64,000 nt of DNA from an uncultured Clostridia bacterium (lineage in GTDB: Bacteria > Bacillota > Clostridia > TANB77 > CAG-508), in contig CALXET010000005.1 of the NCBI GenBank assembly GCA_944387405.1, positions 30,823-94,822 on the forward strand, given 5' to 3'. The notes beneath the pieces are model-generated. The model had not been told where the DNA came from. It saw only the letters and a program-made list of their open reading frames with translations, and searched no databases. Shown here piece after piece: positions 1 to 64,000 of the stretch. Position 1 is the stretch's first letter. Each line of letters starts with the position of its first letter. The position numbers and the translations under genes were made by a program.

Positions 1-690
1 GATAAAATTATAGAAGAATACAAAGATAATATGGATGAAAAACACATAAATGATATTTTATCCACAAGATATGAAGATATTGTGGAATTAATTAGTCAAA
101 AAGAAGAAAATTTTTCAAATTACAAAGTCTCTGAAAAGAAAATGGAATTGGAAAATGAAAGTATAGTAGAAAATTTAGAGAATCTTGTATCATTAGAAGA
201 AAATTTGGATAGACTATATGAAGAAAAAGATGAACTTGAAAATAAAAATGAAATTTATAATTTAGTAAAACAAAATTTAGAAGAAGCTTATGAAGAAATG
301 AAATCAAATATAACACCTGATTTTATAATAGAAATACAAAATATTATTTCTGAAGCAACAAATGGAAAATATAATAAATGCTTAGTAGACGAGGATGGAA
401 TTAAGGTTGAAAATGAAAATGGAAGTTATATAGATATTGATAGATTGAGTATTGGAACAATAGATATGATTTATTTAGCTCTAAGAATAAGTGCAGCTAA
501 ATCAATAAGTGATGAAAAAATTCCAATAATATTAGATGAAGCTTTTGCATATTATGATAGAAATAGAATGAGAAATATATTAAAATATTTAGATAAACAA
601 AGCAATCAAATACTAATATTTACATGTACAAATAGAGAAATTCAAGTACTAGAAGAGGAAAAAATAAATGCTAATATTATAACTTTATAG
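1..690 (+). CDS. C-terminal part of SMC/SbcC-like (YhaN-type) ATPase, truncated by window start
   Basis: Coiled coil, then ABC-signature-like LSIGT, LALR and Walker B PIILDEAF; frame is open from base 1. Confidence 0.75.
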   Translation, partial: DKIIEEYKDNMDEKHINDILSTRYEDIVELISQKEENFSNYKVSEKKMELENESIVENLENLVSLEENLDRLYEEKDELENKNEIYNLVKQNLEEAYEEMKSNITPDFIIEIQNIISEATNGKYNKCLVDEDGIKVENENGSYIDIDRLSIGTIDMIYLALRISAAKSISDEKIPIILDEAFAYYDRNRMRNILKYLDKQSNQILIFTCTNREIQVLEEEKINANIITL

Positions 691-737
691 TTTTTATAAA
701 TTTTTTATAAAAAAATTAAAAAAATTATAAAAAAATG

Positions 738-766
738 TTGACAACTAAAAAAAAATAGTGTAATAT
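738..766 (+). promoter_or_regulatory. sigma70-type promoter of tRNA cluster
   Basis: TTGACA-N17-TAATAT ~40 nt upstream of tRNA-Lys. Confidence 0.6.
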
Positions 767-807
767 ATAAAAGCAGTTACGAATAAGAACGTAACGCTTT
801 TATTTAT

Positions 808-883
808 GGGCTATTAGCTCAGGTGGTAGAGCACTTGACTTTTAATCAAGTTGTCCCGCGTTCGAGTCGCGGATAGCTCACCA
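808..883 (+). tRNA. tRNA-Lys(TTT)
   Basis: Cloverleaf, anticodon arm CTTGA-CTTTTAA-TCAAG, TTCGA loop, CCA end. Confidence 0.97.
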
Positions 884-913
884 AATATCAAATGCTTGCA
901 TTTGATATTTTAT

Positions 914-988
914 GGCCCCTTGGTCAAGCGGTTAAGACATCGCCCTTTCACGGCGGAGACATGGGTTCGATTCCCGTAGGGGTCACCA
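914..988 (+). tRNA. tRNA-Glu(TTC)
   Basis: Anticodon loop CTTTCAC, GGTTCGATTCC, CCA end. Confidence 0.97.
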
Positions 989-1001
989 ATTTAATTAATG
1001 T

Positions 1002-1077
<76 letters not shown>

Positions 1078-1143
1078 TAGAAAAGTCAACAGTTTTGAGA
1101 ATACTCTTAATTGCTGACTTTTATTTTTTTATGAGGTGATTAA

Positions 1144-1875
1144 ATGGAAAAAATCATAGTTGTAACAGGTGCGTCTAGAGGAATTGGAAGAGAAATTGCA
1201 AAAACTCTTTCTAGAGAAAATAATAAAGTAATTGCTTGCTATAATAATTCAGAAAAAGAAGCAACTATTTTGAAAGAAGAATTAGAAAAAGAAAATAAAA
1301 AAATAGATATTATTAAAGGTGATATATCAAAAAGAGAAGATTGCAAAAAAATAGTTGAATATGTGATAAATAAATATAAAAAAATTGATGTCCTAATAAA
1401 TAATGCTGGTATTTCAACATATAATTTATTTACTGATATTACAGATGAAGAATGGAATAGAACAATAAATACGAATTTAAATTCTGTATTTTATATGAGT
1501 CAAGAAACAGTAAAATATATGATAAAACAAAAAGAAGGATCTATAATAAATATTTCATCAATTTGGGGAATAGTTGGGGCCTCTTGTGAAGTGGCTTATT
1601 CTGTTAGTAAAGCAGGAATAGATGGAATGACAAAAGCTTTAGCAAAAGAACTTGGGCCATCAAATATAAGAGTAAATTCTATTGCACCAGGACTAATTGA
1701 TACTGACATGAATAATGATTTAACAAAAGAAGAATTAGATAATATAATAAATGAAACACCACTTTGTAAGATTGGAAAACCTGAAGATATAGCCAAATGC
1801 ATTAAATGGCTTGTAGAAGACGAATTTACAACAGGCCAAGTAATTTCTATTAATGGTGGATGGTCTATCACTTAA
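1144..1875 (+). CDS. SDR oxidoreductase, FabG/YmfI-like
   Basis: TGASRGIG, NNAG, YSVSK (YxxxK), ISSIWG..GASCEVAY. Confidence 0.85.
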   Translation: MEKIIVVTGASRGIGREIAKTLSRENNKVIACYNNSEKEATILKEELEKENKKIDIIKGDISKREDCKKIVEYVINKYKKIDVLINNAGISTYNLFTDITDEEWNRTINTNLNSVFYMSQETVKYMIKQKEGSIINISSIWGIVGASCEVAYSVSKAGIDGMTKALAKELGPSNIRVNSIAPGLIDTDMNNDLTKEELDNIINETPLCKIGKPEDIAKCIKWLVEDEFTTGQVISINGGWSIT

Positions 1876-1946
1876 AATGGATTTAAAAGAAAGATAAAGG
1901 CAAAAAAGTAATTGTAAAGAAGATATTAAAAAATATTTTAAATAAC

Positions 1947-1977
1947 AAAAAACCCAAACAATAAAGTTTGGGTTTTT
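1947..1977. terminator. Bidirectional intrinsic terminator
   Basis: AAAAACCCAAAC-aataaa-GTTTGGGTTTTT between convergent genes. Confidence 0.75.
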
Positions 1978-1986
1978 ATAAATTTA

Positions 1987-2457
1987 TTAATTTTCTACAT
2001 TATTTTTTGAAGAAGTATAAGTTCCAGATACTAGTTTAGGTAAATATCTTAAAACTTTATATATAGCAAGTTTAATTTTTTTAGAGATTATATAAGATTT
2101 TCTAAGTTTTCTTGGAGAAGATAAACTTAGTGAATCATCTACCAAAATTAAATCTGTTTCTATATGCTCAATTGGAAATACGTAATTTTTTCCGTCATTA
2201 TTATCCCATTCATTTTTACCATTTTTAAAACAGAAAGAAAGATTTTCATTATCTTCAAGTGTTAATTCTGCTTGAAAACCAAGATCAGATTTTTCCATCT
2301 TAATATCATTTACATTATCCCAATTTGGCCCAAATCCATAATGTATATATACATCTTCTGAACCATCTTGAAAAAATCTTCCAGTATATGAAATTTTAAT
2401 TTCTGAATTAGGTGTTAATTTATCTGTGTTAAAAAATATATTTTTACATAATTCCAT
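1987..2457 (-). CDS. Stand-alone starch/carbohydrate-binding module protein (CBM25/CBM53-like)
   Basis: VYIHYGFG.NW, FCFKN..NEWDNNDGKNY motifs. Confidence 0.7.
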   Translation of the reverse strand: MELCKNIFFNTDKLTPNSEIKISYTGRFFQDGSEDVYIHYGFGPNWDNVNDIKMEKSDLGFQAELTLEDNENLSFCFKNGKNEWDNNDGKNYVFPIEHIETDLILVDDSLSLSSPRKLRKSYIISKKIKLAIYKVLRYLPKLVSGTYTSSKNNVEN

Positions 2458-2591
2458 ATTTTATTACTCCTTATATTACTTATCATTTGTTAAATATTAT
2501 TATAATTATAAAATATTGTAAATTCAACAAATTAATACACAAAATGATAAATGTAATAAAAAAAATATATAAATGTAATAATTATGTTAAA

Positions 2592-3158
2592 CTATACGTG
2601 TATTTTTCCTATAATATAGAAATCATCGTCTGGAGTAACAGAAAAATCTTTAACTAATAAATTATCAGCTTTTAGAACTATTTTATTTCTTTTATACATA
2701 AGTTTTCTTACAATAACACTACCATTATAACTGAATAAACCAAATTCTTTGTGTTCTGGTATAGCGTTTAATTCAAGATATACTAAAGTTCCTCTAGGTA
2801 AAGTACCCTTCATTGTATCATCTTGGATCCTAAAAGCAAGTGAGGCATAAGGAATTTTTGCTGGACAAGGAACTAAAGACTCCACATTAGAAATTAGTGG
2901 TATCTTGTCATAAGGGACATTATTAATTAAATTAAATTGTCTTTGATTATCAGTCAATTTTTTATCATATGTATAATATAAAGGCTCAAAAGGAACTTTT
3001 AAAGCATCACAAATTGACTTTAAAGCTTTTTGACTAGGGTTTCTTTCTCCTTTTTCGATATGAGTTAAATGCCCAACATTAATGCCAGTCATTTTAGCAA
3101 GTTCTGTTTTTGACATATTTCTATCTTCTCTTATTTTTGCAATTAAACTACCTAACAT
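2592..3158 (-). CDS. XRE HTH plus S24-like domain transcriptional repressor
   Basis: N-terminal HTH (LAKMTGINVGHLTHIEKGERNPS); C-terminal S24-like fold with degenerate catalytic motif. Confidence 0.75.
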   Translation of the reverse strand: MLGSLIAKIREDRNMSKTELAKMTGINVGHLTHIEKGERNPSQKALKSICDALKVPFEPLYYTYDKKLTDNQRQFNLINNVPYDKIPLISNVESLVPCPAKIPYASLAFRIQDDTMKGTLPRGTLVYLELNAIPEHKEFGLFSYNGSVIVRKLMYKRNKIVLKADNLLVKDFSVTPDDDFYIIGKIHV

Positions 3159-3330
3159 ATAATAAAATCACTCCTATCATAAAACTTTGAATACATTATA
3201 TATAAAAAAGACAAAATTGTCCAGTTTAAAAATCAAAAAAATTCTAGGGAAATAATGGATAAGTAAATATTGCACAAGGATTTATTATGTGATAAAATTA
3301 CAAATGATATAGAAAAAGGAGTATAAAGAT

Positions 3331-5166
3331 ATGGGAAAAGAAAAGAATCTAGAAAGAGAAGACAAAGATATTATTCTAGAAGAATCAAAAGTTAAAAAAG
3401 AAAAAAAGCCTAAAAAAACAAAAGTTAATAAAAATACTCAAGAATATCTAGATCAGTTAATGAAAAGAAGGAAAAAAATCTTTGTAATCTCAATAATTGT
3501 TATCATTTTATTGTTTGTTATAGCAATTGCTCTTACAGCGTTTTCTATTGTAGCGTCAGTAAATAATAAAATAATTAGTGGTGTTACAATAAACGGTGTA
3601 GATGTTTCTGGACTAACAGTAAATGAAGCTGAAGAAAAGCTTAATAAACAAATTGAAGAAACAAAAATTAATGAACTAAATATAGAATATGAGGATTATA
3701 AAAATACAATAATAAGAGATGATTTAAATATTAATTATTCAGTAAAAAATGCTGTTGATAAAGCTTATAAAATAGGAAGAGATAATAATATAATATTAAA
3801 TAATTTTAAAATTATTGGCACTTTCTTTAGTAAAGAAGATATAAGGATTGAAACCTCATATAATACAGAAATGATGGATTCTATTGTTGAAGATGTTTCT
3901 ACAAAACTTCCTGGCCTTGTAGTAGAGTATACATACTGCATTGAAGATGATGAATTAATAATTACACCAGGAAAAGCAGGAATCGCTTTAAATGAAGAAG
4001 AATTTAGAAATGGAATTTTAAACAGATTTGCAGGAAATATATTAAATAAAGATGAGAGCATTATGAAAATTCCAGTAGTAAATAAAGAACCAGATGATAT
4101 AGATATTGAGAAAATATATGAAGAAATACATACAGAACCACAAGATGCATATATTAAAAAAGATCCATTTGAAATTGTTGTAGATAAAGATGGAGTAGAT
4201 TTTGATATATCAATGGAAGAAGCAAAGAAGATAGTTTCTGAAAAAGGAAAAGAAGAATATATTATTCCACTTAAAATCACAAAAGCAAAGAAAACTGTAA
4301 AAGATTTAGGAAGTAAAGCTTTTCCGGATAGACTATCTAGATATTCTACAAGATATGATGCAAGTAATAGAGATAGAAGTACAAATCTAGAACTTTCAGC
4401 AAAAAAAATAAACGGAACTGTATTATTGCCTGGAGAAGAATTTTCTTATAATAAAGTTGTAGGAAAGAGAACAATTGAAAACGGATATAAAAATGCTGCT
4501 GTTTTTTCAAATGGTAGAGTAGAAGATGGATTAGGCGGAGGTATTTGTCAAATATCTACTACTTTATATAATGCAGTATTGCTTGCAAATTTAGAGATAA
4601 CAGAAAGAAGAAATCATTCATTTGTTACAAGTTATGAAGATCCAGGAAGAGATGCTACTGTTGTATATGGTGTTCAAGATTTTAAATTTAAGAATTCAAG
4701 AAAATATCCAGTAAAAATAGAAGCTTCTGTAAAAAATGGCGTTGCAACAATGACAGTAATGGGAATAAAAGAAGACGTCGAATATGATGTAAAAATCAGA
4801 GCTTATAAAACAGCCACAATACCTTATAAAACGGAGAAAAGAAAAAATGCTAATTTAGCAGAGGGAAAAGAAAAAGTAATCCAATCAGGTACAAATGGAT
4901 GTAAAGCTGTATGTTATAGAGACTTATATTTAGATGGTAAAAAAGTAAAAACAGAACTTCTTTCGAGAGATACATATAGTACAATGAAAAGAATAGTAGA
5001 AGTTGGTACAAAGAAAACAAATAAAAAAGATACAACAACTTCTGATAAAAAAGATGATGAAGCTGATGAAGATGAAAAAGATAGTGAAGAAAAAGATCCA
5101 GTAAAAGAAGAGGATGAAGTTAAAGAGCCTGATACTCCAGTGCCAGAAACAGAGACAGAAGAATAA
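3331..5166 (+). CDS. VanW-family cell-envelope protein with N-terminal TM, PG-binding and G5 domains
   Basis: GGGICQISTTLYNA and RRNHS VanW motifs, TM helix, G5-like IVEVGTK, acidic tail. Confidence 0.85.
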   Translation: MGKEKNLEREDKDIILEESKVKKEKKPKKTKVNKNTQEYLDQLMKRRKKIFVISIIVIILLFVIAIALTAFSIVASVNNKIISGVTINGVDVSGLTVNEAEEKLNKQIEETKINELNIEYEDYKNTIIRDDLNINYSVKNAVDKAYKIGRDNNIILNNFKIIGTFFSKEDIRIETSYNTEMMDSIVEDVSTKLPGLVVEYTYCIEDDELIITPGKAGIALNEEEFRNGILNRFAGNILNKDESIMKIPVVNKEPDDIDIEKIYEEIHTEPQDAYIKKDPFEIVVDKDGVDFDISMEEAKKIVSEKGKEEYIIPLKITKAKKTVKDLGSKAFPDRLSRYSTRYDASNRDRSTNLELSAKKINGTVLLPGEEFSYNKVVGKRTIENGYKNAAVFSNGRVEDGLGGGICQISTTLYNAVLLANLEITERRNHSFVTSYEDPGRDATVVYGVQDFKFKNSRKYPVKIEASVKNGVATMTVMGIKEDVEYDVKIRAYKTATIPYKTEKRKNANLAEGKEKVIQSGTNGCKAVCYRDLYLDGKKVKTELLSRDTYSTMKRIVEVGTKKTNKKDTTTSDKKDDEADEDEKDSEEKDPVKEEDEVKEPDTPVPETETEE

Positions 5167-5298
5167 TTAAAAATGAGATTTAAGAAAGAGATAATTTAAT
5201 ATTATCTCTTTCTTAAACTTTTTCTGGAATTTTATTTGTTTCTTGCTATTGACAAAGAATATATTAAAGTATTATAATAATTATTGTTAGTTGTAAAC

Positions 5299-5374
5299 GC
5301 GCCATTAGCTCAGTTGGTAGAGCAGTTGACTCTTAATCAAATGGTCGGAGGTTCGATTCCTCTATGGCGCACCA
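5299..5374 (+). tRNA. tRNA-Lys(CTT)
   Basis: Anticodon loop CTCTTAA, GGTTCGATTCC, CCA end; TTGACA promoter upstream. Confidence 0.95.
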
Positions 5375-5736
5375 ATAAAAGTATTGTAAAATTCAATACT
5401 TTTATTTTTTTTAATAAATTTAAAGAAAATGAATATAATAATATAAAAATTCATATAAAACATTTACTTTACATAAAAAATATGCTATAATTTTAATTGT
5501 CCCAAGAAATGGGAAGGATGTTAAATAGAGGTGATTATTATGGAAGGTTTATACAATTCTCCATATGGAATAAGTCCATATAATATTGAATATCTTCCAA
5601 ATGTAATGTTTGGTAAGGTAGACAAAGAATATTTATAATATAATAAATAATTTTAATTATATAAAATAGAAATAAAGAAGGATTACTATATTTTATAGTA
5701 ATCCTTTTGCTGTATATAAATTTAACGAAGTATTTT

Positions 5737-7041
5737 TTATTCTTCTTTTTTATTGGTATTAGCATTTTCATCCTTTTGTCCTTCTAAATCCTCACTATTT
5801 GAAGATTCTTCAGTTATTTCATCTCCAACTATTTTATAAATATGTTTTAATTCTGATTTTAATGTTGAATTAGTTGAAGAGCTAATATTTTTCTTTCCTG
5901 CTTTATAATCTTCTAAAGCTTTTTCTATATCCATTACTAAATATTTTTGTTTAGATCCTGATGATGACTTATACATATATATAGGAGTGTAAGTTGCACT
6001 ATCAATACTTATTTTACCATCTCCATGTTTAGTGATTTGAAGATCTAATATAATAGATTGCCTTGTATAATCATAGTATTGACCAGACATGAAATTGCCA
6101 AGAGAATATATTATAAATCCATCCTTAGTCGTACCATCTTCTAATTTTATTGTTCTTTTTTCCATTTTTTCAAGTACATGAGGATGACTTCCTAAAATTA
6201 TATCTGCACCATTTTCAAATAAAAAGTCAGCTAATTCTTCTTGTTCATCAGTAGGATTTTGTTTGTATTCAGTTCCCCAATGCATACTAACAGATATCAG
6301 ATCAACATCTAAATCTTTAGCAGCTTGCAAGTCTTTTTTTATTTTATCTTTATCAATAAGATTTACGGCATAAGATTTATCTTTAGGAACAGCAATTCCA
6401 TTTGTACCATAAGTGTATGCTAAAAAAGCAATTTTAATACCTTTAACATCTTTTACTAAAATATTATTACTAGATTCTTCACTATCATATGTTCCCATGT
6501 GATCAATTTTTAATTCATCTAATTCTTTAATAGTGTTAACAATTCCGGTATATCCTTTATCCATACAGTGGTTATTAGCTGTGGATAAAACATCAACACC
6601 TACATCTTTTAAAGCTTTTCCTAAAGCTTCAGGAGTATTAAATGTTGGGTAGCTACTATATCCAATTTTTGAACCAGCAAAAGTTGTTTCTAAATTTCCA
6701 ACAGTAATATCAGCTTGAGATAATTTATCTTTTACATCATCAAACACATATGAAAAATCATATTTTTTACTTGAACTATTATATGCGTCTGTATATTGAG
6801 TATTATGACACATAATATCCCCAATAACAGTCATCTTAATAGTAATATCTTCTACAGTAGCTTCTGCAGGAGCTTTTATAGATGAGTCAGCAGATTGGGC
6901 ACTTTGATTATTTAAATTATTAGAGATATTATTGTTTTTATAAATACCAAAATATATCAAAGCAACTACTAAAACTATCAAAATAGCTAAAAATACAAAA
7001 AATCTAGGTTTAAATCTAGTCTTTTTAGATCTTCTTCCCAT
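5737..7041 (-). CDS. CapA/PGA_cap family metallophosphoesterase
   Basis: GDIMCH, GNLET, ANNHCMD, MHWGTEY, GSHPHV, YSLGNF. Confidence 0.9.
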   Translation of the reverse strand: MGRRSKKTRFKPRFFVFLAILIVLVVALIYFGIYKNNNISNNLNNQSAQSADSSIKAPAEATVEDITIKMTVIGDIMCHNTQYTDAYNSSSKKYDFSYVFDDVKDKLSQADITVGNLETTFAGSKIGYSSYPTFNTPEALGKALKDVGVDVLSTANNHCMDKGYTGIVNTIKELDELKIDHMGTYDSEESSNNILVKDVKGIKIAFLAYTYGTNGIAVPKDKSYAVNLIDKDKIKKDLQAAKDLDVDLISVSMHWGTEYKQNPTDEQEELADFLFENGADIILGSHPHVLEKMEKRTIKLEDGTTKDGFIIYSLGNFMSGQYYDYTRQSIILDLQITKHGDGKISIDSATYTPIYMYKSSSGSKQKYLVMDIEKALEDYKAGKKNISSSTNSTLKSELKHIYKIVGDEITEESSNSEDLEGQKDENANTNKKEE

Positions 7042-7237
7042 AATAAATTTTCCTTTCTATATTAAATTATAAATAGAATATCAAAATTAAAGATAAATAT
7101 CAATATTAAAAAGGTATAATAAAAAAGTTTCAAAAAAGAAAAAGTATTAAAAAAGTATTTAAATTGCCTTAAAAATTTGAAATATTAACAAAAATACTGT
7201 ATAATAAAATCCGATTGATTATTTTAGGAGGTAAGTC

Positions 7238-8821
7238 ATGATAAGTGCAATAGGTGTAACAGTAAGATTCGGAAAAAGAGTTTTGTTTGAAGATGTAAAT
7301 ATTAAGTTTACAAAAGGAAATTGTTATGGTTTGATTGGTGCAAATGGTGCTGGTAAATCAACATTTTTAAAAGTTCTTTCAGGAGAAATTGAACCTAGTA
7401 AAGGGGAAGTGTTAATCGATAAAGGAGAAAGATTATCAGTACTTAAACAAGATCATTATGCTTATGAAGATTATAAAGTTTTAGATACAGTTATAATGGG
7501 AAATAGTGAGCTTTATAATATAATGAAAGAAAAAGAAGAAATATATTCAAAACCTGATTTTTCAGAGGAAGACGGAATGAAAGCTGCAAAGTTAGAAGAA
7601 AGATTTGCAGAATTAGATGGTTGGAATGCAGAATCAGATGCAGCCATATTATTGAATAATTTAGGAATAGACACAGAACTTCATGAAAAACTTATGAAAG
7701 AAATAGAAGCAAAAGATAAAGTAAAAGTATTACTTGCTCAAGCTTTATTTGGAAATCCAGATATATTATTATTAGATGAGCCTACAAACGATTTAGATAT
7801 AAAATCTATTCAGTGGTTAGAAGAGTTTTTAATTAATTTTGAAAATACAGTTATTGTAGTATCACATGATAGATATTTCTTAAATAAAGTATGTACACAT
7901 ATTGCAGATGTTGACTTTGGAAAAATTAAAGTTTATCCCGGAAATTATGATTTCTGGTATGAATCAAGTCAGCTTGCATTAAAACAGATGAGAGAACAAA
8001 ATAAAAAGAAAGAAGAGAAAATTAAAGAATTACAAGAATTTATTGCAAGATTTAGTGCAAATGCTTCAAAGTCAAAACAAGCAACTTCTAGAAAGAAATC
8101 TTTAGAGAAAATAGAATTAGATGAGATAAAACCATCAAATAGAAAGTACCCATATATAGATTTTAAACCTGATAGAGAACCGGGAAATGATATATTAACT
8201 GTAAGTAATCTAAGTAAAACTATTGATGGTGTAAAAGTTTTAGACAATATATCTTTTACAGTAAAAGCTAATAATAAAATTGCAGTTTTGGCAGATAATG
8301 ATAATACAAAAACTGTGTTATTTCAAATCCTTGCAGGAGAGCTTGAACCTGATGAAGGAACAGTAATTTATGGAACTACGATTACACAGTCTTATTTTCC
8401 AAAAGATAATAGTTATTTATTTAATCAAGATTTAAGCATTACAGATTGGTTAAGACAATATTCTAAAGATCCAGATGAGACTTATGTTAGAAGCTTTTTA
8501 GGAAGAATGTTATTTTCAGGTGATGAAGCTTTAAAGAATATAAAAGTACTTTCTGGTGGTGAAAAAGTTAGATGTGTCTTGTCAAAGATGATGTTATCAG
8601 GGGCAAATTTCTTAATTTTTGATGAGCCTACAAACCATTTAGATATGGAGAGTATTACAGCACTAAATGAAGGAATGACAAAATTTAAAGGAGATATGAT
8701 TTTTTCTTCACACGATCATCAATTAGTTCAAACTGTAGCAAATAGAATATTAGATATTAAAGAGAATGGTAAAATAATAGACAGAGAATGTACTTATAAT
8801 GAATATTTAGGATTAGAATAA
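7238..8821 (+). CDS. ABC-F family ATP-binding protein (YbiT/YkpA-like)
   Basis: GANGAGKST, LLLDEPTN, LSGGE, DEPTNHLD; two ABC domains, no TM. Confidence 0.92.
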   Translation: MISAIGVTVRFGKRVLFEDVNIKFTKGNCYGLIGANGAGKSTFLKVLSGEIEPSKGEVLIDKGERLSVLKQDHYAYEDYKVLDTVIMGNSELYNIMKEKEEIYSKPDFSEEDGMKAAKLEERFAELDGWNAESDAAILLNNLGIDTELHEKLMKEIEAKDKVKVLLAQALFGNPDILLLDEPTNDLDIKSIQWLEEFLINFENTVIVVSHDRYFLNKVCTHIADVDFGKIKVYPGNYDFWYESSQLALKQMREQNKKKEEKIKELQEFIARFSANASKSKQATSRKKSLEKIELDEIKPSNRKYPYIDFKPDREPGNDILTVSNLSKTIDGVKVLDNISFTVKANNKIAVLADNDNTKTVLFQILAGELEPDEGTVIYGTTITQSYFPKDNSYLFNQDLSITDWLRQYSKDPDETYVRSFLGRMLFSGDEALKNIKVLSGGEKVRCVLSKMMLSGANFLIFDEPTNHLDMESITALNEGMTKFKGDMIFSSHDHQLVQTVANRILDIKENGKIIDRECTYNEYLGLE

Positions 8822-8871
8822 TATTTGAAATGATTTATAGTTTATTTTAAAATTATGAAAGCGAGGGAATA

Positions 8872-9717
8872 ATGAAGATACATCCAAAAACGAATGAATT
8901 ATTAGAAGGAATAGAACCTATGAGAAAATTCATAGAAGAAAATAAAGGAATAGAGATTCAATATTTTACAAAAAATAAAGATGAATTGGTAGATTTTGGA
9001 GTTAAAAATCCTATTGTAGAATTAATGAAAATTTTTCCTACTTTAGAGGAGATTACTGTACATCCGCCACTTGCTTATCATGAAATAGAATTATTTCTAT
9101 ATAGAAAAAAAGATTTACTAATTGATATATTAAAACAATTAATTGAGTTATCAAATGAATATAACATAAAAATAAACATGATTTTGCATACTGGATATGT
9201 AATTCAACAGCATAAACTTACTACGTTAGATGATATTAAAGAAATTGCAAAATTATTAGAGGGTACAAAAGTTACCATTTTATTCGAAAATATGTTTATG
9301 ATGTATGAAAAAAATACTTGTTCAGTTTTAGAATTATGTGATTTGATTAATAGTGAAAATGTTAAAGTATGTTTTGATATATGTCATTTGTATTGTCAAG
9401 CTACAGCGTGGCATATGCCGATAAAAGAATTTATAAGAATATATTTAGATAAGGAAAAGTGTAAAAAACATGTAAAACATATACATTTTTCAGCAACTTT
9501 AAATGATGATGGTTACATAGTTAGATCTACACACGGAAGATGCCATACCGAAACAGAAAAATTGTTTGAAGATGTAAGTATGTTATTAGAATATGGTATG
9601 GATTCTAAAGATATTAATTGGGTGACAGAAGTATCGGAATTAGATTATAAATTAAGACCTGATCAAATAAAAGAACTTGAAGGGTTAACGAGTTATAGAG
9701 ATAAATATAAAATATAG
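8872..9717 (+). CDS. Xylose-isomerase-like/AP-endonuclease-2 TIM barrel protein
   Basis: ILHTG, LFEN, CFDICH, HIHFS, VTEV metal-ligand pattern. Confidence 0.65.
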   Translation: MKIHPKTNELLEGIEPMRKFIEENKGIEIQYFTKNKDELVDFGVKNPIVELMKIFPTLEEITVHPPLAYHEIELFLYRKKDLLIDILKQLIELSNEYNIKINMILHTGYVIQQHKLTTLDDIKEIAKLLEGTKVTILFENMFMMYEKNTCSVLELCDLINSENVKVCFDICHLYCQATAWHMPIKEFIRIYLDKEKCKKHVKHIHFSATLNDDGYIVRSTHGRCHTETEKLFEDVSMLLEYGMDSKDINWVTEVSELDYKLRPDQIKELEGLTSYRDKYKI

Positions 9718-9782
9718 AAAAGTGCAATTTATGATAAGAATTAAATTACCAAAGTTAGATCTACAGGAGGAAAATAATTAAA

Positions 9783-11939
9783 ATGAAAAAAATTGAACAG
9801 ATAATTGCTGAGGAATTAAATATTAAGTTATCACAAGTAGAATCTACAATAAAGTTGATTGATGATGGCAATACGATTCCTTTTATTGCTAGGTATAGAA
9901 AGGAAGCAACAGGAAATTTAAGTGATGAGACTTTAAGAAATTTTGATGAGAGATTGACTTATTTAAGAAATTTAGAAACAAGAAAAGAAGAAATAAAGAG
10001 ATTAATAGATGAACAAGGAAAACTTACAGAAGAACTTTCTAAAAGTATAGATGAGGCAAATATACTTTCAGAACTAGAGGATATTTATAGACCATATAAA
10101 CCAAAAAAGAGAACTAAAGCAACTATAGCTAAAGAAAAAGGATTAGAGCCACTTTCTGAAATTATATTTAATCAAGAATGCAAAGATGATATTTATAAAA
10201 TAGCAGAAAATTATGTGGACTTAGAAAAAGGAGTAGAAACTGCAGAAGATGCAATTTCTGGAGCTAAAGATATTATTGCTGAAAATATATCTGATAATGC
10301 AGGTTATAGGAAGAAAATAAAATCAATGTGCATAAGAGAAGCTATCATTACAACAAAAACAGGCAAAGAAGAAAATAACACATATGAAATGTATTCTGAC
10401 TTTTCTGAAAGCATTAGAACTATACCAAGTCATAGGATATTAGCAATAAATAGAGGAGAGAAAGAAGATGCAATTAAAGTAAAGATAGAAAAGCCAGATG
10501 AAAAAATACTTGCATATATTGAAAAAGATATTATTAAGGATAATAAAAGCCAATATGCAGAGATATTAAAAGACACGATACAAGATAGTTATCAAAGGCT
10601 AATTGAACCTTCTATTGATAGAGAATTAAGAGCTGACTTAACAGAAAAAGCTGAGGATAAAGCAATAAAAGTATTTGGAAAAAACGCGAAACAATTACTA
10701 TTACAGGCTCCTTTAAAAGGTATGACAGTAATAGGATTTGACCCAGCATATAGAACAGGATGTAAAATTGCAGTAATAGATGAAACGGGAAAATTGTTAG
10801 ATACTGCAACAGTATATCCAACAGAGCCTCAAAATGATGTAGAAGGCGCTAAGAAGGTTTTAAAATCATTTATTGACAAATATGATGTTAAAATGTTTGC
10901 AATCGGAAATGGGACAGCCTCACGTGAATCAGAGCAATTTGTTGCAGACCTTATAAAGGAAATTGATAAAGATGTTTATTATACAATAGTAAGTGAAGCT
11001 GGAGCTTCAGTTTATTCTGCTTCAAAACTTGCAACTGAAGAATATCCAAATATAAATGTTTCTTTAAGAGGTGCAATTTCTATTGCAAGAAGGTTACAAG
11101 ATCCATTAGCAGAACTTGTTAAAATTGATCCAAAAGCGATTGGTGTTGGACAATATCAACATGATGTAAATCAAAAGAAATTATCTGAAAGTTTAACTGG
11201 TGTAGTTGAAGATGCAGTAAATTCAGTTGGAGTTGATATTAATACTGCTACTCCATCATTACTTTCATATGTTTCTGGAATAAATAAAACAATTGCTAGA
11301 AATATTGTTGATTATAGAGATGAAAATGGAGTGATAAAATCAAGAAGTGAACTTTTAAAAGTCCCAAAGCTTGGAAAAGTAGCTTATGAACAATGTGCGG
11401 GATTTATAAGAGTTTTTAATGGAAAAAATCCTTTGGAGATAACAGGAGTTCATCCAGAAAGTTATGAAAAAGCACAAAATCTTTTAAAAGAATTAGGGTA
11501 TAGCATAAAAGATTTATTAGACAAAGAAATATTAGGAGAAATAAAAGAGAAACTCGCATCTGTAAATATTTCCGAAATGGCAAAAGAGCTTGACGTTGGT
11601 GAACTGACTTTAAAAGATATTATAGAAGAATTATCTAAGCCAGGAAGGGATCCAAGAGAGGATCTTCCAAAACCTATACTTAGAAGTGATGTTTTAAAAT
11701 TTGAAGATTTAAAAGAAGATATGATATTAAACGGAACGGTGAGAAATGTAACAGACTTTGGTGCTTTTATAGATATTGGAGTAAAACATGATGGATTAGT
11801 ACATATTTCTCAATTGTCAAATAGATTTGTTAAAAATCCTTCAGAAATAGTTTCTGTTGGAGATATAGTCAAAGTAAAGGTAATTGGAATTGATACTGAA
11901 AGACAAAAAGTAAGTTTATCAATGAAAGATATTAATTAA
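9783..11939 (+). CDS. tex: Tex RNA-binding transcriptional accessory protein
   Basis: TIPFIARYRKEATG, DPAYRTGCK, GNGTASRE, IGVGQYQHDV, C-terminal S1 domain. Confidence 0.95.
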   Translation: MKKIEQIIAEELNIKLSQVESTIKLIDDGNTIPFIARYRKEATGNLSDETLRNFDERLTYLRNLETRKEEIKRLIDEQGKLTEELSKSIDEANILSELEDIYRPYKPKKRTKATIAKEKGLEPLSEIIFNQECKDDIYKIAENYVDLEKGVETAEDAISGAKDIIAENISDNAGYRKKIKSMCIREAIITTKTGKEENNTYEMYSDFSESIRTIPSHRILAINRGEKEDAIKVKIEKPDEKILAYIEKDIIKDNKSQYAEILKDTIQDSYQRLIEPSIDRELRADLTEKAEDKAIKVFGKNAKQLLLQAPLKGMTVIGFDPAYRTGCKIAVIDETGKLLDTATVYPTEPQNDVEGAKKVLKSFIDKYDVKMFAIGNGTASRESEQFVADLIKEIDKDVYYTIVSEAGASVYSASKLATEEYPNINVSLRGAISIARRLQDPLAELVKIDPKAIGVGQYQHDVNQKKLSESLTGVVEDAVNSVGVDINTATPSLLSYVSGINKTIARNIVDYRDENGVIKSRSELLKVPKLGKVAYEQCAGFIRVFNGKNPLEITGVHPESYEKAQNLLKELGYSIKDLLDKEILGEIKEKLASVNISEMAKELDVGELTLKDIIEELSKPGRDPREDLPKPILRSDVLKFEDLKEDMILNGTVRNVTDFGAFIDIGVKHDGLVHISQLSNRFVKNPSEIVSVGDIVKVKVIGIDTERQKVSLSMKDIN

Positions 11940-12018
11940 AATTGAATTGAGATTTTTTAATATAAAAAGAGACGATTAAATGAAAATTTATATCGTCTCT
12001 TAATATTTAAAAAATTTA

Positions 12019-13104
12019 TTAATATTTAAGTTTGATTTCTTCTATTTTGTCATATTCATTTTCTAGAATATCCATGAATACAGGAACTAGTTTTGGATCT
12101 AACTGAGATCCTGCACAGTTTTTAATTTCTTCTTTAACATAATCAAGAGGAAGAGCTTCACGGTATGAACGTCTAGATGTCATAGCATCAAATGTGTCAG
12201 CTATAGAAGTTATTCTAGCTAGATAAGGAATTTCTTCGCCCATTAAATTATTAGGATATCCTTTGCCATCATATCTTTCATGATGGTGTTTTACGATTGG
12301 AATTATATCTTTAAAAATAGAAGCATTTGATAATATGTGTGCACCAATAGATGGATGATTTTTAATTTCTGAATATTCATCAGGTGTTAATTTATCATTT
12401 TTTAATAGTATTGCATCTGGAATTCCAATTTTACCAATATCATGAAATAAACCACCTATTTTTAATTTCTTTAGTTCATCATCACTTAATCCAATTTTTT
12501 TACCAATTAGTGTTGCATATTCAGAAACTCTATCAGAATGACCTCGAGTATATACATCTTTAGCTTCAACTGTATACCTTAATGTTTCTATTGTTTCAAG
12601 ATAAGCCTTTTCAAGAAGTTCCTTTGATTGTTCTAAATCAGAATTGATAGATTTAATTAGTCTCATTTGATCAACTGATTTTAAACCAGACTCGATAAGT
12701 AGTAATAACTGATCAAATTTATCACTTTTTTCGCAATAACCTTGAATATCTAACTTTTTAATTGTATCTAAAGGAGGGGCTAAATCTTTATGCCCAGTAA
12801 GCAATAATATATATAATTCTTGATCAAATTTTCTTATTTCTTCAACGACCTTATCTCCATGAATTGGAGTCATTATATAATCTAAAATCATAAGATCAAA
12901 ATGTTCAGTTTTTACTCTTTCTATAGCTTCTAAAGGATTAGTTACGCCTGTTAATTGATAACCAGATCTACTTAAATATACTGAAAGAGAATCTATTATT
13001 CCCATTTCATCATCAACGGCAATAATCTTATAATCTTTATTATGATTATCAGATTCATTTAAATTAGAATTTATATTTAATCTCATAAAAATATTACCTT
13101 TCAA
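12019..13104 (-). CDS. Response regulator with HD-GYP cyclic dinucleotide phosphodiesterase domain
   Basis: REC (IAVDDE, ILDYIM), GHSDRV, FHDIGKIG, HHERYDGKGYP; likely start ATG 13086. Confidence 0.92.
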   Translation of the reverse strand: MKGNIFMRLNINSNLNESDNHNKDYKIIAVDDEMGIIDSLSVYLSRSGYQLTGVTNPLEAIERVKTEHFDLMILDYIMTPIHGDKVVEEIRKFDQELYILLLTGHKDLAPPLDTIKKLDIQGYCEKSDKFDQLLLLIESGLKSVDQMRLIKSINSDLEQSKELLEKAYLETIETLRYTVEAKDVYTRGHSDRVSEYATLIGKKIGLSDDELKKLKIGGLFHDIGKIGIPDAILLKNDKLTPDEYSEIKNHPSIGAHILSNASIFKDIIPIVKHHHERYDGKGYPNNLMGEEIPYLARITSIADTFDAMTSRRSYREALPLDYVKEEIKNCAGSQLDPKLVPVFMDILENEYDKIEEIKLKY

Positions 13105-13136
13105 TTAAATATTATATTTATATAAAAACATATAAT

Positions 13137-15182
13137 TTATTTTTTGTAAATAGGAAGTGAAATATAAAATGTGGTTCCATTTTCTGAAGTATCAAAAGTT
13201 ATTTCACCATGAAAATGTGCTTTAATATTAGAATATGACATAAATAAACCAAGTCCTGTACCTTCTTTTCCTTTTGTAGTAATCATTTCTTTAAATAATC
13301 TTTCTTGTACATTTGGTGGTATTCCAGGTCCAAAATCTTGTACACTTATAATTATACGATTATCATTAACTTTAGCTGATAAATTGATAGTCATTTCTTT
13401 ATCTTTATTATTGTAAGCTTGTATAGAATTTGAAATCATGTTATTTAATATTTGAACTAGACTATTGATATTTCCATGTATTAAATCATTATCAGTTGTT
13501 TCATTCTTAATAACTAAAGTAGTTATTGAATTTTTTAATTCATGTTTCATTAATATGTCTACACGATTAAATAACTCAGAAATTGTAAATGGATAAATTT
13601 GATCTTCGGAAAATACAACAGCTTGTCCCTTAACTGCTGTAATAACATCAGACATATATGAAGTGTGTGATCTTATTTTATCTAGCCAAGTGTTTATATC
13701 TTTAACAATTGCATGATAATCATCTTCATTTACCTGAGGATTACCTATAGACATATCAAGTTCTTTTGCTAAATCTGATAGACCTTCTGCAGCACCAGAA
13801 ATAGACATTATAGGAGTTTTTAAGTTATGGGCTATACCTCCAATCATTTGTCCTAATGAAGCTAAACGTTCTCTTTCTATTAATAAATCTTGAGAACTTT
13901 TAATTTTTTGTAAATTTTCTTGATTCATAATTTGAATATTATTATACGCTGTACAAAGATCTCCTAATTCGTCATTTGATATAACAGGTAGAGTAGTGAA
14001 ATTGTCTACATCTTTGTTGTCAGATATATGACTTAAACTTTCAGATATTGTAGAAACTTCTCTTGATAATGAACGAACAAAAATAATCAAAAGAATAAGC
14101 ATTAAGACAAATGTTATAATAAATGTTACTATTATATATGTTAGAGCTTCACTGGAGTCTGTATGATAAAGTATACAAGCATAATATGAGCCATCTTTTG
14201 TATTTAATTTAATAGTTGCTCCTTGCGTGTCTACAGCATAACTATCATAAGTTTTTCCATTATTTTGTTCTGCATATTTTAGAGTATACTTTATGACAAA
14301 ATTAGAAGGAGCAGGCCCTGATAATAAGTCTACATCTCCGTTTTCAGATAAAATAAAAACAGAAGCTGACTCATTATATATTAAAAATTTATTTAATAAA
14401 TTTTTAATACGTGAATATGTGTACGTTTCGTTTTCGTCAAAAAGTATAGATAGATTTTTAGAATATACTTCAAATAATGCATCTTCTGATGATTTAATAG
14501 ACTTTGTATATCCAACAAGAGCGATTAGAAGCATACCAATAATACAAACAGGTATGACCTGCATTAAAATTTTTGTTCCAATATTTATTCTTACTCCAAT
14601 ATCTGCATCTTTTCTATAAATCTCTGATAATATTTTACTAAATAAGCTTTTTGTAAAAATATATGAAGTTACAGCAAGTAAAAAAGTAAATGCAACAATA
14701 AGAGTAGTTATTTTTAATATCATTGTCTTTTCGTGACTACCAGTAATCGATAATATTGTAAAACATATAATTGATGGAATTATTAATTCTACCAAAAATA
14801 TTATATAAGGTAAATTCAAGCATCTTTTTCTTATAATATCAATATTTTTTGAGTTATTGTATTTTAAATCATTTTTATTTTTATACCATTCATCAATTGG
14901 TTTAAAAACCTTTTTAATGACAAAGTATATCACAATTACAGCAATAATACCTATACAGGCAAACTGAGCAACATACGGAATTCCTGACATTTCAATATCA
15001 AAAGGAGTATTAATAGAATTAGGTGGGTAATTCAAAATTAATGGAAGTACTATTGATACTACGATTAAGATTATTGTTGAAAGTAAAGAAAAAATAAGAA
15101 ATAGTTTAGTACTAGGTAGATTAAAGAAGGTTATTTTTTCTGTACTATTATTTATTTGTTTTTTTGTATTCATAAATAACAC
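13137..15182 (-). CDS. Multi-TM sensor histidine kinase
   Basis: Several TM helices, HAMP-like NDELGDL, H-box IAHNLKTP, N-box NMISNS, DFGPGI, GTGLGL. Confidence 0.92.
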   Translation of the reverse strand: MLFMNTKKQINNSTEKITFFNLPSTKLFLIFSLLSTIILIVVSIVLPLILNYPPNSINTPFDIEMSGIPYVAQFACIGIIAVIVIYFVIKKVFKPIDEWYKNKNDLKYNNSKNIDIIRKRCLNLPYIIFLVELIIPSIICFTILSITGSHEKTMILKITTLIVAFTFLLAVTSYIFTKSLFSKILSEIYRKDADIGVRINIGTKILMQVIPVCIIGMLLIALVGYTKSIKSSEDALFEVYSKNLSILFDENETYTYSRIKNLLNKFLIYNESASVFILSENGDVDLLSGPAPSNFVIKYTLKYAEQNNGKTYDSYAVDTQGATIKLNTKDGSYYACILYHTDSSEALTYIIVTFIITFVLMLILLIIFVRSLSREVSTISESLSHISDNKDVDNFTTLPVISNDELGDLCTAYNNIQIMNQENLQKIKSSQDLLIERERLASLGQMIGGIAHNLKTPIMSISGAAEGLSDLAKELDMSIGNPQVNEDDYHAIVKDINTWLDKIRSHTSYMSDVITAVKGQAVVFSEDQIYPFTISELFNRVDILMKHELKNSITTLVIKNETTDNDLIHGNINSLVQILNNMISNSIQAYNNKDKEMTINLSAKVNDNRIIISVQDFGPGIPPNVQERLFKEMITTKGKEGTGLGLFMSYSNIKAHFHGEITFDTSENGTTFYISLPIYKK

Positions 15183-15193
15183 CTCGATTATTA

Positions 15194-18100
15194 TTATTTA
15201 TTATTTTTATCATTGTTATTTGCATTTATAAAACCAACGCTTATCATATAATTAAATATTTTATATAAATATTTATCATCTATTTTGCTCCATTTAAAAC
15301 CTAAATCTTTTAATATTTTTTGAGTAAAATCAGACTTAATATTTACAGTATAATTATATTTTAAAGATAAATTTGTTGTATCAATATCGTTAACTATTGC
15401 ATCAATTCCACTATTTAAAGAATTTGTATATTCTAATATTTTTTCTTTAAAACTATTGTCATCTAAAGGTTCAATTTGAATATTAAATTTTTCTAGTGCC
15501 TTTAATATATCTTTAACTAAAATCAAGTTGTGATTAAATAAATGGAATATTTTGTTGTCATATTGTTTAGTTCTAGCAAGACATACTATTGCAGATGCAC
15601 ATTCATCTACAGGAGTAAATTCAATTTGTTGATTAAGCATAGCTTGTGTTATTATTTTTAAATTTACTAGAGATTTTATTCTGCTATAAAATGCATTTGC
15701 ATTTATATTTTTTTGGAAAAAGCCATCTGAATATCTACCAGATATTATACCAATACGTAATACTTTTCCTTTTAACCCTTTTTTCATTGCAGAAAAGACA
15801 ACATTTTCTGCTTCTAGTTTGCTGTTTACGTATACATTTTCTGTGTAATGCTGACCTATATAAAAATTATTTTCAGAAAAATCAACATTATGATTGTCAT
15901 GTTTTAACAAATAATGTCCTGAAATGCTAATTGATGATAAATGTATAAACCTAAAATTATTTAATAAAGCAAATCTAGTTATATTTTTTGTACCAATTAT
16001 ATTTATATCTTTAAATTTATCAAAACTACCATAATGTTTAACAATAGCAGCTGTATGTATAATGGTAGATACATTATTTTTTATTATATTATAATTTTCT
16101 TCTGTTAAATTTAAATTTTCAGTAGTAATATCACCATTAATGACAAAAATTCTTTTATTAATGTATGGATTTATTGAGCTATTAAAATAATACTTATAAG
16201 ATTCAGATAATCTTTTTAAAGATGCTGCATCATCCACACCGCGTACTAAGCAATATATATTTACTTTAGTAGTATCTAATAATTCTTTTAATACATGAAT
16301 ACCTATAAATCCATTAGCACCAGTTAAAAATACATTTCCCATCTCTGAATCATCATTAATCTTAACAGCATGTTCGTCACTAGAGTGCAATAAAGAAGGA
16401 TCTAAAGTAAATGCAACTTCATCATGTACAGATTCAGAATTATCTATAAATTCAGCTAATTTTTTAATAGTAGAATACTTATAAAAAGTTTGTGTAGTTA
16501 AATTTAATTTGTATTTTAAAAGCATTGATTGTAATTGAACAATACTTAGTGAATCTAATCCAAGAGATATAAAAGGAGTATTTATATCAACATGATTAGT
16601 ACCATTATTTAATAATTTTAAGATATTCTTTTCTAATAATTTTTCTGTTTCAGTAGTTGCTTTTTCAAGTACAATATCTGTATTAATATTAGGCTTTGGA
16701 AGTCTTTTTCTATCTATTTTTCCATTTGGTGTAAGGGGTAATGAGTCAAGCTTTATAAAATATGCAGGAATCATATAGTTTGGTAATTCTTCTAATAGAT
16801 AAGATATTAAGTCAGAAATAATAATATCTTTTTTTGAAGAATAGTAACATATTAAAAACTTTGATTCATAAGGTACGATTACTGTTTCTTTTATATTATT
16901 ATAAGACAAAATTCTATTCTCAATTTCTCCAAGCTCAATTCTATATCCTCTTATTTTTACTTGAAAATCTGCTCTTCCTAGATGAATTAGGTCTCCATTT
17001 GGAAGTTGTTTTACTAAATCATTAGTGTTATATATAAATTCTTTAGTGTTATATGGGTTTTTAATAAATAATTTCTCATTTAAATCATTTCTTTTATGGT
17101 ACCCAGCACAAACGCCATCTCCACCAATATATAATATTCCTGGAGTTTCTGGTGGTAGTAATTTTAAATTTTTTTCATCTAATACATAGACAGTAGTATT
17201 AGAGATAGGAGTCCCAATTGTTATAGTACGTGATTTAGTTACATCTTTTATAGTAGACCAGACTGCTGTTTCAGTAGGTCCATACATATTATATATGTTA
17301 ATATTTTTTGATAAAGATCTTAAGTGTTCTAAAAGTGGTTGAGGTAAAGGTTCTCCTCCAACTAAAACATCTGTTAAATTTCCAAAATATCTACAATATT
17401 CGTAATTATTAGTTAATAAGTTCATTCTAGAAGGTGTAGTTTGAATTATATTTACATTATATTTTAAACATAAAGAATTAAGTAATTTAATATCATTTTG
17501 CTCTTTTTCAGTAGCTAAAACAATAGTAAGACCTTTTTGAAGTGGTAAATAGCTTTCAAGTACAAATATATCAAAACATATTGTAGTTACTGATACAATT
17601 ACTTTTTTATTTGAAAAATTAATTTTTTCAGTTGTCCCTAAAATGAAATTATTAATGTTTATGTGTTTTAATTTAACACCTTTTGGCCTTCCTGTTGAAC
17701 CAGAAGTATAAATTATATATGCTAAATCTGAAGATAAATTAATATGTGAAGGGTTTTCTGTAGATCCTATATAAATATTATTATCAGATTCTAAAGCAAT
17801 ATTTATTTTTTCAACTGTTTCAGGAAGCATATTAAATAAATTAGTTTTAGAAAGTACGATTTTTGTTTCACTATTTTCTAACATATAAGAAATTCTTTCC
17901 ATAGGGTATTCAGGATCAATTGGAAGATATGCGGCACCTGATTTTAATATTCCAAGTAATCCAATAAACATTTCGATTGACCTATTTATAAGTAATCCTA
18001 CAAAAGTATTTCTTTCTACGCCTTTATTCCTTAAAAAGTTTGCTACTTGATTTGCTTTTTCATTTAAATTTTTATATGTGATTTTTTTATCTTCGCAAAT

Positions 18101-19555
18101 TACTGCAATTTTATTTGGTGTTTTTGCAGCTTGTTTTTCTATAATACTATGTATTGTCTGCGTTTTATCATATCTTTTTAAAGTGTTATTGAAGTCATGT
18201 AATAATATGTTTTTCTCTTTTTCTGTTACTACTTCAATGTCTGAAAGTTTTTTATCAGCGCCTTCAGACAATATCTGCTCTATAATATATTTAATCCTTT
18301 TAAGTATTTTTGAAATATAAGTATCTGTATATTTAGAAATTTTATAATCATAAGATATAGACATTTTTCCTATATCAGAAACATCATGTATATGAATTTG
18401 TATATCATTAAAAATTGCATCTGGTTCAATCCATGTTGCAGAATATTTTATTAAAGAAAATTTCTCTTGTGTTCTTGGTTTCTGATAAGAAAATAAAATA
18501 TTATACAAATTACTTGTAGATTCATTTTTTTTCTTTGCATCATTTAGAATATTATTATAAGGATATTTTTGATGTCTAAAGCAAGACATCATATCTAAAG
18601 AGATATCATTTACTAAATTTTTAAAAGTATATGAAGGTTTTATTTTAATAGTAAATGGAATTGTATCGATAAATAATCCAACTGTATTTTTTTCTAAAGC
18701 ATTAGATCTATTTAATACAGGTGTACCTACTACAAAATTATTTAAGTTATTAATTCTACTAAAATAAATCGCGTGTATAGCAAGGAGAAAATTATATATA
18801 CTTATTTTATTGCTTTTGCAAAAATCATTTATACTTTCCATGTCTTTTTTTGATAAAGTTAAAGTTTTTCTATTAGCTTTATAATCTAAATCATTTGAAG
18901 ATGAGAGATCACATGGAATACATGCTTGAGATTCAGTAGAATAATCATCCCAATATTTTTTATCCTTAATAAATTTATTGCTTTGTTTATATTCTTTTGA
19001 AGAATTTATAAAATCAACATAAGAATAATTATTGTATTCTGGAATAGAATCTGTAGAATCTGTCTTGTTAGATAAAAAAGCATAATAATTTAATATTCTA
19101 TCAATAATAAGTTGAATGCTCCAAGCATCAGATATTAGGTGATGGGCAACGAAAATAAATCCTCCAGTTTTATCTGACAAAACAAATGGAATAAATCTAA
19201 ATAATAATGAATCATATGCGAAAATAGGTTGATTTGCTATTTCTTTGGCATATGCATTAACGTCGGTTATATTATTAAAATTAAGAAGTGAAAAATCAAT
19301 TTTTGAATAATCAGATATGTATTGATAAGGAATATTTGAATTACTAATTCCTATTTTTATTCTAAAACTATCAGTATTTTTAATAAAAAGATTTATAGAA
19401 TTAAATAATATCTCTTTATTTATTTGTTCTTTTATAATAAAAACTCCAGCAAGATTATTAATAGGTGTATTTTTATAAAATTGTTCAATTGAAAAAATTG
19501 ATTCTTGCTGTCCTGTTAATTCAAACTTTTTCATAACATCTTTCCTCATATACAA
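15194..19555 (-). CDS. Single-module NRPS, C-A-T-R (terminal thioester reductase)
   Basis: C: HHLISDA; A: YTSGSTGRPKG, YGPTE, QVKIRGYRIELGEIE, PLTPNGKIDR; T: LGLDSL; R: TGANGFIG and YVNSK. Confidence 0.93.
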   Translation of the reverse strand: MYMRKDVMKKFELTGQQESIFSIEQFYKNTPINNLAGVFIIKEQINKEILFNSINLFIKNTDSFRIKIGISNSNIPYQYISDYSKIDFSLLNFNNITDVNAYAKEIANQPIFAYDSLLFRFIPFVLSDKTGGFIFVAHHLISDAWSIQLIIDRILNYYAFLSNKTDSTDSIPEYNNYSYVDFINSSKEYKQSNKFIKDKKYWDDYSTESQACIPCDLSSSNDLDYKANRKTLTLSKKDMESINDFCKSNKISIYNFLLAIHAIYFSRINNLNNFVVGTPVLNRSNALEKNTVGLFIDTIPFTIKIKPSYTFKNLVNDISLDMMSCFRHQKYPYNNILNDAKKKNESTSNLYNILFSYQKPRTQEKFSLIKYSATWIEPDAIFNDIQIHIHDVSDIGKMSISYDYKISKYTDTYISKILKRIKYIIEQILSEGADKKLSDIEVVTEKEKNILLHDFNNTLKRYDKTQTIHSIIEKQAAKTPNKIAVICEDKKITYKNLNEKANQVANFLRNKGVERNTFVGLLINRSIEMFIGLLGILKSGAAYLPIDPEYPMERISYMLENSETKIVLSKTNLFNMLPETVEKINIALESDNNIYIGSTENPSHINLSSDLAYIIYTSGSTGRPKGVKLKHININNFILGTTEKINFSNKKVIVSVTTICFDIFVLESYLPLQKGLTIVLATEKEQNDIKLLNSLCLKYNVNIIQTTPSRMNLLTNNYEYCRYFGNLTDVLVGGEPLPQPLLEHLRSLSKNINIYNMYGPTETAVWSTIKDVTKSRTITIGTPISNTTVYVLDEKNLKLLPPETPGILYIGGDGVCAGYHKRNDLNEKLFIKNPYNTKEFIYNTNDLVKQLPNGDLIHLGRADFQVKIRGYRIELGEIENRILSYNNIKETVIVPYESKFLICYYSSKKDIIISDLISYLLEELPNYMIPAYFIKLDSLPLTPNGKIDRKRLPKPNINTDIVLEKATTETEKLLEKNILKLLNNGTNHVDINTPFISLGLDSLSIVQLQSMLLKYKLNLTTQTFYKYSTIKKLAEFIDNSESVHDEVAFTLDPSLLHSSDEHAVKINDDSEMGNVFLTGANGFIGIHVLKELLDTTKVNIYCLVRGVDDAASLKRLSESYKYYFNSSINPYINKRIFVINGDITTENLNLTEENYNIIKNNVSTIIHTAAIVKHYGSFDKFKDINIIGTKNITRFALLNNFRFIHLSSISISGHYLLKHDNHNVDFSENNFYIGQHYTENVYVNSKLEAENVVFSAMKKGLKGKVLRIGIISGRYSDGFFQKNINANAFYSRIKSLVNLKIITQAMLNQQIEFTPVDECASAIVCLARTKQYDNKIFHLFNHNLILVKDILKALEKFNIQIEPLDDNSFKEKILEYTNSLNSGIDAIVNDIDTTNLSLKYNYTVNIKSDFTQKILKDLGFKWSKIDDKYLYKIFNYMISVGFINANNNDKNNK

Positions 19556-19731
19556 TTTTCTTTAAAATTTAACACCATTATATAAAAAATATAAAAATAT
19601 GTCATCAATGAAACATAAAAAATAAGAAAAAGTAACTAAAAAGTAATATATAAAGAAGTTAAATATGAAAAAAAGTGTATAACTCATTGACAAAAAGGAA
19701 GAATACTATATATGTAGGAGAGATAATTTAT

Positions 19732-20848
19732 ATGTATGCAGAGAAAAAAGAAAGATTTAAAAATTTAGGAATACAGCTTTTAATAATAGTTTTAAGTTGC
19801 TTTTTTGGAATATTGGCATATATTATATATTTAGATAGTCAAATATATGTATATGAAAAAAGTGCGGTTGGATCAAAACTTTTAAGAGAAGCAGAAGTAA
19901 ATATAAACAATAATGAAATAAATTTAGAAAATATAACTAAGTGCGTAGTTGGGATATCAAAACTAGAAGATAATGGTACAAGTATTTTCCTAGAGAAAAG
20001 TACAGAAAAATTAGGACTGGGAACAGGTGTAATAGTTGGAGAAGATGGATATATACTTACAAATGAACATGTAGTTGGTGAGAAGTATAGTAGTTGTTAT
20101 GTGACGTTAGATACAGGAATTGAATATAAAGGTAGTGTAGTGTGGGCAGATAGTGAAATAGATTTAGCAATAGTAAAGATAGGAATCACAGGATTAGATA
20201 AAATAAACCTAGGTGATTCAAATAATATTAAGATTGGTGAAAGAGTTTTTGCAATAGGAAATCCTGTTGGCTTTGAATTTCAGAAGACAGTAACATCAGG
20301 AATTATAAGCGGAATAAATAGAACTATTAAAATAAAGAATGATGATGATACTTATTCGTATATGGAAAGTCTAATCCAAACTGATGCCACCATAAATGAG
20401 GGAAATAGTGGAGGCCCATTAGTAAATGAAAAAGGTGAGATTATTGGTATAACATCAGTTAAAGTTAATGATGCAGAAGGAATACGGATTTGCGATTCCA
20501 ATCAATGTAGTAAAACCAATTATAGAAAAATTTAAAAAAACAGGACGATTCGATGAAGCATACCTTGGAATATATGGATATGATAAAGAAGTAATTCCAT
20601 ATCTAAAAGATGCAATTGATTTTGAAAATGGTATATATATTGCAGAAATTAATAAATCTAGTAATCTTAAAAACTCAAACTTAAAATCTGGAGATATAAT
20701 TACGAAAATAGATGATAAAGATTTAACAAGAATGTCAGAGCTTAGAGAGTATATTTATGGGAAAAATCCTGGGGATATAGTAAGTCTTACAATTAAGAGA
20801 AATAAAAAAGAATTTATATTGAAAGTAAAACTTGGTAAAAAATTGTAA
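19732..20848 (+). pseudogene. htrA: HtrA/DegP serine protease split by a +1 frameshift at ~20485 between the protease and PDZ parts
   Basis: TNEHVV, DLAIVK, QTDATINEGNSGGP; conserved EGIGFAIP reads GAA GGA ATA c GGA TTT GCG ATT CCA with one extra C. Confidence 0.8.
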
Positions 20849-20942
20849 AATATTAAAGAATGTAGTATAATAAAAAAGCTAAACACGGAAATTTATTAAT
20901 TCAAAGTAGAAGAAGAGTTCTTTTTCGAAAGGGGAGATATAT

Positions 20943-21236
20943 ATGATAAAATATCTACTTTGGGGATTGGCGTGGATATTAAGCCAACAATTTTTAGCAT
21001 TGATTGGGATTATTGCTCCTGTTGGAATATTTACTTCCATTGTTGATGCGATTATTTCAATTATTGCTGTGCGGTTTGCCAGAAATCATGAGTGGCTTCT
21101 TGGAATCATTTGCGTAGTTTTTATCATTTGGTTCATAGGAGTATTGGTACAAGGAGAGTTTATTGGTGCACTCGTGTCACTTTTCTTAAACTCTGTGCTT
21201 CTGATTTTGGCCTTCAGTAAGAAGAATAGGGAGTAG
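20943..21236 (+). CDS. Small multi-TM hypothetical protein
   Basis: Hydrophobic 97 aa, SD GGGGAG, terminator hairpin downstream; GC-richer than flanks. Confidence 0.7.
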   Translation: MIKYLLWGLAWILSQQFLALIGIIAPVGIFTSIVDAIISIIAVRFARNHEWLLGIICVVFIIWFIGVLVQGEFIGALVSLFLNSVLLILAFSKKNRE

Positions 21237-21348
21237 AGATGCTCCCTATTTTTCTTTGTAAAAATTGAATAAAATGTATAAATATGGTATAATAAATAGG
21301 AACAAACGTAGAATTATCCAAATTTTCAAACAAAAAAGGAGGACATAC

Positions 21349-21675
21349 ATGGGAAAAATAATTTGGATTATTGGTTGGTTTGCCGCACAGCGGATTATGA
21401 TGGCTATGGGCCTCATAGCGCACAATACGCTTTTTGAGACTACCATGGTTACGCTGATCGGTTTTCTCGCTGGCTTTTTATCCTTTGACAGTTGGCTTTT
21501 ACCATTCTATATTGGCATAGCTATTGCATGGGGAATTGCTACAATAACAGATGGTGCGCTTGTCGCAGGTGTTCTGATTATCGTATTTCACCTGGCACTA
21601 CTTGTGGTGTTCAATAGCTCTAAGGCTAAGAAAGATGGCACGAATGCTGGGAGAAGGAGAAAAAGGAGGCGGTGA
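21349..21675 (+). CDS. Small multi-TM hypothetical protein with basic tail
   Basis: ATG 21349 after AGGAGG; promoter TTGAAT-N17-TATAAT at 21265-21293; layout similar to the upstream gene. Confidence 0.7.
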   Translation: MGKIIWIIGWFAAQRIMMAMGLIAHNTLFETTMVTLIGFLAGFLSFDSWLLPFYIGIAIAWGIATITDGALVAGVLIIVFHLALLVVFNSSKAKKDGTNAGRRRKRRR

Positions 21676-21793
21676 AAAAACGACACATAGGAGGGACTTC
21701 CCCACTTATGTGTCGTTTTTTATCGAAATTAGAGATGCGAAAATCCTTGACCTTAGCGAAAAACCGTCTTATAGTTGATATAAGGAGGTAGTT

Positions 21794-22099
21794 ATGAAAA
21801 AGATATTTTCAAAGGTTATATATGATGATAAGGAGTTATTAGGGAGTAATATTCAAAAATTAGAATTAAAATATTACAAAACTAGAAAAAATTTGAATAG
21901 AGGTTATGGAATAGAAATTACTAAGAAAGAATTATGTAATAATAGAAGCCTTAGAGAGAAAAGATGTTATGATAATATTACATTAGATGAAAAAATAGTA
22001 AATAGACTACTTGAGGTATTATCTGTAAATAAAGTTACTCCAGTAGCTTCAGACGATGTAATAAGCGATTTTTTAAAAGAATTTAGTAAAGTGACGTAA
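21794..22099 (+). CDS. Conserved clostridial hypothetical protein (DUF6514-like)
   Basis: YGIEI..K and L..L..NKVTP motifs, SD AGGAGG. Confidence 0.65.
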   Translation: MKKIFSKVIYDDKELLGSNIQKLELKYYKTRKNLNRGYGIEITKKELCNNRSLREKRCYDNITLDEKIVNRLLEVLSVNKVTPVASDDVISDFLKEFSKVT

Positions 22100-22158
22100 A
22101 AAAATTAATAAAAAATATTGACAAAAATAAAAAATGGTGGTAATATAATTACTGTTCT

Positions 22159-22235
<77 letters not shown>

Positions 22236-22368
22236 TTAAACAAAACCTGTAAAGTGTTTAAGATAAAGCATTTTATAGGTTTTTATTTTTTTACATAAAA
22301 GTAAACAAAACTTGACAAAAAGATAATAAAAGTTTACAATTATATTAAGATACTATCAGGAGGGGAAT

Positions 22369-22680
22369 ATGAAAAAAGAGGAAATATTAGAAAAAGCTAG
22401 AAAAGATGATGATGAAATTGAACAATTAATTTTAACAAGATCTCTTGGCTTTAGCACAATTATAATTCCAATTATGTGCATATTATTTATAATTGTAAGA
22501 ATATTAAATTCAGAATATATGATTAGTGATTTAGTATCAATTACTTTAGCTCAATTAACTATATCAGAAATTTATCAAGCTTTTAAAATAAAGAAGCCTA
22601 TCTTATTTGTGATTGGAATGATTACTTTAATTTTAACAATTATTTTTATTATCAGCTTTTTAAATGAGGTGATAATATGA
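22369..22680 (+). CDS. Small membrane protein (DUF6442-like)
   Basis: MKKEEILEKAR start, 3 TM helices, overlaps downstream HTH gene. Confidence 0.65.
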   Translation: MKKEEILEKARKDDDEIEQLILTRSLGFSTIIIPIMCILFIIVRILNSEYMISDLVSITLAQLTISEIYQAFKIKKPILFVIGMITLILTIIFIISFLNEVII

Positions 22681-22889
22681 AAGAAAATTTAGTATTAAAA
22701 AATAAACTTAAAGTCGCAAGAGCTGAGAAGGATTTATCACAGGAAGAATTGGCTAATTTAGTTGGTGTATCAAGACAGACGATAAATTCAATAGAAACAG
22801 GAAAATTTTATCCAACAGCTAAACTAGCATTATTACTTTGTATAGCATTAGATAAAAAATTTGAAGATATTTTTTATTTTGATGAATAA
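22677..22889 (+). CDS. XRE-family HTH regulator
   Basis: LSQEELANLVGVSRQTINSIETGK. Confidence 0.9.
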   Translation: MKENLVLKNKLKVARAEKDLSQEELANLVGVSRQTINSIETGKFYPTAKLALLLCIALDKKFEDIFYFDE

Positions 22890-22903
22890 AAGGAGGGAGA
22901 AAA

Positions 22904-23641
22904 ATGAAAAAGTTTAGAATAATTTTAGTCATATTAACTGTATTTGCTATTGTATTAGCGGGAATGTATATTTTTTTAATTAGATCTAATAGAGTAGGAA
23001 ATTCCAAATCAGCAACGCTTTTTGATAATATGTATAAAAATTCATGTAGAGACAAGTCAAATATAACTATGGAAATAAGTTATAAAGATGAAAATAATGA
23101 TATTCTTATATTAAGGGCTACAGATAATAAAGAAGAAAAAGAAATAACAGCTATAAAGAATAATAATAAAGATGAAATAGAAAAACACCCAGATTCAAAG
23201 GATGCTATTATTTGTACAGTTGCGGGAAAAGACAAAGAAATTGGATATAATCTTTTTCCAGTTTTAAAAAGATATAATATTATTTATGATGAAGAAAAAG
23301 AGACAGATAGTTTTGATTATTGGATAAATGATATATTATCTAATTTCTCTAAAGCATCATATTATACAAGAGGGTATGAATTAGTAAATGGAAAATTACT
23401 ATATTATGAAAATTTCAAAAATGAAGGATTAAAATTTTATTTTGATAATGATAATTTAGTATATATGAAATCTACTAAACTAGAGGAGTCTTTTAATTTA
23501 AAAGATATTTTATATAAAGTAGAAATAAGATATGATGATTCTTATAAAGAAATGATAAATATTCCAGATGATTATGAGGGTTATAAACAAGTGTATAATG
23601 AAGATACTAATGAAACAGAAAAAATAAAAATAGAAAAATAA
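22904..23641 (+). CDS. Exported/membrane-anchored hypothetical protein
   Basis: N-terminal hydrophobic anchor, SD AGGAGG. Confidence 0.65.
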   Translation: MKKFRIILVILTVFAIVLAGMYIFLIRSNRVGNSKSATLFDNMYKNSCRDKSNITMEISYKDENNDILILRATDNKEEKEITAIKNNNKDEIEKHPDSKDAIICTVAGKDKEIGYNLFPVLKRYNIIYDEEKETDSFDYWINDILSNFSKASYYTRGYELVNGKLLYYENFKNEGLKFYFDNDNLVYMKSTKLEESFNLKDILYKVEIRYDDSYKEMINIPDDYEGYKQVYNEDTNETEKIKIEK

Positions 23642-23668
23642 AAAGAGTATCATTTTGATACTCTTTTT

Positions 23669-23745
23669 TGGTGCACCAGGAGGAATTCGAATCCCCGACC
23701 TCTCGGTTCGTAGCCGAGTGCTCTATCCAGCTAAGCTACTGGTGC
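23669..23745 (-). tRNA. tRNA-Arg(ACG)
   Basis: Reverse complement GCACCAGTAGC...CTCGG-CTACGAA-CCGAG...CCA. Confidence 0.96.
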
Positions 23746-23810
23746 ATAAGCAAATATTATTATAAAACTAAAGTAGCTAAATGTCAATATTTAGCTACTT
23801 TAGAAAATAA

Positions 23811-24446
23811 CTATAAATTGTCTTTTAAAAATCTAACAGCATCACATAAAGAATCTTCAATTGACTTTTTATTAAAAGTAGATTTTGAAAATAAATTAGC
23901 AATACTTGCAAACTTTTTATTAATTTCTATTTGAAAACAAGGAATATTACATGTTGTAGCTATGTAATTTGAAATACAATTTGGATCAGTTGCTTTAAAA
24001 GGTTCATCAACAGTTACTGAAGAAATTCCATTAGTCACAAATGAGTTTACTATTCCTTGAAGTATATCATATTTGTTCATTATGTTTTTTCCACCATTAA
24101 TTCCAATACAAACATTAGGTAATCTTTTATCAGACATTGTATGTAAGTCTATTAAATATTTAATATCATTAGTCTCAATAAATTCTTTTAAAGCATTTTT
24201 ATAGTTAGAATCTTTATCTGCATTGACATCATCATTTAAAAATATTGTTTTATATATGCAACTTACGTTTTCTCTATCAGAAATATTTGTTGCAAAGATA
24301 TCAGTATAATTTTCTTTAGATTGAACTTTGCCATTTCTTAATTGTTTTGTGGAATGTGGTGCAGATATTATAATTGGAATATTTCTTTTCATAATTTCAA
24401 AATCTTTAATTTCTTCTTTTTTATTGTTTTCTGAATTATTTTCCAT
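23811..24446 (-). CDS. N-formylglutamate amidohydrolase-like Zn hydrolase
   Basis: ISAPHS, IDLHTM, DEPF, FQIEI. Confidence 0.6.
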   Translation of the reverse strand: MENNSENNKKEEIKDFEIMKRNIPIIISAPHSTKQLRNGKVQSKENYTDIFATNISDRENVSCIYKTIFLNDDVNADKDSNYKNALKEFIETNDIKYLIDLHTMSDKRLPNVCIGINGGKNIMNKYDILQGIVNSFVTNGISSVTVDEPFKATDPNCISNYIATTCNIPCFQIEINKKFASIANLFSKSTFNKKSIEDSLCDAVRFLKDNL

Positions 24447-24653
24447 ATAAGACTCCTTAATAATTTTTTTATTATTATATTTTATTTTTTAAAAAACAAC
24501 AATAGATATTGATAAAATTAAGTGAAAAGAAGTATATATTTTTTGTAAATTAATGCATGAGTGATAAAAAAGTAAAAAAAGATGCAAAAAAATTTAAAAA
24601 AGTATTGAAATAACAAAAAAGGTGTGGTAATATATATAAGCAGTTTGAAATAA

Positions 24654-24729
24654 CGAGGTGTAGCGCAGTTGGTAGCGCGCGTGGTTTGGGACCATGAGGT
24701 CGCAGGTTCGATCCCTGTCACCTCGACCA
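24654..24729 (+). tRNA. tRNA-Pro(TGG)
   Basis: CGTGG-TTTGGGA-CCATG, CCA end. Confidence 0.96.
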
Positions 24730-24981
24730 TCAAAACGTTGGAAACAGTAGTTTTCAACGTTTTTTGTTTTTATTCAAGATTATTCATTGTTTAGTAAAAT
24801 AACTAAACAAATAGCTATTTCCTATTTAAATTATTTTAAAAATATTTAGCATTATCGAGTGTTACTACGGTTAAAAAATGAATTTTAAAAAACCGGTATT
24901 CAAGAGATTACCGGTTTTTTTGAGGGCCGAGTTAAATATAACTATAGTTACAAAATATTATAAAAAATTGAATATAATAGG

Positions 24982-25524
24982 TTATTTCGCAATGTAGACA
25001 GTATAATTAACATATGCTTTTCTATAAGGTCCTGGAGGATTATTAATACTGCTAGCATCAAAATATATCTGAACCTTTTGTCCTTTTTTTACATCTGCTT
25101 TTACAACAAAAAAGTTAGATATTGGATAGTCAATATTTTCTACAGTTGTTGTACCTAAGACCTTTCCACTAGGATAATCCCGAATTTGAGCGGTAAGTTT
25201 GATATTGCTGTATGATGAGCTGTCAGCTTTATAGAAATATCCATACATTACTAATTCTCCAGAGTTTCCTATAGTTTTATAAGGTGTGAGATTATCATCG
25301 GTAAATGTAAAAGCATAGTCATAGTTTTTTGTGTTATACCATGTTTCATTCCCAGCAGCTAAAGCCGGTTGAACAGAAACAGCAAAGAGTGCTACAATAA
25401 GTAACAAAGTTGTAATGATTTTTTTTATTTTATTCATAACAAGACTCCTTAGATAATAGAAATCTCGACCCTCTAAGCCCAAAAGACTTATATGAATAAT
25501 AACATAAATTGTAAAATAATGCAA
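24982..25524 (-). CDS. Secreted hypothetical protein (likely start ATG ~25437)
   Basis: Signal peptide MNKIKK...PALA after AGGAG; divergent from ECF sigma. Confidence 0.7.
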   Translation of the reverse strand: MHYFTIYVIIHISLLGLEGRDFYYLRSLVMNKIKKIITTLLLIVALFAVSVQPALAAGNETWYNTKNYDYAFTFTDDNLTPYKTIGNSGELVMYGYFYKADSSSYSNIKLTAQIRDYPSGKVLGTTTVENIDYPISNFFVVKADVKKGQKVQIYFDASSINNPPGPYRKAYVNYTVYIAK

Positions 25525-25585
25525 TCCATATAATTTTTGGAAATTTTATTGAAAATGAAACTTTTTTTAAACAATAAAGTATCTA

Positions 25586-26175
25586 ATAGTAAAAAGGAGG
25601 AAAAAGTGAGAAGTTTGGAATCATATATATTGGAAAGTAAAAACGGAAATCAAGAATCCTTTGAATATTTAATTAATTATTTGCAAAATGACTTATATAA
25701 AATTGCATATACTAGATTAACGTCGATAGATGATATTAATGAAGCTGTTCAAAATACAATTATTAGAATCTATTATAATTTAAAAAAAGTTAAAAATTAT
25801 AATTATTTTAAAACTTGGGCAATAAAAATTTTAATTAATGAAATAAATAAAATATATAAGACAAATAAGAAAAGAGATTCATTAAAAGATATATCTTATT
25901 ATGAAAACACATACTTTTATAATGATATATCTCAAATGCAAAAAATAGAAAATGACATAGATTTTGATAAGGTTATGAATACCTTAAAATATGATGAAAA
26001 GATTATTGTTATATTAAAGTATACAGATCAATATACTTTCGAAGATATTTCTAAAATATTGAGATTAAATATAAATACAGTAAAAAGTAAATTCTTTAGA
26101 TCTAGAGAAAAGTTAAAAAAATATTATGAAGAAAGGAATAAACAAAATGAGAATGAAAAAATCAAAAAAAAATAA
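25586..26175 (+). CDS. ECF sigma factor
   Basis: DINEAVQNT, FKTWAIKILIN, region 4 INTVKSKFFR; GTG start after AAGGAGG. Confidence 0.88.
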
Positions 26176-27367
26176 TGATATATATTTAAAAGAACCAATT
26201 GATAATTTAGTGAGAGAATATTTGAAGAAAAAAGAACTCCCCATAAGCACAAAAAATGTTATAAGTGATACATGTAAAAACTTAAAGAATAAAAATAACA
26301 AAATGCCGAAAGTAAAAAAAATATTAGCTATGTCTTGTTGTTTATCTGTACTAATATTTACAATAGTATTAGCACATGATGGAAAAATAAAAATAAAAAA
26401 TCCTTTTTTTAATGAAAGCCCGGGAATTAAAACAGCAATAAATAATGGATTTATATATAAAGAAAATTTAGAGTATGTTTTTTCAAATAATGTTGGAATA
26501 AAAGTAAATAGCTTTTTTATGGATGATAATTATTTAGGAATAGAATTAAACTTGAACTTTGAAGATTTTTCATGTAATTTAAGTGATGAAGAATTATCTA
26601 AAAATATAGAATTTGAAAAGGTACTTATTTACGATGAAAATAATAATATATTATATTATAAAAATAATGATTTTTTAAATGAATTTGTTAAGGAGAGAAA
26701 CATAGAAGATGTTGAAAAGAATACTATAAATAGTGGTTCTAATATATTTTTTGAAAGTAACTTAAATAATAGAAATCACATTATCAATGGGGTTTATAAT
26801 TTATATAGCAATAAATTTCCAAAAAGTAAAAAAATTTTTATAGAAATTGAAAATATAAATATAGAAGAAGAAAAGATAGTAAAAGGTAATTGGAATATAA
26901 GTATTGACGTACCTGAAAATATGTATGATAGAGAAATAATTACTAGTAATGTATTTAATAATGATAAAAATATAGAAATAACGAAAGTAGTTACGTCTGA
27001 AACTAATACTAGAGTAGACTTTTATATAAAAAATATTGAAAAATTACCAGAAAATAAAAACCAAGACATTGTAGAAGAAATGATAAATGAAGGTAAAACA
27101 ACCGAAGAAATTAGAAAAAAATTAGAGGAGTATAATAAAGGAGATAATAAAGAATGGTTTGAAGATGTTTATATTGAAAATGAAACTGGAAAAAAGTTTT
27201 ACCAAGATTTTAATTTAATAGAAGGGAATACTATCATAACAGATAAAGAGAAAAAAGAGATAAAAGGAACGTTTACGTTATCATTAACTAAATATGACCT
27301 GAGTCGTGAATTAAAATTGCATTTTATATTTAATAATGTAAACTATACAATTAAACTAACTAATTAA
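26126..27367 (+). CDS. Putative anti-sigma factor (DUF4179-like, single TM)
   Basis: Overlaps ECF gene end; TM followed by large extracytoplasmic domain. Confidence 0.65.
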   Translation: MKKGINKMRMKKSKKNNDIYLKEPIDNLVREYLKKKELPISTKNVISDTCKNLKNKNNKMPKVKKILAMSCCLSVLIFTIVLAHDGKIKIKNPFFNESPGIKTAINNGFIYKENLEYVFSNNVGIKVNSFFMDDNYLGIELNLNFEDFSCNLSDEELSKNIEFEKVLIYDENNNILYYKNNDFLNEFVKERNIEDVEKNTINSGSNIFFESNLNNRNHIINGVYNLYSNKFPKSKKIFIEIENINIEEEKIVKGNWNISIDVPENMYDREIITSNVFNNDKNIEITKVVTSETNTRVDFYIKNIEKLPENKNQDIVEEMINEGKTTEEIRKKLEEYNKGDNKEWFEDVYIENETGKKFYQDFNLIEGNTIITDKEKKEIKGTFTLSLTKYDLSRELKLHFIFNNVNYTIKLTN

Positions 27368-27609
27368 TATTTTATATAAATAAAATATTGTAAGGTTATA
27401 GTTAAACTAGACTTTTTGCTAGACAATAATTATTGAGAATTAGTAATTACAAGCATTATAAAAAAATGGTCGAGGTTCACCTCGACCATAGTAAAAATTC
27501 TATCTCACAGTATTTGTAGGTATTTCACAATATCCGAAAATATTTGAGGTAGTATTTTTTTGTCCTATTTTAATTGTGTATAGCTGACAATATTTTATGG
27601 TTGCATTAA

Positions 27610-29293
27610 AATTGCATTATAATTTTTACAATTTTCTTTTTATACGCATTATAATTGCATTACAATAAATATTTTCTAGAACTAAAATATGATATAATAC
27701 GTTTGTTAGTAGAAGAAAGGGAAAAAATGGAAGATATAACAGAAACTAAAAGAGAATTTATAGAAATAGTTAAATTTATTGAAAATAAAAAAAATGACTA
27801 TAATGAAAGGTTAAGAGTTTCTCTTGAAGCATTAAAAAAATACAATTCATTACCCAAGACAAAAAAAGATTATTGCAAATTTGAGTATTATAGAATAAAT
27901 AGACAGATAGGAGCATTATACTTTGAAACAAACAATCAATATGAAGATTCTGAGAAATACTTTGAATATTCTCTAAAAATGTTTACACTTGATAATAAAT
28001 TAGATTCAGAAACGAATATATGTATAACAAAACAAATGTTGGCTAAAGTGAAATTACTATTGTATTTATCATCTAATAATACTAGTAAACTAATAGAAGC
28101 TACTAATCTATTAAATGATATTAACAATAGCATTAAAGAAAATAATATTATTAATTCTAATTTAAACCAAGGTATAACTGAAGTACAACAAATTCTTACC
28201 AATATTGATAATATAACAACAAAAGTCACTTTTGAAATACCATATCATTTACCATTAAGAGAAGATTATAATCTTAAATTTACTTTTGAAGAAAATTACT
28301 ATAGTATAAACATTAAAAGCAAAAAATCAAAATATGGGGATTTTATTATTGCTCCTAATGCAAATATTTATATGGAAAAGGATAAATATGGTTTAATTAA
28401 TAATTCTATAGTTTCCATAAATATTCCTAGTTATATTAATCCAAATGTTCAGATTAACGTGAATAAAGAAGTTGGAAATATATTTTTACCAATAGTAAAA
28501 GCTATTGAAATATATAATTACTTTCTAAAAAATTATATAATATCTACAGGCAAATATTGGTTATCCGAGTTAAATGAATTGATGATATTTAACTTCGAAA
28601 CAACAATAACTGCTGGGAATATTATTATAAAAAATATACCTTTGAGTATCGCTAATGGTATTAAAATATCTACTTCAAAGGAAGAATTAAATGATTCTGA
28701 TTTAAAAAGATTACAAGAACAATTTCGAAAATCATATATAAATATGTGGGAAATAGCCTATAATAATTCAAAATCTGAACTTTTAATAAAAAATTATAAA
28801 GAATCTATTATTTGGATAAATATAGCTTTAGAAAATTATACTTATTTTTTTGTAAATAAAGTATTATCTAAATATATTAGTGCAGAGGAAATAGAGAATT
28901 TTATTATCGGAAAACAGGATTATGATAATTTTTATCTTAAAGATTTTATTTCTTTAAAAAATTATCAAGATGCTATACAAAAAGGTATCATACAACCAAT
29001 TCCACCATCGACATATGTAATGTTCAAAAAATGTTTCAATTATCAAACTTTTAAGATATCTTATACGCAATTACGTAAATTAATATCTACGATAAAAGAT
29101 TGCAGGAATGATATTGTTCACGGCAAAGACATTAGAAAAGATTTGAGAACTGTGGCTGAGAAGTCATTAGAAAGTTTTGAGAAGTTATTAGATGTATTTA
29201 AAGACATATGAAATTATCTAATTTAATATTTGTTATACTTTTTATTTTATCTAATAATATCTATAAATACTTCCTAATTGCATTATAATTTTT
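27610..29293 (+). repeat. 18-bp direct repeat AATTGCATTATAATTTTT near both ends of the second islet (arm-type site candidate)
   Basis: Copies at 27610-27627 and 29276-29293, with partial GCATTA repeats around 27601-27665. Confidence 0.6.
27727..29211 (+). CDS. Hypothetical protein with helical N-terminus and C-terminal HEPN-like motif
   Basis: CRNDIVHG (RNxxxH) near the C-terminus, upstream helix IALENY; sole gene of the islet. Confidence 0.6.
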   Translation: MEDITETKREFIEIVKFIENKKNDYNERLRVSLEALKKYNSLPKTKKDYCKFEYYRINRQIGALYFETNNQYEDSEKYFEYSLKMFTLDNKLDSETNICITKQMLAKVKLLLYLSSNNTSKLIEATNLLNDINNSIKENNIINSNLNQGITEVQQILTNIDNITTKVTFEIPYHLPLREDYNLKFTFEENYYSINIKSKKSKYGDFIIAPNANIYMEKDKYGLINNSIVSINIPSYINPNVQINVNKEVGNIFLPIVKAIEIYNYFLKNYIISTGKYWLSELNELMIFNFETTITAGNIIIKNIPLSIANGIKISTSKEELNDSDLKRLQEQFRKSYINMWEIAYNNSKSELLIKNYKESIIWINIALENYTYFFVNKVLSKYISAEEIENFIIGKQDYDNFYLKDFISLKNYQDAIQKGIIQPIPPSTYVMFKKCFNYQTFKISYTQLRKLISTIKDCRNDIVHGKDIRKDLRTVAEKSLESFEKLLDVFKDI

Positions 29294-29602
29294 TGTCACC
29301 TCTTGAAGATGTAGATAAATCAATACTTTCAAGAGTAGCGACTCATTTCACCTCGACCACTTTTTATAAGATTTATGGTAATTTTAAATAATTTAAAAGC
29401 TTTAAAACATTGGAAAATCAATGTTTTATTTTTTTGCTTATTTTTAAATATTTTACAAAAGTGTGACTTATGTGTGAGTTTTTTTGACGTTTATTAAATT
29501 TTTAATAAATAAGTAATAATTTATTCATTTTTTTTCAGAAATTTGATATTATATCATTAGATAAAATAAGTTGATTATAAATGAAAAAGAAAGGTGATAC
29601 AA

Positions 29603-30499
29603 ATGAAAAATTATTTTAATTACGAAGGAAAAAACTGTGTAGTAACAGGAGCGTCAAGTGGAATGGGAAAAGCAACTGTAGAAATGTTAGTAGATTTAGG
29701 CGCTAGTGTATATGCATTAGATTTAAATGAATGCACAGTTCCTGGAATCAAAGAATTCTATAAGTGCAATTTAGCAAATAAAAATGAGATAGATGAAGTA
29801 TTTGCTAAATTGCCAGAGAAAATTGATTCTTTTTTTGGCGTAGCGGGTTTATCTGGGTCAAAAACAGATTATATGACAACTTTTAATTGCAATTATACAG
29901 CAAATATGTATATAACATTAAATTATTTAAAGACAAGAATGACAAAAGGTGATGCTATTGTATTTGTTTCTTCAACTGCAGGATTAAATTGGAAACAATT
30001 CAAAAAAGAACAAGATAAAGTTGTACATGCAAATACTTGGGAAGAAGTTGAAAAAATAGTAGAGCCTTTAGCAAAAATAGCAATGCCAACATTTGCATAT
30101 ATGTATTCAAAAAGATGCTTATCACAATTTGCTTGTGAACAAGCAATAGAACTTGGTAAATTAGGAATTAGAGTAAATAATGTTATGCCGGGTTCAACAG
30201 ATACAGGAATGAAAGACGAGTTTGAAAAAATGGCAGGAGGAGAAGAAGCATTACTTGCAGAAACTGGTACTGCACATAGATTAGCCTCACCTGAAGAAAT
30301 GGCGTATCCAATTGTATTTTTAAATTCAGATATGGCATCATTTATTTCAGGTATAGATTTATGTGTAGATTCAGCAGATGCGTGTTTGAAAACATTGAAA
30401 ATGAAAAAAGATAGAGAAGCTGTTCCTGCAACAAATAAATTTATACTAAAATTAGCAAGTAAAATGATGAAAAAACAATCATATTTAGAAGGAAAATAA
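29603..30499 (+). CDS. SDR oxidoreductase (3-alpha-HSD/coniferyl alcohol DH-like)
   Basis: TGASSGMG, SSTAG, YMYSK, RVNNVMPGSTDT. Confidence 0.85.
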   Translation: MKNYFNYEGKNCVVTGASSGMGKATVEMLVDLGASVYALDLNECTVPGIKEFYKCNLANKNEIDEVFAKLPEKIDSFFGVAGLSGSKTDYMTTFNCNYTANMYITLNYLKTRMTKGDAIVFVSSTAGLNWKQFKKEQDKVVHANTWEEVEKIVEPLAKIAMPTFAYMYSKRCLSQFACEQAIELGKLGIRVNNVMPGSTDTGMKDEFEKMAGGEEALLAETGTAHRLASPEEMAYPIVFLNSDMASFISGIDLCVDSADACLKTLKMKKDREAVPATNKFILKLASKMMKKQSYLEGK

Positions 30500-30659
30500 A
30501 AAGATTTAAATCATTTAAACAATATTTTATATATTTAGATTTTAAAAATTTTTTTTATTACTTTAATTTCTTATAAATTTCATTAGAAATAAAAGCTTAG
30601 AATTATTTACAAAAAATAGAGTGGCTGAAAAGATTGCATCAATTCAGCCACTTTTGACG

Positions 30660-31019
30660 TTAGCACGTCTTAAAGAAATTTTCGACAAGCCTATAAAGCC
30701 CGTCTATCTCACCGTGATTTATAGTATAGTTTTGAGTTTTCAAATACTTTTCCATTTCTTCCCGGAATTTTTTTGTTATCCGAATAGATTGGTTATAGTA
30801 CTTGATAATACCATACAGATCTTCACGGTACATTTTTCCATCCTCACCTTTTACAGAAAGGATGTATTTGCTTTTTTGCGGGACAAGATAGACTTGTGTG
30901 CCATCATAGTTTGTGCCAACTTTCTTGATAGCCCCTATAGGCTTTCTTTCATTTGGCTTCCGCTCGATAAGCACAGTGCTGCTCTTTTCCCACTCAAGAG
31001 AATGAAAAATTGCTTGCAT
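30660..31019 (-). CDS. Hypothetical protein
   Basis: SD AGGAGG, own hairpin terminator at 30620-30651, GC-richer than flanks. Confidence 0.6.
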   Translation of the reverse strand: MQAIFHSLEWEKSSTVLIERKPNERKPIGAIKKVGTNYDGTQVYLVPQKSKYILSVKGEDGKMYREDLYGIIKYYNQSIRITKKFREEMEKYLKTQNYTINHGEIDGLYRLVENFFKTC

Positions 31020-31151
31020 TCTACAAACCTCCTTATAAATATTATTATATCACTTATTATAAAGAATTAAAATGAATTTATCGGTATAGAAAAAATATAT
31101 ATTATGTAACAAAAACTAAAACTAATTGTCTAATATTAAAGGAGTAGTTAA

Positions 31152-31637
31152 ATGAAAGATTTTAGTAGCATATATGAAGAATATTTTATGTTTATTTATA
31201 AATATTTATATAGCCTATGTTTAAATGCAGATTTAGCTGAAGAACTCGCGCAAGAGACTTTTTTTAAAGCAGTACTTAAAATTAATACTTTTAAAGAAGA
31301 TTCAAAGATAACAACTTGGTTATGTTCTATTGCTAGAAATTTATATTTAAATTATAGAAAAAAGCAGACAAAAATTATCTCTGACGATTATATTTTAAAC
31401 AACTTAACATCGGTAGATAACATAGAATATAATTATATTACTAAAGAAGAACATAAAATAATAAAACAAAAAATAAAGTTATTAGACAATATTTCACAAA
31501 AAGTAATATATTTTAGAATATATGGAAATATGAACTTTAAAGAGATAGGTAATATATTCCATAAAAGCGATAACTGGGCGAGAGTCACTTTTTATCGTGC
31601 AAAAAATAAATTAAAAGAAGGTGAGATAGATGAATAA
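31152..31637 (+). CDS. ECF sigma factor
   Basis: AEELAQETF, TWLCSIARN, NWARVTFYRAK. Confidence 0.9.
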   Translation: MKDFSSIYEEYFMFIYKYLYSLCLNADLAEELAQETFFKAVLKINTFKEDSKITTWLCSIARNLYLNYRKKQTKIISDDYILNNLTSVDNIEYNYITKEEHKIIKQKIKLLDNISQKVIYFRIYGNMNFKEIGNIFHKSDNWARVTFYRAKNKLKEGEIDE

Positions 31638-32523
31638 TAAAACATGCAATATAATAAAAGATTTATTACCAAGTTATACAGATGGGTTAGTTACAAAAGA
31701 AACAGAAGAATTTGTAAAAAAACATCTTGAAGAGTGTGACAGTTGTAAAAAGATTTATAATAATATGAAAAATTTGAATCTAAAAGAAGAAACAAAAAGC
31801 AATAAAAAAATTATTGATTTTACTAAAAAGTTTAGAAGAAAGTATAATTTTTTAAAAATTATAGTTATATTAATCTTATTTTTTTTCATAATATCTTTTA
31901 TAAAAAACGCAATTATTATAACTAGCCTTGTGAAAAAAGCTGATAATACATTAAATGCTAATAATTATCATTTAACATATTATGTATATGACATAGATAC
32001 GATTCAAAAGATTGATTATTATGTTATAAATAATAGATATTTATCAAAGCAAATGACGATGGATAAAGAAAATGGTAAGACTTTAGGAATTATGACTGAG
32101 GTTTATGATGGAGAAACTTGTGATATTTATTATGAAAATTTTGCTGAATTAGAAAATCCAGAAGATAAAAAAATAGTATTAAAAAATGTTGAATCGTTTA
32201 TACCTAAATATGGATACCAGAGTGATATAAGAAATGAAGGAATAATTGATTTTGTTATAAATTGTGCTTTTTCAAATATAGATACAGTTAAATGTAATGG
32301 TAGAGAAACATATAGATTTAAAAACTTATTCAGACATTCTTCAAATATAATGGAAACATTTATTGATAAAGATACTGGACTTACTGTAAGGAATATAGGA
32401 GATTGGATAATGGTAGGAGATAAGGAATACAATAAAATGATGGAAGGTTATATAGAGTTTAATACTGTAACAGAAAATGATCTAAGTGTACAAGACTCAG
32501 ATGAGTATACTGTTCAAAATTGA
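31630..32523 (+). CDS. zf-HC2 anti-sigma factor
   Basis: C..IKDLLPSY.D and HLEECDSC, TM, extracellular domain. Confidence 0.85.
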   Translation: MNNKTCNIIKDLLPSYTDGLVTKETEEFVKKHLEECDSCKKIYNNMKNLNLKEETKSNKKIIDFTKKFRRKYNFLKIIVILILFFFIISFIKNAIIITSLVKKADNTLNANNYHLTYYVYDIDTIQKIDYYVINNRYLSKQMTMDKENGKTLGIMTEVYDGETCDIYYENFAELENPEDKKIVLKNVESFIPKYGYQSDIRNEGIIDFVINCAFSNIDTVKCNGRETYRFKNLFRHSSNIMETFIDKDTGLTVRNIGDWIMVGDKEYNKMMEGYIEFNTVTENDLSVQDSDEYTVQN

Positions 32524-32626
32524 AAAAAATAGGAAAATATGTTATAATAATTAATAGATATTTACGACTTGTAATATCTATGCAAACATACTTGTTTGCA
32601 TCGGCTACAAAAAAAAGGAGGCAGAA

Positions 32627-32836
32627 ATGTCTGTCAAGGTCAGAGAAGAGTACCTGGAAATCCTGGAAGGAAGGATCGACTATGCACTCAGTGATTGCCA
32701 GGGCGCGCCAAACGAAATCGTCATTCCGATGCTTCTTAACGTGCTGGACACGGCTCAAAAGGAGTTCCATCTGAATGGCCTAGAGCGTATGGAGGCGTGC
32801 AAATACATCACTGAGATGTACGGGTACAATTTCTAA
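32627..32836 (+). CDS. Small acidic hypothetical protein
   Basis: Promoter TTGAAA-N17-TATAAT at 32520-32548, SD AGGAGG, GC-rich hairpin at 32848-32873. Confidence 0.65.
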   Translation: MSVKVREEYLEILEGRIDYALSDCQGAPNEIVIPMLLNVLDTAQKEFHLNGLERMEACKYITEMYGYNF

Positions 32837-32880
32837 GCCAAGCACTGCGGGAGGGTCTAAAAAGCCCCCCCGCGTGTGTT

Positions 32881-33795
32881 TTAGTTATTTTTATTAGAAT
32901 TAATTTTTACATAATTTTTATATTCAGTTTGATCTTTATTAGAGAAATCTACATTTTTATTATTAACAATATTTTTTTCAATTAAGTAATTAGTTTCTTT
33001 ATAATAATAATTTTCAAAAGATTCTACTGTTCTTAAAATCATATAATCATCTTTACTAATATAAGTGTCAACATATCCATTTTGATATTTTTTCCTTAAA
33101 ATATAACATTTTTCATTATTTATCGAATCTTCTTTAACACAAAAACCGATTCCAAAATTTGAAATTGTAAGAAAAGAATAAAAATCATCTAGTAGAAAAT
33201 CTTTTCTATAAGAATAATCTACTATTTCTTCTTCTAATGTTTTGCTTTTATTATTTACAGTAATAATATTAGTAGTGTTTTCAGAATCATTAATTTCAAT
33301 ATAATCAATTTTATCAGGTTTTTCAATTTTATATTTATTTTCATAACAGTAATAAACATATTCTTCTTTAGTATTTAAGTTATCAGGAATATATTTATAA
33401 TTTATAGTTTTGGTTATTTTATAATTATTAGATTCAGAAAGATTAAAAATACTAGAATAAGTATTATTTACTATATTATTTATATGGTAAGCTTTAATTA
33501 ATATGAAAACAATTACAAAAAGTATAAATAAAACTATAATAACTAAAATTAGTTTAATAAAATTAAAAATCTTATTAAATTTATTTAAATGGTTTAATTC
33601 AATTTTGTCACTATCATCAATTTTTTTAAAATTATTAAATATATCTGAACAAATATTATTGTAGTAATTTTTACAATTTTCACAAGTAGATAAGTGATTT
33701 TCAATAAATTTTTTTGTAGTATCATTTACAAGTTTATCAGCATATAAGGAAGATAAATCTTGTACAATATCACAATCATTATTATTTTTCTTCAT
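32881..33795 (-). CDS. zf-HC2 anti-sigma factor
   Basis: CDIVQDLSSLYAD, HLSTCENC, TM. Confidence 0.85.
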   Translation of the reverse strand: MKKNNNDCDIVQDLSSLYADKLVNDTTKKFIENHLSTCENCKNYYNNICSDIFNNFKKIDDSDKIELNHLNKFNKIFNFIKLILVIIVLFILFVIVFILIKAYHINNIVNNTYSSIFNLSESNNYKITKTINYKYIPDNLNTKEEYVYYCYENKYKIEKPDKIDYIEINDSENTTNIITVNNKSKTLEEEIVDYSYRKDFLLDDFYSFLTISNFGIGFCVKEDSINNEKCYILRKKYQNGYVDTYISKDDYMILRTVESFENYYYKETNYLIEKNIVNNKNVDFSNKDQTEYKNYVKINSNKNN

Positions 33796-34270
33796 TATCT
33801 ATCATCTCCTTTAATTTTAATTTTGCTCTATAATAAGTTGTTCTAGCCCAATTTTCAGACTTCTCTAATATCTGACCGATTTCTTTAAAAGAAAAATCAG
33901 ATTTAACACGCAAAAGAACAACATTTTTTGAATTATCATCAAGAGAAAAAATTTTTTTATATAAATTAAGTAAATTGTCTTTATCTATGAATGAATCTTC
34001 AAAAGATTCATTATTAAAGTAGAATTCACTAATTTCACAAATATCAATATTTTTATATTTGTGGTTTCTTTTTAAATAATCTATCCATTTATTTTTGGCA
34101 ATTTTACAAAGCCAAGTTTTTATATTTGAATCATTCTTAAAGGTGTTTATATTTTTGATTGCATTATAAAAAGTCTCTTGCATTAATTCTTCAGAAAGAT
34201 CTTTGTTATTAGTAAGAGCTAAGAGATATTTATATACAATTATGGAATATTTATTATATATTTCGTCCAT
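33782..34270 (-). CDS. ECF sigma factor
   Basis: SEELMQETF, TWLCKIAKN, NWARTTYYRAK. Confidence 0.9.
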   Translation of the reverse strand: MDEIYNKYSIIVYKYLLALTNNKDLSEELMQETFYNAIKNINTFKNDSNIKTWLCKIAKNKWIDYLKRNHKYKNIDICEISEFYFNNESFEDSFIDKDNLLNLYKKIFSLDDNSKNVVLLRVKSDFSFKEIGQILEKSENWARTTYYRAKLKLKEMIDNEEK

Positions 34271-34575
34271 AGTAATCTCCTCAAATATATAGACTTATAA
34301 TTATCTTAATTCGTTACAAAAATATAAATAATTATAATAAAATATACTAGATTTATAAATTAAATTATATTTGAGCTTATCTAAAAATCAATATCGTTAT
34401 AAAAAATAGTAAATTTGTTAGTCTTTTTTCTTGTAAAATATAAAAGAAATATGTATAATAATTATATTAGAAAATCGCATATAAATACTAAGATACAAAA
34501 TATAACAAAAAACTCATCAAAGAATATATTGTGAGTATATCTTAAAGTGAAAATATGTAATAAAATCTATTTGAG

Positions 34576-34782
34576 GTGAGTAAAATGCCAGATTTTGTTA
34601 TAAAGAGCAAGAAAAAGAAAGAATATGAACAATTTACTTGTAGAATTGAAAGTGATTTGTTAGAGAAAGTGAGATTAATTGTATTAGATAACAATTTAAG
34701 CTCAGTAAATGAATTCATTAATGAATGTATAAGATTTTCCATTGACAATTTAAAAGTAATGGAAGAAACTGATGAAAAATGA
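34576..34782 (+). CDS. Small ribbon-helix-helix-like protein
   Basis: EQFTCRIESDLLEKV..SVNEFINECI pattern, SD GAGGTG. Confidence 0.5.
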   Translation: MSKMPDFVIKSKKKKEYEQFTCRIESDLLEKVRLIVLDNNLSSVNEFINECIRFSIDNLKVMEETDEK

Positions 34783-34843
34783 ATATTTAAAAGATGGTTT
34801 ACTTGCTGGTTCCCACCAGTAAGAGAAGACTGGGATGAGCATT

Positions 34844-34874
34844 AAAGCATACACAAAAAAGTGTATGCTTTTTT
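34844..34874 (+). terminator. Intrinsic terminator
   Basis: AAAGCATACAC-aaaaaa-GTGTATGCTTT followed by T run. Confidence 0.7.
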
Positions 34875-34940
34875 CCACATATAGGAGAAAAAAAGTGGAT
34901 AAGTAAGTCATAAATAAAAAATAATTGCATAAATATTAAT

Positions 34941-35948
34941 ATGAAAGTATTAACAGTTTTATTAGGAACAATTATTGGCGCTGGATTTATTTCTGGTGCA
35001 GAGATAAATTTATTTTTTAATTCATTAGGACTCCAAGGGATGCTTGGTATATTATTTTCTTCAATATTACTTGGAATTGTGATATATTTTTCACTAATTA
35101 ATGAAAACAAATCATATAATGAATTAGTTGAAAAAAATATAAATAGTAAAATAATAAGAACTATATTATTAGGAATGATTAATTTGTTTTTAATAATTAG
35201 TTATTTTATTATGGTTGCAGGGTTAAGTTCATTTTTTTGTGATGTACTAAATTTAAATTATTTTATTTCAAGCTTATTAAGTATTTTGATAATTTTCATT
35301 ATTGTAAATGGTGATATTAGTAGGATAGAAAATTTTAATAAATTATTTATTCCTTTTTTAATATTACTAATATTTTCTTTGTTTTTCGTAATAAAAGATA
35401 TAAAAATAGTTAATGAGTATCAAGAGATGAGTTTTAATATTAATTTTTTAATATTAGGATTAATATATGCAAGTTATAATTCAATATCACTAATACCAAT
35501 TACGATAAAGTTAAAAGAAAATAATAAACTGAAAAATAAAGGAGCATTATTTGTTTCTATAATATTTTCTTTAATTATTTTTACATGTGGAGTAATTTTG
35601 TTTGTTTTACTTGAGAATAACAGAATGTTTGCTAAAAGTGAAATTCCTCTTCTTGATATAGTAAATGGTAAAAATGAAATTCTTATTATATTTGTTAGAA
35701 TATCTATAGCAATATCAATAATAAGTACAGCAGTGTCATTACAATATGCAGCAATTATGAATATAGAGAAAAATAAAAGTAGATATACAAGAGATATTCT
35801 GATAATGAATATAGTAGCTATAATCGTTTCAAGAATAGGTTTTCAAAGATTAATAAAGATATTTTATCCTTTGTTCGGATTAATCGGAACAATAAATTTA
35901 TTTATTTTAATGAAAAATTATTTCAAATATAGTAAAATAAAGTCATAA
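34941..35948 (+). CDS. YkvI-like multi-pass membrane protein
   Basis: GTIIGAGFISGAEI..FF, YASYN, FYPLFG. Confidence 0.75.
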   Translation: MKVLTVLLGTIIGAGFISGAEINLFFNSLGLQGMLGILFSSILLGIVIYFSLINENKSYNELVEKNINSKIIRTILLGMINLFLIISYFIMVAGLSSFFCDVLNLNYFISSLLSILIIFIIVNGDISRIENFNKLFIPFLILLIFSLFFVIKDIKIVNEYQEMSFNINFLILGLIYASYNSISLIPITIKLKENNKLKNKGALFVSIIFSLIIFTCGVILFVLLENNRMFAKSEIPLLDIVNGKNEILIIFVRISIAISIISTAVSLQYAAIMNIEKNKSRYTRDILIMNIVAIIVSRIGFQRLIKIFYPLFGLIGTINLFILMKNYFKYSKIKS

Positions 35949-36006
35949 TATTGAAAAAAAAGACAAAAATTGATATAAATAAAGTACTAAAGAAATAGGA
36001 GTAAAT

Positions 36007-37182
36007 ATGAAACAATATTCATTGCAAAAGTTTAAAGAAAGTAAAAGAATCAAGAGAAAATTTAAAATCACTTTAACAATTATGATTATATCAATATTAA
36101 TTATTTTAATTGCATTATATTTAGCAAATAGTGATTTTAGAAATTTTATTGATGTCCATATTTTAAGAAAAGAAATAAGTGAAAATGATGCTATACAATT
36201 AAATATCGATGTTGAAGAATTATCATATGTAAATGTATTTAATAATAATATTATTACTATTAACGGAGGAGTTTTAACTTTTTATTCAGATAAAGGAAAA
36301 GAAGAAGGAAATTTAGATATTATATTATCAAGTCCTATTTCAGATTCAGATGAAAAATACTTAGTCTTAGGAGATAAAGGTGGAAATAAAATTTATCTAA
36401 TAAATGATAAAAATATTAAGTGGGAAAAAGAAGTCGAGGGAAAAATTTCAAAAGTTAGTGTAAATAAGAAAGGATATGTATCAGTAATTAGTTCTGGTAA
36501 TACATCAGAATCAGATATTTCAGTTTTTAATGCAAAAGGAGATAATATTTTTACATATCATTTAGCAAGTACATACGCAATAGATAGTGATATTTCAGAG
36601 AATAATAAATATTTAGCTATAGCAGAAGTAGATTATTCTGGAGTTTCAGCTAAGTCTCAAATAAAGATATTATCAATAGATGATGTTCAGAAAGATAAGA
36701 CAAAGGCAATAGTACATACATATGATGGTGAAGCTGGAGATATAGTGACTGATTTAAATTATCAAGATGGTGATAATGCCATATGCTTATTTGATTCATA
36801 TATTATAAATATTACTCCTGAAAAAGATGAAAAATTATATACTATTGATAATAATAGTACATTATTTGCCGATATAAATTTAGATAAAGGATATGTAAAA
36901 ATAGAAAAAGAATCTGAAGAGATTTTTAAATCAGATTATAGATTAAAAATAAGTGATTTATCTAATAATGAGAAATTATATGCTTTAGAAGGAAATGTAA
37001 AGAAACTAAAGGTTAATAGCGATATGATGGGTATTGTTTCAGGAACTACAGTTGAATTTGTTTCAAAAGATGGTTGGCTTTGTAAAAAATATATAGGATC
37101 AAAAGAGATAAAAGATATTTATATTTCTAAAAATATCGCAGCTATAGTGTATAAAGATAGAATTGATATTATTACATTTTAA
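36007..37182 (+). CDS. Membrane-anchored beta-propeller-like protein (DUF5711-like)
   Basis: N-terminal TM, repeated beta-rich units, upstream of cvpA. Confidence 0.6.
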   Translation: MKQYSLQKFKESKRIKRKFKITLTIMIISILIILIALYLANSDFRNFIDVHILRKEISENDAIQLNIDVEELSYVNVFNNNIITINGGVLTFYSDKGKEEGNLDIILSSPISDSDEKYLVLGDKGGNKIYLINDKNIKWEKEVEGKISKVSVNKKGYVSVISSGNTSESDISVFNAKGDNIFTYHLASTYAIDSDISENNKYLAIAEVDYSGVSAKSQIKILSIDDVQKDKTKAIVHTYDGEAGDIVTDLNYQDGDNAICLFDSYIINITPEKDEKLYTIDNNSTLFADINLDKGYVKIEKESEEIFKSDYRLKISDLSNNEKLYALEGNVKKLKVNSDMMGIVSGTTVEFVSKDGWLCKKYIGSKEIKDIYISKNIAAIVYKDRIDIITF

Positions 37183-37208
37183 TCATATTTACTAAAGAGG
37201 AGAGTTTT

Positions 37209-37838
37209 ATGGGAATTGCAATTGATGTAATTATTATTCTTGTTATTTTGTTGTGCACATTTATAGGTTATAAAAGAGGGCTTATAAGAGTAATTACAAG
37301 TTTATTATCATTTATAATAGCACTAGTATTGGCTGTTATTATTTATAAGCCGGTTTCTAATATTATTATAAATAATACAAATATATATAATAATATTCAG
37401 AGTGGAATTTATGAAAATATAAAAGATGAAGATATAGAAGAATCTGATAATGGAATAATTTCATTTGCAAAAAATTATATTTACTCAGAGGCAAAAGATA
37501 TAACTTTAGAGATGATTTCTGAGAGCGTTGCACAGATTGTAATAGATGTTATAACATTCATAATCATATTAATAATAACAAGAATTATCTTGATTTTTGT
37601 AAGTGTAGTTTTTTCTTCTATTGCAAGCTTACCAATTATTAAACAATTTAATAAGGCAGGCGGATTAATATATGGATTTTTGCAAGGAATTATTATAAAT
37701 TACATAATTTTTGCATTAATTTTATTAATAGTACAGATATCAAATGTTAATACAGATTTTATAAATAATTCAATAAATAAATCTAAAATTGGGAATATAT
37801 TATATAATGAAAATATAATTATAAATTTAATTAAATGA
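37209..37838 (+). CDS. cvpA: CvpA family membrane protein
   Basis: GYKRGLI and NKAGGLIYGFLQG motifs. Confidence 0.8.
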   Translation: MGIAIDVIIILVILLCTFIGYKRGLIRVITSLLSFIIALVLAVIIYKPVSNIIINNTNIYNNIQSGIYENIKDEDIEESDNGIISFAKNYIYSEAKDITLEMISESVAQIVIDVITFIIILIITRIILIFVSVVFSSIASLPIIKQFNKAGGLIYGFLQGIIINYIIFALILLIVQISNVNTDFINNSINKSKIGNILYNENIIINLIK

Positions 37839-38020
37839 TATAGATAAATGGATTAATTTATAGAGATTTATAAAAAAATAATAAAATTTTAATTAAGAGG
37901 AATAAAAGTGCTTTTTTTGGAGGAGTATTTTTATTCCTTTATTGTTGATAATTCAAAATCTCTTTGATATAATAAGGCAAAATATGGTTTATAATCTACA
38001 ATATAGGAGTTGAATATATA

Positions 38021-39547
38021 TTGAGTAGAAGAGAAAGACGCGAAAGAGAAGAAAGAGAAGAAAAGGAAAGAAAAAAACGCGAAAAAGAAGAAAAAAAGAG
38101 AGCTAAATTAGAAGAAAAACTATATAAAAAAAGACAAAAAGATAAAGAAAATAATAAAAAGAAAGCTAGTAAAACTAATAGTCATAAGAAAAATACTAGT
38201 TCAAACAAAAATAAAAATAATCAAAAGCAAAAAAATAAATCGAAAAGTAAGAATAAAAAGCCTAATTTTATAATAAAATTTCTAAAAACCTTTTTAAAAA
38301 TAATTTTAATATTAATTTTAATAATTTGTTTAATAGCTGGAATTTTAATAGGATATCTTGGAGTGAAAACAAATTGGAACAAATCAGAGATGTTAAAATT
38401 ATTTGCAAAAGAAACAACATTACTTTTAACAGGGCAAACTGAAGAAGATTTAGAGAAACTGAAACCTATTTATTGTTTAGTAATGGGAGTTAGTAAAGAT
38501 ATTGATGTTAGTTTGACAGATACTATTATGGTTTGTGCATATTATCCAAAAACTCAGCAAGCATCAATCTTATCAATACCAAGAGATACTTTTATAGGAA
38601 ATAGCATATATACAGCAACAGGAACAGATAAAGTAAATTCTGTATACGCAGCTCACGGGAATGATCCAGAGGCAACACTAAAAGAAGTTGAAGAACTTAC
38701 TGGACTAGAGATTAATAATTATGCATTAATAGACACAGATGCTTTAGTAAACTTAGTAGATGAAATAGGTGGAGTATATTTTGATGTCCCAATAGATATG
38801 AAATATGATTCTAAAAAACAAGATTTACATATTAATTTAAAAAAAGGATATCAATTAATAGATGGTAATAAAGCAGAGCAATTATTAAGATTTAGAAAGA
38901 ATAATGATGGAACTGGATATTCTGCTGAATATGGTTCAGATGATTATGGAAGAATGAGAACACAAAGAGAATTTATTACTGAAACTATTAAACAGACATT
39001 AAAATTAAAAAATGTAACAAAATTAAATGATTTAGTAAAACTTTGCTTTGAAAATGTGGATACTAATTTAGATGTAAATGAAGTATTAAAATATGTTCCA
39101 GCAGCAGTAGAATTTGACATATCAAATATAAAATCACTAGCTTTACCAGGAGCATCTGAGAGAATTGGGCCATCTTCATTATGGTTTTTCTTACATAACG
39201 AAGAAGAAACAGAGCAAATAATAGATGAAATGTTTTTGTTTAATGAAAAAAATGAAGGAAATGTGAGTATTGCACCAGAGGATTTAACTATACAAATTTT
39301 AAATGGCTCTGGAGAAGAATATGTTTCTGAGGATATAAAAAATAAATTAATTAATAAAGGCTATAATATAGTGGATATAAAATCTACAACGATAACAAAG
39401 AAGTCAAAATTAATAAATAGAACAGATAAACCAGAAGAATTTTCAGAAGAAATATCAGATATGTTAGATGATATAGAATTAAGAAAAGGACAACCAAATG
39501 ACTATTCTATAGATTATACAATAATAGTAGGACAAGATATGGTATAA
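38021..39547 (+). CDS. LCP (LytR-CpsA-Psr) family protein with LytR_C domain
   Basis: TDTIMV, SIPRDT, LRFRK, GRMRTQR, ILNGSG, IIVGQD. Confidence 0.9.
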   Translation: MSRRERREREEREEKERKKREKEEKKRAKLEEKLYKKRQKDKENNKKKASKTNSHKKNTSSNKNKNNQKQKNKSKSKNKKPNFIIKFLKTFLKIILILILIICLIAGILIGYLGVKTNWNKSEMLKLFAKETTLLLTGQTEEDLEKLKPIYCLVMGVSKDIDVSLTDTIMVCAYYPKTQQASILSIPRDTFIGNSIYTATGTDKVNSVYAAHGNDPEATLKEVEELTGLEINNYALIDTDALVNLVDEIGGVYFDVPIDMKYDSKKQDLHINLKKGYQLIDGNKAEQLLRFRKNNDGTGYSAEYGSDDYGRMRTQREFITETIKQTLKLKNVTKLNDLVKLCFENVDTNLDVNEVLKYVPAAVEFDISNIKSLALPGASERIGPSSLWFFLHNEEETEQIIDEMFLFNEKNEGNVSIAPEDLTIQILNGSGEEYVSEDIKNKLINKGYNIVDIKSTTITKKSKLINRTDKPEEFSEEISDMLDDIELRKGQPNDYSIDYTIIVGQDMV

Positions 39548-39558
39548 AAAATAGGGGC

Positions 39559-40905
39559 TTATTTATATAAGCTCCTATTTTTATTATTAATATGTCTAGT
39601 TCTTTTATATTTTATTTTATCCATTTTAAACTTTCTTTTTATTAATAATCCTAAAACAATTAACACTATTATTCCAATGAAAAGTATTTTAATTATGATA
39701 TTAAATAAATTATTATTTTTTTCTTCAACATCATGTGAAGCGATTAAATCAGCTGTATACGATAAACCATCTAAGCTATAAGTTACAGTTCCAACAACAT
39801 CTCCTTTAGATATTGGAGCTGATAGATTTTCTTTTAATTTAATTTTAGGTTCTATAGCATTATTTCTATTATCAAGATTAGCTAAGACATTTACATCGGA
39901 ATTAATTAATAATTCAAGAGATTTTGTGTCATTTGTTCCGTTTTCAATGTTAATAGTCGTGATTGAATTTGATTTTGCTTGAAGTTTCATAAAAGAATAA
40001 TTATTAAAAGCAAAATTAAACATGTTTATTGCATCTACATATCTTGTATCTTTATCAGGTGACCCTAATATTACTGATATAAATTCAAGACCGTTATTAT
40101 TTGCAGCAGCAACTAAACAATTGCCTGCAGGAGTTGTAAATCCAGTTTTAATACCAATTGCATAAGGATAATAATAGTTATTTTCAACATCATTATTGTT
40201 AACTATTATTAGAGAATTAGTATTTTTAAAAGTTCTATCATTATATGGATATAATTTTGTAGCAGGTAATGTATATGAAGTTGTTGCTACTATTTGCCTA
40301 AATATTTCATTTTTCATTGCGTATTGTGCAATAAGTGCTAAATCATGCGCAGTAGTATAGTGATTATCATCGTGCATTCCATTACCATTCATAAAGTGTG
40401 AATTTGTACATCCTATTGATTTAGCTTTTTCATTCATTAGATTAACAAATTCTTCATAGGAACCAGATATATGTTCACCTAATATAACAGCAGCTTCATT
40501 AGCAGATGCAAGCATTAAAGCATATAATAAGTCTTTGACGCTTAATGTTTCTCCAACTTGTATATTTGCATTTGTATATCCAGAAGGAATAGATGTAACA
40601 GCATATTCACTAACTGTTGCCATTTCATCTAAAGAGCAACTTTCAATAGCAATTATTGCAGTTAAAATTTTAGTTGTGCTTGCTGGAAATTTTCTTTCTT
40701 CTCCATTTTTTGAATAAATTACTTTCCCTGTTGATGATTCAATTAAAATTGCAGCTTCTGATTGTATGGAAGAATTTAAGCTATCAAAATCTTCTTTTGT
40801 ACTAGCAGAAGAGATTAAAGGGAAAAATAATGATTGTATTAATATTACGAATAATATTAATTTAGATATTCTTTTAGTTAGTTTCATATATATCTCCTCA
40901 TACAC
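39559..40905 (-). CDS. D-alanyl-D-alanine carboxypeptidase (peptidase S11)
   Basis: ASTTK (SxxK), SAN (SxN), KTG, PBP5_C, C-terminal TM. Confidence 0.92.
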   Translation of the reverse strand: MYEEIYMKLTKRISKLILFVILIQSLFFPLISSASTKEDFDSLNSSIQSEAAILIESSTGKVIYSKNGEERKFPASTTKILTAIIAIESCSLDEMATVSEYAVTSIPSGYTNANIQVGETLSVKDLLYALMLASANEAAVILGEHISGSYEEFVNLMNEKAKSIGCTNSHFMNGNGMHDDNHYTTAHDLALIAQYAMKNEIFRQIVATTSYTLPATKLYPYNDRTFKNTNSLIIVNNNDVENNYYYPYAIGIKTGFTTPAGNCLVAAANNNGLEFISVILGSPDKDTRYVDAINMFNFAFNNYSFMKLQAKSNSITTINIENGTNDTKSLELLINSDVNVLANLDNRNNAIEPKIKLKENLSAPISKGDVVGTVTYSLDGLSYTADLIASHDVEEKNNNLFNIIIKILFIGIIVLIVLGLLIKRKFKMDKIKYKRTRHINNKNRSLYK

Positions 40906-40966
40906 ATAAATTAAAATAAATATACATTATTTTTCGACAAAAAACAATAGAAAGAAGGGATAAAAA

Positions 40967-41617
40967 TTGATAAATATTTATAGAAAATATATTGAAAAAA
41001 ATAAAAAATATATTATTATTGCACTATTATTTATATTTTTAATTATTGGAATAATTATTGTAAAGCAATTTGATACTGAAGAAAAAGAAAGTTTAGAATT
41101 AATTAGTATAGAAGAGGAGACAGAACAAGATAATAAATCTATAGAAGAAGAGGAAGATTATAAAATTGTAGTTCATATAACAGGTGAAGTTGAAAAAGAG
41201 GGAATAATAGAAATAAAAGAAGGGGGCAGAATTTCTGATGCAATAGATGCAGCAGGTGGACTTACAAAAGAAGCGGATCTTGAAAGAGTTAATCTTGCAT
41301 ATGAATTAGAAGATGGACAAAAAATATATATTCCAAATAAAAATGATAAGGATATAGAGGAATATGTCACAGAAGGAGTAGATGATATAGTGCTCCCTGA
41401 TGAACTTTCAAATATGGGGGACGGATTAATAAATATCAATAAAGCAGACTTAGAAGAGCTTCAAGAATTAGATGGAATAGGAGAAGCTTTAGCAGAGAAT
41501 ATAATTGCTTATAGGGAAAATAACGGTAAATTTAAAAATATAGAAGATATTAAAAATGTTTCAGGAATAGGTGATAGTAAATATGAAAAAATAAAAGATA
41601 GTATAAAAATAAGATAA
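40967..41617 (+). CDS. comEA: ComEA-like DNA uptake protein
   Basis: TM, SLBB (VHITGEV..AGG..DGQKIYIP), HhH (ININKAD, GIGE, VSGIG). Confidence 0.9.
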   Translation: MINIYRKYIEKNKKYIIIALLFIFLIIGIIIVKQFDTEEKESLELISIEEETEQDNKSIEEEEDYKIVVHITGEVEKEGIIEIKEGGRISDAIDAAGGLTKEADLERVNLAYELEDGQKIYIPNKNDKDIEEYVTEGVDDIVLPDELSNMGDGLININKADLEELQELDGIGEALAENIIAYRENNGKFKNIEDIKNVSGIGDSKYEKIKDSIKIR

Positions 41618-41630
41618 AATAATAAAAGAA

Positions 41631-41661
41631 AAAAGTACTTACTAATTTAGTAAGTACTTTT
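41631..41661. terminator. Bidirectional terminator, likely the original tRNA-fMet terminator
   Basis: AAAAGTACTTACTA-att-TAGTAAGTACTTTT. Confidence 0.75.
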
Positions 41662-41668
41662 TATTTCT

Positions 41669-41713
41669 TGGTTGCGGGAGTAGGACTCGAACCTACGACC
41701 TTCGGGTTATGAG
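41669..41713 (-). repeat. att site: displaced 3' half of tRNA-fMet
   Basis: 45 nt matching 58490-58534 with 3 substitutions; match ends at anticodon loop CTCATAA. Confidence 0.9.
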
Positions 41714-41913
41714 GGTTGACATAATGTTTTTGTGATGCGTATTGAATTGTATTGTATGCTAGTGTTATCAATACTTAGAAGTTTTTTCATTTAGTGAATA
41801 ATATGGTTGAAAATGTACCCTTTTTGAGAAATTGATCCCCAATTTCTCCCCAATTTTTTTATTAAGATTTTTGGGAGTATTTAGATATTATTTTTTATTT
41901 TGGAGGTTATTTT

Positions 41914-42210
41914 ATGATTAATAATTTTAGAAAAGTTAATGAAGATTTATTAAAAGATTGGCTTGCCTTTAGAGAAGAAACCGAGCTTGCCTTTCTTGAT
42001 GACGAAGATAAGAAACATACAGTTAAGTTTGATGAGATTTCTGAAAAAATTTTAGGTACTATACCTAAACAGAATAGAAAGTTTGTAGAAAAACAACTTG
42101 AATTACTTAATTCTAGTTTTCTAGAGTATATTTGTTACTGGAATGAAAAGTATTATAGGAATGGTTTTTGTGATGGCATTCAGTTAATTATTGGATGTCT
42201 GATTTTATAG
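41914..42210 (+). CDS. Small hypothetical protein (DUF6809-like)
   Basis: C-terminal YYRNGFCDG motif, SD GGAGG. Confidence 0.55.
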   Translation: MINNFRKVNEDLLKDWLAFREETELAFLDDEDKKHTVKFDEISEKILGTIPKQNRKFVEKQLELLNSSFLEYICYWNEKYYRNGFCDGIQLIIGCLIL

Positions 42211-42218
42211 AAAAAGCC

Positions 42219-43361
42219 CTATTGGGCTTTTTCTTTATTTTTATAATAATTAAAAGCTTTTACCAAACAATATAATTCTTTTATATTAGCAATATCACTA
42301 TTAAATGGAGGTATTCTATCCTTAAAATGCTTTAATAATATTTCTTCCATATCTTCATTATTCCAGTACTCATATAGCTTAGTATAATAATAACTTGACA
42401 TATTTGTAAAATATTCTGTATTACAAAAAACCACTTCTTCAATTTTACTTATTTGCTTTTCTTCTTCCGGATTTTGTATTATATCATATAAAATTGAAAC
42501 ATTTTCAATATTTTTTTCTCTATATTTTTCATATTCATTTTGATTATACTTATTTGTTATTTTTGTATTTATCAATATTCTCAAAACATCTATTATGTAT
42601 TTATATCTGGAATTAAGCCTTTTCTTGTCTTCTTTTTCTAAAATATTAAGTTGAATTATAGGATTATGATTTTTTTCTATTTTATTTCTTGCCACTTCTT
42701 TTTTATAATCCTTAATCATAGTTATTATTTCTTTATATAACGAGTCTAAATATACAATATATTTATCTAGATACTTATTTATATCCTCGAATTTAAATCC
42801 AAAACTTTCTTGTAAAAATTCCTTAGACTTCTTTTTACTCCACAGAAAGGTATAGTAATCCCAACCTTTTGTTGTACCGTGTAGTCTATCTAATATTGAA
42901 TTATATGGTGTTGGATATGTAGCTACAATAAATTCTTCATTATCCTTTAACTCTGTTGGATGAGCTCCAAATATAGCTCTTATGTTTTGAAAATAATTCC
43001 AATCATCTTTATTTTTATCACCAAATATATTGTTTTCTCCATAAAAAAGATGAATTCCATCTTTATTTTTCACAATTTTATATATATCATTTATGCCTTT
43101 TACAACAATATCAACTGCAGATATAAACAGGTATACTTCTCCCCAATTATAATCTTTTTTATTTTTCTTCAATAAATTATCACTACATAGATAATCTTCT
43201 ACTACTCTGAACCAGTGCATTACGGAACAAATAATACTCCACTTATCTTCTCCATATCTTTTATCAAGAATTAATAATATATCATCTTGATTTTGTCCAT
43301 TAATAAATTTTTCTAAACTATTTAATTTTTTTATTCTATCTTCATATTTCAATTTATTCAC
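42219..43361 (-). CDS. Hypothetical protein with HEPN-like R-x5-H motif, downstream of the RT
   Basis: YFQNIRAIFGAHP; starts 29 nt after RT stop. Confidence 0.55.
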   Translation of the reverse strand: MNKLKYEDRIKKLNSLEKFINGQNQDDILLILDKRYGEDKWSIICSVMHWFRVVEDYLCSDNLLKKNKKDYNWGEVYLFISAVDIVVKGINDIYKIVKNKDGIHLFYGENNIFGDKNKDDWNYFQNIRAIFGAHPTELKDNEEFIVATYPTPYNSILDRLHGTTKGWDYYTFLWSKKKSKEFLQESFGFKFEDINKYLDKYIVYLDSLYKEIITMIKDYKKEVARNKIEKNHNPIIQLNILEKEDKKRLNSRYKYIIDVLRILINTKITNKYNQNEYEKYREKNIENVSILYDIIQNPEEEKQISKIEEVVFCNTEYFTNMSSYYYTKLYEYWNNEDMEEILLKHFKDRIPPFNSDIANIKELYCLVKAFNYYKNKEKAQ

Positions 43362-43390
43362 CTACTATAATAATTTTACACTTCTATTTA

Positions 43391-44299
43391 TTATTTTTGT
43401 ATTTGCAATATTAATTGATTATATCCTTTTAATTTTAATATTTTTTTCTCCTTTTCTATATGTTTATTATTCTTTAATTTTATAATTCTATATCTTATTT
43501 TATTAGGAAGTACTAATTTATTTCCATCTTTTGATATAATATTGCCTGTTACTCTTTTAAACTCATTGGAATAATACTTTTTTAATTTTTTCTTTTGTAT
43601 GTTATAACCATTTCTTTTTATTATCGAAATAATTTTATTAATAATCTCATTATTTATCATCTTGTTTGAAGAAATAACTACATCATCCACATAAATAGAA
43701 ACTTTACACCCACTAATTTTTGCAACATTTGATATTTCATTAAACATATCAATGTTAGACAAGTAGGACATAATACAGCTTATAGAAGATCCTGTTGGTA
43801 TATGTTTCATTTGATGTATTTTATTATCTTTTAGATAGTCTAAAACATTATTATCTAAATTAGAAATTTTTTCTAAATTAACTGTACATAAATCTGTTAA
43901 AATCTCAGCCACATCACTGCTATTCATTAACTTATTTTTAAAGAACTTATATACTTTTTCTCTACTAATATTAGGAAAAAACTTATTTATATCAAGTGCA
44001 ACCACATATTTACTTTCTAAATGATACAAACCATTATCAATATATGATTTTCCAGGTATTCCTGAAAAAATATTTTCATCATACTTTATATCTTTTAATA
44101 ATATTTGTATTCTTTTTTGAATAGATTTTAATTCTTTCGAATCTATTGGCTCAATAAGTCTCTTTTTTCCTTTATTAGCAATATATGGTTTATATAAATT
44201 ACAAATTTGACTAATATTTTTTTTGCTATTTATTTTTAATAACACTCTTATATCTCTTTTTCTTTTAATTCCATAAAGTTTACAGGTAGTTAAATCCAT
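43391..44299 (-). CDS. Retron-type reverse transcriptase
   Basis: KKRLIEP, SYIDNGLYH (NAxxH-like), LDINKFFPNI, PTGSSIS, YVDD, RVTG; 302 aa with no maturase/endonuclease domain. Confidence 0.88.
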   Translation of the reverse strand: MDLTTCKLYGIKRKRDIRVLLKINSKKNISQICNLYKPYIANKGKKRLIEPIDSKELKSIQKRIQILLKDIKYDENIFSGIPGKSYIDNGLYHLESKYVVALDINKFFPNISREKVYKFFKNKLMNSSDVAEILTDLCTVNLEKISNLDNNVLDYLKDNKIHQMKHIPTGSSISCIMSYLSNIDMFNEISNVAKISGCKVSIYVDDVVISSNKMINNEIINKIISIIKRNGYNIQKKKLKKYYSNEFKRVTGNIISKDGNKLVLPNKIRYRIIKLKNNKHIEKEKKILKLKGYNQLILQIQK

Positions 44300-44304
44300 A
44301 TAAA

Positions 44305-44359
44305 AATTCCCCCTTTTATAAATAAATTATATTTTAATTTACTTATAAAAAGGGAAATT
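44305..44359 (-). promoter_or_regulatory. 24-bp hairpin occluding the RT Shine-Dalgarno
   Basis: Arms 44305-44328 and 44336-44359; all 3 mismatches are G-U wobbles on the minus strand. Confidence 0.7.
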
Positions 44360-44570
44360 AGTTAGTTTTTTTAGAATTAATAATAATAGTTATTATATTA
44401 TTACCAACGATAGCAGTGATCGCAGTTACTATTATTATAGGATTCCACCTTAAGTAAGTTCCAATAATTGACACTACTAAAAATTCTAAAATTATAGGTA
44501 TAACTTCAATTATTTTTTCCAATAACTGAATTACCAATTTTTGTTTCTGCTTTTTAGGTAATATCATCAT
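44358..44570 (-). CDS. ~70-aa two-TM hydrophobic peptide, candidate toxic effector
   Basis: SD AGGAGGTG then ATG 44570; basic N-terminus, two hydrophobic stretches, KK at C-terminus. Confidence 0.7.
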   Translation of the reverse strand: MMILPKKQKQKLVIQLLEKIIEVIPIILEFLVVSIIGTYLRWNPIIIVTAITAIVGNNIITIIINSKKTN

Positions 44571-44572
44571 TT

Positions 44573-44901
44573 CATTCACCTCCTATTGTAAATTAGAACA
44601 TCTATATAGTTTGGTGCGCACTTATTCAAACTATTATAAACGCCCTTCGCTTCTAATTTAGGAATTGTGAATGGTAGTACTATCCGGAACTAACTATTTC
44701 CATGTCCTTCGCATAATATGCAAAGTAATTTTATTCATGACAATATAAACAATAATATATCATGAATATATGAACTTTGAACAGTATGATTGTTCTTTCT
44801 GCATTAGATATACATTTATATATTCCCACGAATAATGCGAACTAAAAGTTCTCGCTATCTTTCGATAACCAATAGAAGGGTATTTCGAACACTTTGGAAC
44901 T
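44573..44901 (-). ncRNA. Structured RT-associated ncRNA/leader (msr-msd-like candidate)
   Basis: At least 7 hairpins incl. a GAAA tetraloop, closed by UUCCA/UGGAA and CCUUC/GAAGG, followed by a 101-nt hairpin. Confidence 0.7.
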
Positions 44902-44907
44902 ATAGTA

Positions 44908-44936
44908 AGTATATTATATTTTTTTAATCTTTTCAA
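44908..44936 (-). promoter_or_regulatory. sigma70-type promoter for the ncRNA-peptide-RT transcript
   Basis: TTGAAA (44936-44931)-N17-TATACT (44913-44908); predicted TSS ~44901. Confidence 0.6.
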
Positions 44937-44975
44937 GCATCCTTTAACTATTTCCTTTACTAACACGTTTATTCT

Positions 44976-45755
44976 CTATTTTTTTAATACAAATACATAT
45001 TCGTGTGCCAATAAATAAAAATCCATATTCTTATTTTTCCAATAACCTGTCATCTTACAATTATGTTGTTCTTTTATAATTATTTCTTTTAATGTGAAAC
45101 CTGTTTGAATAAAAATATTCATGACATAAAAACCTAATGGAATAATATTCTTATTTTTTCTAATATCTCCTATTAAAATTGAACAAATTTTATCTTTTTT
45201 TAGAACCCTAAAACATTCTTTTGAAAATAAACTTATTTGATTTAAAAATTCTTGTAAGTTTAATCTTGATAAATCTTCTTCTATATCTTCACTATATTTT
45301 ATAATATTGGCATATGGTGGATGTGCAAATATAAAATCTATTTTTTCATTTGGTATTATTTTTTGTAAATTGGTTGAATCTGCCCTTAATAATCTTGGTT
45401 CATATATAGTTTGGTATTTAAAGTTTAATCTACTTCTAGCTAATTTTAAAGCATCTATATTTATGTCAATTCCTATTCCTTTTCTATTTAGTAATTTACA
45501 TTCTATCATTGATGTACCACTTCCACAAAAAGGATCTAAGACTATATCTTTTTCTTCCGTATATTTTAATATTAAATTTCTTGGTACTTGTGGTGGGCAA
45601 TTACCTCTATAATCTCCTTTATGTGTTGCCCATTTTCCTCTTTCTTTAAAACTCCATATTGTAGTTCTTTCTAATTTAAATTCTTTTGGATTATATATCA
45701 ATAAACATTCCTCCTTAATTATAAAGAGCAACCTTAATAAAAAAGTTGCCCCCAA
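44976..45755 (-). CDS. Additional N4-C/N6-A DNA methyltransferase
   Basis: VLDPFCGSGT, FAHPPY, WATHKGDYRGN; real start probably TTG ~45702. Confidence 0.8.
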   Translation of the reverse strand: MGATFLLRLLFIIKEECLLIYNPKEFKLERTTIWSFKERGKWATHKGDYRGNCPPQVPRNLILKYTEEKDIVLDPFCGSGTSMIECKLLNRKGIGIDINIDALKLARSRLNFKYQTIYEPRLLRADSTNLQKIIPNEKIDFIFAHPPYANIIKYSEDIEEDLSRLNLQEFLNQISLFSKECFRVLKKDKICSILIGDIRKNKNIIPLGFYVMNIFIQTGFTLKEIIIKEQHNCKMTGYWKNKNMDFYLLAHEYVFVLKK

Positions 45756-45774
45756 AAAACTTTTATAATATCTT

Positions 45775-46710
45775 TTATTTAAAATATTCTTTTATTACTT
45801 CTTCTAACATTCCGTTTTTTGCAAGATAAAAGTTCATAAGATAATTCATATTTCTAAATCCCTTTTGTAACTGATTTTTTGATTTATTATCCCAACATAA
45901 ACCATCTGTTAGTAATACAAATCCCATATTTAACTTATCTAAATCATGTTGCCTATTAATATAACTATCAATTATTTCTTCAGGTTTTGATCCTCCCCTA
46001 AAGAAATAATCCACTTCTATATTTAAAGCTTTATTATCTTTTATTAATATAAAATCTGCTTTTCTATTTGCAATATCTTCCGATACACTAAAGCCATAAT
46101 CTTTCAGTTTTTTAAATTGCTTTTGTGATAACATCGTTACACTATATTTTTCACAAATTTTCTTTATTACTGGTTCACAAGCATCTTCAAATGCTGTTCC
46201 ACCTCTGTTTTTTCTACCATTAGAATCTAACCCTACTAATACTCCAATAACGTAATCGGTTAAACTTTTTTCAACTAGATTTTCACATAAACTTTTTAAA
46301 CCAATTCTTTCAAAGAAATAATAATAATTTTCTATTTCCTTTTTAGAAAGTCCTTGTTTTAATTTCTCTATTTCAAAAGAAAACTTCAAATTTTCATCAT
46401 TCCCTATTTCATCGCCAACAACTGCTAATAAATTTTTTCCATACCATACTTCTGTTCTTTCATTTTTTGAAAGTGCAAATAATAATGGGAAAGTAGCAAT
46501 AACTGTTGGTACTTTTTCTACTAGTTTGTAAAACTTCTCTTTAATATTATCTGCTCTTATCAATACATTCATTGCGTTCAATTCTATCTCAAATTCCTTA
46601 TACGCTTTTGCATTTTTCCAATTAACATAAAAGTCAAATCCTCTATTAGTTTCCAATAAATTATTTACAAATATTTCTGACAACTTATCATAATCCATTT
46701 CTAAGTACAT
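45775..46710 (-). CDS. dpnB: DpnII-family type II restriction endonuclease
   Basis: YVIGVLVGLDSNGRKNRGG, ADFI, IEVDYF..GGSK, LLTDG; follows two MTases. Confidence 0.85.
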   Translation of the reverse strand: MYLEMDYDKLSEIFVNNLLETNRGFDFYVNWKNAKAYKEFEIELNAMNVLIRADNIKEKFYKLVEKVPTVIATFPLLFALSKNERTEVWYGKNLLAVVGDEIGNDENLKFSFEIEKLKQGLSKKEIENYYYFFERIGLKSLCENLVEKSLTDYVIGVLVGLDSNGRKNRGGTAFEDACEPVIKKICEKYSVTMLSQKQFKKLKDYGFSVSEDIANRKADFILIKDNKALNIEVDYFFRGGSKPEEIIDSYINRQHDLDKLNMGFVLLTDGLCWDNKSKNQLQKGFRNMNYLMNFYLAKNGMLEEVIKEYFK

Positions 46711-47486
46711 TATTGTTCCTCCTTCATTTTTTTATATCTTCTTATAGATAGTTCTATATATTTTTTCTCGTTGTCTATCCCTATGTATCTTCTATTTAAT
46801 CCAACTGCTGATATTCCTGTTGTACTACTACCACAAAATGGATCTAAAATCAAATCTTCTTCTTTGGTTGAAGCAAGTATTATTCTATCTAATATTTCTA
46901 ACGGTTTTTGTGTGGGATGTTTTCCACATTTCTTTTCGGATGGTTTTGTCAACGAAGTTGTCCAAACATCTTTCATTTGTTTATTATTGTTAATTTCTTT
47001 CATTAAAGTATAATTGAATGTATATTTCACATTTTTTAAATCTTTCCTTGCCCATAATATAGTTTCTGTTGAATGTGTAAATGTCTTGCACGCCAAATTG
47101 GGTGGTGGATTAGTCTTTTGCCATGTTATATTATTTATTATTTTGAATCCCTCTTCTTCGAGTGCCATACCAATTGAATAAATATTATGTAATGTACCAC
47201 TTATCCATATAGTTCCGTTATCTTTTAAAATTCTATAACATTCTTTTATCCATTTTTTATTAAACTTATGTTTTTCTTTAATTGATAATGTTTTATCCCA
47301 TTCGCCTTTATTAACACTAACCATTTTTCCACCGCTACATGTAATACCATTTCCAGAAAGGAAATATGGCGGATCTGCAAAAATCATATCTATACTCTTA
47401 TCTTCAAATTTTTTAATTGCCTTAAATATATCATTATAAATCAATTTGAAGCTATCGGATTCAAAATAGTATTTCCCTCTATACAT
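46710..47486 (-). CDS. dpnA: DpnA-like adenine methyltransferase
   Basis: FADPPYFLS, SVNKGEWD, KHPTQKP, LDPFCGSSTTG. Confidence 0.85.
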   Translation of the reverse strand: MYRGKYYFESDSFKLIYNDIFKAIKKFEDKSIDMIFADPPYFLSGNGITCSGGKMVSVNKGEWDKTLSIKEKHKFNKKWIKECYRILKDNGTIWISGTLHNIYSIGMALEEEGFKIINNITWQKTNPPPNLACKTFTHSTETILWARKDLKNVKYTFNYTLMKEINNNKQMKDVWTTSLTKPSEKKCGKHPTQKPLEILDRIILASTKEEDLILDPFCGSSTTGISAVGLNRRYIGIDNEKKYIELSIRRYKKMKEEQ

Positions 47487-48412
47487 TTTATTTCTCCATT
47501 ATAAGAATTCTGTGTTTTATAATTTGTTATTAGAAGTTCGGATATTTCACCTCTTCCTTTTGAATTAGCATTTATCATTCTTTTAGCATAAACTTTATTA
47601 ATATTAAATCCCCCATAGATGTTTTCAAAAAAGAAATCATCTTTATTTGTATTCTTAGGATTTGAATTACTAAGCATAACTTTTACATTATTCTTGTTCA
47701 ATTCTCTATAGTATGAAGCTAATTCTTTTTGAGCCTCATCATCAAAATCTTCTTTAGTATATGACGTAAATCCTGATGTAACATTTAAAGGTCTATATGG
47801 TGGATCAAAATAAACAAAAGTATTTTTCTTTATATATTTTTCACTTGTTCTATAATCTCCATATTGAAAATTTACATTTTTTATAAGATTAGACAGTCCT
47901 CTTAAGTTTTCCTCATCACAAATAGTTGGATTTTTATAATTCCCCATAGGAACATTAAAATCTCCTTTTTTATTTACTCTATATAATCCGTTAAAACATG
48001 TTCTATTTAAAAATATAAATTCTACTGCCTTTTGTACTGACATTTCATCTTTAGCTAATTTGTGTACATTATAATTCTTTCTTATTTTATAGAAGTATTC
48101 CTTTCTATTCTCTTTTTCCATACACAAATATTCTCTTTCTAATAGCTTTAAATTAGCTATCAATTCATCAACATGATTTTTTATTACGTTATAAGAATTT
48201 ATTAGTTCTAAATTTATATCAAAAGCATACACTTCTTTAACTTTATAACTTTGCAGTATATCTATTAATACTGCTCCTCCACCAACAAAAGGCTCTATAT
48301 AACAATCTATTTTGCCATTTTGTAATTCTAATGGATAAAACTTTTCTAATTGATTTAATAGGCTACCTTTGCCTCCTGCCCATTTTACAAATGGCTTTAT
48401 TTTATTTTGCAT
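47441..48412 (-). CDS. dpnM: Dam/DpnM adenine methyltransferase (GATC)
   Basis: KWAGGK, EPFVGGGA, FNGLYRVN, YFDPPY. Confidence 0.9.
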   Translation of the reverse strand: MQNKIKPFVKWAGGKGSLLNQLEKFYPLELQNGKIDCYIEPFVGGGAVLIDILQSYKVKEVYAFDINLELINSYNVIKNHVDELIANLKLLEREYLCMEKENRKEYFYKIRKNYNVHKLAKDEMSVQKAVEFIFLNRTCFNGLYRVNKKGDFNVPMGNYKNPTICDEENLRGLSNLIKNVNFQYGDYRTSEKYIKKNTFVYFDPPYRPLNVTSGFTSYTKEDFDDEAQKELASYYRELNKNNVKVMLSNSNPKNTNKDDFFFENIYGGFNINKVYAKRMINANSKGRGEISELLITNYKTQNSYNGEIKCIEGNTILNPIASN

Positions 48413-48476
48413 TTTTTCACCTCTTATGTTTTGTATTTTATCATATATAATAAGTTTTTACAATAAAATTAAACTC

Positions 48477-51400
48477 TTAATTATCACTTTCATCGTAGTC
48501 ATCCCAAATTTCTTCAATATTCTCAATTAATAAATCGTAGAACTTGTTATTTTTCCATTTTTTCTCATCTTCTTTTTCTTTTTTGTATACTATACATTTC
48601 TTACATTCTGCATTTTGCTGTCTAGAATAATATTTATGACTTTTATAATGTTTATATTTCTCAATACTACCATCAGAATTTATTTGAATTTGAAGTGCGG
48701 AATCTTCACAATAACCAGTTTTAGGATGGTATTTTTCTGTAAAACAAAAATATTTGTAATTATGTTTTTTTATTAATATATCGTAATATTTTTTCTTTAT
48801 GTATAAAGTACCAGAGCATCCTTTTCTATACCACATTCCCTCATTATTATTAACTAATATAATTTTTTCTTCATTAACACCATTCCATGATGAAGAAAAT
48901 TTGTTGTAATGCAAATCAAATTCTTTTATGATTATTGATGGTGGCAAATTAAAATCTGTTGTTACATATATATTATTTAAATCACTTGCACTATATAAGC
49001 TAGTTGTCATTTTATAATTTTCATTTTTATAATCTTCAAAATTTCCTCTATATTTATTTGTTTCTATTGTATATTTTCTATCTTCATTACTAATACCACA
49101 TAAATTGTAGTTTTCATCTATTGCTAGATTTATTATATATGTATCAATCCAACTATTACCGTACTCATCATCTGATTTTTCATCTAGCCTTATACTCCCA
49201 TACAACATATAATATTTTTCATTTTTATACGTTATAGGTTCTATAATTTTTTTTATATTATTTAAACTTAATTCACTATCTTTCACCCATTTAATATTCT
49301 TTTTTTCTGGAACAATTATTTTTTTTAAAGTTTTATTATCTAAATTTTCTATATCTTGATTAAAAACAGCTACCGGATAATATATTTCAGCTTTTTCATC
49401 ATATCTATCATACAAGTTAAATTGATATCCCTTATAATCTCCATATATTTCAAACTCATTTGTAAAGTAATTACAAGTCATAGAGCCATTAATTTTCGAA
49501 AATGACAATTCTAAAGCCTTATATATAATTCCTTTTTCCTCTTCTTCGTACACATATATATTATCTAAATCTTTGATTTTTATATTATATTTTTTCATAT
49601 ATGTCTTAAAAATTTTTTGCCATGCTAAATAAATTACTCTATCCTCTATCTCTTCTTCATTTATTGAAAATTTTTTATCTATAAAATTCTCTTTAAAATA
49701 TGTTGAATTGCATTCATTATTATTCAAACATTTAAAGTGGTTTTGAATAAAACTATTTACTTTTATAATGGCTTTTTTTTCTTCTTTCAGAAATTTAGTT
49801 TGAAATGTTATAGAAGAATTATAAGTTTCAAATCCAAAGAAATCATAGTCATATTTATATGTAAAAAATATTCTATGTAAAAATTTTAAAATATTATTGT
49901 CTATCCTTTTGTCTGTATCTAGAATATAATTTGTCTTTTCCATTTTTTCATAATTTTCTTTTCCATATAAATAATTACTGATAAAGTATAAATTCTTAAT
50001 ATTACAAAAATCTATGACATTTATTCTATTAAAAAATTTTTTTATTATTTTATTATTCTTTTTTAAAGAACTTAATACTTGTACTACCATTTCTTGTATA
50101 TATTCATCTTTAACTTCACTATATATTGATATCAATTTATTAATATACTCTGAATGAATATTAGTTATTTCAAATATAAGTTTTTTTGCTAAAGTTCTAT
50201 TCAATTTATTGACTAATGATGAGCACCAAACTGCATACCAAAACTTTTCTTCTATGTATTTTTTATCATAATTAAATTTACTAACAGTTTGAACATATAC
50301 TTTTAATTTGTGTCTAATTTTTTTAACATCATATCCAACTATATTCAATTGCTTTTTATCGTAAATTTTTTTTAATTTATCATTTAAAAAATTTGTACAA
50401 TTAAAAGGATTGCTTTCATTTCCTCCAGCTCGAATTAGTAATTGCTCTAAGGGAATATTTACCTTAAGTAATTTTTGAATTTTCGTCATATTGTTAGTAC
50501 TTAAATTTAATTCATTAAAAATCTCTATATCCAGATAATTATTTAAAGCAGTCTCTTTTATTATTTTTATAGCTATTTCTATATTATCTTCATATTTTTC
50601 AAATAGCATTAAAATAACTTGATCATGTATACTATAAAATACTTTTACAATTTTACTTATATATTCTTTAGTTTCAGATATATTTAATCCATCTAAATTA
50701 TCAAATAAAAATCTTGCAATTAAATAATCTGTTAAAGTTTCATTTATAAAATAAATAAAAGTATCATTATCATAATCATAGGTACCAACAAAATTATTTG
50801 TTTTCATTTTATTCATATATGCACTAAAGTCAGTTATATTTAATTTATTCAACTCATCTACTTTTATTTCTTTACTTTTATTTTTAAACATCTCACCAAT
50901 TATTTTCTTTGTAATATTCCAATCATTTCTAGTTAAAACATTCTTAATAAAATGCTCATAAATATATGTACCTTTTGTAATTGGTTTTAATCCTTTATTT
51001 ATTAATTGATTTTCACTTATTGACTTTATTATTAGTTTTAAATGCAATGGATTATTATCATATAATAATCTATCATATATTGATAAGTCCAAATTATATT
51101 TTTCTGATATTTTTTCTAATGCATTATCCGGATCTACACCTGTAAAAATTTCTTCAATATCAACTAATTTTTTTAGTCTTTGTATTTCTTTTTCAGCCAT
51201 TGAGAAATCTCTTAATGAAATTATGACTCTTAAATTTGAATTGTTCCTGTTATCATTTATAAATTTATATATTTTTTCTCTTAAACCTTCGTTAAATTCG
51301 TTAATTGCATCAATTATAAAATAAAATCTATCATTTTTTATATTTTTAACTATATCTTTAAAGATATCATTTTCTATATTTTCACAATATTTTCCATATA

Positions 51401-51854
51401 AACATAAATAATTAAATTTCTTACTTACTTTTTCTGAAAATTCAAATAAAAATTGACTCTTTCCTATTCCTCCAGGTCCACTTATCATAATAATTTTATT
51501 AAACTTCATTCCATTAATAACATCATAATATGAAGTATAATATTTTTCTTTATATTTTTCTAACTTCTCATATTCTTTCTCTAATTCATAAAATTCTTTT
51601 TGTTCTATTTTCATACTATAATTATATTTCTTTATAATTTCATTAATTTTTTTTATAATTTCATTTTGTTCTAACTCTTCACCAGATAATTCTTTACCAC
51701 TATATCTATATAGCTCCCTTTCTTTAGGTACTTCACCTAATATATATGAAAATAATCTTTTATCTTCCCATTCATAATGTTCTTTTATCAGCTCTTTACT
51801 CATAGCATTTTTTTGAATTTTATTTAATTCTTTTATTTTCAATTTATATAACAT
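48477..51854 (-). CDS. Large STAND/NACHT-like NTPase, possible Avs-like sensor
   Basis: Walker A GPGGIGKS, Walker B FIIDAINE, ISLR, NPLHL, long helical C-terminus. Confidence 0.65.
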   Translation of the reverse strand: MLYKLKIKELNKIQKNAMSKELIKEHYEWEDKRLFSYILGEVPKERELYRYSGKELSGEELEQNEIIKKINEIIKKYNYSMKIEQKEFYELEKEYEKLEKYKEKYYTSYYDVINGMKFNKIIMISGPGGIGKSQFLFEFSEKVSKKFNYLCLYGKYCENIENDIFKDIVKNIKNDRFYFIIDAINEFNEGLREKIYKFINDNRNNSNLRVIISLRDFSMAEKEIQRLKKLVDIEEIFTGVDPDNALEKISEKYNLDLSIYDRLLYDNNPLHLKLIIKSISENQLINKGLKPITKGTYIYEHFIKNVLTRNDWNITKKIIGEMFKNKSKEIKVDELNKLNITDFSAYMNKMKTNNFVGTYDYDNDTFIYFINETLTDYLIARFLFDNLDGLNISETKEYISKIVKVFYSIHDQVILMLFEKYEDNIEIAIKIIKETALNNYLDIEIFNELNLSTNNMTKIQKLLKVNIPLEQLLIRAGGNESNPFNCTNFLNDKLKKIYDKKQLNIVGYDVKKIRHKLKVYVQTVSKFNYDKKYIEEKFWYAVWCSSLVNKLNRTLAKKLIFEITNIHSEYINKLISIYSEVKDEYIQEMVVQVLSSLKKNNKIIKKFFNRINVIDFCNIKNLYFISNYLYGKENYEKMEKTNYILDTDKRIDNNILKFLHRIFFTYKYDYDFFGFETYNSSITFQTKFLKEEKKAIIKVNSFIQNHFKCLNNNECNSTYFKENFIDKKFSINEEEIEDRVIYLAWQKIFKTYMKKYNIKIKDLDNIYVYEEEEKGIIYKALELSFSKINGSMTCNYFTNEFEIYGDYKGYQFNLYDRYDEKAEIYYPVAVFNQDIENLDNKTLKKIIVPEKKNIKWVKDSELSLNNIKKIIEPITYKNEKYYMLYGSIRLDEKSDDEYGNSWIDTYIINLAIDENYNLCGISNEDRKYTIETNKYRGNFEDYKNENYKMTTSLYSASDLNNIYVTTDFNLPPSIIIKEFDLHYNKFSSSWNGVNEEKIILVNNNEGMWYRKGCSGTLYIKKKYYDILIKKHNYKYFCFTEKYHPKTGYCEDSALQIQINSDGSIEKYKHYKSHKYYSRQQNAECKKCIVYKKEKEDEKKWKNNKFYDLLIENIEEIWDDYDESDN

Positions 51855-52125
51855 CTCCTATAGGTTTTTATAGAATATATATCATATTTCTTTAAATTTC
51901 TCAATTTTTCAATACGAATTACTATTATATTGTCTTTTTAAATAATTCTCTTCTATAAAACTTATGTAGCTTAGCTACTTGTTCAACCTTTTGTATGTAC
52001 AAAAGGGAATCTTGCTTAAAGATTCTACATTTAAAACTATCTATAAATCTCACGATGAGAATTTTTTTATAAAAAGAAATTCCCCAATGGGAACTTCTTT
52101 TTATATTACCTAATATATTTTCTTA

Positions 52126-52278
52126 CTAATAATTATCTGCAATATATTCTTCTATTTTTCTTAATAAATCATTATATGAATTAAATTCATAATGACTTTT
52201 TTCTACAATGTCTAATTTAAATGTTGTAGTAAATGTAGTTTTGTTGTTTATATTTTCATTATCTTTATATTCCTTCAT
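52126..52278 (-). CDS. 50-aa hypothetical ORF absent from the ORF track (MKEYKDNEN...IADNY)
   Basis: SD GAGGT, ATG 52278, TAG 52126-52128; directly after the replisome organiser. Confidence 0.5.
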   Translation of the reverse strand: MKEYKDNENINNKTTFTTTFKLDIVEKSHYEFNSYNDLLRKIEEYIADNY

Positions 52279-52285
52279 AGTTACC

Positions 52286-52843
52286 TCACTTTCTTAAATT
52301 ATCATAAAGATTATCAAAAAATTCTGATGGATATTTTCTTTGATCATAATCCAAATAACCTTTCTTCTTTGAAAAATTTTTTTTATTATGCTCTAATTTA
52401 TTATTTTCTTTTTTATTCTCCTCTATATCGTTACATAACGTTACATTAACGTTATTCTCATTTTTTTGATTTTCTCTAAACCTTTTTTGTCTTTCTCTAT
52501 TTTGTTGTTTTACAATCTCATATTTATCAGCACTTTGGTACTTATACCAATTTTTAATTCGATATATATTGTCCTCACAAATTATCATTTCAAAATGGAT
52601 TAACTTGTTCAATATATTTTGAATTTTTTTGTTTGATTTGTGTGTAATTGTTGCAAGATTTTCTACTGTTATTGGTGTATTTTCTGACATCATAATTTTT
52701 CCATCTTGCATAGATGTACCAGCAAGTGTCAGTAATTGAATCCATACTCTAAAGAACGTGTCCCCATCACGTTCTTTGAGTAATAGTTGAATTTTAGGAT
52801 TTGCAAATATATTTGTAAACACTTTAATCCATTGCATAAACAA
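52286..52843 (-). CDS. Phage replisome-organiser N-terminal domain protein
   Basis: WIKV..NIF.NPKI, WIQLL.LAG, IKNWYKYQ, RERQKRFR. Confidence 0.8.
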   Translation of the reverse strand: MFMQWIKVFTNIFANPKIQLLLKERDGDTFFRVWIQLLTLAGTSMQDGKIMMSENTPITVENLATITHKSNKKIQNILNKLIHFEMIICEDNIYRIKNWYKYQSADKYEIVKQQNRERQKRFRENQKNENNVNVTLCNDIEENKKENNKLEHNKKNFSKKKGYLDYDQRKYPSEFFDNLYDNLRK

Positions 52844-52853
52844 TACTCCTTTC

Positions 52854-53072
52854 CTATTTGTTTATAGAATTTTCTTCTTTTTCTTTTAAATATCCATCTA
52901 AAGCTTGTACTCTAAATAATACTCTTCCACCTACTCTTGCACATGGTATCTGTTTTCTTCTTACTAGTTGATTCACAAGCCAATATGATACGCCTAAATA
53001 TTCTGCTGTTTCTTTCATTGTTAGCGTTGTTCTTTCAACCTTTGGTAGTTCTTTCATAAAATCACCTCCCAC
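52854..53072 (-). CDS. Excisionase-family HTH protein
   Basis: TMKETAEYLGVS, IPCARVGGRVLF. Confidence 0.85.
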   Translation of the reverse strand: MGGDFMKELPKVERTTLTMKETAEYLGVSYWLVNQLVRRKQIPCARVGGRVLFRVQALDGYLKEKEENSINK

Positions 53073-53241
53073 TTTTCAACAATATTTTTAATAATTTCAG
53101 CACTTATCAGCACTTTTGTTGATTTTTAGTGCTTTGCCTTGTAAAATATAATTAGCTAATTACTGATTATTATTTTAGTTGTTTAGTTTTGAATTAAAAA
53201 CCTGACAGCTAATAATTAGAAAATGTTTTTGAGCTGTAGGG

Positions 53242-54294
53242 GTGATTATTATGATAAGTGATTTAAAAATTGCTTTTGATTTTACAAACTCTAAAGAATA
53301 TGTATCAAAATTTACAACCGAAGAATTTACCGAAATAAATAAAATACCTGAAAATTTGAGAAATAAAAAATTTTATATTTTTAAATCTGAACAACCATAC
53401 TGTCAAGATCTTGGAACATATTTGCTTGACTTCATGAATACAGATTTTGATGATATTGAAGATTTTAATTTACTACTCGTTAAATATCTTTTTGTTCCTT
53501 GCTTAATGCTATATAATCCTAATATATTAAATGATTGTTTATATGGTAAAAATTTAATATTTAAAGACAATTCTGTAGAAAACAATAATTTAATTTTATC
53601 TGAGGAAGAAATTAAATATTATGCTGAAGTATTTTATGAAGAATATTATTGGGATTTATCAACTACACAACTTAAATTTGAAAATATTTTTGAGAATAAA
53701 TATTATAAAAATTTTTTAGATGTGACTAATATTTTAGATGATAATTATGATTTCTTAGAAGAATTATCTAAAAAAGAAAAAGATTTTTCTGCAATAAAAG
53801 ATATTGCTTCCGAATTTAATAATATTGGAATTAGCTATGATGTAAAAAATTTTTATGATAATAATGATTTATATACTTACTATTATTCAAAAAATCCTAC
53901 TGATATTGCCTATGTATCTGCAAGAGAACTTTTTAATAACAAAAAAAGTTTTAGGCTAGTACGTTGTAAGAACTGTAACTATTATTTTATACCTAAAACT
54001 TCTCATAAAACTTTATATTGTGATGATATTTATGAAAATAATAAAACATGTAAGGAATATGCTAATTCAATATCTTCAACCAAAACTTATGAATCTGATG
54101 AGCTTTGCAAAAAATATAGAAATAGATATAAGAATTTGCACAAACAAGCATCTTTAAGTAGCAATCCTAAAGTACTTATTCTTTACGAAAAATACAAATT
54201 AAAAGGTGCTAAAATGCTTGAAAAATATCAACGTAGTAAAATTACAGCTAAAGAATTTGATAATTGGATTGATAGTATGAAAATAAGGAAGTAA
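53242..54294 (+). CDS. DUF6076-like protein with C-terminal Cys cluster
   Basis: RCKNCNYYFIP..YCD..TCK; divergent from excisionase. Confidence 0.65.
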   Translation: MIIMISDLKIAFDFTNSKEYVSKFTTEEFTEINKIPENLRNKKFYIFKSEQPYCQDLGTYLLDFMNTDFDDIEDFNLLLVKYLFVPCLMLYNPNILNDCLYGKNLIFKDNSVENNNLILSEEEIKYYAEVFYEEYYWDLSTTQLKFENIFENKYYKNFLDVTNILDDNYDFLEELSKKEKDFSAIKDIASEFNNIGISYDVKNFYDNNDLYTYYYSKNPTDIAYVSARELFNNKKSFRLVRCKNCNYYFIPKTSHKTLYCDDIYENNKTCKEYANSISSTKTYESDELCKKYRNRYKNLHKQASLSSNPKVLILYEKYKLKGAKMLEKYQRSKITAKEFDNWIDSMKIRK

Positions 54295-54302
54295 AAACTT
54301 CC

Positions 54303-56922
54303 TTATTTTAAATATTTATTTACAATGTATCTTATATTATAATTATTTGATTTACTTAATTTTGCAATTATGTCTTTAAATTTTTCTTTATTTCTTTTAT
54401 TCAAGCAATAAATCAAATTAACAATAGCATAATCCTTTTCAAAATTGTTGTCATTTAAAAAATTATTTAGTATATGGATGGTATCATCAAAATGTTCTGT
54501 ACCAATAAATACATGTGATAATTTGATTGTTTCATCAACTAATTCTATATCTTCTGATTGTATAGACAAACAATAAATACTATATATTATATTTAAATCA
54601 TTATTACTAATCTTTTTTTTTATTTCTAAAAATTATACTTATACAATCTATAATTTCATATAAGGCATTTTGATTACAAATACCTTGTACCATAAAATAA
54701 TTTAATATATTATTTAGTGTTTTTTCTTTTAAAGCATATCTTGCCATTTCTATATTAATATTTATATCTACTTTTGATTTGCTATCATAAAAATCCTTGC
54801 TTGCTGATTCTATTTTAACATTTTTTATAATATTTTTTATTTCTTCTAATATATTGTTATCTTTTTCAATTAATGCTATATAAGTAAGACATTTGAGCAT
54901 ATTTATTTTTTCATTTACATATTGATTCTTAGACATTAATATCATTCTAGACAATGGTAATATGTCATTTAGAACAATTGCTCTTATCTCTTCATTATAT
55001 TTTCTTTTTGTAAAGTTTTCCCATCCTATTAAATAATTCCTAGCATTAAAAAAATGAATAGCAGGATTTTTTTCTCTCTTTTCAGCTTCACTTTTTATTT
55101 GAGTAACAATGTATTTCAATGTCTTTGTGCTATTCTTTTTTTCAATATTATACCAAAAATTTTCAAAAGAATTTTCTTTTAATAAAATATTGTTAAAGTT
55201 ATTTGTTTTAGTATATTTTTTTAATTCAATCATTGCTTGAAAGGCTTCTATATCATTAATATCTTTTACTTTATTTACTATATTAATAAAAAGTTTTTTT
55301 TCTTTTTCATCTAATTCCAAAAACTTTATCTTATTTAATATACTACTAAAATTTCTAAAAAAACCTGAATAATTTTTGTTTAAGTATTTTAATATTATAT
55401 TAAATAAATTTTCTTTTTTTACGAATCGTTCTGTATTATTTGGTATTGACTCCCAAGCTCTATGCACTTCATCAAAATCACATGTCTTTCCTATATTTAT
55501 AATTTTTAAAATGTGTTTTTCAAATTTTAAATATGTTTTGTCATCAAGATATCTACCATAAACATCAAATATGAAAATATAATAATTATTAATATCCATC
55601 GGTAAAATAGCTTTCTCTAGTGACAGAATTTCATTAATAAACTCATTACTATTAATAAAATTTTCTGTTAACTTTATTCGATTATACATTTTTTTAAATT
55701 CTTTGAATTTTCCTGATAATATCATTTGCTTTAAACAATTCTTATAAAAAATTGTATCCTCATAACAATTTGCATATATACTTAAAACTTCTGCTAGTAA
55801 GTTTCTAACTAATCTAAAATGTGTAATTGAACCAAATAAAATACTTATATATGCAAGTTCTTGAATAGAATTTAATATATATTCTAATCCCACTCCATAT
55901 ATTTGTGTATATTTGGATTTATTTTGATAATTAAATATATTTTTAAGTACATTTTCATACAAATTACTACGCACTCTGTCTATATTAGGATAAACTATCT
56001 TACGACGATTCTTTTTGATTTCCATTTGAAAAACATTATCTATAGAATATTTTCTTTCTATTCTTTCCAATTGAATTGTAATATTTCTTCCATCGACTAA
56101 TATATCATCCCTTAACCAATTTTCTATATTATCACTTTTCATATTTAATAGCTCTAAATATATTTTATGTGCTTCCTTTATATTTCCTTCAAAATACTTA
56201 TGCAAAGCATCCCATCTTCTTGCTAAAATATCATCATCGTTTATATTATATATTTTTTTTAATTCTTCATAAAATCCATCTAAATTCGCTAATGGGAATT
56301 TTTTTCTTCCCATCAACCATTCCAATAGCTCTTTACCAAAATTTGAAATAATATCATCAAATATAAAATCTTTTTTGAAAAAATTAGTGAAATCCTTGCA
56401 ATAAATATAATCATTCAAACCTTCAAATTTTCTCAGATATTCTTCATACTGAATACTACTCCATTGAGAATTCTTATGGATATTTAATACTTCTATTACA
56501 TCTTTTTCTTTTTCTTCAACTATTCTCTCTTTTTTTACATCTGTTATCTCATTTATTTGTTTTATTAGTCCTATTTCTGCTCTAGATTCAGCTTTGCTTT
56601 TCCAATCTTTTAATACTTCCACTGTATATTTTTTTTCATCACTATCTATAATTTTTGAACATGTTTGGCAAAGCCATATTCCATTTTCTATACTTGAACG
56701 TTGTTCTGGTGTCATATTTATATCATATCTTTTTCCTCCTGGTGCCGCCGCACATATATGAGAAGCTACTCCTGTATTTATAAATTTCTCACTTGCAGAA
56801 GATGGACCTAATGTTCCTCTACTACATTCGGGATTTGAGCATAAATAATTAACTCTTTTAGCTAATACTTCTTTTATCTTATTTGAAAAATCATCTCTAT
56901 TATTATTTTTTCCCATACTCAA
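54303..56922 (-). pseudogene. HNH-domain protein split by a frameshift in an A9 tract (ORFs 54607-56922 and 54303-54569)
   Basis: CSNPEC, SHICAAAPGGKRY, NGIWLCQTCSKIID; A9 to A8 at 54613-54621 fuses both ORFs into 872 aa. Confidence 0.7.
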
Positions 56923-57076
56923 ACCTCCTCTTGCCGAATTATATCATAAATTCCCCTACACCACAAACTTTTTTCTCTATAACTACCTGTCGGGTTTTGT
57001 TTTCTTTTTACATGATGCTACAATAAAATCATAGTAATTTACCCAATTACTAAATAAAACGAAAGGAGGCAAATAA

Positions 57077-58276
57077 GTGACAGGTAGTATTGAAAAACGT
57101 GGAAAAAATAGCTATAGGTTAGTAGTATTTAAAGGTTATGACTTAGACGGAAAATCAGTTAGACATCAAAAAACTGTACATTGTAAAAATAAATCCGAAG
57201 CTCAAATAGAGCTAGCAAAATTTGTAACGCAAATAGAAAATGGATTTATTATAGAAGGGTCTACTCCAACATTTAAAGAATTTGTAGACATATGGGAACG
57301 TGATTATGCTTTAAAAGAACTTGCTCCATCAACTTATTGTAGATATAAAAGAATGTTAGAAACGAGAATTATACCTTATTTTGGACATTTAAAACTAGAT
57401 AAAATTAGACCTATTGATATTATGCATTTCTATAATTTACTTGAAGAAGATACACAACTTCAAAGAAAGAAAAATAATCATGGAGAAAAGACTAGAAAAC
57501 CCTTATCAAAAAAAACTATATTAGAACATCATAGATTAATACATGCAATGTTACACAAAGCAGTATATTGGCAAATGATTGTAACTAATCCAGCTGAACG
57601 TGTAGAACCTCCAAAAGCACCTAAACCACAAAGACCTTGTTATGATGAAGATCAAACTAGAATTTTAGTGGATAATTTAGAAAAACTAACAGGAAAAGAT
57701 ATTAAATATAAAGTTGCTATTTTACTAGATATTTTTATAGGTGCAAGGCTTGGAGAACTTGCTGGACTTGAATGGTCAGATATAGATTTTAAAAATGGAA
57801 TTATATGTATTAATAAATCTAGCCAATATTTATCAGAAAAAGGTGTATTCACCAAAAGTCCTAAAAACGAGAGTTCTATACGTGACGTTGCTATCCCTGA
57901 TTTTATTGTTTCTTTACTTAAAGAATATAAATTATGGTACAATGAACAAAAATCAATTGTAGGCGATTTCTGGCACGAATCTGATAGATTATTTGTACAA
58001 GATGACGGAAAACCTATTCATCCATCTACAATTAGTAAATGGTTTGAAAAATTTATTAAACAAATTGGTTTACCAGTTATAAATTTTCATGGTTTGCGAC
58101 ACACAAATGCTACTCTATTAATAGGTCAGCAAGTTGATGTAGCCACTGTATCAGCAAGACTAGGTCATGCTCAAATTACTACAACTTATAATTTCTATGT
58201 ACATCCATTAAAGTCACATGATAAAAAAGCTGGTAATGTACTAGAAAATTTATTAGTATCTAATAATGTACATTAA
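57077..58276 (+). CDS. Tyrosine recombinase/integrase
   Basis: GARLGE, KSPK, HGLRHT, RLGHA, FYVH; N-terminal arm-binding domain. Confidence 0.95.
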   Translation: MTGSIEKRGKNSYRLVVFKGYDLDGKSVRHQKTVHCKNKSEAQIELAKFVTQIENGFIIEGSTPTFKEFVDIWERDYALKELAPSTYCRYKRMLETRIIPYFGHLKLDKIRPIDIMHFYNLLEEDTQLQRKKNNHGEKTRKPLSKKTILEHHRLIHAMLHKAVYWQMIVTNPAERVEPPKAPKPQRPCYDEDQTRILVDNLEKLTGKDIKYKVAILLDIFIGARLGELAGLEWSDIDFKNGIICINKSSQYLSEKGVFTKSPKNESSIRDVAIPDFIVSLLKEYKLWYNEQKSIVGDFWHESDRLFVQDDGKPIHPSTISKWFEKFIKQIGLPVINFHGLRHTNATLLIGQQVDVATVSARLGHAQITTTYNFYVHPLKSHDKKAGNVLENLLVSNNVH

Positions 58277-58489
58277 CAATTCAATATTATCAAAACTTTT
58301 TTGTCACTCTCATATTTATTAGCTTTGAATTATCTTGTAATTTATAGCTTTAAAAAGTATTAATTTGGAGAGTTCATCCCCAATTTCTCCCCAATTTGAC
58401 ATAAACTAGTGGTTTTTACCCATTATTGCAACCAATTTTCAATCAATAAAAAATCACTAAAACCGTTACAGTTCTAGTGATATATTCTT

Positions 58490-58565
<76 letters not shown>

Positions 58566-58837
58566 ATGTCTTTTTATATTATATGATAGAATAGTAGTTG
58601 TGTCAATATATTATATGTAAAAATTATAAAAAACATGAAAAAAATACTAAAATTATTAAATAAAATAAAAAAATGTATATACAAAAAAATTTTTATATGT
58701 TATCATGAAAAAAATAAAAAGTATAATATTTATAAATTTTTTTTGAAAAATATGTACAAATGTTGAAAAATGTGGTATTATATAATTGTAGGAAAAAATT
58801 TGTGAATATCGTTATTATAAAAGGAGGAAAAAACGAA

Positions 58838-59203
58838 ATGAAAATGAGTAGAAAAACAGTTAGAATAATAACAGCCGTTATGATGTTTTTAATGATTTTA
58901 TCAGTTGCTTCTACAGTTTTAGGTTCTTCTTGGACACCACAAGCAAATGAAGGTGCCGCTGGTGCAGATAGTATTAAAAATATTATCAATGCTGTATTAG
59001 GATGGGTACAAATCATTGGTATAGGTGTAGCTGTTATTATGTTAATAGTTTTAGCTATTAAATATATTTCTGCAGCACCTGGAGACAAAGCAGAAATCAA
59101 AAAACATGCTGTTGTTTATGTAGTAGGTGCAGTTATATTATTTGCTGCAACTGGTATATTACAAATTATCAGAACATTTGCTACACAAACAATTACAGGC
59201 TAA
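58838..59203 (+). CDS. TrbC/VirB2-like pilin
   Basis: Signal-like N-terminus, two TMs around IKY..APGDKAEIKK; ATG 58838 after AGGAGG. Confidence 0.75.
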   Translation: MKMSRKTVRIITAVMMFLMILSVASTVLGSSWTPQANEGAAGADSIKNIINAVLGWVQIIGIGVAVIMLIVLAIKYISAAPGDKAEIKKHAVVYVVGAVILFAATGILQIIRTFATQTITG

Positions 59204-59281
59204 TAGCAAATACAGAATATACATAAAATTTCGGAAAGATTATCAGAAATGATAATCTTTCTTTGTAAAAGGTGGAAGCAT

Positions 59282-59620
59282 ATGAAAATTAAAAGAATTT
59301 TAATAATTTTTCTAGTTTGTATGATGCTAATGTCTACAATCATTTTTGCAGATAGTCCTCCAAACATTTATAATAATTTGACACCTGATACTGGACTTAG
59401 TGGTATTGGTGATGCAATACTTGGAGTAATTAGAGGAATTGCAGGAACTGCAGCAGCAGTATCAATAATTGTTTTAGGTATTAAATATACATATAGTGCT
59501 CCTAGTGAAAAAGCAGAAGTAAAAAAGAAAATGATGCCAGTTGTAATTGGATCTGTTTTACTATTTGGAGCAATGACGATAATAGATGCTATTTCAGAGG
59601 TTGCAGTAGATTTATTATAG
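59282..59620 (+). CDS. TrbC/VirB2-like pilin
   Basis: GIKY..SAPSEKAEVKK between two TMs. Confidence 0.7.
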   Translation: MKIKRILIIFLVCMMLMSTIIFADSPPNIYNNLTPDTGLSGIGDAILGVIRGIAGTAAAVSIIVLGIKYTYSAPSEKAEVKKKMMPVVIGSVLLFGAMTIIDAISEVAVDLL

Positions 59621-59629
59621 GAGGAAAAT

Positions 59630-59974
59630 ATGAAGAAAAGAAAAGTGTTGTTGCCAACTTTAGTTTCTTTTGCCATATTAGCTCATTCAAAATTATATGC
59701 TAGAAATGTTGGCGGTTTATCTTTAAATGAAGATGCTAATAGCACAATACTAAATGCAGGAGGAAAGATACTAGGTCTTGCACAGATTATTGGAGTCGGA
59801 GTTGCAACAATAATGTTAGTTGTGCTTGCAATTAAATATATGTCATCAGCTCCTGGAGATAAAGCAGAAATTAAAAAACATGCAGTAGTTTATGTCGTTG
59901 GTGCGATATTAATATATGCTGCAAGTGGTGTTTTAGCAATTATTCAAGCTTTTGCAGAAGGAATGGGTAATTAA
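59630..59974 (+). CDS. TrbC/VirB2-like pilin
   Basis: AIKYMSSAPGDKAEIKKHAVVYVVGA, nearly identical to the first pilin. Confidence 0.75.
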   Translation: MKKRKVLLPTLVSFAILAHSKLYARNVGGLSLNEDANSTILNAGGKILGLAQIIGVGVATIMLVVLAIKYMSSAPGDKAEIKKHAVVYVVGAILIYAASGVLAIIQAFAEGMGN

Positions 59975-60135
59975 TTAAAGTAAAATTTAATATATAAGAG
60001 AGAGAACAATTTAGATTATGTCTATTTGTATCTCTCTTTTTCTTTACAAAAGTATTACAAATTATTAAAAAAAGTTGAATAAGAAAATTAAATAGAATAT
60101 AATAAAATTAACTATTTTAAAATGGGGGAAAATGT

Positions 60136-60540
60136 ATGAAAATTAAGAAAATTGTAGTTGCCTTAATTATGTTTTTAATGATGGTATCAGTATGCGCAAA
60201 ACCTGTTCAAGCAAATGGGTTTACGTTCCCATCATTTAGTGAAATTATGCAAGATGGAAAAGATTTTCTATCTAAAGGTGGGCAACAAGGTAAAAATTAT
60301 ATAGGCGATTCAGATATGCAAAGCATATTTCTTCCAATGGCAAGAATCTTATTATCAATTGGTATAATAGTTTTAGTCGCAGCTACAATGATAATGGGTG
60401 TAAAATATATGTTTGCAAGTCCGGAAGAAGCAGCAAAACTTAAACAACAATTAATTGGATTAGTTGTTTCTGGTGTTGTTATATTTGGTGCTGTAGGAAT
60501 ATGGACTTTAGCATATCAAGTATTTTCAAGTGTTCTATAA
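60136..60540 (+). CDS. TrbC/VirB2-like pilin
   Basis: GVKYMFASPEEAAKLK between two TMs. Confidence 0.7.
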   Translation: MKIKKIVVALIMFLMMVSVCAKPVQANGFTFPSFSEIMQDGKDFLSKGGQQGKNYIGDSDMQSIFLPMARILLSIGIIVLVAATMIMGVKYMFASPEEAAKLKQQLIGLVVSGVVIFGAVGIWTLAYQVFSSVL

Positions 60541-60561
60541 AATTACAAAGGAGGAGAAATA

Positions 60562-60900
60562 ATGGGAAGTTATTATATTCCTAGAAATCTTAGAGGTGAA
60601 ACAAGATTATTATATATTTTCACAGTAAAATCATTAATTACTACTGTAGCAGGAGCTCTAATAGGTTCAGTTTTCTTATTTATTTTTAGTATAGTCAATT
60701 TAAAAGTAGTAGGAATTGTAATAATGGCAATTTTCGGCTTAACAGGATATGTAATAGGAGCTGTAAAAATTCCAACTTTATCTGGTATTCCGATTACAAA
60801 AAAGATAGGTGGCGAGCCTTTAAGCGAAATTATACTAAGATGGATAAAGTTTAACAAAAATAAGAAAATATATGTTTATACAAAGGAGGAAAAGAAGTAA
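60562..60900 (+). CDS. PrgI/VirB3-like membrane protein
   Basis: YYIPRNLRGETR, two TMs, upstream of VirB4-like gene. Confidence 0.65.
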   Translation: MGSYYIPRNLRGETRLLYIFTVKSLITTVAGALIGSVFLFIFSIVNLKVVGIVIMAIFGLTGYVIGAVKIPTLSGIPITKKIGGEPLSEIILRWIKFNKNKKIYVYTKEEKK

Positions 60901-62078
60901 TGGACGTTATAACAATATTAGAAATTATACTAGCAATCTTAGTATTTATAATAGTTTGCCTATTTGCAATTTATTTTTTAGTATACTATACAAATAAAAG
61001 AAAAGAAGAAGAACCTGAAGAAGAAGAAATTGAAGATGAAAACTTAGGAACTTTTAGAGGTTTATCAAAAGAATCAATTTATAAATTTATGGAATTTGAT
61101 GAAATAAAAGATAATATGATTATAAGAAAAAATAGAACACAATATGTAATGGTTATCCAATGTCAAGGTGTAAATTATGATCTTATGTCAGAAGAAGAAA
61201 AAGTTGCTGTAGAAGAAGGCTTCGTACAATTTTTAAATACTTTAAGATTTCCAATACAATTATATGTTCAAACAAGAAGCTTAAATTTGAAAGATATAAT
61301 TGATGAATATAAAGTAAAAGTTTCAGCGATAGCAACAGATATTGAAAAATTAAATTCTAGAATTGCAAATGCAAAAGCAAAAGGTAATGAAAAATTAAGA
61401 CAAAGACTTGAATTCGAAAAATTGAGAAAATCAAGAGTTTTAGATTATGGTATAAACATATCTGATTATGTTGCTAGAATGAGTTTAAATAAAAATATTT
61501 TGCAACAAAAGAATTATGTCATTGTTTCATATTATTCTAGTGAAATTTCTGCTGCAGCAGATGCTACACCAGATGAGTTAGATAATATGGCCTTTTCTGA
61601 ATTATATACAAGAGCTCAATCTACAATACATGCTCTTCAGGCTTCTGGAGTAAATGGAAAGATACTTGATTCAGAAAATTTAGCTGAATTATTATATGTA
61701 GCATATAATAGAGATGATTCTGAATTAATACAATTCTCTAAAGCATTAGATTCACAATATGATGCACTATATAGTTCAGGAAAAGATGTATTAGAAAAGA
61801 AACAAGAAAAATTAGATGCTATTGTTAATGCAGAGGCTATCGAGCTTGCAACAGATAGTATTATAAAAGCAGACAAATATAGACAAATAGAAAAATTAAA
61901 GAAAGCGCAAATGGTTAAAGATAAAGCTACAGAAATTATAGAGGATTATAAAGATCAAATGGACCCAATAATTTATGAAGGTGCTAAAAAAGAAATTCAA
62001 AAAGCAAAAATTGATGGGGAAGAAAATGGTGCACAAGAAGTAAAAGAACAACAATCAGAAAATACTGATAAAAACTAA
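60900..62078 (+). CDS. Membrane-anchored T4SS-associated protein
   Basis: N-terminal TM, GVNYDLMS.EE..FVQFLNTL.FPIQ motif, coiled coil. Confidence 0.6.
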   Translation: MDVITILEIILAILVFIIVCLFAIYFLVYYTNKRKEEEPEEEEIEDENLGTFRGLSKESIYKFMEFDEIKDNMIIRKNRTQYVMVIQCQGVNYDLMSEEEKVAVEEGFVQFLNTLRFPIQLYVQTRSLNLKDIIDEYKVKVSAIATDIEKLNSRIANAKAKGNEKLRQRLEFEKLRKSRVLDYGINISDYVARMSLNKNILQQKNYVIVSYYSSEISAAADATPDELDNMAFSELYTRAQSTIHALQASGVNGKILDSENLAELLYVAYNRDDSELIQFSKALDSQYDALYSSGKDVLEKKQEKLDAIVNAEAIELATDSIIKADKYRQIEKLKKAQMVKDKATEIIEDYKDQMDPIIYEGAKKEIQKAKIDGEENGAQEVKEQQSENTDKN

Positions 62079-62097
62079 AGAGGAGGAGAAATAGAAT

Positions 62098-64000
62098 ATG
62101 AAAAAAAAGGAACAAGAACAACCACAAGAAGATATAATTTTAGAAGAAAATAAACAACCTCTAGGATTGTTGGAAAAAAACAGAAAGACTATAAAAGATT
62201 TAATTGCTCCTGCTGGAATTGATGCAAGTAATGCAAATTATCTTACAATTGTTTCAAATAAAACAAGATATGCTAGAAGTATGATTGTATCAACAATACC
62301 AAGAATGTGTACATTCCCAGAATTTTTAAGAGGTATGTATACATTTGGAGATTTAAATGTATCAGTATTTATAAATCCAGTAAGTGAAAATGTATCACAA
62401 ACAGAATTAAACAGAACTATAAATGAATTAGAGTCTGAAAGAATTGTTGCATGGGATAGAGGAGATATAAATAGAGAAAGAATTTTAGCTCAAAAAAGAG
62501 CTGAAGCTGAGGAACTAAGAGATCAGATTGCAGCTGGATTTAATAAGCTATTTGAAGCTTCTATTATATGTACTTTGTTTGCATATTCTTTGGAAGAATT
62601 AGATAAATATACAGAACTTCTTGCGGCAGATATGTCAAAAACTCTTATTGGAGTAAAACCAGCATGGGCGCTTCAAGATGAAGCTTTAAGATCTAATATG
62701 CCATTTTGTGATAATAAAATCAGTAAAACTCATACATTTGATAGACGTTCAATGTCTACTGTATTCCCATTCTTTACATCAGATGTAGGTCATGAAAGAG
62801 GAATACCACTTGGATTTAATAGACAAACAGGACTTCCAATATTATTTGATAATTTTAGCCCAACACTTGCTAATTATAATATGGTTATATTTGGTAAGTC
62901 TGGTGCTGGTAAAGGTGTTACTATTAAAACTTTAACAGCACGTTCAGCAGTATTAATGGGAATTGAAAGTTTGGCCCTAGATGCTGAAGGTGAATATGGA
63001 GTTGTTGCCGAAGCTCTTGGTGGAGTAAATGTAACAATAAGTCCTACCTCAAAAACAATTATAAATATATTTGATATAGAACCTGAAATAGTAAAAGATG
63101 AAATAACGGGTAAAGAAAAAGTTGTTTTAAATGTAGAAAATAAAGTAGAGGATGTTACACAGGCTTTACTTACAATGGCAAGAGGTAGTACTAGAAGTAA
63201 AGAAGTAAATGAGCTTACAAAACAGATTATTTCTGAAGCTGTTGCTCAAGAGTATGAAAGTGTTGGTATTACAAATAATGTAGAAAGTTTATATGTAAAA
63301 TCATCTTCAATAGTTAGAGATAGACTAGAAAAAGAGAAAAAACCAATGCCAACAATAAGTTCTTGGTATGATAGAATATACAAAAATGCACAAAGTAATG
63401 AAAACCCAGATTATAGATTCCATTATAGTTATTTAATTAAAGTTATGAGACAATATGTTAAATCATTTAATGGACAAATGGCATATTTTGATGGTCAATC
63501 TACATTTGAATTATTAGATGGAATGCCATTTATAAATCTAGATATTTCTCAATTAGAGGAAAATTTTGCAAGACCACTTGCACAACAAATATTACTTTCT
63601 TGGATTTGGGAGAAATATGTAAAGAAAAATAGTGAAGATAAAGCTAAAGCTGTTAAGAAAAGAGTTTTAGTTGATGAAGCTTGGATGCTTTTACCTTATC
63701 CAGAAGCTGTAGATTTCTTGAATAAAATGGCAAGACGTGCTAGAAAAAGAAATGTTTCTTTAGCAGTTATGTCACAGAAATTCCAAGACTTCTATGAAAA
63801 ACCAGAAGTTCAAGCGGTACTTACATCTTCTGATACGAAACTATTTTTAGCACAAGATAAATCAGAGATTCAATATTTAAAAGAAGTATTTAAATTAAGT
63901 GAAGGTGAAGCTCATTTCTTAACAACATGTCAAAGAGGTGAAGGTTTACTAAAAGTTGGAGAGGATACTGCAATTATTGCTATCCAACCAACAAAGAAAG
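62098..64000 (+). CDS. VirB4-like ATPase, runs off the window end (absent from the ORF track)
   Basis: ATG 62098 after AGGAGG; IKDLIAP, Walker A GKSGAGKG, Walker B VLVDEAW, RRARKRN, GEGLL. Confidence 0.88.
   Translation, partial: MKKKEQEQPQEDIILEENKQPLGLLEKNRKTIKDLIAPAGIDASNANYLTIVSNKTRYARSMIVSTIPRMCTFPEFLRGMYTFGDLNVSVFINPVSENVSQTELNRTINELESERIVAWDRGDINRERILAQKRAEAEELRDQIAAGFNKLFEASIICTLFAYSLEELDKYTELLAADMSKTLIGVKPAWALQDEALRSNMPFCDNKISKTHTFDRRSMSTVFPFFTSDVGHERGIPLGFNRQTGLPILFDNFSPTLANYNMVIFGKSGAGKGVTIKTLTARSAVLMGIESLALDAEGEYGVVAEALGGVNVTISPTSKTIINIFDIEPEIVKDEITGKEKVVLNVENKVEDVTQALLTMARGSTRSKEVNELTKQIISEAVAQEYESVGITNNVESLYVKSSSIVRDRLEKEKKPMPTISSWYDRIYKNAQSNENPDYRFHYSYLIKVMRQYVKSFNGQMAYFDGQSTFELLDGMPFINLDISQLEENFARPLAQQILLSWIWEKYVKKNSEDKAKAVKKRVLVDEAWMLLPYPEAVDFLNKMARRARKRNVSLAVMSQKFQDFYEKPEVQAVLTSSDTKLFLAQDKSEIQYLKEVFKLSEGEAHFLTTCQRGEGLLKVGEDTAIIAIQPTKK

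Follow-up and report, generated by a model that had tools for sequence, protein, structure and literature searches.

The window, which is the whole 64,000-nucleotide stretch of uncultured Clostridia DNA that was analysed, encodes on its minus strand a trio of consecutive genes for a non-ribosomal peptide synthetase (NRPS), a membrane-bound histidine kinase and a response regulator that joins a REC to a HD-GYP domain. By longest open reading frame the NRPS gene occupies 15194..19555 (1453 aa), the kinase gene 13137..15182 (681 aa, six TM helices) and the regulator gene 12019..13104 (361 aa), all on the minus strand, which bears out the co-orientation and the gaps of 11 and 32 nt described in an earlier, sequence-only reading of this DNA. 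The likely true starts are ATG codons at 19534 for the NRPS, 15173 for the kinase (with the ribosome-binding site GAGGTG) and 13086 for the regulator, with which the gaps become about 20 and 50 nt. As had also been claimed, no tailoring, transporter or resistance gene lies beside the trio; the flanks are plus-strand housekeeping genes, one Tex-like and the other HtrA-like (Trypsin_2+PDZ by Pfam), and neither an immunity gene nor an exporter gene is encoded in the cassette or beside it.

The trio is laid out like an operon: it has one promoter-like site as well as ribosome-binding sites, and a hairpin follows its last gene. The promoter-like site is located upstream of the NRPS gene at 19577..19605 on the minus strand (-35 ATGACA, a 17-nt spacer, -10 TATAAT) and comes top of the scan at 11/12, but it is a candidate only, as consensus matches in this AT-rich DNA (62) do not rise above the shuffle mean (71.5). 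A terminator scan of the intergenic gaps found none between the trio genes. The regulator gene is followed at 11960..12000 on the minus strand by a terminator-like hairpin and U-tract, common to the convergent Tex-like gene. The fold of this hairpin (dG -17.1 kcal/mol, z -5.87) is equalled in 0/200 shuffles, and it was overlooked in a simple scan owing to its large loop. Short contigs from chicken-gut metatranscriptome libraries match all three genes at 95-100%; no such contig spans two neighbouring genes, and DNA can be present in libraries of this kind.

The divergent neighbour at 19675..20848 on the plus strand is the HtrA-like serine protease gene (Trypsin_2 + PDZ), which is spread over two frames that meet at a CGG +1 site (~20484-20487) and reads as one 390-aa protein under CGGN=G. 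CGG acts as a +1 frameshift site throughout the genome, and these sites bear on gene annotation in this lineage: many of its apparent pseudogenes, split copies of the trio genes included, are probably intact. The NRPS gene contains zero CGG codons.

The three proteins of the cassette

The synthetase is recognised by Pfam and NCBIfam as a single C-A-T-R module, encoded on the minus strand with C at nt ~18203-19528, A at ~16718-18139, T at ~16445-16615 and R at ~15227-16336. The corresponding Pfam matches are Condensation at residues 10-451 (241 bits), AMP-binding at 473-820 together with AMP-binding_C, PP-binding at 981-1037 and NAD_binding_4 at 1077-1323 (152.9 bits). Its catalytic motifs are intact, with HHLISDA in the C domain, GLDSL in the T domain and GANGFIG and YVNSK in the R domain. 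The C and R motifs are kept in 35/35 single-module homologues, as HHxxxD[AGS] in the former and as the GxxGxxG and YxxxK types in the latter, and a simple pattern for the T motif missed 8 of the 35. The A domain exceeds the cut-off of TIGR01733 (375 against 317 bits) and the R domain falls short of that of TIGR01746 (187 against 213 bits).

With the code positions anchored on motifs and numbered as in GrsA, the ten-residue code of the A domain is DILQLGMVWK. The glycine code family described in PMC12283262 has DILQLGMIWK among its members, with variation at positions 299, 322 and 330, and by comparison with it the code of the window enzyme predicts glycine as the substrate. The sequence-only reading had considered the substrate not confidently callable and had quoted the segment CFDIFVLE, which is present in the translation; the full code matches the glycine family. 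The first domain had further been taken for a starter C domain, and its position agrees with this, as it is the first domain and has no upstream carrier, but its sequence gives no subtype call, since its PDB matches, none of them above 73 bits, are split between elongation and starter C domains. In dimodular relatives the first C domain carries HHxxxD[AS] and the second HHxxxDG; of the 23 enzymes for which both motifs could be compared, a single one departs from this by having HHxxxDG in its first C domain. The genome, at an assembly completeness of 98%, contains no second NRPS, no other adenylation enzyme and no partner aryl or peptidyl carrier protein, only one free ACP, and its PPTase complement comprises one of AcpS size and none of Sfp size.

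The kinase is composed of a hypervariable sensor half and a conserved transmitter half. The sensor half (aa 1 to ~390; 14013..15182, minus strand) has five TM helices, then a predicted Cache/PDC-like domain outside the cytoplasm (aa ~231-342; nt ~14157-14492, minus strand) and then a sixth TM helix, the helices being placed by hydropathy with the domain facing outwards. The transmitter half (13137..14012, minus strand) contains a weak HAMP-like linker (aa 368-415, E 0.016), HisKA (443-476, 29.8 bits) and HATPase_c (571-678, 72.5 bits), with no further domain at Pfam thresholds. The sensor loop has no match in Pfam. In an AlphaFold2 model of the sensor (pLDDT 85.1, pTM 0.79) it can be superimposed onto sCache/PAS periplasmic sensors, namely 4exo (Z 8.5), 3cwf (8.2), 9hvj (8.1), 3ub6 (7.5) and 4ywz (7.1), and VIA-align places several Cache/PAS sensors at Z 8.5-5.8 over aa ~220-343, a Z of ~8 being near the background of the tool. 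On these middling matches the outer loop is modelled as a Cache/PDC-like ligand-binding fold.

The response regulator comprises a REC domain (nt ~12697-13026, minus strand; Response_reg at residues 27-136, 59.4 bits) and a HD-GYP domain (nt ~12088-12573, minus strand; HD_5 at 178-339, 123.5 bits). The acidic pocket D31 D32, the acceptor D75, T103 and K126 are all readable in the sequence, as are the motifs HDIGK and HHERYDGKGYP, and the NosR-family model of NCBIfam is matched at 201.6 bits, short of its cut-off of 400. Its PDB relatives are 5z7c (V-cGAP3, 149 bits) and 4mcw (PmGH, 130 bits), and the best solved relative of the HD-GYP domain is a 3'3'-cGAMP phosphodiesterase. Turnover of c-di-GMP, which had been put forward as the output of the circuit, is a guess at the level of the family only and is doubtful in a genome that lacks canonical GGDEF, EAL and PilZ. 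A canonical GGDEF is found neither in genome G000 nor in families f1 and f5, whose only proteins of this kind are a REC-GGDEF-like one that carries an invariant GHIGGDDF and one with a degenerate GGDEF, and in family f4 it occurs only in G035; EAL, PilZ and the c-di-GMP-II riboswitch were not found in the genome, and the search for the c-di-GMP-I riboswitch is uninformative, as it was silent in controls too. With a regulator that is no transcription factor, the circuit shows no obvious autoinduction loop of the classic kind.

Conservation and mosaic divergence of the trio

The NRPS and kinase genes are adjacent in 33/41 genomes of the order, in agreement with the linkage assumed in the sequence-only reading, and are split over contig ends in one further genome; the REC-HD-GYP gene lies at most 5 kb from the pair in 26/41. 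When loci in other species were seeded with the regulator, 71 of the 73 informative ones were found to hold both a kinase and an NRPS. The larger-genome Clostridia of two other families that have this sensor type carry the trio in identical order (4/4), and the pairing of NRPS and sensor, as well as their order, is kept in distant families with 40-44% GC. The recurrence of an identical gene order across most related genomes places the arrangement far beyond chance. The regulator gene does not adjoin the NRPS and kinase genes in families f2 and f3, and some genomes (loci L050-L052 and L081) retain it alone. Regulators that have lost their NRPS and kinase partners (G011, G012 and G021) are 58-68% identical to that of the window, at a Tex identity of 76-82%, which suggests that they are under relaxed or changed constraint. 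The architecture of the synthetase also follows the class of the sensor: this sensor accompanies 35/35 complete single-module NRPSs and 0/24 dimodular ones, and the dimodular cassettes, in which a C-A-T-C-A-T-R enzyme occupies the equivalent position, have a HisKA_7TM+PAS kinase. No published description of the trio was found in the literature searched; the sequence-only reading, too, knew of no described NRPS-based version of such a circuit.

Divergence within the cassette is mosaic. Within the genus, identity to the window amounts to 81-97% for REC, 70-91% for HD-GYP, 64-89% for the kinase core and 76-91% for Tex; the NRPS domains and the kinase sensor go down to 26-46% between types, and sensors of different cassette types overall share 10-45%. 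A comparison of G014 with G018 gives 52-88% for the HtrA-like protein, 15-50% for the NRPS, 10-45% for kinase aa 1-385, 80-100% for kinase aa 400-end and 72-98% for the regulator. The breakpoint is located inside the kinase gene at aa ~385-400, and in families f1 and f5 the HtrA-like gene, which recurrently adjoins the cassette there, forms a conserved boundary of the hypervariable block. The NRPS and the kinase sensor (aa 1 to ~390) are one hypervariable unit, and the kinase core and the regulator track species divergence.

Sensor and synthetase co-vary. For the 595 pairs formed by the 35 complete single-module cassettes, the sensor correlates with the C domain at a Mantel r of 0.86, with the R domain at 0.90 and with the core at 0.29, and the core correlates with the regulator at 0.89 (p = 1e-4 each); the partial correlation of sensor and C domain given the core is 0.85 (p = 1e-4), although these statistics overstate the count of independent events because kin are not independent. 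Clusters of sensors agree with those of C domains at an ARI of 0.97 and with those of cores at 0.07, and none of the 35 cassettes combines mismatched NRPS and sensor types. Among the 85 pairs with a core identity of at least 80%, 72 have sensors below 40% and C domains of 23-41%, and 13 have sensors of at least 40% and C domains of 60-91%. The 24 dimodular cassettes follow a like pattern (sensor with NRPS 0.69, sensor with core 0.12). Types differ in their A-domain codes, and at least eight of them occur in one group whose cores and regulators are at least 80% identical. No description of such co-variation was found in the literature searched.

A proposed signalling cassette and its alternatives

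It is proposed, with a probability of roughly 0.55, that the trio is a self-contained cell-signalling cassette that occurs in pherotype-like types, the product of the NRPS being read by the adjacent kinase and passed on to a HD-GYP output. That the kinase would sense the product of its neighbour had been suggested before, and near-universal synteny together with the co-variation of NRPS and sensor lends it strong comparative support; the divergence pattern, which resembles that of agr and comQXP, supports a signal-receptor pair. In the proposed mechanism the single-module cytoplasmic NRPS would load glycine, which its N-terminal C domain would N-acylate from an acyl-ACP or acyl-CoA donor, and the R domain would release an N-acyl-glycinal or, after a second reduction, an alcohol of the N-acyl-ethanolamine type. 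This small lipophilic product would exit the cell and, to judge from the co-variation and the fold, may be recognised by the sensor half with its TM bundle and Cache-like domain. The kinase would then phosphorylate the REC domain of the co-transcribed regulator, whose HD-GYP phosphodiesterase may in turn alter the level of a cyclic dinucleotide, be it c-di-GMP, 3'3'-cGAMP or a related one. Synthetase and sensor would be swapped and diverge jointly as 'specificity types' across species, with transmitter and output kept constant. A density-dependent (quorum) response, as named in the sequence-only reading, would be one putative use of such a circuit. A wider form of this proposal, put forward tentatively and at somewhat less than even odds, holds that a large uncultured lineage of gut Clostridia and some larger-genome Clostridia use NRPS-made N-acyl amino aldehydes or alcohols as many mutually private pherotypes, which Cache kinases read and REC-HD-GYP regulators relay to the cyclic-dinucleotide pool. 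This pool may be supplied by the invariant GGDDF-type cyclase of the lineage, in which case it need not consist of c-di-GMP.

That sensor and synthetase co-vary would also be expected if the product were an outward-acting compound, such as a protease-inhibiting N-acyl amino aldehyde directed against host or competitor proteases, and the kinase sensed the cell's own compound or its damage, so as to tune physiology or tolerance and not to gauge cell numbers. NRPSs from gut Clostridia that end in a reductase domain reportedly give protease-inhibiting aldehydes (Guo et al. 2017), and relatives have dimodular C-A-T-C-A-T-R versions of the cassette. The divergent HtrA-like serine protease gene of f1 and f5 also fits such a role, but it is not adjacent in f2, f4 and the larger-genome families and is thus probably a matter of mere local gene order. 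Furthermore, aldehydes or alcohols derived from a single N-acyl-glycine make poor scaffolds for protease inhibitors, the output is a second-messenger enzyme and neither a pump nor a detoxifying enzyme, and the locus has no immunity gene. An effector with a monitor on the producer's side is therefore considered unlikely.

The hypervariable block is contiguous and has conserved sequence on either side, so that NRPS and sensor DNA might also have been co-replaced merely as neighbours, by recombination in the kinase core and the flanking gene, with a kinase that senses an unrelated lineage-variable cue and has no ligand-receptor link to the NRPS. Block replacement of adjacent DNA could partly explain the co-variation, and non-independent kin inflate its statistics. 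However, not one mismatch of types exists among the 35 single-module cassettes, the matching of NRPS architecture to sensor class (35/35 against 0/24) is complete, and pairing and order persist in the distant families of 40-44% GC. An unrelated sensor, moreover, need not fall to 17-30% identity exactly where the NRPS type changes while the cores remain at least 80% identical, which makes simple hitch-hiking quite improbable. More improbable still is that the membrane half of the kinase docks the NRPS at the membrane or exports or processes its product, co-evolving through protein or substrate contact and reporting flux instead of an external signal: the cassette has no exporter gene and the five TM helices that precede the Cache-like domain also vary between types, but the TM bundle has no transporter-family match (Pfam, E up to 5) and only generic helical structural matches, the outward Cache-like domain is a typical ligand-binding module, and N-acyl amino alcohols or aldehydes of this small size should pass through membranes without help.

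The signalling cassette thus remains the preferred reading. The signal-receptor cassettes known to diversify into pherotypes rely on ribosomal peptides, and the known HD-GYP signalling cassettes (Rpf) belong to Proteobacteria and use a fatty-acid signal. Here a NRPS appears in the role of a pheromone synthase in abundant, uncultured gut Clostridia, with at least eight specificity types told apart by A-domain codes among close relatives. If true, this would be the first non-ribosomal pherotype system, and it would allow the partners in communication within a major gut lineage to be read from a code in their sequences. The predicted molecules (N-acyl-glycinal or N-acyl-ethanolamide and the Thr- and Ser-derived analogues) would be synthesisable and directly testable on the kinases, and the cassette would give access to an output of nucleotide signalling that is unexplored, in organisms without the standard c-di-GMP toolkit. 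The glycine types would in addition make bacteria a source of N-acyl-ethanolamine-like gut lipids, of relevance to host lipid signalling.

Relation to known systems

The C-A-T-R order and reductive release of the synthetase are shared with MxcG (myxochelin) and the second module of AusA (aureusimine), which are its best NCBIfam matches (AusA positions 993-2369 at 645.6 bits, MxcG full-length at 469.3 bits), but both fall far short of the family cut-offs, 2500 and 2300 bits, so that the window enzyme is an equivalog of neither. Unlike these systems, the window genome has no partner carrier protein or second NRPS, and the predicted substrate is glycine. In linear gramicidin synthesis the R domain of LgrD and LgrE convert glycine via glycinal to ethanolamine, which sets a precedent for a glycine-loaded T domain that is reduced in two steps, first to an aldehyde and from there to a terminal ethanolamine, albeit in a 16-module assembly line without signalling genes; the 597-bit PDB match to LgrA is uninformative on glycine specificity because two A domains contribute to it (290 + 306 bits). 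A family of NRPSs from gut Clostridia, the subject of Guo et al. 2017, is said to produce (N-acyl) dipeptide aldehydes and pyrazinones. It shares with the window enzyme the terminal R domain and the type of host, and dimodular relatives occupy the equivalent position in the cassette, whereas the window enzyme has one module.

The Rpf/DSF system of Xanthomonas consists of the synthase RpfF, the sensor kinase RpfC and the REC-HD-GYP regulator RpfG. Like the trio, it encodes a synthase, a membrane sensor kinase and a REC-HD-GYP protein together and acts through second-messenger hydrolysis rather than DNA binding, so that the analogy drawn in the sequence-only reading stands for layout and output. 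It does not extend to the architecture of the synthase and kinase, since RpfF belongs to the enoyl-CoA-hydratase family (crotonase fold) and is replaced here by a C-A-T-R NRPS, and RpfC is a hybrid with REC and HPt, unlike the plain HisKA/HATPase_c kinase with its six TM helices and Cache-like loop; the host here also has no canonical GGDEF, EAL or PilZ. The cassette is Rpf-like in layout but is not a member of the Rpf family.

The pherotype loci agrBDCA of staphylococci and comQXPA of Bacillus resemble the cassette in their pattern of variation: the signal genes and the sensor half are hypervariable, the transmitter and regulator are conserved, several types exist among close relatives and the breakpoint falls inside the kinase gene. 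They differ in both signal and output, with a processed ribosomal peptide in place of the product of a NRPS, and a LytTR or NarL-type transcription factor in place of a HD-GYP enzyme.

Organisation and linkage of the cassette

The trio is encoded on the minus strand of the window, which has a GC content of about 25% and derives from a 1.66 Mb genome (G000; 19 contigs, 98% complete). It is composed of a 1453 aa non-ribosomal peptide synthetase (NRPS; 15194..19555) with Pfam Condensation, AMP-binding, PP-binding and NAD_binding_4 domains in a C-A-T-R arrangement, a 681 aa histidine kinase (13137..15182) with a hydrophobic N-terminal half followed by HisKA and HATPase_c domains, and a 361 aa regulator (12019..13104) comprising Response_reg and HD_5 (HD-GYP) domains. 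Open reading frames and Pfam domains bear out the three co-oriented genes described in a sequence-only reading, and its claim that no tailoring, transport or resistance gene lies beside the trio in the window is likewise confirmed. The flanks are plus-strand housekeeping genes: those for ABC-F, TIM-barrel and Tex proteins to one side, that for an HtrA-like protease (Trypsin_2 plus PDZ) to the other. By NCBIfam the NRPS is nearest to AusA (over its C-A-T-R part, 645.6 bits) and MxcG (over its full length, 469.3 bits), with scores well short of either cut-off.

Reading of the gene junctions places the likely ATG starts, each with a ribosome-binding site, at 19534, 15173 and 13086, leaving spacers of about 20 and 50 nt, neither of which contains a terminator. 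A candidate promoter-like site, ATGACA-17-TATAAT (19605-19577, minus strand), is the best of its region and lies just 5' of the NRPS gene; matches of this kind are no more frequent in the AT-rich DNA of the window than in shuffled sequence. A strong hairpin with a U-tract behind it (11968-12000, minus strand; dG -17.1 kcal/mol, z -5.9) is seen after the regulator gene by eye and by folding; an intrinsic-terminator scan calls no site 3' of the regulator and marks a terminator-like site within the kinase gene (14548-14562). Three chicken-gut metatranscriptome libraries, all belonging to one study, contain short contigs that match parts of each of the three genes at 95-100% identity, and the contigs of four RNA runs aligned to the locus bridge no gene junction. 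Since contigs of this kind show neither strand nor expression level, operon structure is not inferable from them; DNA carry-over is possible, and uncovered parts carry no weight.

Among 41 genomes of the same order representing five families (f1 to f5), the NRPS and kinase genes are adjacent on one contig in 33, split over two contig ends in one (G019) and absent from seven (G003, G004, G007, G011, G012, G021 and G023). The REC-HD-GYP gene is located within 5 kb of the kinase gene in 26 of the 41; families f2 and f3 retain the NRPS-kinase pair and carry the regulator elsewhere. A further sample, independent of the first and obtained with the regulator protein as query, covers the best 80 of 467 relatives' loci, all from gut metagenome-assembled genomes of humans, rabbits, mice, chickens and one roe deer. 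Kinase and NRPS are both present in 71 of the 73 of these loci that have enough flank, the exceptions being one with an NRPS and no detected kinase (L077) and one without either (L081). A profile of the sensor half of the kinase (aa 1 to about 390) matched 12 of 399 scored genomes across the class, four of them outside the order (L143-L146, from G078, G393, G346 and G134). These four belong to two families, have genomes of 1.9-4.3 Mb with 40-44% GC, and all encode a C-A-T-R NRPS, a kinase and a REC-HD-GYP protein in the same order, the regulator being longer (502-513 aa). With NRPS and kinase adjacent in 33/41 genomes and all three genes together in 71/73 and 4/4 cases, the possibility that the homologues are usually unlinked, named in the sequence-only reading as one point against its proposal, does not hold. 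One of the four genomes is a single 4.3 Mb contig and may represent a cultured organism usable for experiments.

Several loci depart from this layout. An orphan REC-HD-GYP gene lies between the Tex and HtrA-like genes, with NRPS and kinase gone, at L050 (G012), L051 (G011), L052 (G021) and L081; the partnerless regulators of G011, G012 and G021 are 58-68% identical to that of the window, against 76-82% expected from Tex. Four f4 loci (L034, L035, L036 and L037) carry a gene for an SMC_N/AAA-type ATPase of about 360 aa between kinase and regulator, joined in L037 by a Bro-N domain gene. In L038 (from G032) the kinase gene is 5' of the NRPS gene, the regulator gene is divergent, and a stand-alone AMP-binding (adenylation-type) gene of 533 aa (L038:4076-5677) is found directly 3' of the C-A-R NRPS gene.

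Apparent frame changes at CGG codons

The HtrA-like gene (19675-20848, plus strand) consists of two frames joined at ATA-CGG-A (window 20484-20487), where skipping the C of the CGG restores a conserved EGIGFAIP motif; with CGGN read as Gly the protease is a single 390 aa protein. A frame break occurs in 8 of 42 complete HtrA-like orthologues, always at CGG and at differing codon positions, and of seven NRPS, kinase or regulator genes that are split in related genomes, six also break at CGG, with the +1 frame restoring conserved motifs. Across G000, long open frames hold 125 CGG triplets; after 38 of these, frame 0 soon reaches a stop and frame +1 stays open for at least 80 codons (controls, 0-2.4%), and only 18 resemble ordinary codons. 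The corresponding counts in 2.06 Mb of relatives' loci (L016-L132) are 48 shift-type among 184, with 34 normal-looking. The +1 codon at these sites is GGN (Gly), the preceding codon is variable and there is no slippery motif. CGG is very rare (0.18 per 1000 codons), and tRNA-Arg(CCG) was not found among the 32 assembled tRNAs, which form an incomplete set. This pattern looks like +1 decoding at a hungry CGG codon throughout the lineage. As a functional partner of the trio the HtrA-like protease is unsupported, being adjacent in f1 and f5 only.

Mosaic divergence of synthetase and kinase

Divergence was gauged against Tex, whose identity ranges over 76-91% for members of the genus and 52-68% between families. 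Within the genus, divergence much like that of Tex is seen in REC (81-97%), HD-GYP (70-91%) and the kinase core, i.e. its HisKA/HATPase_c half (64-89%). In the four NRPS domains and the sensor half of the kinase, identity drops to 26-46% for some within-genus pairs, a level no higher than that between families. The data agree with vertical inheritance for the core and regulator and not for the NRPS and sensor. Between the genomes G014 and G018 the kinase core is 91% identical, compared to 30% for the sensor, 32% for the C domain and 36% for the R domain. Sliding windows over this pair give 52-88% for the HtrA-like protein, 15-50% for the whole NRPS, 10-45% for kinase residues 1-385, 80-100% from about residue 400 to the kinase end, and 72-98% for the regulator. 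The breakpoint falls within the kinase gene, immediately past the final TM helix. In another genome, G013, the core is nearest to that of the window's group (76-78%), yet the sensor shares 65% identity with the sensor of the G018 group.

The same pattern emerges from the 595 pairwise comparisons among the 35 cassettes that are complete and single-module. In Mantel tests on identity, the sensor is tied to the C (0.86) and R (0.90) domains and the core to the regulator (0.89), against 0.29 for sensor and core and 0.24 for C domain and core. The partial correlation of sensor and C domain given the core is 0.85 (p = 1e-4, 9999 permutations), such p-values overstating the number of events because related sequences are not independent. 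When the 85 pairs with cores at least 80% identical are considered, the 72 with sensors below 40% have C domains of 23-41%, and the other 13, with sensors of at least 40%, have C domains of 60-91%. Clusters of sensors agree with those of C domains (ARI 0.97) and hardly with those of cores (ARI 0.07). Neither the sharp breakpoints within genes nor the discordance in how types are distributed depends on these correlation statistics.

A dimodular sister cassette combines a C-A-T-C-A-T-R NRPS of about 2470 aa with the same REC-HD-GYP regulator and shows a similar co-variation of synthetase and sensor. It is found at L054, L057, L064, L066, L072-L076 and other loci, in a few of which the pair is inverted relative to the regulator. 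Its partner kinase is a 600 aa HisKA_7TM plus PAS protein. In 24 complete dimodular cassettes the correlations are 0.69 for sensor and NRPS, 0.12 for sensor and core and 0.64 for core and regulator. The window-type sensor accompanies all 35 complete single-module NRPSs and none of the 24 dimodular ones.

Predicted signal, sensing and messenger

Ten specificity residues of each A domain were read, in GrsA numbering, from an alignment that used the motifs of the window's NRPS as anchors. The codes of other cassettes include DFWN[IV]GMVHK, presumably a Thr code, DVWHFSLVDK, which we take to be Ser-like, DAIFGGLMFK, DIFLIGLVYK, DSELTAEVCK, DLTKIGEVGK, DVYYGGMVGK and DITQMGMVWK, among others, and at least eight code types occur within one taxon group sharing cores and regulators that are at least 80% identical. 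The code of the window is DILQLGMVWK. In a survey of 2051 A domains, DILQLGMIWK is Gly-activating and the codes for Gly differ among themselves in positions 299, 322 and 330 (L/M, L/M and I/V) (PMC12283262). Glycine is the predicted substrate because the window code fits this reported variation, so that a substrate once thought impossible to call confidently now has a prediction from its ten-residue code. The top PDB match of the A domain, LgrA at 597 bits, was dropped as support for Gly since its score adds up two A-domain alignments (290 + 306 bits). Among cassettes of the Gly group, change is fastest in the C domain and sensor; between the window and the genome G008 they are 47% and 57% identical, the slower A, R and core parts being at 76%, 69% and 78%. 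This would fit variation of the acyl group.

The motifs HHxxxD[AGS] of the C domain and GxxGxxG and YxxxK of the R domain are kept in 35/35 single-module enzymes. In dimodular enzymes the first C domain carries HHxxxD[A/S] and the internal one HHxxxDG, with one first-C HHxxxDG exception in the 23 where both were read. PDB sequence matches of the window's C domain are weak, involve starter and elongation domains alike and yield no subtype call. G000 encodes no second NRPS or adenylating enzyme matching the NRPS of the window; it has a single free ACP, a single KAS and a single PPTase, which is of AcpS size. From the lack of another such enzyme and the single free ACP we infer that the N-terminal C domain draws its donor, acyl-ACP or acyl-CoA, from primary metabolism.

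Hydropathy of the sensor indicates six TM helices with the N-terminus inside and an outer loop of about 115 residues (231-342). An AlphaFold2 model (35 homologues; pLDDT 85.1, pTM 0.79) shows a helical bundle with an alpha/beta domain in the outer loop. VIA-align of this model against 48,161 solved chains retrieves many extracytoplasmic Cache/PAS sensor domains over residues about 220-343, the best being 4exo (Z 8.5, rmsd 3.8, 119 aligned), 3cwf (Z 8.2) and 9hvj (Z 8.1), followed by TlpB (3ub6, Z 7.5), WalK (4ywz, Z 7.1), CitA (Z 6.0) and DctB (Z 5.8); the TM bundle gives generic helical matches only. The modelled outer loop appears Cache/PAS-like, a call that rests on the consistency of the matches, their Z values being near the tool background. 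In the sensor half Pfam at E up to 5 finds no family apart from a weak HAMP match, and an Atlas feature search returns generic periplasmic-sensor leads only (scores up to 0.91).

The regulator has a complete REC pocket (D31, D32, D75, T103, K126) and HD-GYP motifs; among solved structures it is closest to V-cGAP3, a 3'3'-cGAMP phosphodiesterase (149 bits), and PmGH, a c-di-GMP phosphodiesterase (130 bits). G000 contains only two GGDEF-like genes, one of them degenerate; the other encodes a REC-GGDEF-like protein of about 320 aa (G000:C4:56341-57333, outside the window) in which GHIGGDDF replaces GG[DE]EF, invariantly in 10/10 orthologues from four families (L133-L141). Canonical GGDEF proteins occur only in f2 and f3 (121-150 bits; GGEEF in the one checked), with lower scores in G035 (100.6 bits, 249-aa frame) and for a second copy in G029 (98.7 bits, 209-aa frame). 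The REC-GGDDF protein is the only plausible cyclase in f1, f5 and most of f4. Its product, which need not be c-di-GMP, may be the messenger broken down by the HD-GYP regulator. EAL and PilZ domains were not found in G000, nor was a type II c-di-GMP riboswitch, and the c-di-GMP-I riboswitch search is uninformative because no control genome matched either. As canonical GGDEF, EAL, PilZ and the type II riboswitch were not found in G000, c-di-GMP turnover, the output proposed earlier, is a family-level guess and the messenger may be another cyclic dinucleotide. A second HD-GYP protein of about 320 aa (G000:C7:32363-33328, outside the window), with HHEALNGTGYP and without REC, is kept in most relatives.

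It is proposed, with a probability of roughly 55%, that the trio is a signal-receptor cassette. The product of the NRPS would be an aldehyde or alcohol derived from N-acyl-glycine and would be recognised by the kinase sensor that co-evolves with the synthetase; the conserved transmitter together with the REC-HD-GYP protein would turn recognition into a change of nucleotide messenger. NRPS aldehydes of gut Clostridia were reportedly described by Guo et al. in 2017, and an aldehyde that acts outwards, with the kinase as a monitor on the producer side, is a less probable alternative. Replacement of NRPS and sensor as a block, with no ligand-receptor link between them, is an unlikely reading of their co-variation. 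That the sensor half serves docking or export is more doubtful still. The proposed signal-receptor cassette has known parallels. In the main texts of the literature searched, neither an NRPS-kinase-HD-GYP cassette nor NRPS pherotypes are described. The Rpf system has the same layout as the cassette and the agrBDCA and comQXPA pherotype loci show the same evolutionary pattern, but the cassette is a member of none of them.

Follow-up and report, generated by a model that had tools for sequence, protein, structure and literature searches.

Introduction

In type VI retrons, the logic common among retrons is reversed, in that the cDNA turns a toxin on instead of holding it off, by opening a riboregulator. 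Further hallmarks of the type are a small protein with a hydrophobic C-terminal part, RT-dependent msDNA that is low at rest and induced by phage triggers, and phage defence. Here we analyze a locus on the minus strand of a 64,000-nucleotide stretch of DNA (the window; contig CALXET010000005.1 of assembly GCA_944387405.1) from an uncultured Clostridia bacterium, which raises the question of how such a toxin could be silenced and released by RNA when the usual protein repressor is missing. The region is the leader RNA of an anti-phage retron of a recently described class, in a variant without that repressor, and we consider it probable that it is the part of a retron "hybrid RNA" by which translation is repressed, including the opening mechanism proposed below.

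The background comes from two preprints, each of which was available in part. In the first, on Retron-Vpa2 (Zhang et al., bioRxiv 10.1101/2025.10.22.683967), a hybrid RNA (hyRNA) of ~470 nt is described, the ribosome-binding site (RBS) of which lies in stem-loops, with a 7-nt repeat shared by msd and riboregulator, and the msDNA is reported to be needed and sufficient for translation of the small protein (SP). The same text reports that the Vpa2 HTH protein is found in an RT–HTH–hyRNA complex and is required to repress both reverse transcription and SP, and that type VI retrons contain little or no msDNA at rest. In the second, on Retron-Sen3 (Garcia-Rodriguez et al. 2026, bioRxiv 10.64898/2026.04.27.721009), the HTH protein is an antitoxin, SP and the ssDNA are constitutive and control is post-translational; a Cro/C1-type HTH is found just upstream of, or overlapping, the RT in ~78% of type VI entries. 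RBS sequestration and the 7-nt direct repeat had already been reported for Retron-Vpa2 and Retron-Sen3 in the available parts of these 2025–26 preprints.

Locus and gene content

The gene at 43391–44299 (minus strand, as are all features below) encodes a 302-aa protein that matches the PADLOC family RT_VI at 7.5e-63 (210 bits, profile positions 2–272 of 279), with RT_III-A as the next-best family at 101 bits, and also matches Pfam RVT_1. Retron RTs are defined by the motifs YxDD, VTG and NAxxH, and the window protein carries YVDD (residue 203), VTG (250) and NGLYH (89). In a phylogenetic tree, the window RT falls inside a 23-row type VI group, apart from four other retron RTs, with support of 100/99; it groups with six HTH-linked type VI RTs, the RT of the window clade forming a separate sister lineage. 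By its sequence, this protein is thus a type VI retron reverse transcriptase, and since it is the downstream ORF, the region preceding it is the leader of a retron hybrid RNA. An Rfam scan of 43300–45100 with E-values up to 10 returned chance-level matches only and no retron or riboswitch family. The comparisons below draw on 59 distinct homologous loci, and ensemble folding on 53 distinct leaders. Six distinct loci with less than 650 nt upstream (L013, L023, L027, L046, L065 and L085) were left out of the analysis, as was L075, the upstream sequence of which ran past the contig start.

Between the leader and the RT lies an ORF for a 70-aa SP (44358–44570, start AUG at 44570). Its N-terminus is basic, two of its segments are hydrophobic (Kyte–Doolittle peaks 2.4 and 2.0), and it has no match among the families of Pfam and PADLOC. 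A small hydrophobic ORF occupies this position in 59/59 distinct homologous loci, ending 35–77 nt before the RT. By analogy with Vpa2 and Sen3, SP is a putative toxic effector.

The spacer between SP and RT in the window (58 nt) contains no ORF, and an HTH gene between SP and RT is absent from all 59 loci, where the spacer measures only 35–77 nt. An HTH partner elsewhere in the genome was considered and rejected, as only generic XRE-type matches at least 21 kb away were found: the PADLOC HTH_VI model scores true partners at 98–99 bits and its best match in the window's genome at 56 bits, ~41 kb away, and the model is generic, with matches in 13 of 14 control genomes. Judging from these sequences, the whole clade appears to lack an HTH partner at the locus, which is new here. 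A 380-aa ORF downstream of the RT (43361–42219) was likewise rejected as part of the module, having no Pfam or PADLOC family and being found, among the 23 loci with downstream sequence, only beside an identical RT (L002). No conserved gene follows the RT among these 23 loci, and the locus offers no candidate antitoxin gene, given the 35–77 nt spacer and the lack of a conserved downstream gene. A suspected tRNA at ~41661–41771 was also discarded, since ARAGORN finds none in 40000–53000; in Rfam, this stretch gave chance matches and a terminator-like hairpin.

A discrete leader and SP transcript

A consensus scan places a promoter at 44908–44936 (−35 TTGAAA, 17-nt spacer, −10 TATACT; 10/12 matches). 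The related locus L003 has TTGAAA-17-TATAAT in the same place, and sequence conservation between the two starts just downstream of it. The leader and SP were found together as a discrete RNA (44337–44885) in metatranscriptome contigs from four runs of four studies, which cover 44337–44885, 44418–44885, 44417–44880 and 44443–44885 (443–549 nt) and carry no information on strand, exact ends or RNA level. None of these four runs gave cover over the RT gene or over the methylase gene upstream. The primary transcript is predicted to run from ~44901 to ~44305, where a terminator-like hairpin (44305–44359, inverted repeat I2, −25.3 kcal/mol) is followed by a U-run. The longest RNA contig ends inside this hairpin, which carries the Shine–Dalgarno sequence (SD) of the RT (AAGGGGGAA) in its 3′ arm, is kept in the window clade and has similar counterparts in L016–19 and L021/24. 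A terminator preceding the RT is new here.

A hairpin over the Shine–Dalgarno sequence of SP

The preliminary description of this DNA had proposed that a 101-nt hairpin (44573–44673) buries the RBS of the peptide, and all of its coordinates proved exact on the minus strand. The hairpin folds at −28.2 kcal/mol, compared with −13.9 ± 2.9 kcal/mol for 200 shuffled sequences (z = −5.0), none of which folds as well. In it, CAUUCAC (44673–44667) pairs with GUGAAUG (44579–44573), UCCU (44663–44660) pairs with AGGA (44584–44581) and, as a middle helix, AAAUUAGAA (44659–44651) pairs with UUCUAAUUU (44598–44590), which forms inverted repeat I21 (10 nt, 100% complementary). The SD of SP, AGGAGG (44579–44584), is thereby enclosed, with an unpaired probability in the window of 0.00–0.05 per base apart from one base at 0.39. 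Over the 53 distinct leaders, the mean unpaired probability of the SD is 0.02, and it lies below 0.2 in 50 of them. The SP start codon, which is outside the hairpin, is mostly unpaired (0.55).

The same architecture was recovered in independent folds of 12/12 lineage representatives (z from −1.6 to −4.9). MAFFT, applied to the riboregulator across lineages, brought only the middle helix into register, so that the other helices were compared by these independent folds. In the aligned homologues, 92% of cells of the middle helix are paired and five of its eight pairs show compensatory changes, which 0/500 shuffles reach, with 25 cells changed on both sides compared with 7.3 in shuffles. The covariation on which the preliminary description had staked its pairings is therefore seen in this helix, as it is between the repeat and the 5′ element discussed below. 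Together, folding and sequence comparison support the view that the hairpin sequesters the SD of SP.

Two details of the fold require comment. First, the 8-nt bulge previously placed in the 5′ side of the hairpin is retained only in part: the middle helix beside it is backed by homologues, but the structure containing the full bulge, at −25.8 kcal/mol, lies 2.4 kcal/mol above the minimum free energy (MFE) structure, in which AGGG of repeat copy 2 pairs with GUUCU and only GCGA is open (unpaired probability 0.89–0.99 for GCGA and 0.03–0.30 for AGGG). Second, in the MFE structure of the full window leader, the local anti-SD gives way to the region of the 5′ element as the partner of the SD (CCUUCUAUUG with CAAUAGGAGG). 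This 10-bp pairing, which counts against the reading preferred below, is specific to the window and is not kept in L003, L011, L012 and L014, and was therefore not relied on here.

The retron domain of the leader

In a canonical retron such as Retron-Eco1 (Ec86), an a1/a2 stem encloses a branching G, msr hairpins and a long, variable msd hairpin; the conserved branching G follows a1 and primes reverse transcription. The leader appears to resemble this arrangement, in that a 5′ strand is predicted to pair just 3′ of the msd candidate and is followed by a conserved G, msr-like hairpins and a variable hairpin. In the consensus fold of five clade members, an a1-like strand (44875–44884) pairs through AAUAC (44884–44880) with GUACU (44680–44676). 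In the window clade, a1/a2 comprises only this 5-bp closing helix, with one compensatory change, plus CCUUC/GAAGG. The GC-richer relatives form a clear a1/a2 stem of 10 outer and six inner base pairs (consensus fold of 28 leaders), and three of the six inner pairs show compensatory changes. A conserved UGG (44869–44871) lies 3–5 nt downstream of the 5′ element throughout the lineage variants, as well as in L091, L101 and L103, and is by analogy a candidate for the priming (branching) guanosine.

Two msr-like hairpins (44839–44869) follow in the consensus fold, GUUAUC/GAUAGC (44869–44854) and GAAC/GUUC (44851–44839), each having two pairs with a compensatory change among five sequences; equivalents with compensatory changes occur in the 28 other leaders. 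Beyond them, inverted repeat I1, with 34-nt arms, forms a long hairpin (44731–44835), the sequence of which diverges most when the window is compared with L003 and the structure of which is kept through compensatory changes. Lying between the msr-like hairpins and copy 1 of the repeat, it is the candidate reverse-transcription template (msd).

The 101-nt hairpin itself had previously been suggested as the msd template. It too forms a long hairpin that follows msr-like hairpins, and its copy 2 duplicates the inner a2 plus 2–3 nt on the 5′ side, by which it could mimic the initiation site. However, the canonical msd place, from the msr hairpins to a2, is filled by the longer and far more variable hairpin at 44835–44731; the arms of the 101-nt hairpin are highly conserved and include the SD, and the consensus a1/a2 stem closes before this hairpin starts. 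That the 101-nt hairpin is the cDNA template is therefore extremely doubtful.

A further small hairpin (GGAA…UUCC, 44686–44701) appears in the consensus fold 3′ of copy 1. Its loop and 3′ arm (44699–44688) are complementary to the stop-codon region of SP (44367–44356), and this IR1–IR2-like long-range pairing (inverted repeat I18, 12 nt, 92%) is used in the MFE structure of the 581-nt RNA.

A repeat pair and its 5′ complement

GCGAAGG occurs twice in the window leader (at 44712 and 44650), 62 nt apart. Copy 1 (GCGAAGGA, 44705–44712) belongs to a small hairpin formed by CUUUGCA (44725–44719) and UGCGAAG (44713–44707), where it lies in the 3′ arm; copy 2 (GCGAAGGG, 44643–44650) is located in the 5′-side internal loop of the SD hairpin, and the 5′ element CCCUUC (44875–44880) is complementary to both. 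For the window alone, a repeat of at least 7 nt in the same geometry arises in 64/500 shuffles and a 6-nt complement within a 100-nt interval in 31/500. The elements exceed chance only through their coordinated change in homologues.

This coordinated change is extensive. The repeat pair is present in 59/59 distinct loci in six variants, GCGAAGG, (A)TATGGGGCA, GAGGGGC, TGGGGAGT, (T)GGGAAGTC and TGGGAAGA, with a matching 5′ complement (CCCTTC, GCCCCA, AGCCCC, ACTCCC, GACTTC and TCTTCC) in 58/59. The repeat and the CCCUUC complement pointed out in the preliminary description are thus real features, and the 5′ element changes with the repeat. Pair counts between the 5′ element and the copies reach 96–99%, which 0/500 shuffles attain. 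The triad of the 5′ complement and two copies also occurs in L091, L008, L009, L101 and L103, the 5′ complement being missing in the L086 group and none convincing being found in the canonical loci L090 and L102. Covariation was considered as a means of telling which copy partners the 5′ element and set aside, as it fits both equally: the two copies being identical, it is blind to the partner.

The predicted ensembles distinguish the two copies. Over the 53 leaders, the mean unpaired probability is 0.59 for copy 2 and 0.09 for copy 1. The 5′ element sits on copy 1 with at least 3.5 expected base pairs in 36/53 leaders, at the inner end of an a1/a2-type stem, and on copy 2 with at most 0.17 expected base pairs in all 53. 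Outside the window clade, copy 1 is the inner a2 strand, and in the 28-leader consensus fold it pairs with the 5′ element. The 5′ element and copy 1 thus appear to act as the inner strands of a1 and a2, respectively, which is new here and would make copy 2 an a2 duplicate.

These ensembles bear on an RNA-only partner switch, in which CCCUUC would alternate between copy 1 and copy 2 and so signal directly to the SD hairpin how the retron domain is folded or primed, without msDNA docking. Such a switch is consistent with a 5′ element complementary to both copies in all lineages, and the absence of an HTH gene argues for RNA-borne control. In the window's AT-rich clade, and only there, the two pairings are about equal in energy, with a copy 2 duplex that equals or beats that of copy 1 (−11.9 vs. 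−10.0 kcal/mol in the window, −11.0 vs. −8.0 in L012 and −12.3 vs. −9.8 in L014), and the window's complementarity to copy 2, extending over 22 nt at 73% (inverted repeat I8), would invade the upper stem. However, copy 1 is the better partner by 3–19 kcal/mol in the GC-richer lineages, the expected pairing on copy 2 is negligible throughout, and a 6-bp loop contact is not obviously enough to open ~14–25 bp of hairpin. In addition, the repeat identity (7–10 nt) exceeds the length of the complement (5–7 nt), suggesting that something besides the 5′ element constrains both copies. We regard an RNA-only partner switch as unlikely. Of the earlier proposal that two mutually exclusive pairings couple the upstream domain to the RBS, the coupling matches the published type VI model as far as the available part of the preprint goes (10.1101/2025.10.22.683967), and the switch of partners is the less likely part.

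The hairpin might also be a constitutive damper or stability element without any switch, SP being controlled elsewhere, post-translationally or by RNA turnover, in which case the repeat and its 5′ complement would reflect only an a1/a2 priming stem plus a duplication. Post-translational control has a precedent in Retron-Sen3, according to the available part of that preprint, and the mostly unpaired start codon is compatible with a damper. The a1/a2 stem would moreover fully explain why the 5′ element covaries with copy 1. Passive duplication would drift, however, whereas copy 2 stays identical to copy 1 through six independent replacements and is exposed in a loop, which argues that it is not a passive duplicate; the absence of an encoded antitoxin candidate also stands against a damper, which we find quite improbable.

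How the hairpin may be opened

The preferred reading is that a strand docks on copy 2. One promoter would give rise to a single structured RNA comprising, in order, a1 with the candidate priming G, two msr-like hairpins, the variable msd hairpin, the a2 region with copy 1, the SD-pairing hairpin, the SP coding sequence and a terminator before the RT. In the resting state, the SD would be buried and SP not made, with copy 2 exposed in the internal loop of the hairpin as a docking site for a strand carrying the complement of the repeat. Such a strand would become available only once the RT copies the msd. It has two candidates, the msDNA, following the proposal for Retron-Vpa2, and the a1 RNA once released from a2. 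Docking would open the hairpin, SP would be translated and the infected cell would be arrested. Lacking the HTH protein, this clade would depend for control on RNA structure and on a terminator that limits RT expression, and since the HTH protein is needed in Vpa2, the control logic may differ from that of Vpa2.

One point against docking by the msDNA lies in the priming geometry. If the 5′ element and copy 1 form the priming stem, the core of copy 1 would not be reverse-transcribed, and the msDNA would then be without a complement for copy 2. A further proposal, which we consider rather improbable, is that copy 2 duplicates the function of the site where reverse transcription initiates and is not merely an msDNA docking motif. 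In 8/8 variants, the repeat runs exactly 2–3 nt past the a1-pairing part on the 5′ side, and no more than 1 nt past it on the 3′ side. The a1 strand, the priming G and the RT would here engage copy 2 in place of a2, and the 5′ extension nucleotides of the repeat would be the first ones templated. This engagement would either remodel the hairpin or prime cDNA through the anti-SD arm, after which RNase H would destroy that arm and expose the SD irreversibly. If true, translation would be tied to reverse transcription in a protein-free, RNA-encoded manner, which would explain control in a clade without an HTH repressor.

Relation to known retrons and toxin leaders

The hok/Sok type I toxin–antitoxin leaders and synthetic toehold switches operate by an SD-hairpin logic. 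The present leader is similar, in that a hairpin over an SD would silence a small hydrophobic toxin and an exposed element would serve as the entry point. Unlike in hok/Sok, no antisense RNA gene is evident at the locus, and the hairpin is proposed to be opened by a product of reverse transcription or by a strand of the RNA itself. Relative to the canonical retron, the leader differs in that the effector ORF is part of the same RNA and the inner a2 is duplicated inside a translational hairpin.

As far as the available part of its description goes, Retron-Vpa2 shares with the window a type VI RT, an msr-msd and a small toxin ORF in one transcript, an RBS in a stem-loop, a short direct repeat found once towards the 3′ end of the msd and again in a loop of the riboregulator, and an enrichment of leader and SP RNA over the RT, here judged from contigs. 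The window differs from it in several respects. First, the window is without an HTH gene, and its host is a gut Clostridia bacterium rather than Vibrio. Second, an intrinsic terminator containing the SD of the RT lies between SP and RT here, and the start codon is outside the hairpin. Third, the leader has a further element, the 5′ complement of the repeat, for which covariation is documented here; it is not found in the available text of Zhang et al., the figures and supplements of which (Fig S4) may show it.

Retron-Sen3 and the cl2075 lineage, within what is available of their description, likewise have a structured ncRNA with terminal inverted repeats, a sequestered SP RBS and a long variable internal stem-loop as the cDNA-template candidate. 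They also share a segment following the variable stem that pairs just past the SP stop codon, corresponding here to I18 and, in the GC-rich lineages, to CACCAGCACA. Unlike Retron-Sen3, the window clade is without an HTH gene, and its RT belongs to the separate sister lineage.

Implications

The locus and its ~60 relatives represent a minimal two-gene version of a type VI retron, consisting of SP and RT with no HTH repressor, so that all control must lie in the RNA. They also provide a natural mutagenesis series, in which the repeat has been replaced six times, with the 5′ strand and both copies changing together, and these replacements define the nucleotides that matter. In gut metatranscriptome contigs, which carry no RNA level, the leader and toxin RNA appears as a discrete, abundant species and the RT message does not. 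The type VI hybrid-RNA design is thereby extended to abundant gut Clostridia.

The retron locus and its homologs

The small hydrophobic ORF (SP, a putative toxin) is 70 residues long; its N-terminus is basic, it contains two hydrophobic segments, and no Pfam or PADLOC family matches it. Beginning 58 nt past it, a 302-aa ORF is assigned by its family matches as a type VI retron reverse transcriptase (RT), with PADLOC RT_VI at 7.5e-63 (210 bits, the next family reaching 101 bits), Pfam RVT_1 and the motifs YVDD, VTG and NGLYH. Upstream of the retron lies a defence neighbourhood (44976–51854, minus strand throughout), made up of an extra N6/N4 methylase (44976–45755), the DpnII endonuclease of a DpnII-type restriction-modification system (45775–46710), two methylases (46710–47486 and 47441–48412) and a 1125-aa STAND/AAA NTPase with a weak Avs2 match (48477–51854). 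Directly downstream of the RT, a 380-aa ORF (42219–43361, minus strand) without Pfam or PADLOC match is found only beside an identical RT (L002), not in the other homologs, and may represent a separate, unknown gene within the island.

Homologous loci were taken from a genome scan (3 loci) and from a metagenome scan with RT alignment, of which the best 80 of 165 relatives were kept. The resulting set of 84, including L005, L006 and the window, contains 66 loci with distinct upstream sequence, and 59 were analysed after omission of L075 and of six with less than 650 nt upstream. In 59/59, a small hydrophobic ORF ends 35–77 nt before the RT with no ORF between the two, and no conserved downstream gene was found among the homologs. 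In the ATGGGGCA lineage, the RT of L016 and L017 is followed at a distance of 118 nt by a 334–377-aa ORF starting MTKINVEEVKKEMSEF..., which is absent in L018. Two canonical type VI retrons on plasmids, L101 (Staphylococcus) and L102 (Aeromonas), carry SP ORFs of 47 and 53 aa, without annotation in public records, and in both the RT is closely followed by type I toxin genes (Fst, Hok/Gef).

A hairpin that sequesters the Shine–Dalgarno sequence of SP

The 101-nt hairpin at 44673–44573 (minus strand) is a Shine–Dalgarno (SD)-sequestering riboregulator of a type VI retron hybrid RNA. The sequence strings from which the preliminary description drew it are all correctly placed on the minus strand, and the segment folds at −28.2 kcal/mol; 200 dinucleotide shuffles give −13.9 ± 2.9 kcal/mol (z −5.0), and not one of them folds as well. 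As had been proposed, the SD of the small ORF (AGGAGG, 44584–44579) is base-paired within this fold; the real start codon, AUG at 44570, lies 8 bases past it. The GTG at 44579 falls within the SD. The proposed 8-nt bulge, which coincides with the second copy (copy 2, 44650–44643) of a GCGAAGG repeat, holds in part: in the minimum free energy (MFE) fold GCGA is open, whereas AGGG pairs with GUUCU. Since the exact bulged structure reaches −25.8 kcal/mol, vs. −28.2 kcal/mol for this fold, the bulged form is one of two near-isoenergetic registers.

The design recurs across homologs. Independent folds of 12/12 lineage representatives (z −1.6 to −4.9) share a basal anti-SD/SD stem, a middle stem and an apical hairpin, with copy 2 presented by a 5′-side internal loop or mini-hairpin. 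Averaged over 53 distinct leaders, the SD has an unpaired probability of 0.02 (below 0.2 in 50/53), the start codon one of 0.55 and copy 2 one of 0.59, vs. 0.09 for the first copy of the repeat (copy 1, 44712–44705, minus strand). In a 28-sequence cross-lineage alignment, 92.0% of the cells of the middle helix (AAAUUAGAA/UUCUAAUUU of the preliminary description) are paired (77.5 ± 1.6 in shuffles) and both sides change in 25 cells (7.3 in shuffles); because 0/500 shuffles attain these values, the pairing does covary, as the preliminary description required of a genuine structure. Slid controls are 25–59% paired, except for +3 (82%), which reflects an alternative register.

The full-leader MFE fold also uses a 10-bp complementarity between CCUUCUAUUG (the 5′ complement of the repeat plus flank, 44870–44879) and CAAUAGGAGG in the SD region (44579–44588, both minus strand). 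It was found in the window and L010 only, and is not retained in L003, L011, L012 or L014.

A repeated motif and its 5′ complement

Both copies of the repeat are complementary to CCCUUC (the 5′ element, 44880–44875, minus strand). In the window by itself, this is weak evidence: a repeat of at least 7 nt arises in 64/500 shuffles, and a complement in 31/500. The observation is confirmed, and it goes beyond chance once homologs are counted. The repeat pair is present in 59/59 loci, its copies 55–75 nt apart and copy 2 lying 28–80 nt before the SD, as GCGAAGG (6 loci), (A)TATGGGGCA (4), GAGGGGC (2), TGGGGAGT (2), (T)GGGAAGTC (44) or TGGGAAGA (1). A matching complement (CCCTTC, GCCCCA, AGCCCC, ACTCCC, (C)GACTTC or TCTTCC) lies at a homologous site close to the 5′ end of the RNA in 58/59, always followed 3–5 nt later by UGG; it is missing at L086, the representative of four near-identical loci. 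The triad also occurs in a locus of another family that lacks an HTH gene (L091; repeat TAGGGGAG, complement ACTCCCC), in the canonical HTH-containing L008 and L009, and on a Staphylococcus (L101) and a Burkholderia (L103) plasmid; it is unclear in L090 and the Aeromonas plasmid locus L102.

For 28 leaders, pairing of the 5′ element holds in 96.4% of cells with copy 1 and in 99.4% with copy 2; 0/500 shuffles attain either percentage, and slid controls give 19–69%. On this comparative evidence the three-way relation is real, and the repeat and its complement covary as functional elements tying the retron domain to the hairpin, as first suggested. Covariation is unable to tell which copy pairs with the 5′ element.

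The consensus fold of 28 leaders of other lineages contains a bipartite long-range stem of 10 outer and 6 inner bp, the inner ones coinciding exactly with the pairing of the 5′ element and copy 1. In the ensembles, this pairing has at least 3.5 expected bp in 36/53 leaders, and that with copy 2 at most 0.17 in 53/53. Duplex energies favour the copy-1 region in GC-richer lineages (−16 to −29 vs. −9 to −13 kcal/mol), and in the AT-rich clade of the window they are about equal or slightly better for copy 2 (window, copy 1 −10.0 and copy 2 −11.9 kcal/mol). From consensus fold, ensemble and duplex energies, we take the 5′ element to be the inner end of a retron a1 strand and copy 1 that of a2; on this reading copy 2 is a conserved duplicate of the inner a2 segment, displayed in the translational hairpin. 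The repeat reaches 2–3 nt 5′ and at most 1 nt 3′ of the a1-complementary core in 8/8 sequence variants. The partner switch of the 5′ element between copies, envisaged in the preliminary description, is possible.

Architecture and expression of the RNA

The consensus fold of five clade members (all minus strand) begins with a 5-bp closing helix (AAUAC 44884–44880 with GUACU 44680–44676), whose 5′ strand is followed by two small hairpins with two compensatory pairs each, a long variable hairpin (44835–44731), copy 1 in a small hairpin, another small hairpin and then the riboregulator. The long variable hairpin is the msd candidate, and the suggestion that the 101-nt hairpin serves as msd is not supported. 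The leader has no Rfam family match.

Just after copy 1, 44699–44688 shows 92% complementarity with the region of the SP stop at 44367–44356 (I18; minus strand), resembling the IR1–IR2 pairing described for Retron-Sen3. In GC-richer relatives, the post-SP spacer opens with CACCAGCACA, which is fully complementary to outer a2. The first 10 nt past the SP stop are CACCAGCACA or TACCAGCACA in L005, L006, L020, L025 and L028–L079, perfectly complementing outer a2 UGUGCUGGUG, whereas outer a1 pairs with UGUGCUGGUG only through four G:U pairs; the RNA 3′ end could therefore rival a1 for a2 in these loci.

Between SP and RT lies a terminator-like hairpin (44305–44359, minus strand; 25 bp, −25.3 kcal/mol, then a U-run), kept in the window clade and with similar ones in L016–19 and L021/24. 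The RT's own SD AAGGGGGAA sits inside its 3′ arm, so the structure at which the abundant leader+SP RNA ends may also gate translation of the RT.

Six RNA runs contain 68–79% of the words of 44300–44975. Contigs from four of them, from four studies, cover 44337–44885 (depth 25.7), 44418–44885 (14.4), 44417–44880 (3.2) and 44443–44885 (30.7) without a differing letter, and contig cover of the RT gene and the upstream methylase gene is zero in these four runs. This is solid evidence for an abundant leader+SP RNA that exists separately from the RT message, as also reported for Retron-Vpa2 and Retron-Sen3. Three contigs end at 44885, a single base 5′ of the closing helix, and the longest reaches into the terminator loop and ends there; since contigs lack strand and firm ends, this agreement is only a hint of the RNA ends.

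Relation to known type VI retrons

A regulator of this kind is already known from two recent preprints, beyond which nothing relevant on type VI retrons or retron riboregulators was found in literature searches. The text of Zhang et al. (bioRxiv 10.1101/2025.10.22.683967) describes the type VI operon order ncRNA-SP-HTH-RT, an enriched hybrid RNA of ~470 nt bearing msr-msd and the SP ORF, RBS and start codon in stem-loops, and a 7-nt direct repeat whose two copies occupy an msd loop and a riboregulator loop. msDNA was necessary and sufficient for SP translation in their experiments, and the reverse-transcribed repeat was suggested to hybridise with the riboregulator copy. For Retron-Sen3, Garcia-Rodriguez et al. 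(bioRxiv 10.64898/2026.04.27.721009) describe RBS sequestration, long-range pairing to a region past the SP stop and post-translational control of SP by the HTH antitoxin, with an HTH encoded by ~78% of type VI entries. The duplicated-a2 reading was not found in the consulted text of the two preprints.

PADLOC HTH_VI reaches 98–99 bits on true partners, and in the window's genome it gives generic matches only (at most 56 bits, at least 21 kb away). The HTH_VI model PDLC02926 has matches in 13/14 control genomes at E ≤0.001; therefore it detects generic XRE-type HTH proteins, and only ~98 bits marks true retron partners. In an RT tree of 27 chosen rows, a branch (support 94/88, 96% of bootstrap trees) separates 17 HTH-less RTs from six HTH-linked type VI RTs (97/87), with four other retron RTs outside. 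What is new is an HTH-less sister clade in gut Clostridia, an RT that may be gated by a terminator, and a repeat that can be read as a duplicated inner a2 strand, its complement being the a1 strand.

Follow-up and report, generated by a model that had tools for sequence, protein, structure and literature searches.

The window analysed here, that is, the whole 64,000-nt stretch of DNA from an uncultured Clostridia bacterium, carries on its minus strand a retron reverse transcriptase (RT) gene (43391..44299, 302 aa), which is preceded by the ORF of a small protein (SP) and by a structured RNA of which that ORF forms a part. The cassette sits inside a 16.9-kb integrative element in tRNA-Met (41662..58565) with a 52-nt duplicated end at 41662-41713 and an integrase gene at 57077-58276. 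Within this element it is adjoined by DpnII-type restriction-modification genes and an NTPase gene, and by its predicted gene content the setting is a defence island. The restriction-modification genes (44976-48412) comprise a DpnII-type endonuclease with three methyltransferase genes. Two large cargo genes encode a 1125-aa NTPase with weak matches to Avs2 and AAA_14 (48477-51854) and a 771-aa protein with a Cys-rich N-terminal end and no NCBIfam match (54607-56922); both are probable defence genes. At 58760-60540, four similar membrane ORFs of 114-147 aa stand in a row (repeat families D1 and D2), which we take to be pilin-like, and the genes after them resemble a conjugation cluster.

Two further ORFs near the cassette were considered and set aside. 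A 380-aa ORF lies 3' of the RT gene (42219-43361) and is touched by low-depth RNA contigs; it was rejected as an effector, having no family in PADLOC, Pfam or NCBIfam and occurring only in near-identical loci. A 68-aa ORF that overlies the RNA (44760-44966) likewise belongs to no family and is lost in non-identical homologs.

Homologous loci were drawn from genomes, metagenomes, viral contigs and plasmids. Relatives of the retron are patchy: in the order, 8 of 401 genomes carry one, as do 5 of 399 in the class (with the genome studied here counted). Six cassettes without a helix-turn-helix (HTH) gene lie on viral contigs (L046-L051). The element tests described below cover the 34 HTH-less loci with enough upstream DNA, and counts over these loci are not independent because the homologs fall into four kin groups (A, B1, B2 and C).

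Architecture of the hybrid RNA

The preliminary description had placed at the 5' end of the RT transcript a multibranch domain of 204 nt (44698..44901). Structured RNA does stand at the 5' end of the RT operon and goes beyond a classical msr, as was stated there, but the 204-nt domain is msr plus msd rather than an msr alone and makes up no more than the opening arm of a hybrid RNA. Conserved structure continues past 44698 down to 44352, and RNA-library contigs together with conserved elements indicate an RNA of about 550 nt (44352..44901, minus strand), which consists of an msr-msd arm, a riboregulator, the SP ORF and the inverted repeat IR2. One plan recurs across the alignments of the four groups, with the elements in the order promoter, leader, R', UG-G, SL1, SL2, variable arm, R1 and IR1, followed by the anti-SD stem enclosing R2, the SD, the SP ORF and IR2 over the SP stop. 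IR1 (44687..44701, minus strand) is the 5' arm of a long-range helix around the SP ORF, and IR2 (44353..44367, minus strand) spans the SP stop codon; cognate IR1/IR2 pairing exceeds the 90th percentile of other-group partners in 31 of the 34 loci. The RT gene is thus adjoined by an ncRNA with msr stem-loops, an msd arm and inverted repeats, as expected of a retron. The gene order ncRNA-SP-RT, together with helices and repeats that change in concert, is a real conserved element, and a larger one than had been described.

The predicted sigma-70-type promoter (-35 TTGAAA, 17-nt spacer, -10 TATACT; 44936-44908, minus strand) would start transcription at about 44901. Such a prediction is weak by itself because promoter-like sites of this kind number 47 in 4.5 kb compared with 38 in shuffles; a promoter at the matching place is the top-ranked candidate in 32 of the 34 loci. 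That a transcript exists, as had been supposed, was borne out by gut-microbe RNA libraries. A query spanning RNA and RT (43300-45000) retrieved 14 RNA runs holding 0.26-0.33 of its words, and each of the seven that were compared (from six studies) contains one contig running from 44880-44890 to 44337-44443, into or through the SP ORF; the contigs cover ncRNA and SP, not the RT gene. In one run (X14), the contig ends at 44352, which is the IR2 end. The upstream methylase was covered in none of the seven runs, and downstream there are two low-depth pieces over the RT end and the next gene plus two 21-base chance fits; a further run, for which the kind is not recorded, covers all of the queried region. 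The gaps over RT and methylase were not counted as proof of silence, and the contigs show neither strand, ends nor level, nor do they prove a single transcript. Five of the seven stop at 44885, next to G44886, a weak hint that would fit a branched G as well as ordinary 5'-end loss in library making. An Rfam scan found tRNAs only and returned no family for this RNA.

All of the stems listed in the preliminary description are present in the minus-strand sequence where it had placed them, and the 204-nt domain folds better than most shuffled controls (MFE -47.6 kcal/mol, z -3.41, with 1 of 200 shuffles as good), but such values are common here: z was -3 or lower in 9 of 60 random 204-nt segments of the window (30 shuffles each), and the opposite strand of 44698..44901 reaches -3.79. 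The z-score was therefore dropped as proof of a structured RNA. In the 204-nt fold, the outer closing helix UUCCA/UGGAA (P 0.81) and the hairpins GAACA/UGUUC (P 0.93) and GCAU/AUGC (P 0.91) held up, but the second closing helix CCUUC/GAAGG (P 0.09) and the stems GCAUUA/UAAUGC (0.23) and CAAAGU/ACUUUG (0.11) did not. An RNAalifold alignment of six close homologs assigns the GCAUUA, GAACA and long UAUUCAUGA stems to a variable region without consensus pairing. Compensatory changes there support a somewhat different set of helices, namely SL1, SL2 and the msd-base helix UAUUCGUG/CAUGAAUA. SL1 (44854..44869, minus strand; P 0.97) shows two-sided changes in three of its six pairs and has at least 4 bp in 34/34 loci, and SL2 (44839..44851, minus strand; P 0.42 in the 204-nt fold) shows them in two of four consensus pairs. 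The variable msd arm (44732..44834, minus strand), closed by UAUUCGUG (44834-27) and CAUGAAUA (44739-32), is the predicted template for reverse transcription by analogy to the Vpa2 and Sen3 retrons discussed below.

The 5' leader strand (44887..44899, minus strand) can pair with GGACAUGGAA (44707-44698), which comprises the outer closing helix and an inner extension. In the 204-nt fold, the outer and inner parts have P 0.81 and 0.53, respectively, and the outer part drops to 0.04 in the 550-nt fold; the inner extension is not kept in two homologs (L006 and L010). The CCUUC/GAAGG helix is displaced by the local hairpin CUUUGCAUA/UAUGCGAAG (P 0.76), whose 7-bp core is invariant in 6/6 close homologs. 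A 10-bp pairing of 44879-70 with the SD was also considered and rejected, since it has P 0.39 in the 362-nt fold and 0.00-0.02 in longer folds, and its extension is absent in homologs.

Repeats, riboregulator and small protein

The hybrid RNA contains a direct repeat, of which the first copy R1 (GCGAAGG, 44712-06) is held in the local R''/R1 hairpin (44706..44725, minus strand; invariant in 6/6) and the second copy R2 (GCGAAGG, 44644..44650, minus strand) follows 62 nt after R1, inside the riboregulator. A third element, R' (CCCUUC, 44875..44880, minus strand), is complementary to both, and from group to group it varies together with them. In 32 of 34 HTH-less loci, compared with 16 of 1700 shuffles, two direct copies of 7 nt or more stand 59-79 nt apart. 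Its sequence differs by group (GCGAAGG, AUAUGGGGCA, GAGGGGC and UGGGGAGU/GGGAAGUC), and R' changes along with it. Pairing exceeds the 90th percentile of other-group partners in 20 of 34 loci for the local R''/R1 hairpin and in 15 of 34 for R' with either copy; the hairpin is weak in group B2 (-3.3). The R'/R1/R2 trio, as read by eye, is also present in eight canonical loci with an HTH gene, mostly with R1 in a hairpin loop. As a DNA copy, the R''/R1 region would fold less well than as RNA (-2.0 and -8.0 kcal/mol, respectively) with a U.G pair turned into a mismatch, so that the anti-repeat would be left free.

No branching G was named in the preliminary description, and two candidates can now be put forward. 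G44870 (minus strand) is the unpaired G of an invariant UG-G directly before SL1. UG-G was found in 34/34 loci, a count that is partly by construction because the anchor was sought by pattern, although R' and SL1 flank it independently. G44870 is unpaired with P 0.86-0.92 in three of four folds and with 0.52 in the 362-nt fold. The rival candidate, G44886 (UUC-G-AA, minus strand), follows the 5' helix, and a GA at its distance is present in 26 of 34 loci (in one of eight in group B1). Neither G is preceded by TTA. The R' core pairs with R1 or R2 over 5-8 bp, longer with internal loops; for retrons in general, an a1/a2 repeat of more than 8 bp and a priming G near the 5' end have been described in the available text of Khan et al. 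(PMC10849725). We would give priming from G44870 close to an even chance and regard priming from G44886 as only slightly less likely.

Downstream of IR1, the riboregulator (44573..44673, minus strand) hides the SD AGGAGG (44584-79) by means of CAUUCAC/GUGAAUG, UCC/GGA and an inner stem. The anti-SD stem exceeds the 90th percentile of other-group partners in 28 of the 34 loci; it does not vary within group A, and between groups it changes in a coordinated way. Opening the ribosome-binding site (RBS) of SP costs 16.3 kcal/mol in the full RNA, compared with 8.3-8.7 without the 5' strand and with 4.8 and 6.4 at two neighbouring genes. Deletion of the strand 5' of R2 is the sole modelled change that opens the RBS (from 16.3 to 8.3); in the nested-pair model, blocking R2 gives 17.6 and blocking the whole msd plus R1 gives 16.3, the value of the untouched RNA. 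The idea that DNA on R2 would suffice to open the RBS was thus discarded, and simple hybridisation would not be enough to release the SD. In group B2 (7.6 vs 7.2, n=9) and in an Enterococcus faecalis plasmid locus (L079), the RBS is no better hidden than in shuffles, and in HTH loci it is not clearly better hidden (11.4 vs 9.8, n=8). As these results are mixed, the notion that the RBS is more strongly hidden in HTH-less loci was dropped.

The SP ORF (44358..44570, minus strand) begins with an ATG at 44570, 8 nt after the SD, and encodes 70 aa with a basic N-terminal end and two long hydrophobic helices, H6-39 and H44-69 (pLDDT 70; maximum KD19 2.32). By analogy to Vpa2, it is likely a membrane-damaging toxin. 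A hydrophobic ORF of 54-99 aa stands directly before the RT gene across the homologs, with changing flanking genes. The SP has no family match in PADLOC, Pfam or NCBIfam (the best Atlas value, 0.77, is at lead level only), and no sequence similarity was detected between SPs from different groups (probability 0.1% for group A against one group C SP); its likeness to Type VI SPs is one of place and character, with no sequence link to the known SP clusters. In group C (L046, L049, L050 and L053), N/I/V-rich beta-type repeats, which may resemble amyloid signalling motifs, precede a very hydrophobic helix (KD19 2.5-3.4), a make-up unlike that of groups A and B.

A strong terminator-like hairpin (44307..44357, minus strand; P 0.99) overlaps IR2 and holds the RBS of the RT gene, whose opening costs 24.8 kcal/mol. 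The hairpin is found in groups A (where the stem is conserved) and B2 and is absent in group C, and group B1 has a terminator-like hairpin that leaves the SD outside. Translation of SP could unwind the hairpin over the RT site, which would amount to translational coupling.

The reverse transcriptase clade and the HTH gene

The RT contains YVDD (203-206), NGLYH (89-93, a variant) and VTG (250-252); we take the NAxxH-like motif for region X and VTG for region Y. Its best PADLOC family is RT_VI (210 bits, E 7.5e-63; next family 1.5e-29), and a fold search with its model (pLDDT 91.5) was topped by retron RTs, above DRT2. An insertion of about 23 aa lies at about residues 141-164. The corresponding region (residues 137-166) spans 27-30 residues in 33/33 complete RTs of the HTH-less clade (with the truncated L045 left out) compared with 5-7 in 10/10 HTH-bearing RTs, 6 in 3/3 other retrons and 12 in the E. 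faecalis plasmid RT. The long form is carried by 54 of the 134 full-length matches found among the best 150 representatives at 50% identity. Taking the insertion as a marker, the HTH-free branch would be widespread, with at least 54 clusters at 50% identity.

A quick tree places 45 Type VI-like RTs (35 lacking and 10 having an HTH gene) together against three other retrons, with an SH-aLRT of 99. The tree was reduced from 56 to 48 rows by leaving out 11 partial or far loci and near-duplicates, and Types IV and V are absent from it. HTH-bearing RTs form one branch (SH-aLRT 97), and HTH-less RTs form two branches and one long row with an unresolved base; because of this base and the absence of Types IV and V, the tree does not separate gain of the HTH gene from its loss. 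A second HTH-less form is seen in the E. faecalis plasmid locus L079 (10 near-identical records), which has a 93-aa hydrophobic ORF overlapping the RT gene, an 8-nt repeat at a spacing of 92 nt, a 9-bp leader complement and an intermediate RT insertion.

No HTH gene lies directly before the RT gene in the window or in 35 Type VI-like loci, and in 10 others the canonical HTH gene occupies that place. The HTH_VI model scores 97-118 bits over positions 1-91 in 3/3 cognate HTHs scanned and 97 and 113.5 bits beside the RT gene in two control genomes; in 9/9 HTH-less genomes searched there was no match at cognate level (at most 58 bits). An exact palindrome, TTCGC-N5-GCGAA, lies a few bases before the predicted -35 in 8/8 canonical SP-HTH-RT loci with enough upstream DNA (L044, L056, L065, L076, L077, L078, L080 and L082; 798-934 nt before the RT gene), whose hosts are Bacillota, Proteobacteria and a cyanobacterium. 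It was found upstream of the promoter in 0/35 HTH-less loci and 0/3 other retrons, with one match inside the riboregulator of L046. The palindrome resembles an operator to which the Type VI HTH would bind, suggesting control of the promoter; our literature search found no paper on an operator of a Type VI retron.

Proposed function, alternatives and known systems

We consider it probable, largely by analogy to characterised relatives, that the cassette is a Type VI-like anti-phage retron that works without an HTH protein and belongs to a large Bacillota lineage with a hybrid RNA, a predicted toxin (SP) and an RT. At rest, the SP message would be made and little translated, with R1 held in the local hairpin and the RT ribosome site buried, and these two features would stand in for the missing HTH brake. 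The RT would prime from a leader G (G44870 or G44886) and copy the msd arm into ssDNA. A phage signal would let this ssDNA build up; in tested relatives, such signals are recombination proteins or loss of RecBCD activity. The DNA, together with RNase H cutting, would then redistribute the R'/R1/R2 pairings and free the SD, which is the weakest step, and the 70-aa helical hairpin would damage the membrane, so that the infected cell stops growing. The steps of phage signal, SD release and membrane damage are modelled on Vpa2.

An unlikely alternative assigns the two repeat copies to two priming registers. Here, R'.R2 would serve as the a1/a2 helix, and an RT starting from G44870 would begin in the riboregulator, copy the anti-SD strand and let RNase H destroy the repressor; priming on R'.R1 would yield a harmless msDNA about 60 nt shorter. 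This would agree with the folding result that removing the strand 5' of R2, and nothing else that was modelled, opens the RBS, with the R1-R2 spacing kept within 59-79 nt, and with the two ssDNA sizes (112 and 145 nt) given for Sen3 in the available text of Garcia-Rodriguez et al. (bioRxiv 10.64898/2026.04.27.721009). It would also agree with the leader in group A, where the CCUUC strand pairs better with R2, 62 nt further on, than with R1 in 6/6 loci (own strain and close group; -12.0 vs -8.1 kcal/mol, other-group control -9.1/-9.2), and R1 is engaged in a hairpin of -7.9. The preference does not hold generally: pairing is better with R1 in 17 of the 34 loci and with R2 in 12, so that a rule by which R' always favours R2 fails (an earlier automatic count gave R1 14, R2 9 and 18 ties, with a promoter and repeat pick that was unreliable for several loci). 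Moreover, R'.R2 has P 0.00 in nested folds and requires a pseudoknot, and the msDNA of Vpa2 (63 and 86 nt) is confined to the first arm and suffices when supplied in trans, according to the accessible part of Zhang et al. (bioRxiv 10.1101/2025.10.22.683967). Which helix primes decides between this alternative and the preferred reading; G44886 would place the complement of the repeat at the msDNA 5' end, as described for Vpa2.

Control after translation is more doubtful still. In this case, msDNA would be made constantly, an RT-RNA-DNA complex in which the RT insertion takes the part of the HTH would keep SP inactive, and SP would be freed once msDNA or AddAB/RecBCD activity is lost. Sen3 is controlled after translation, and Vpa2 without its HTH makes msDNA and translates SP (as far as the available preprint texts go), so an HTH-less system might be constitutive; the insertion in every complete RT of the clade and the weak RBS hiding in B2 point the same way. 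Against this stand the anti-SD stem, with its invariance in group A and its in-step changes across groups, and the retention of the repeat pair that is tied to translational control in the accessible account of Vpa2.

Less probable again is that an XRE protein of the host or element supplies the HTH function in trans, in which case the system would be a usual Type VI retron whose HTH gene has moved elsewhere. XRE genes do lie just upstream of the ncRNA in L013, L014, L032, L033 and L034, and the genome studied here (98% complete) has six weak HTH_VI matches. However, the two upstream XRE genes tested score 32 bits over model positions 3-61, a generic match compared with 97-118 over 1-91 in cognate HTHs; the best match in the own genome reaches 56 bits and lies 41 kb away, and the model at this threshold also matches in 13 of 14 control genomes. 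The putative operator is missing as well. Finally, it is very improbable that the retron has decayed, or that the structure is just a stable 5' UTR, as in a type I toxin-like leader with no relation to the RT. The folding z is ordinary for the window and broken copies exist (L062 and L063 with stops, L045 truncated), but YxDD is intact in 38/38 aligned RTs, RNA, SP and RT remain linked amid changing neighbours at RT identities as low as about 35%, and the msr-like SL1 and the invariant G are retained.

A bolder extension, which we regard as unlikely, would be a widespread HTH-free branch in which the RNA alone sets the trigger, the leader priming on either repeat to give idle msDNA or destruction of the repressor strand, and SP translation opening the RT site in a feed-forward manner. 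If true, two genes would suffice as a minimal immune switch, and the repeats seen in Type VI would be accounted for. In the available accounts, the HTH is indispensable in both tested Type VI retrons, and a system of an HTH-free RNA, a 70-aa protein and an RT removes that variable. How msDNA frees the toxin RBS is stated as open in the accessible print, and the HTH-free form makes this question directly testable. The third repeat copy R', the two candidate branch Gs and the RT insertion tracking the absence of the HTH are leads for such work. Furthermore, the hybrid-RNA design is extended to gut Bacillota, their mobile elements and viral contigs, and the comparison with HTH loci exposed the candidate operator.

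Two other kinds of defence system resemble the cassette in part. Type IV retrons (Ec48/Eco6, as covered in the available text of Mestre et al., PMC7736814) share a clade 3 RT, a two-helix membrane effector and the lack of an HTH, but their effector lies downstream of or overlaps the RT gene, whereas the hydrophobic ORF described here lies upstream, inside the RNA; the RT_IV model is not among the 25 best PADLOC matches, and the downstream genes vary. A structured RNA upstream of the RT gene and a place in defence islands are likewise features of DRT2 and further defence RTs that have long ncRNAs, but the Drt2 model gives 23.8 bits against a cut-off of 390.

The HTH cluster defines Type VI in the available text of Mestre et al. 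(PMC7736814). About 78% of 158 Type VI entries have an HTH, and the accessible part of the Sen3 preprint (10.64898/2026.04.27.721009) gives no description of the others. One HTH-less RT reaches 247 bits with the PADLOC RT_VI model, whose source set therefore probably included RTs of this kind. HTH-less Type VI RTs probably lie within the published 22% without an HTH cluster. Our search for an HTH-less Type VI system or riboregulator gave only the two preprints and unrelated papers; supplements and subscription papers may list such loci. The known kind is thus the Type VI retron hybrid RNA, of which the HTH-free form is undescribed in the literature searched.

The accessible text on Sen3 (Type VI, cl2075; Garcia-Rodriguez et al., bioRxiv 10.64898/2026.04.27.721009) describes an extended transcript of ncRNA and SP with an RBS predicted to be sequestered, IR1 terminating the long arm, IR2 following the SP stop and compensatory changes, as found here. 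Unlike the present system, Sen3 is from Proteobacteria and its HTH, an indispensable antitoxin, cannot be deleted; its ssDNA is constitutive and unchanged on infection. SP is also made constitutively, and translational control is therefore not universal in Type VI. The closest parallel is Vpa2, known to us from its description in the accessible part of Zhang et al. (bioRxiv 10.1101/2025.10.22.683967). In that retron, reverse transcription is kept down by the HTH, and removal of the HTH proves toxic and leaves the RT derepressed; translation of SP depends on msDNA, and a role of the 7-nt repeat is proposed only. Both systems have an msr-msd arm, RBS-hiding stem-loops, an SP ORF and a 3' inverted repeat, direct repeats of 7 nt with one copy at the msd 3' end and one in the riboregulator, an RT of the RT_VI family and a small hydrophobic SP. 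In contrast to Vpa2, the cassette described here has no HTH, an RNA of about 550 instead of 470 nt, the RT insertion of about 23 aa and a Clostridia host; R1 lies in a stem instead of a loop, and R' is a third, complementary copy that the accessible description of Vpa2 does not mention. Its SP is longer and more hydrophobic than the SPs of the HTH loci compared. Taken together, the cassette has an RT of the Type VI group, an SP, an msr-msd-SP unit closed by IR1 and IR2, and the repeats and RBS stem (weak in B2), and it has no Cro/C1-type HTH gene ahead of the RT gene or overlapping it. As it appears to work in a Type VI-like manner with one defining feature missing, it is filed as a variant of that type.
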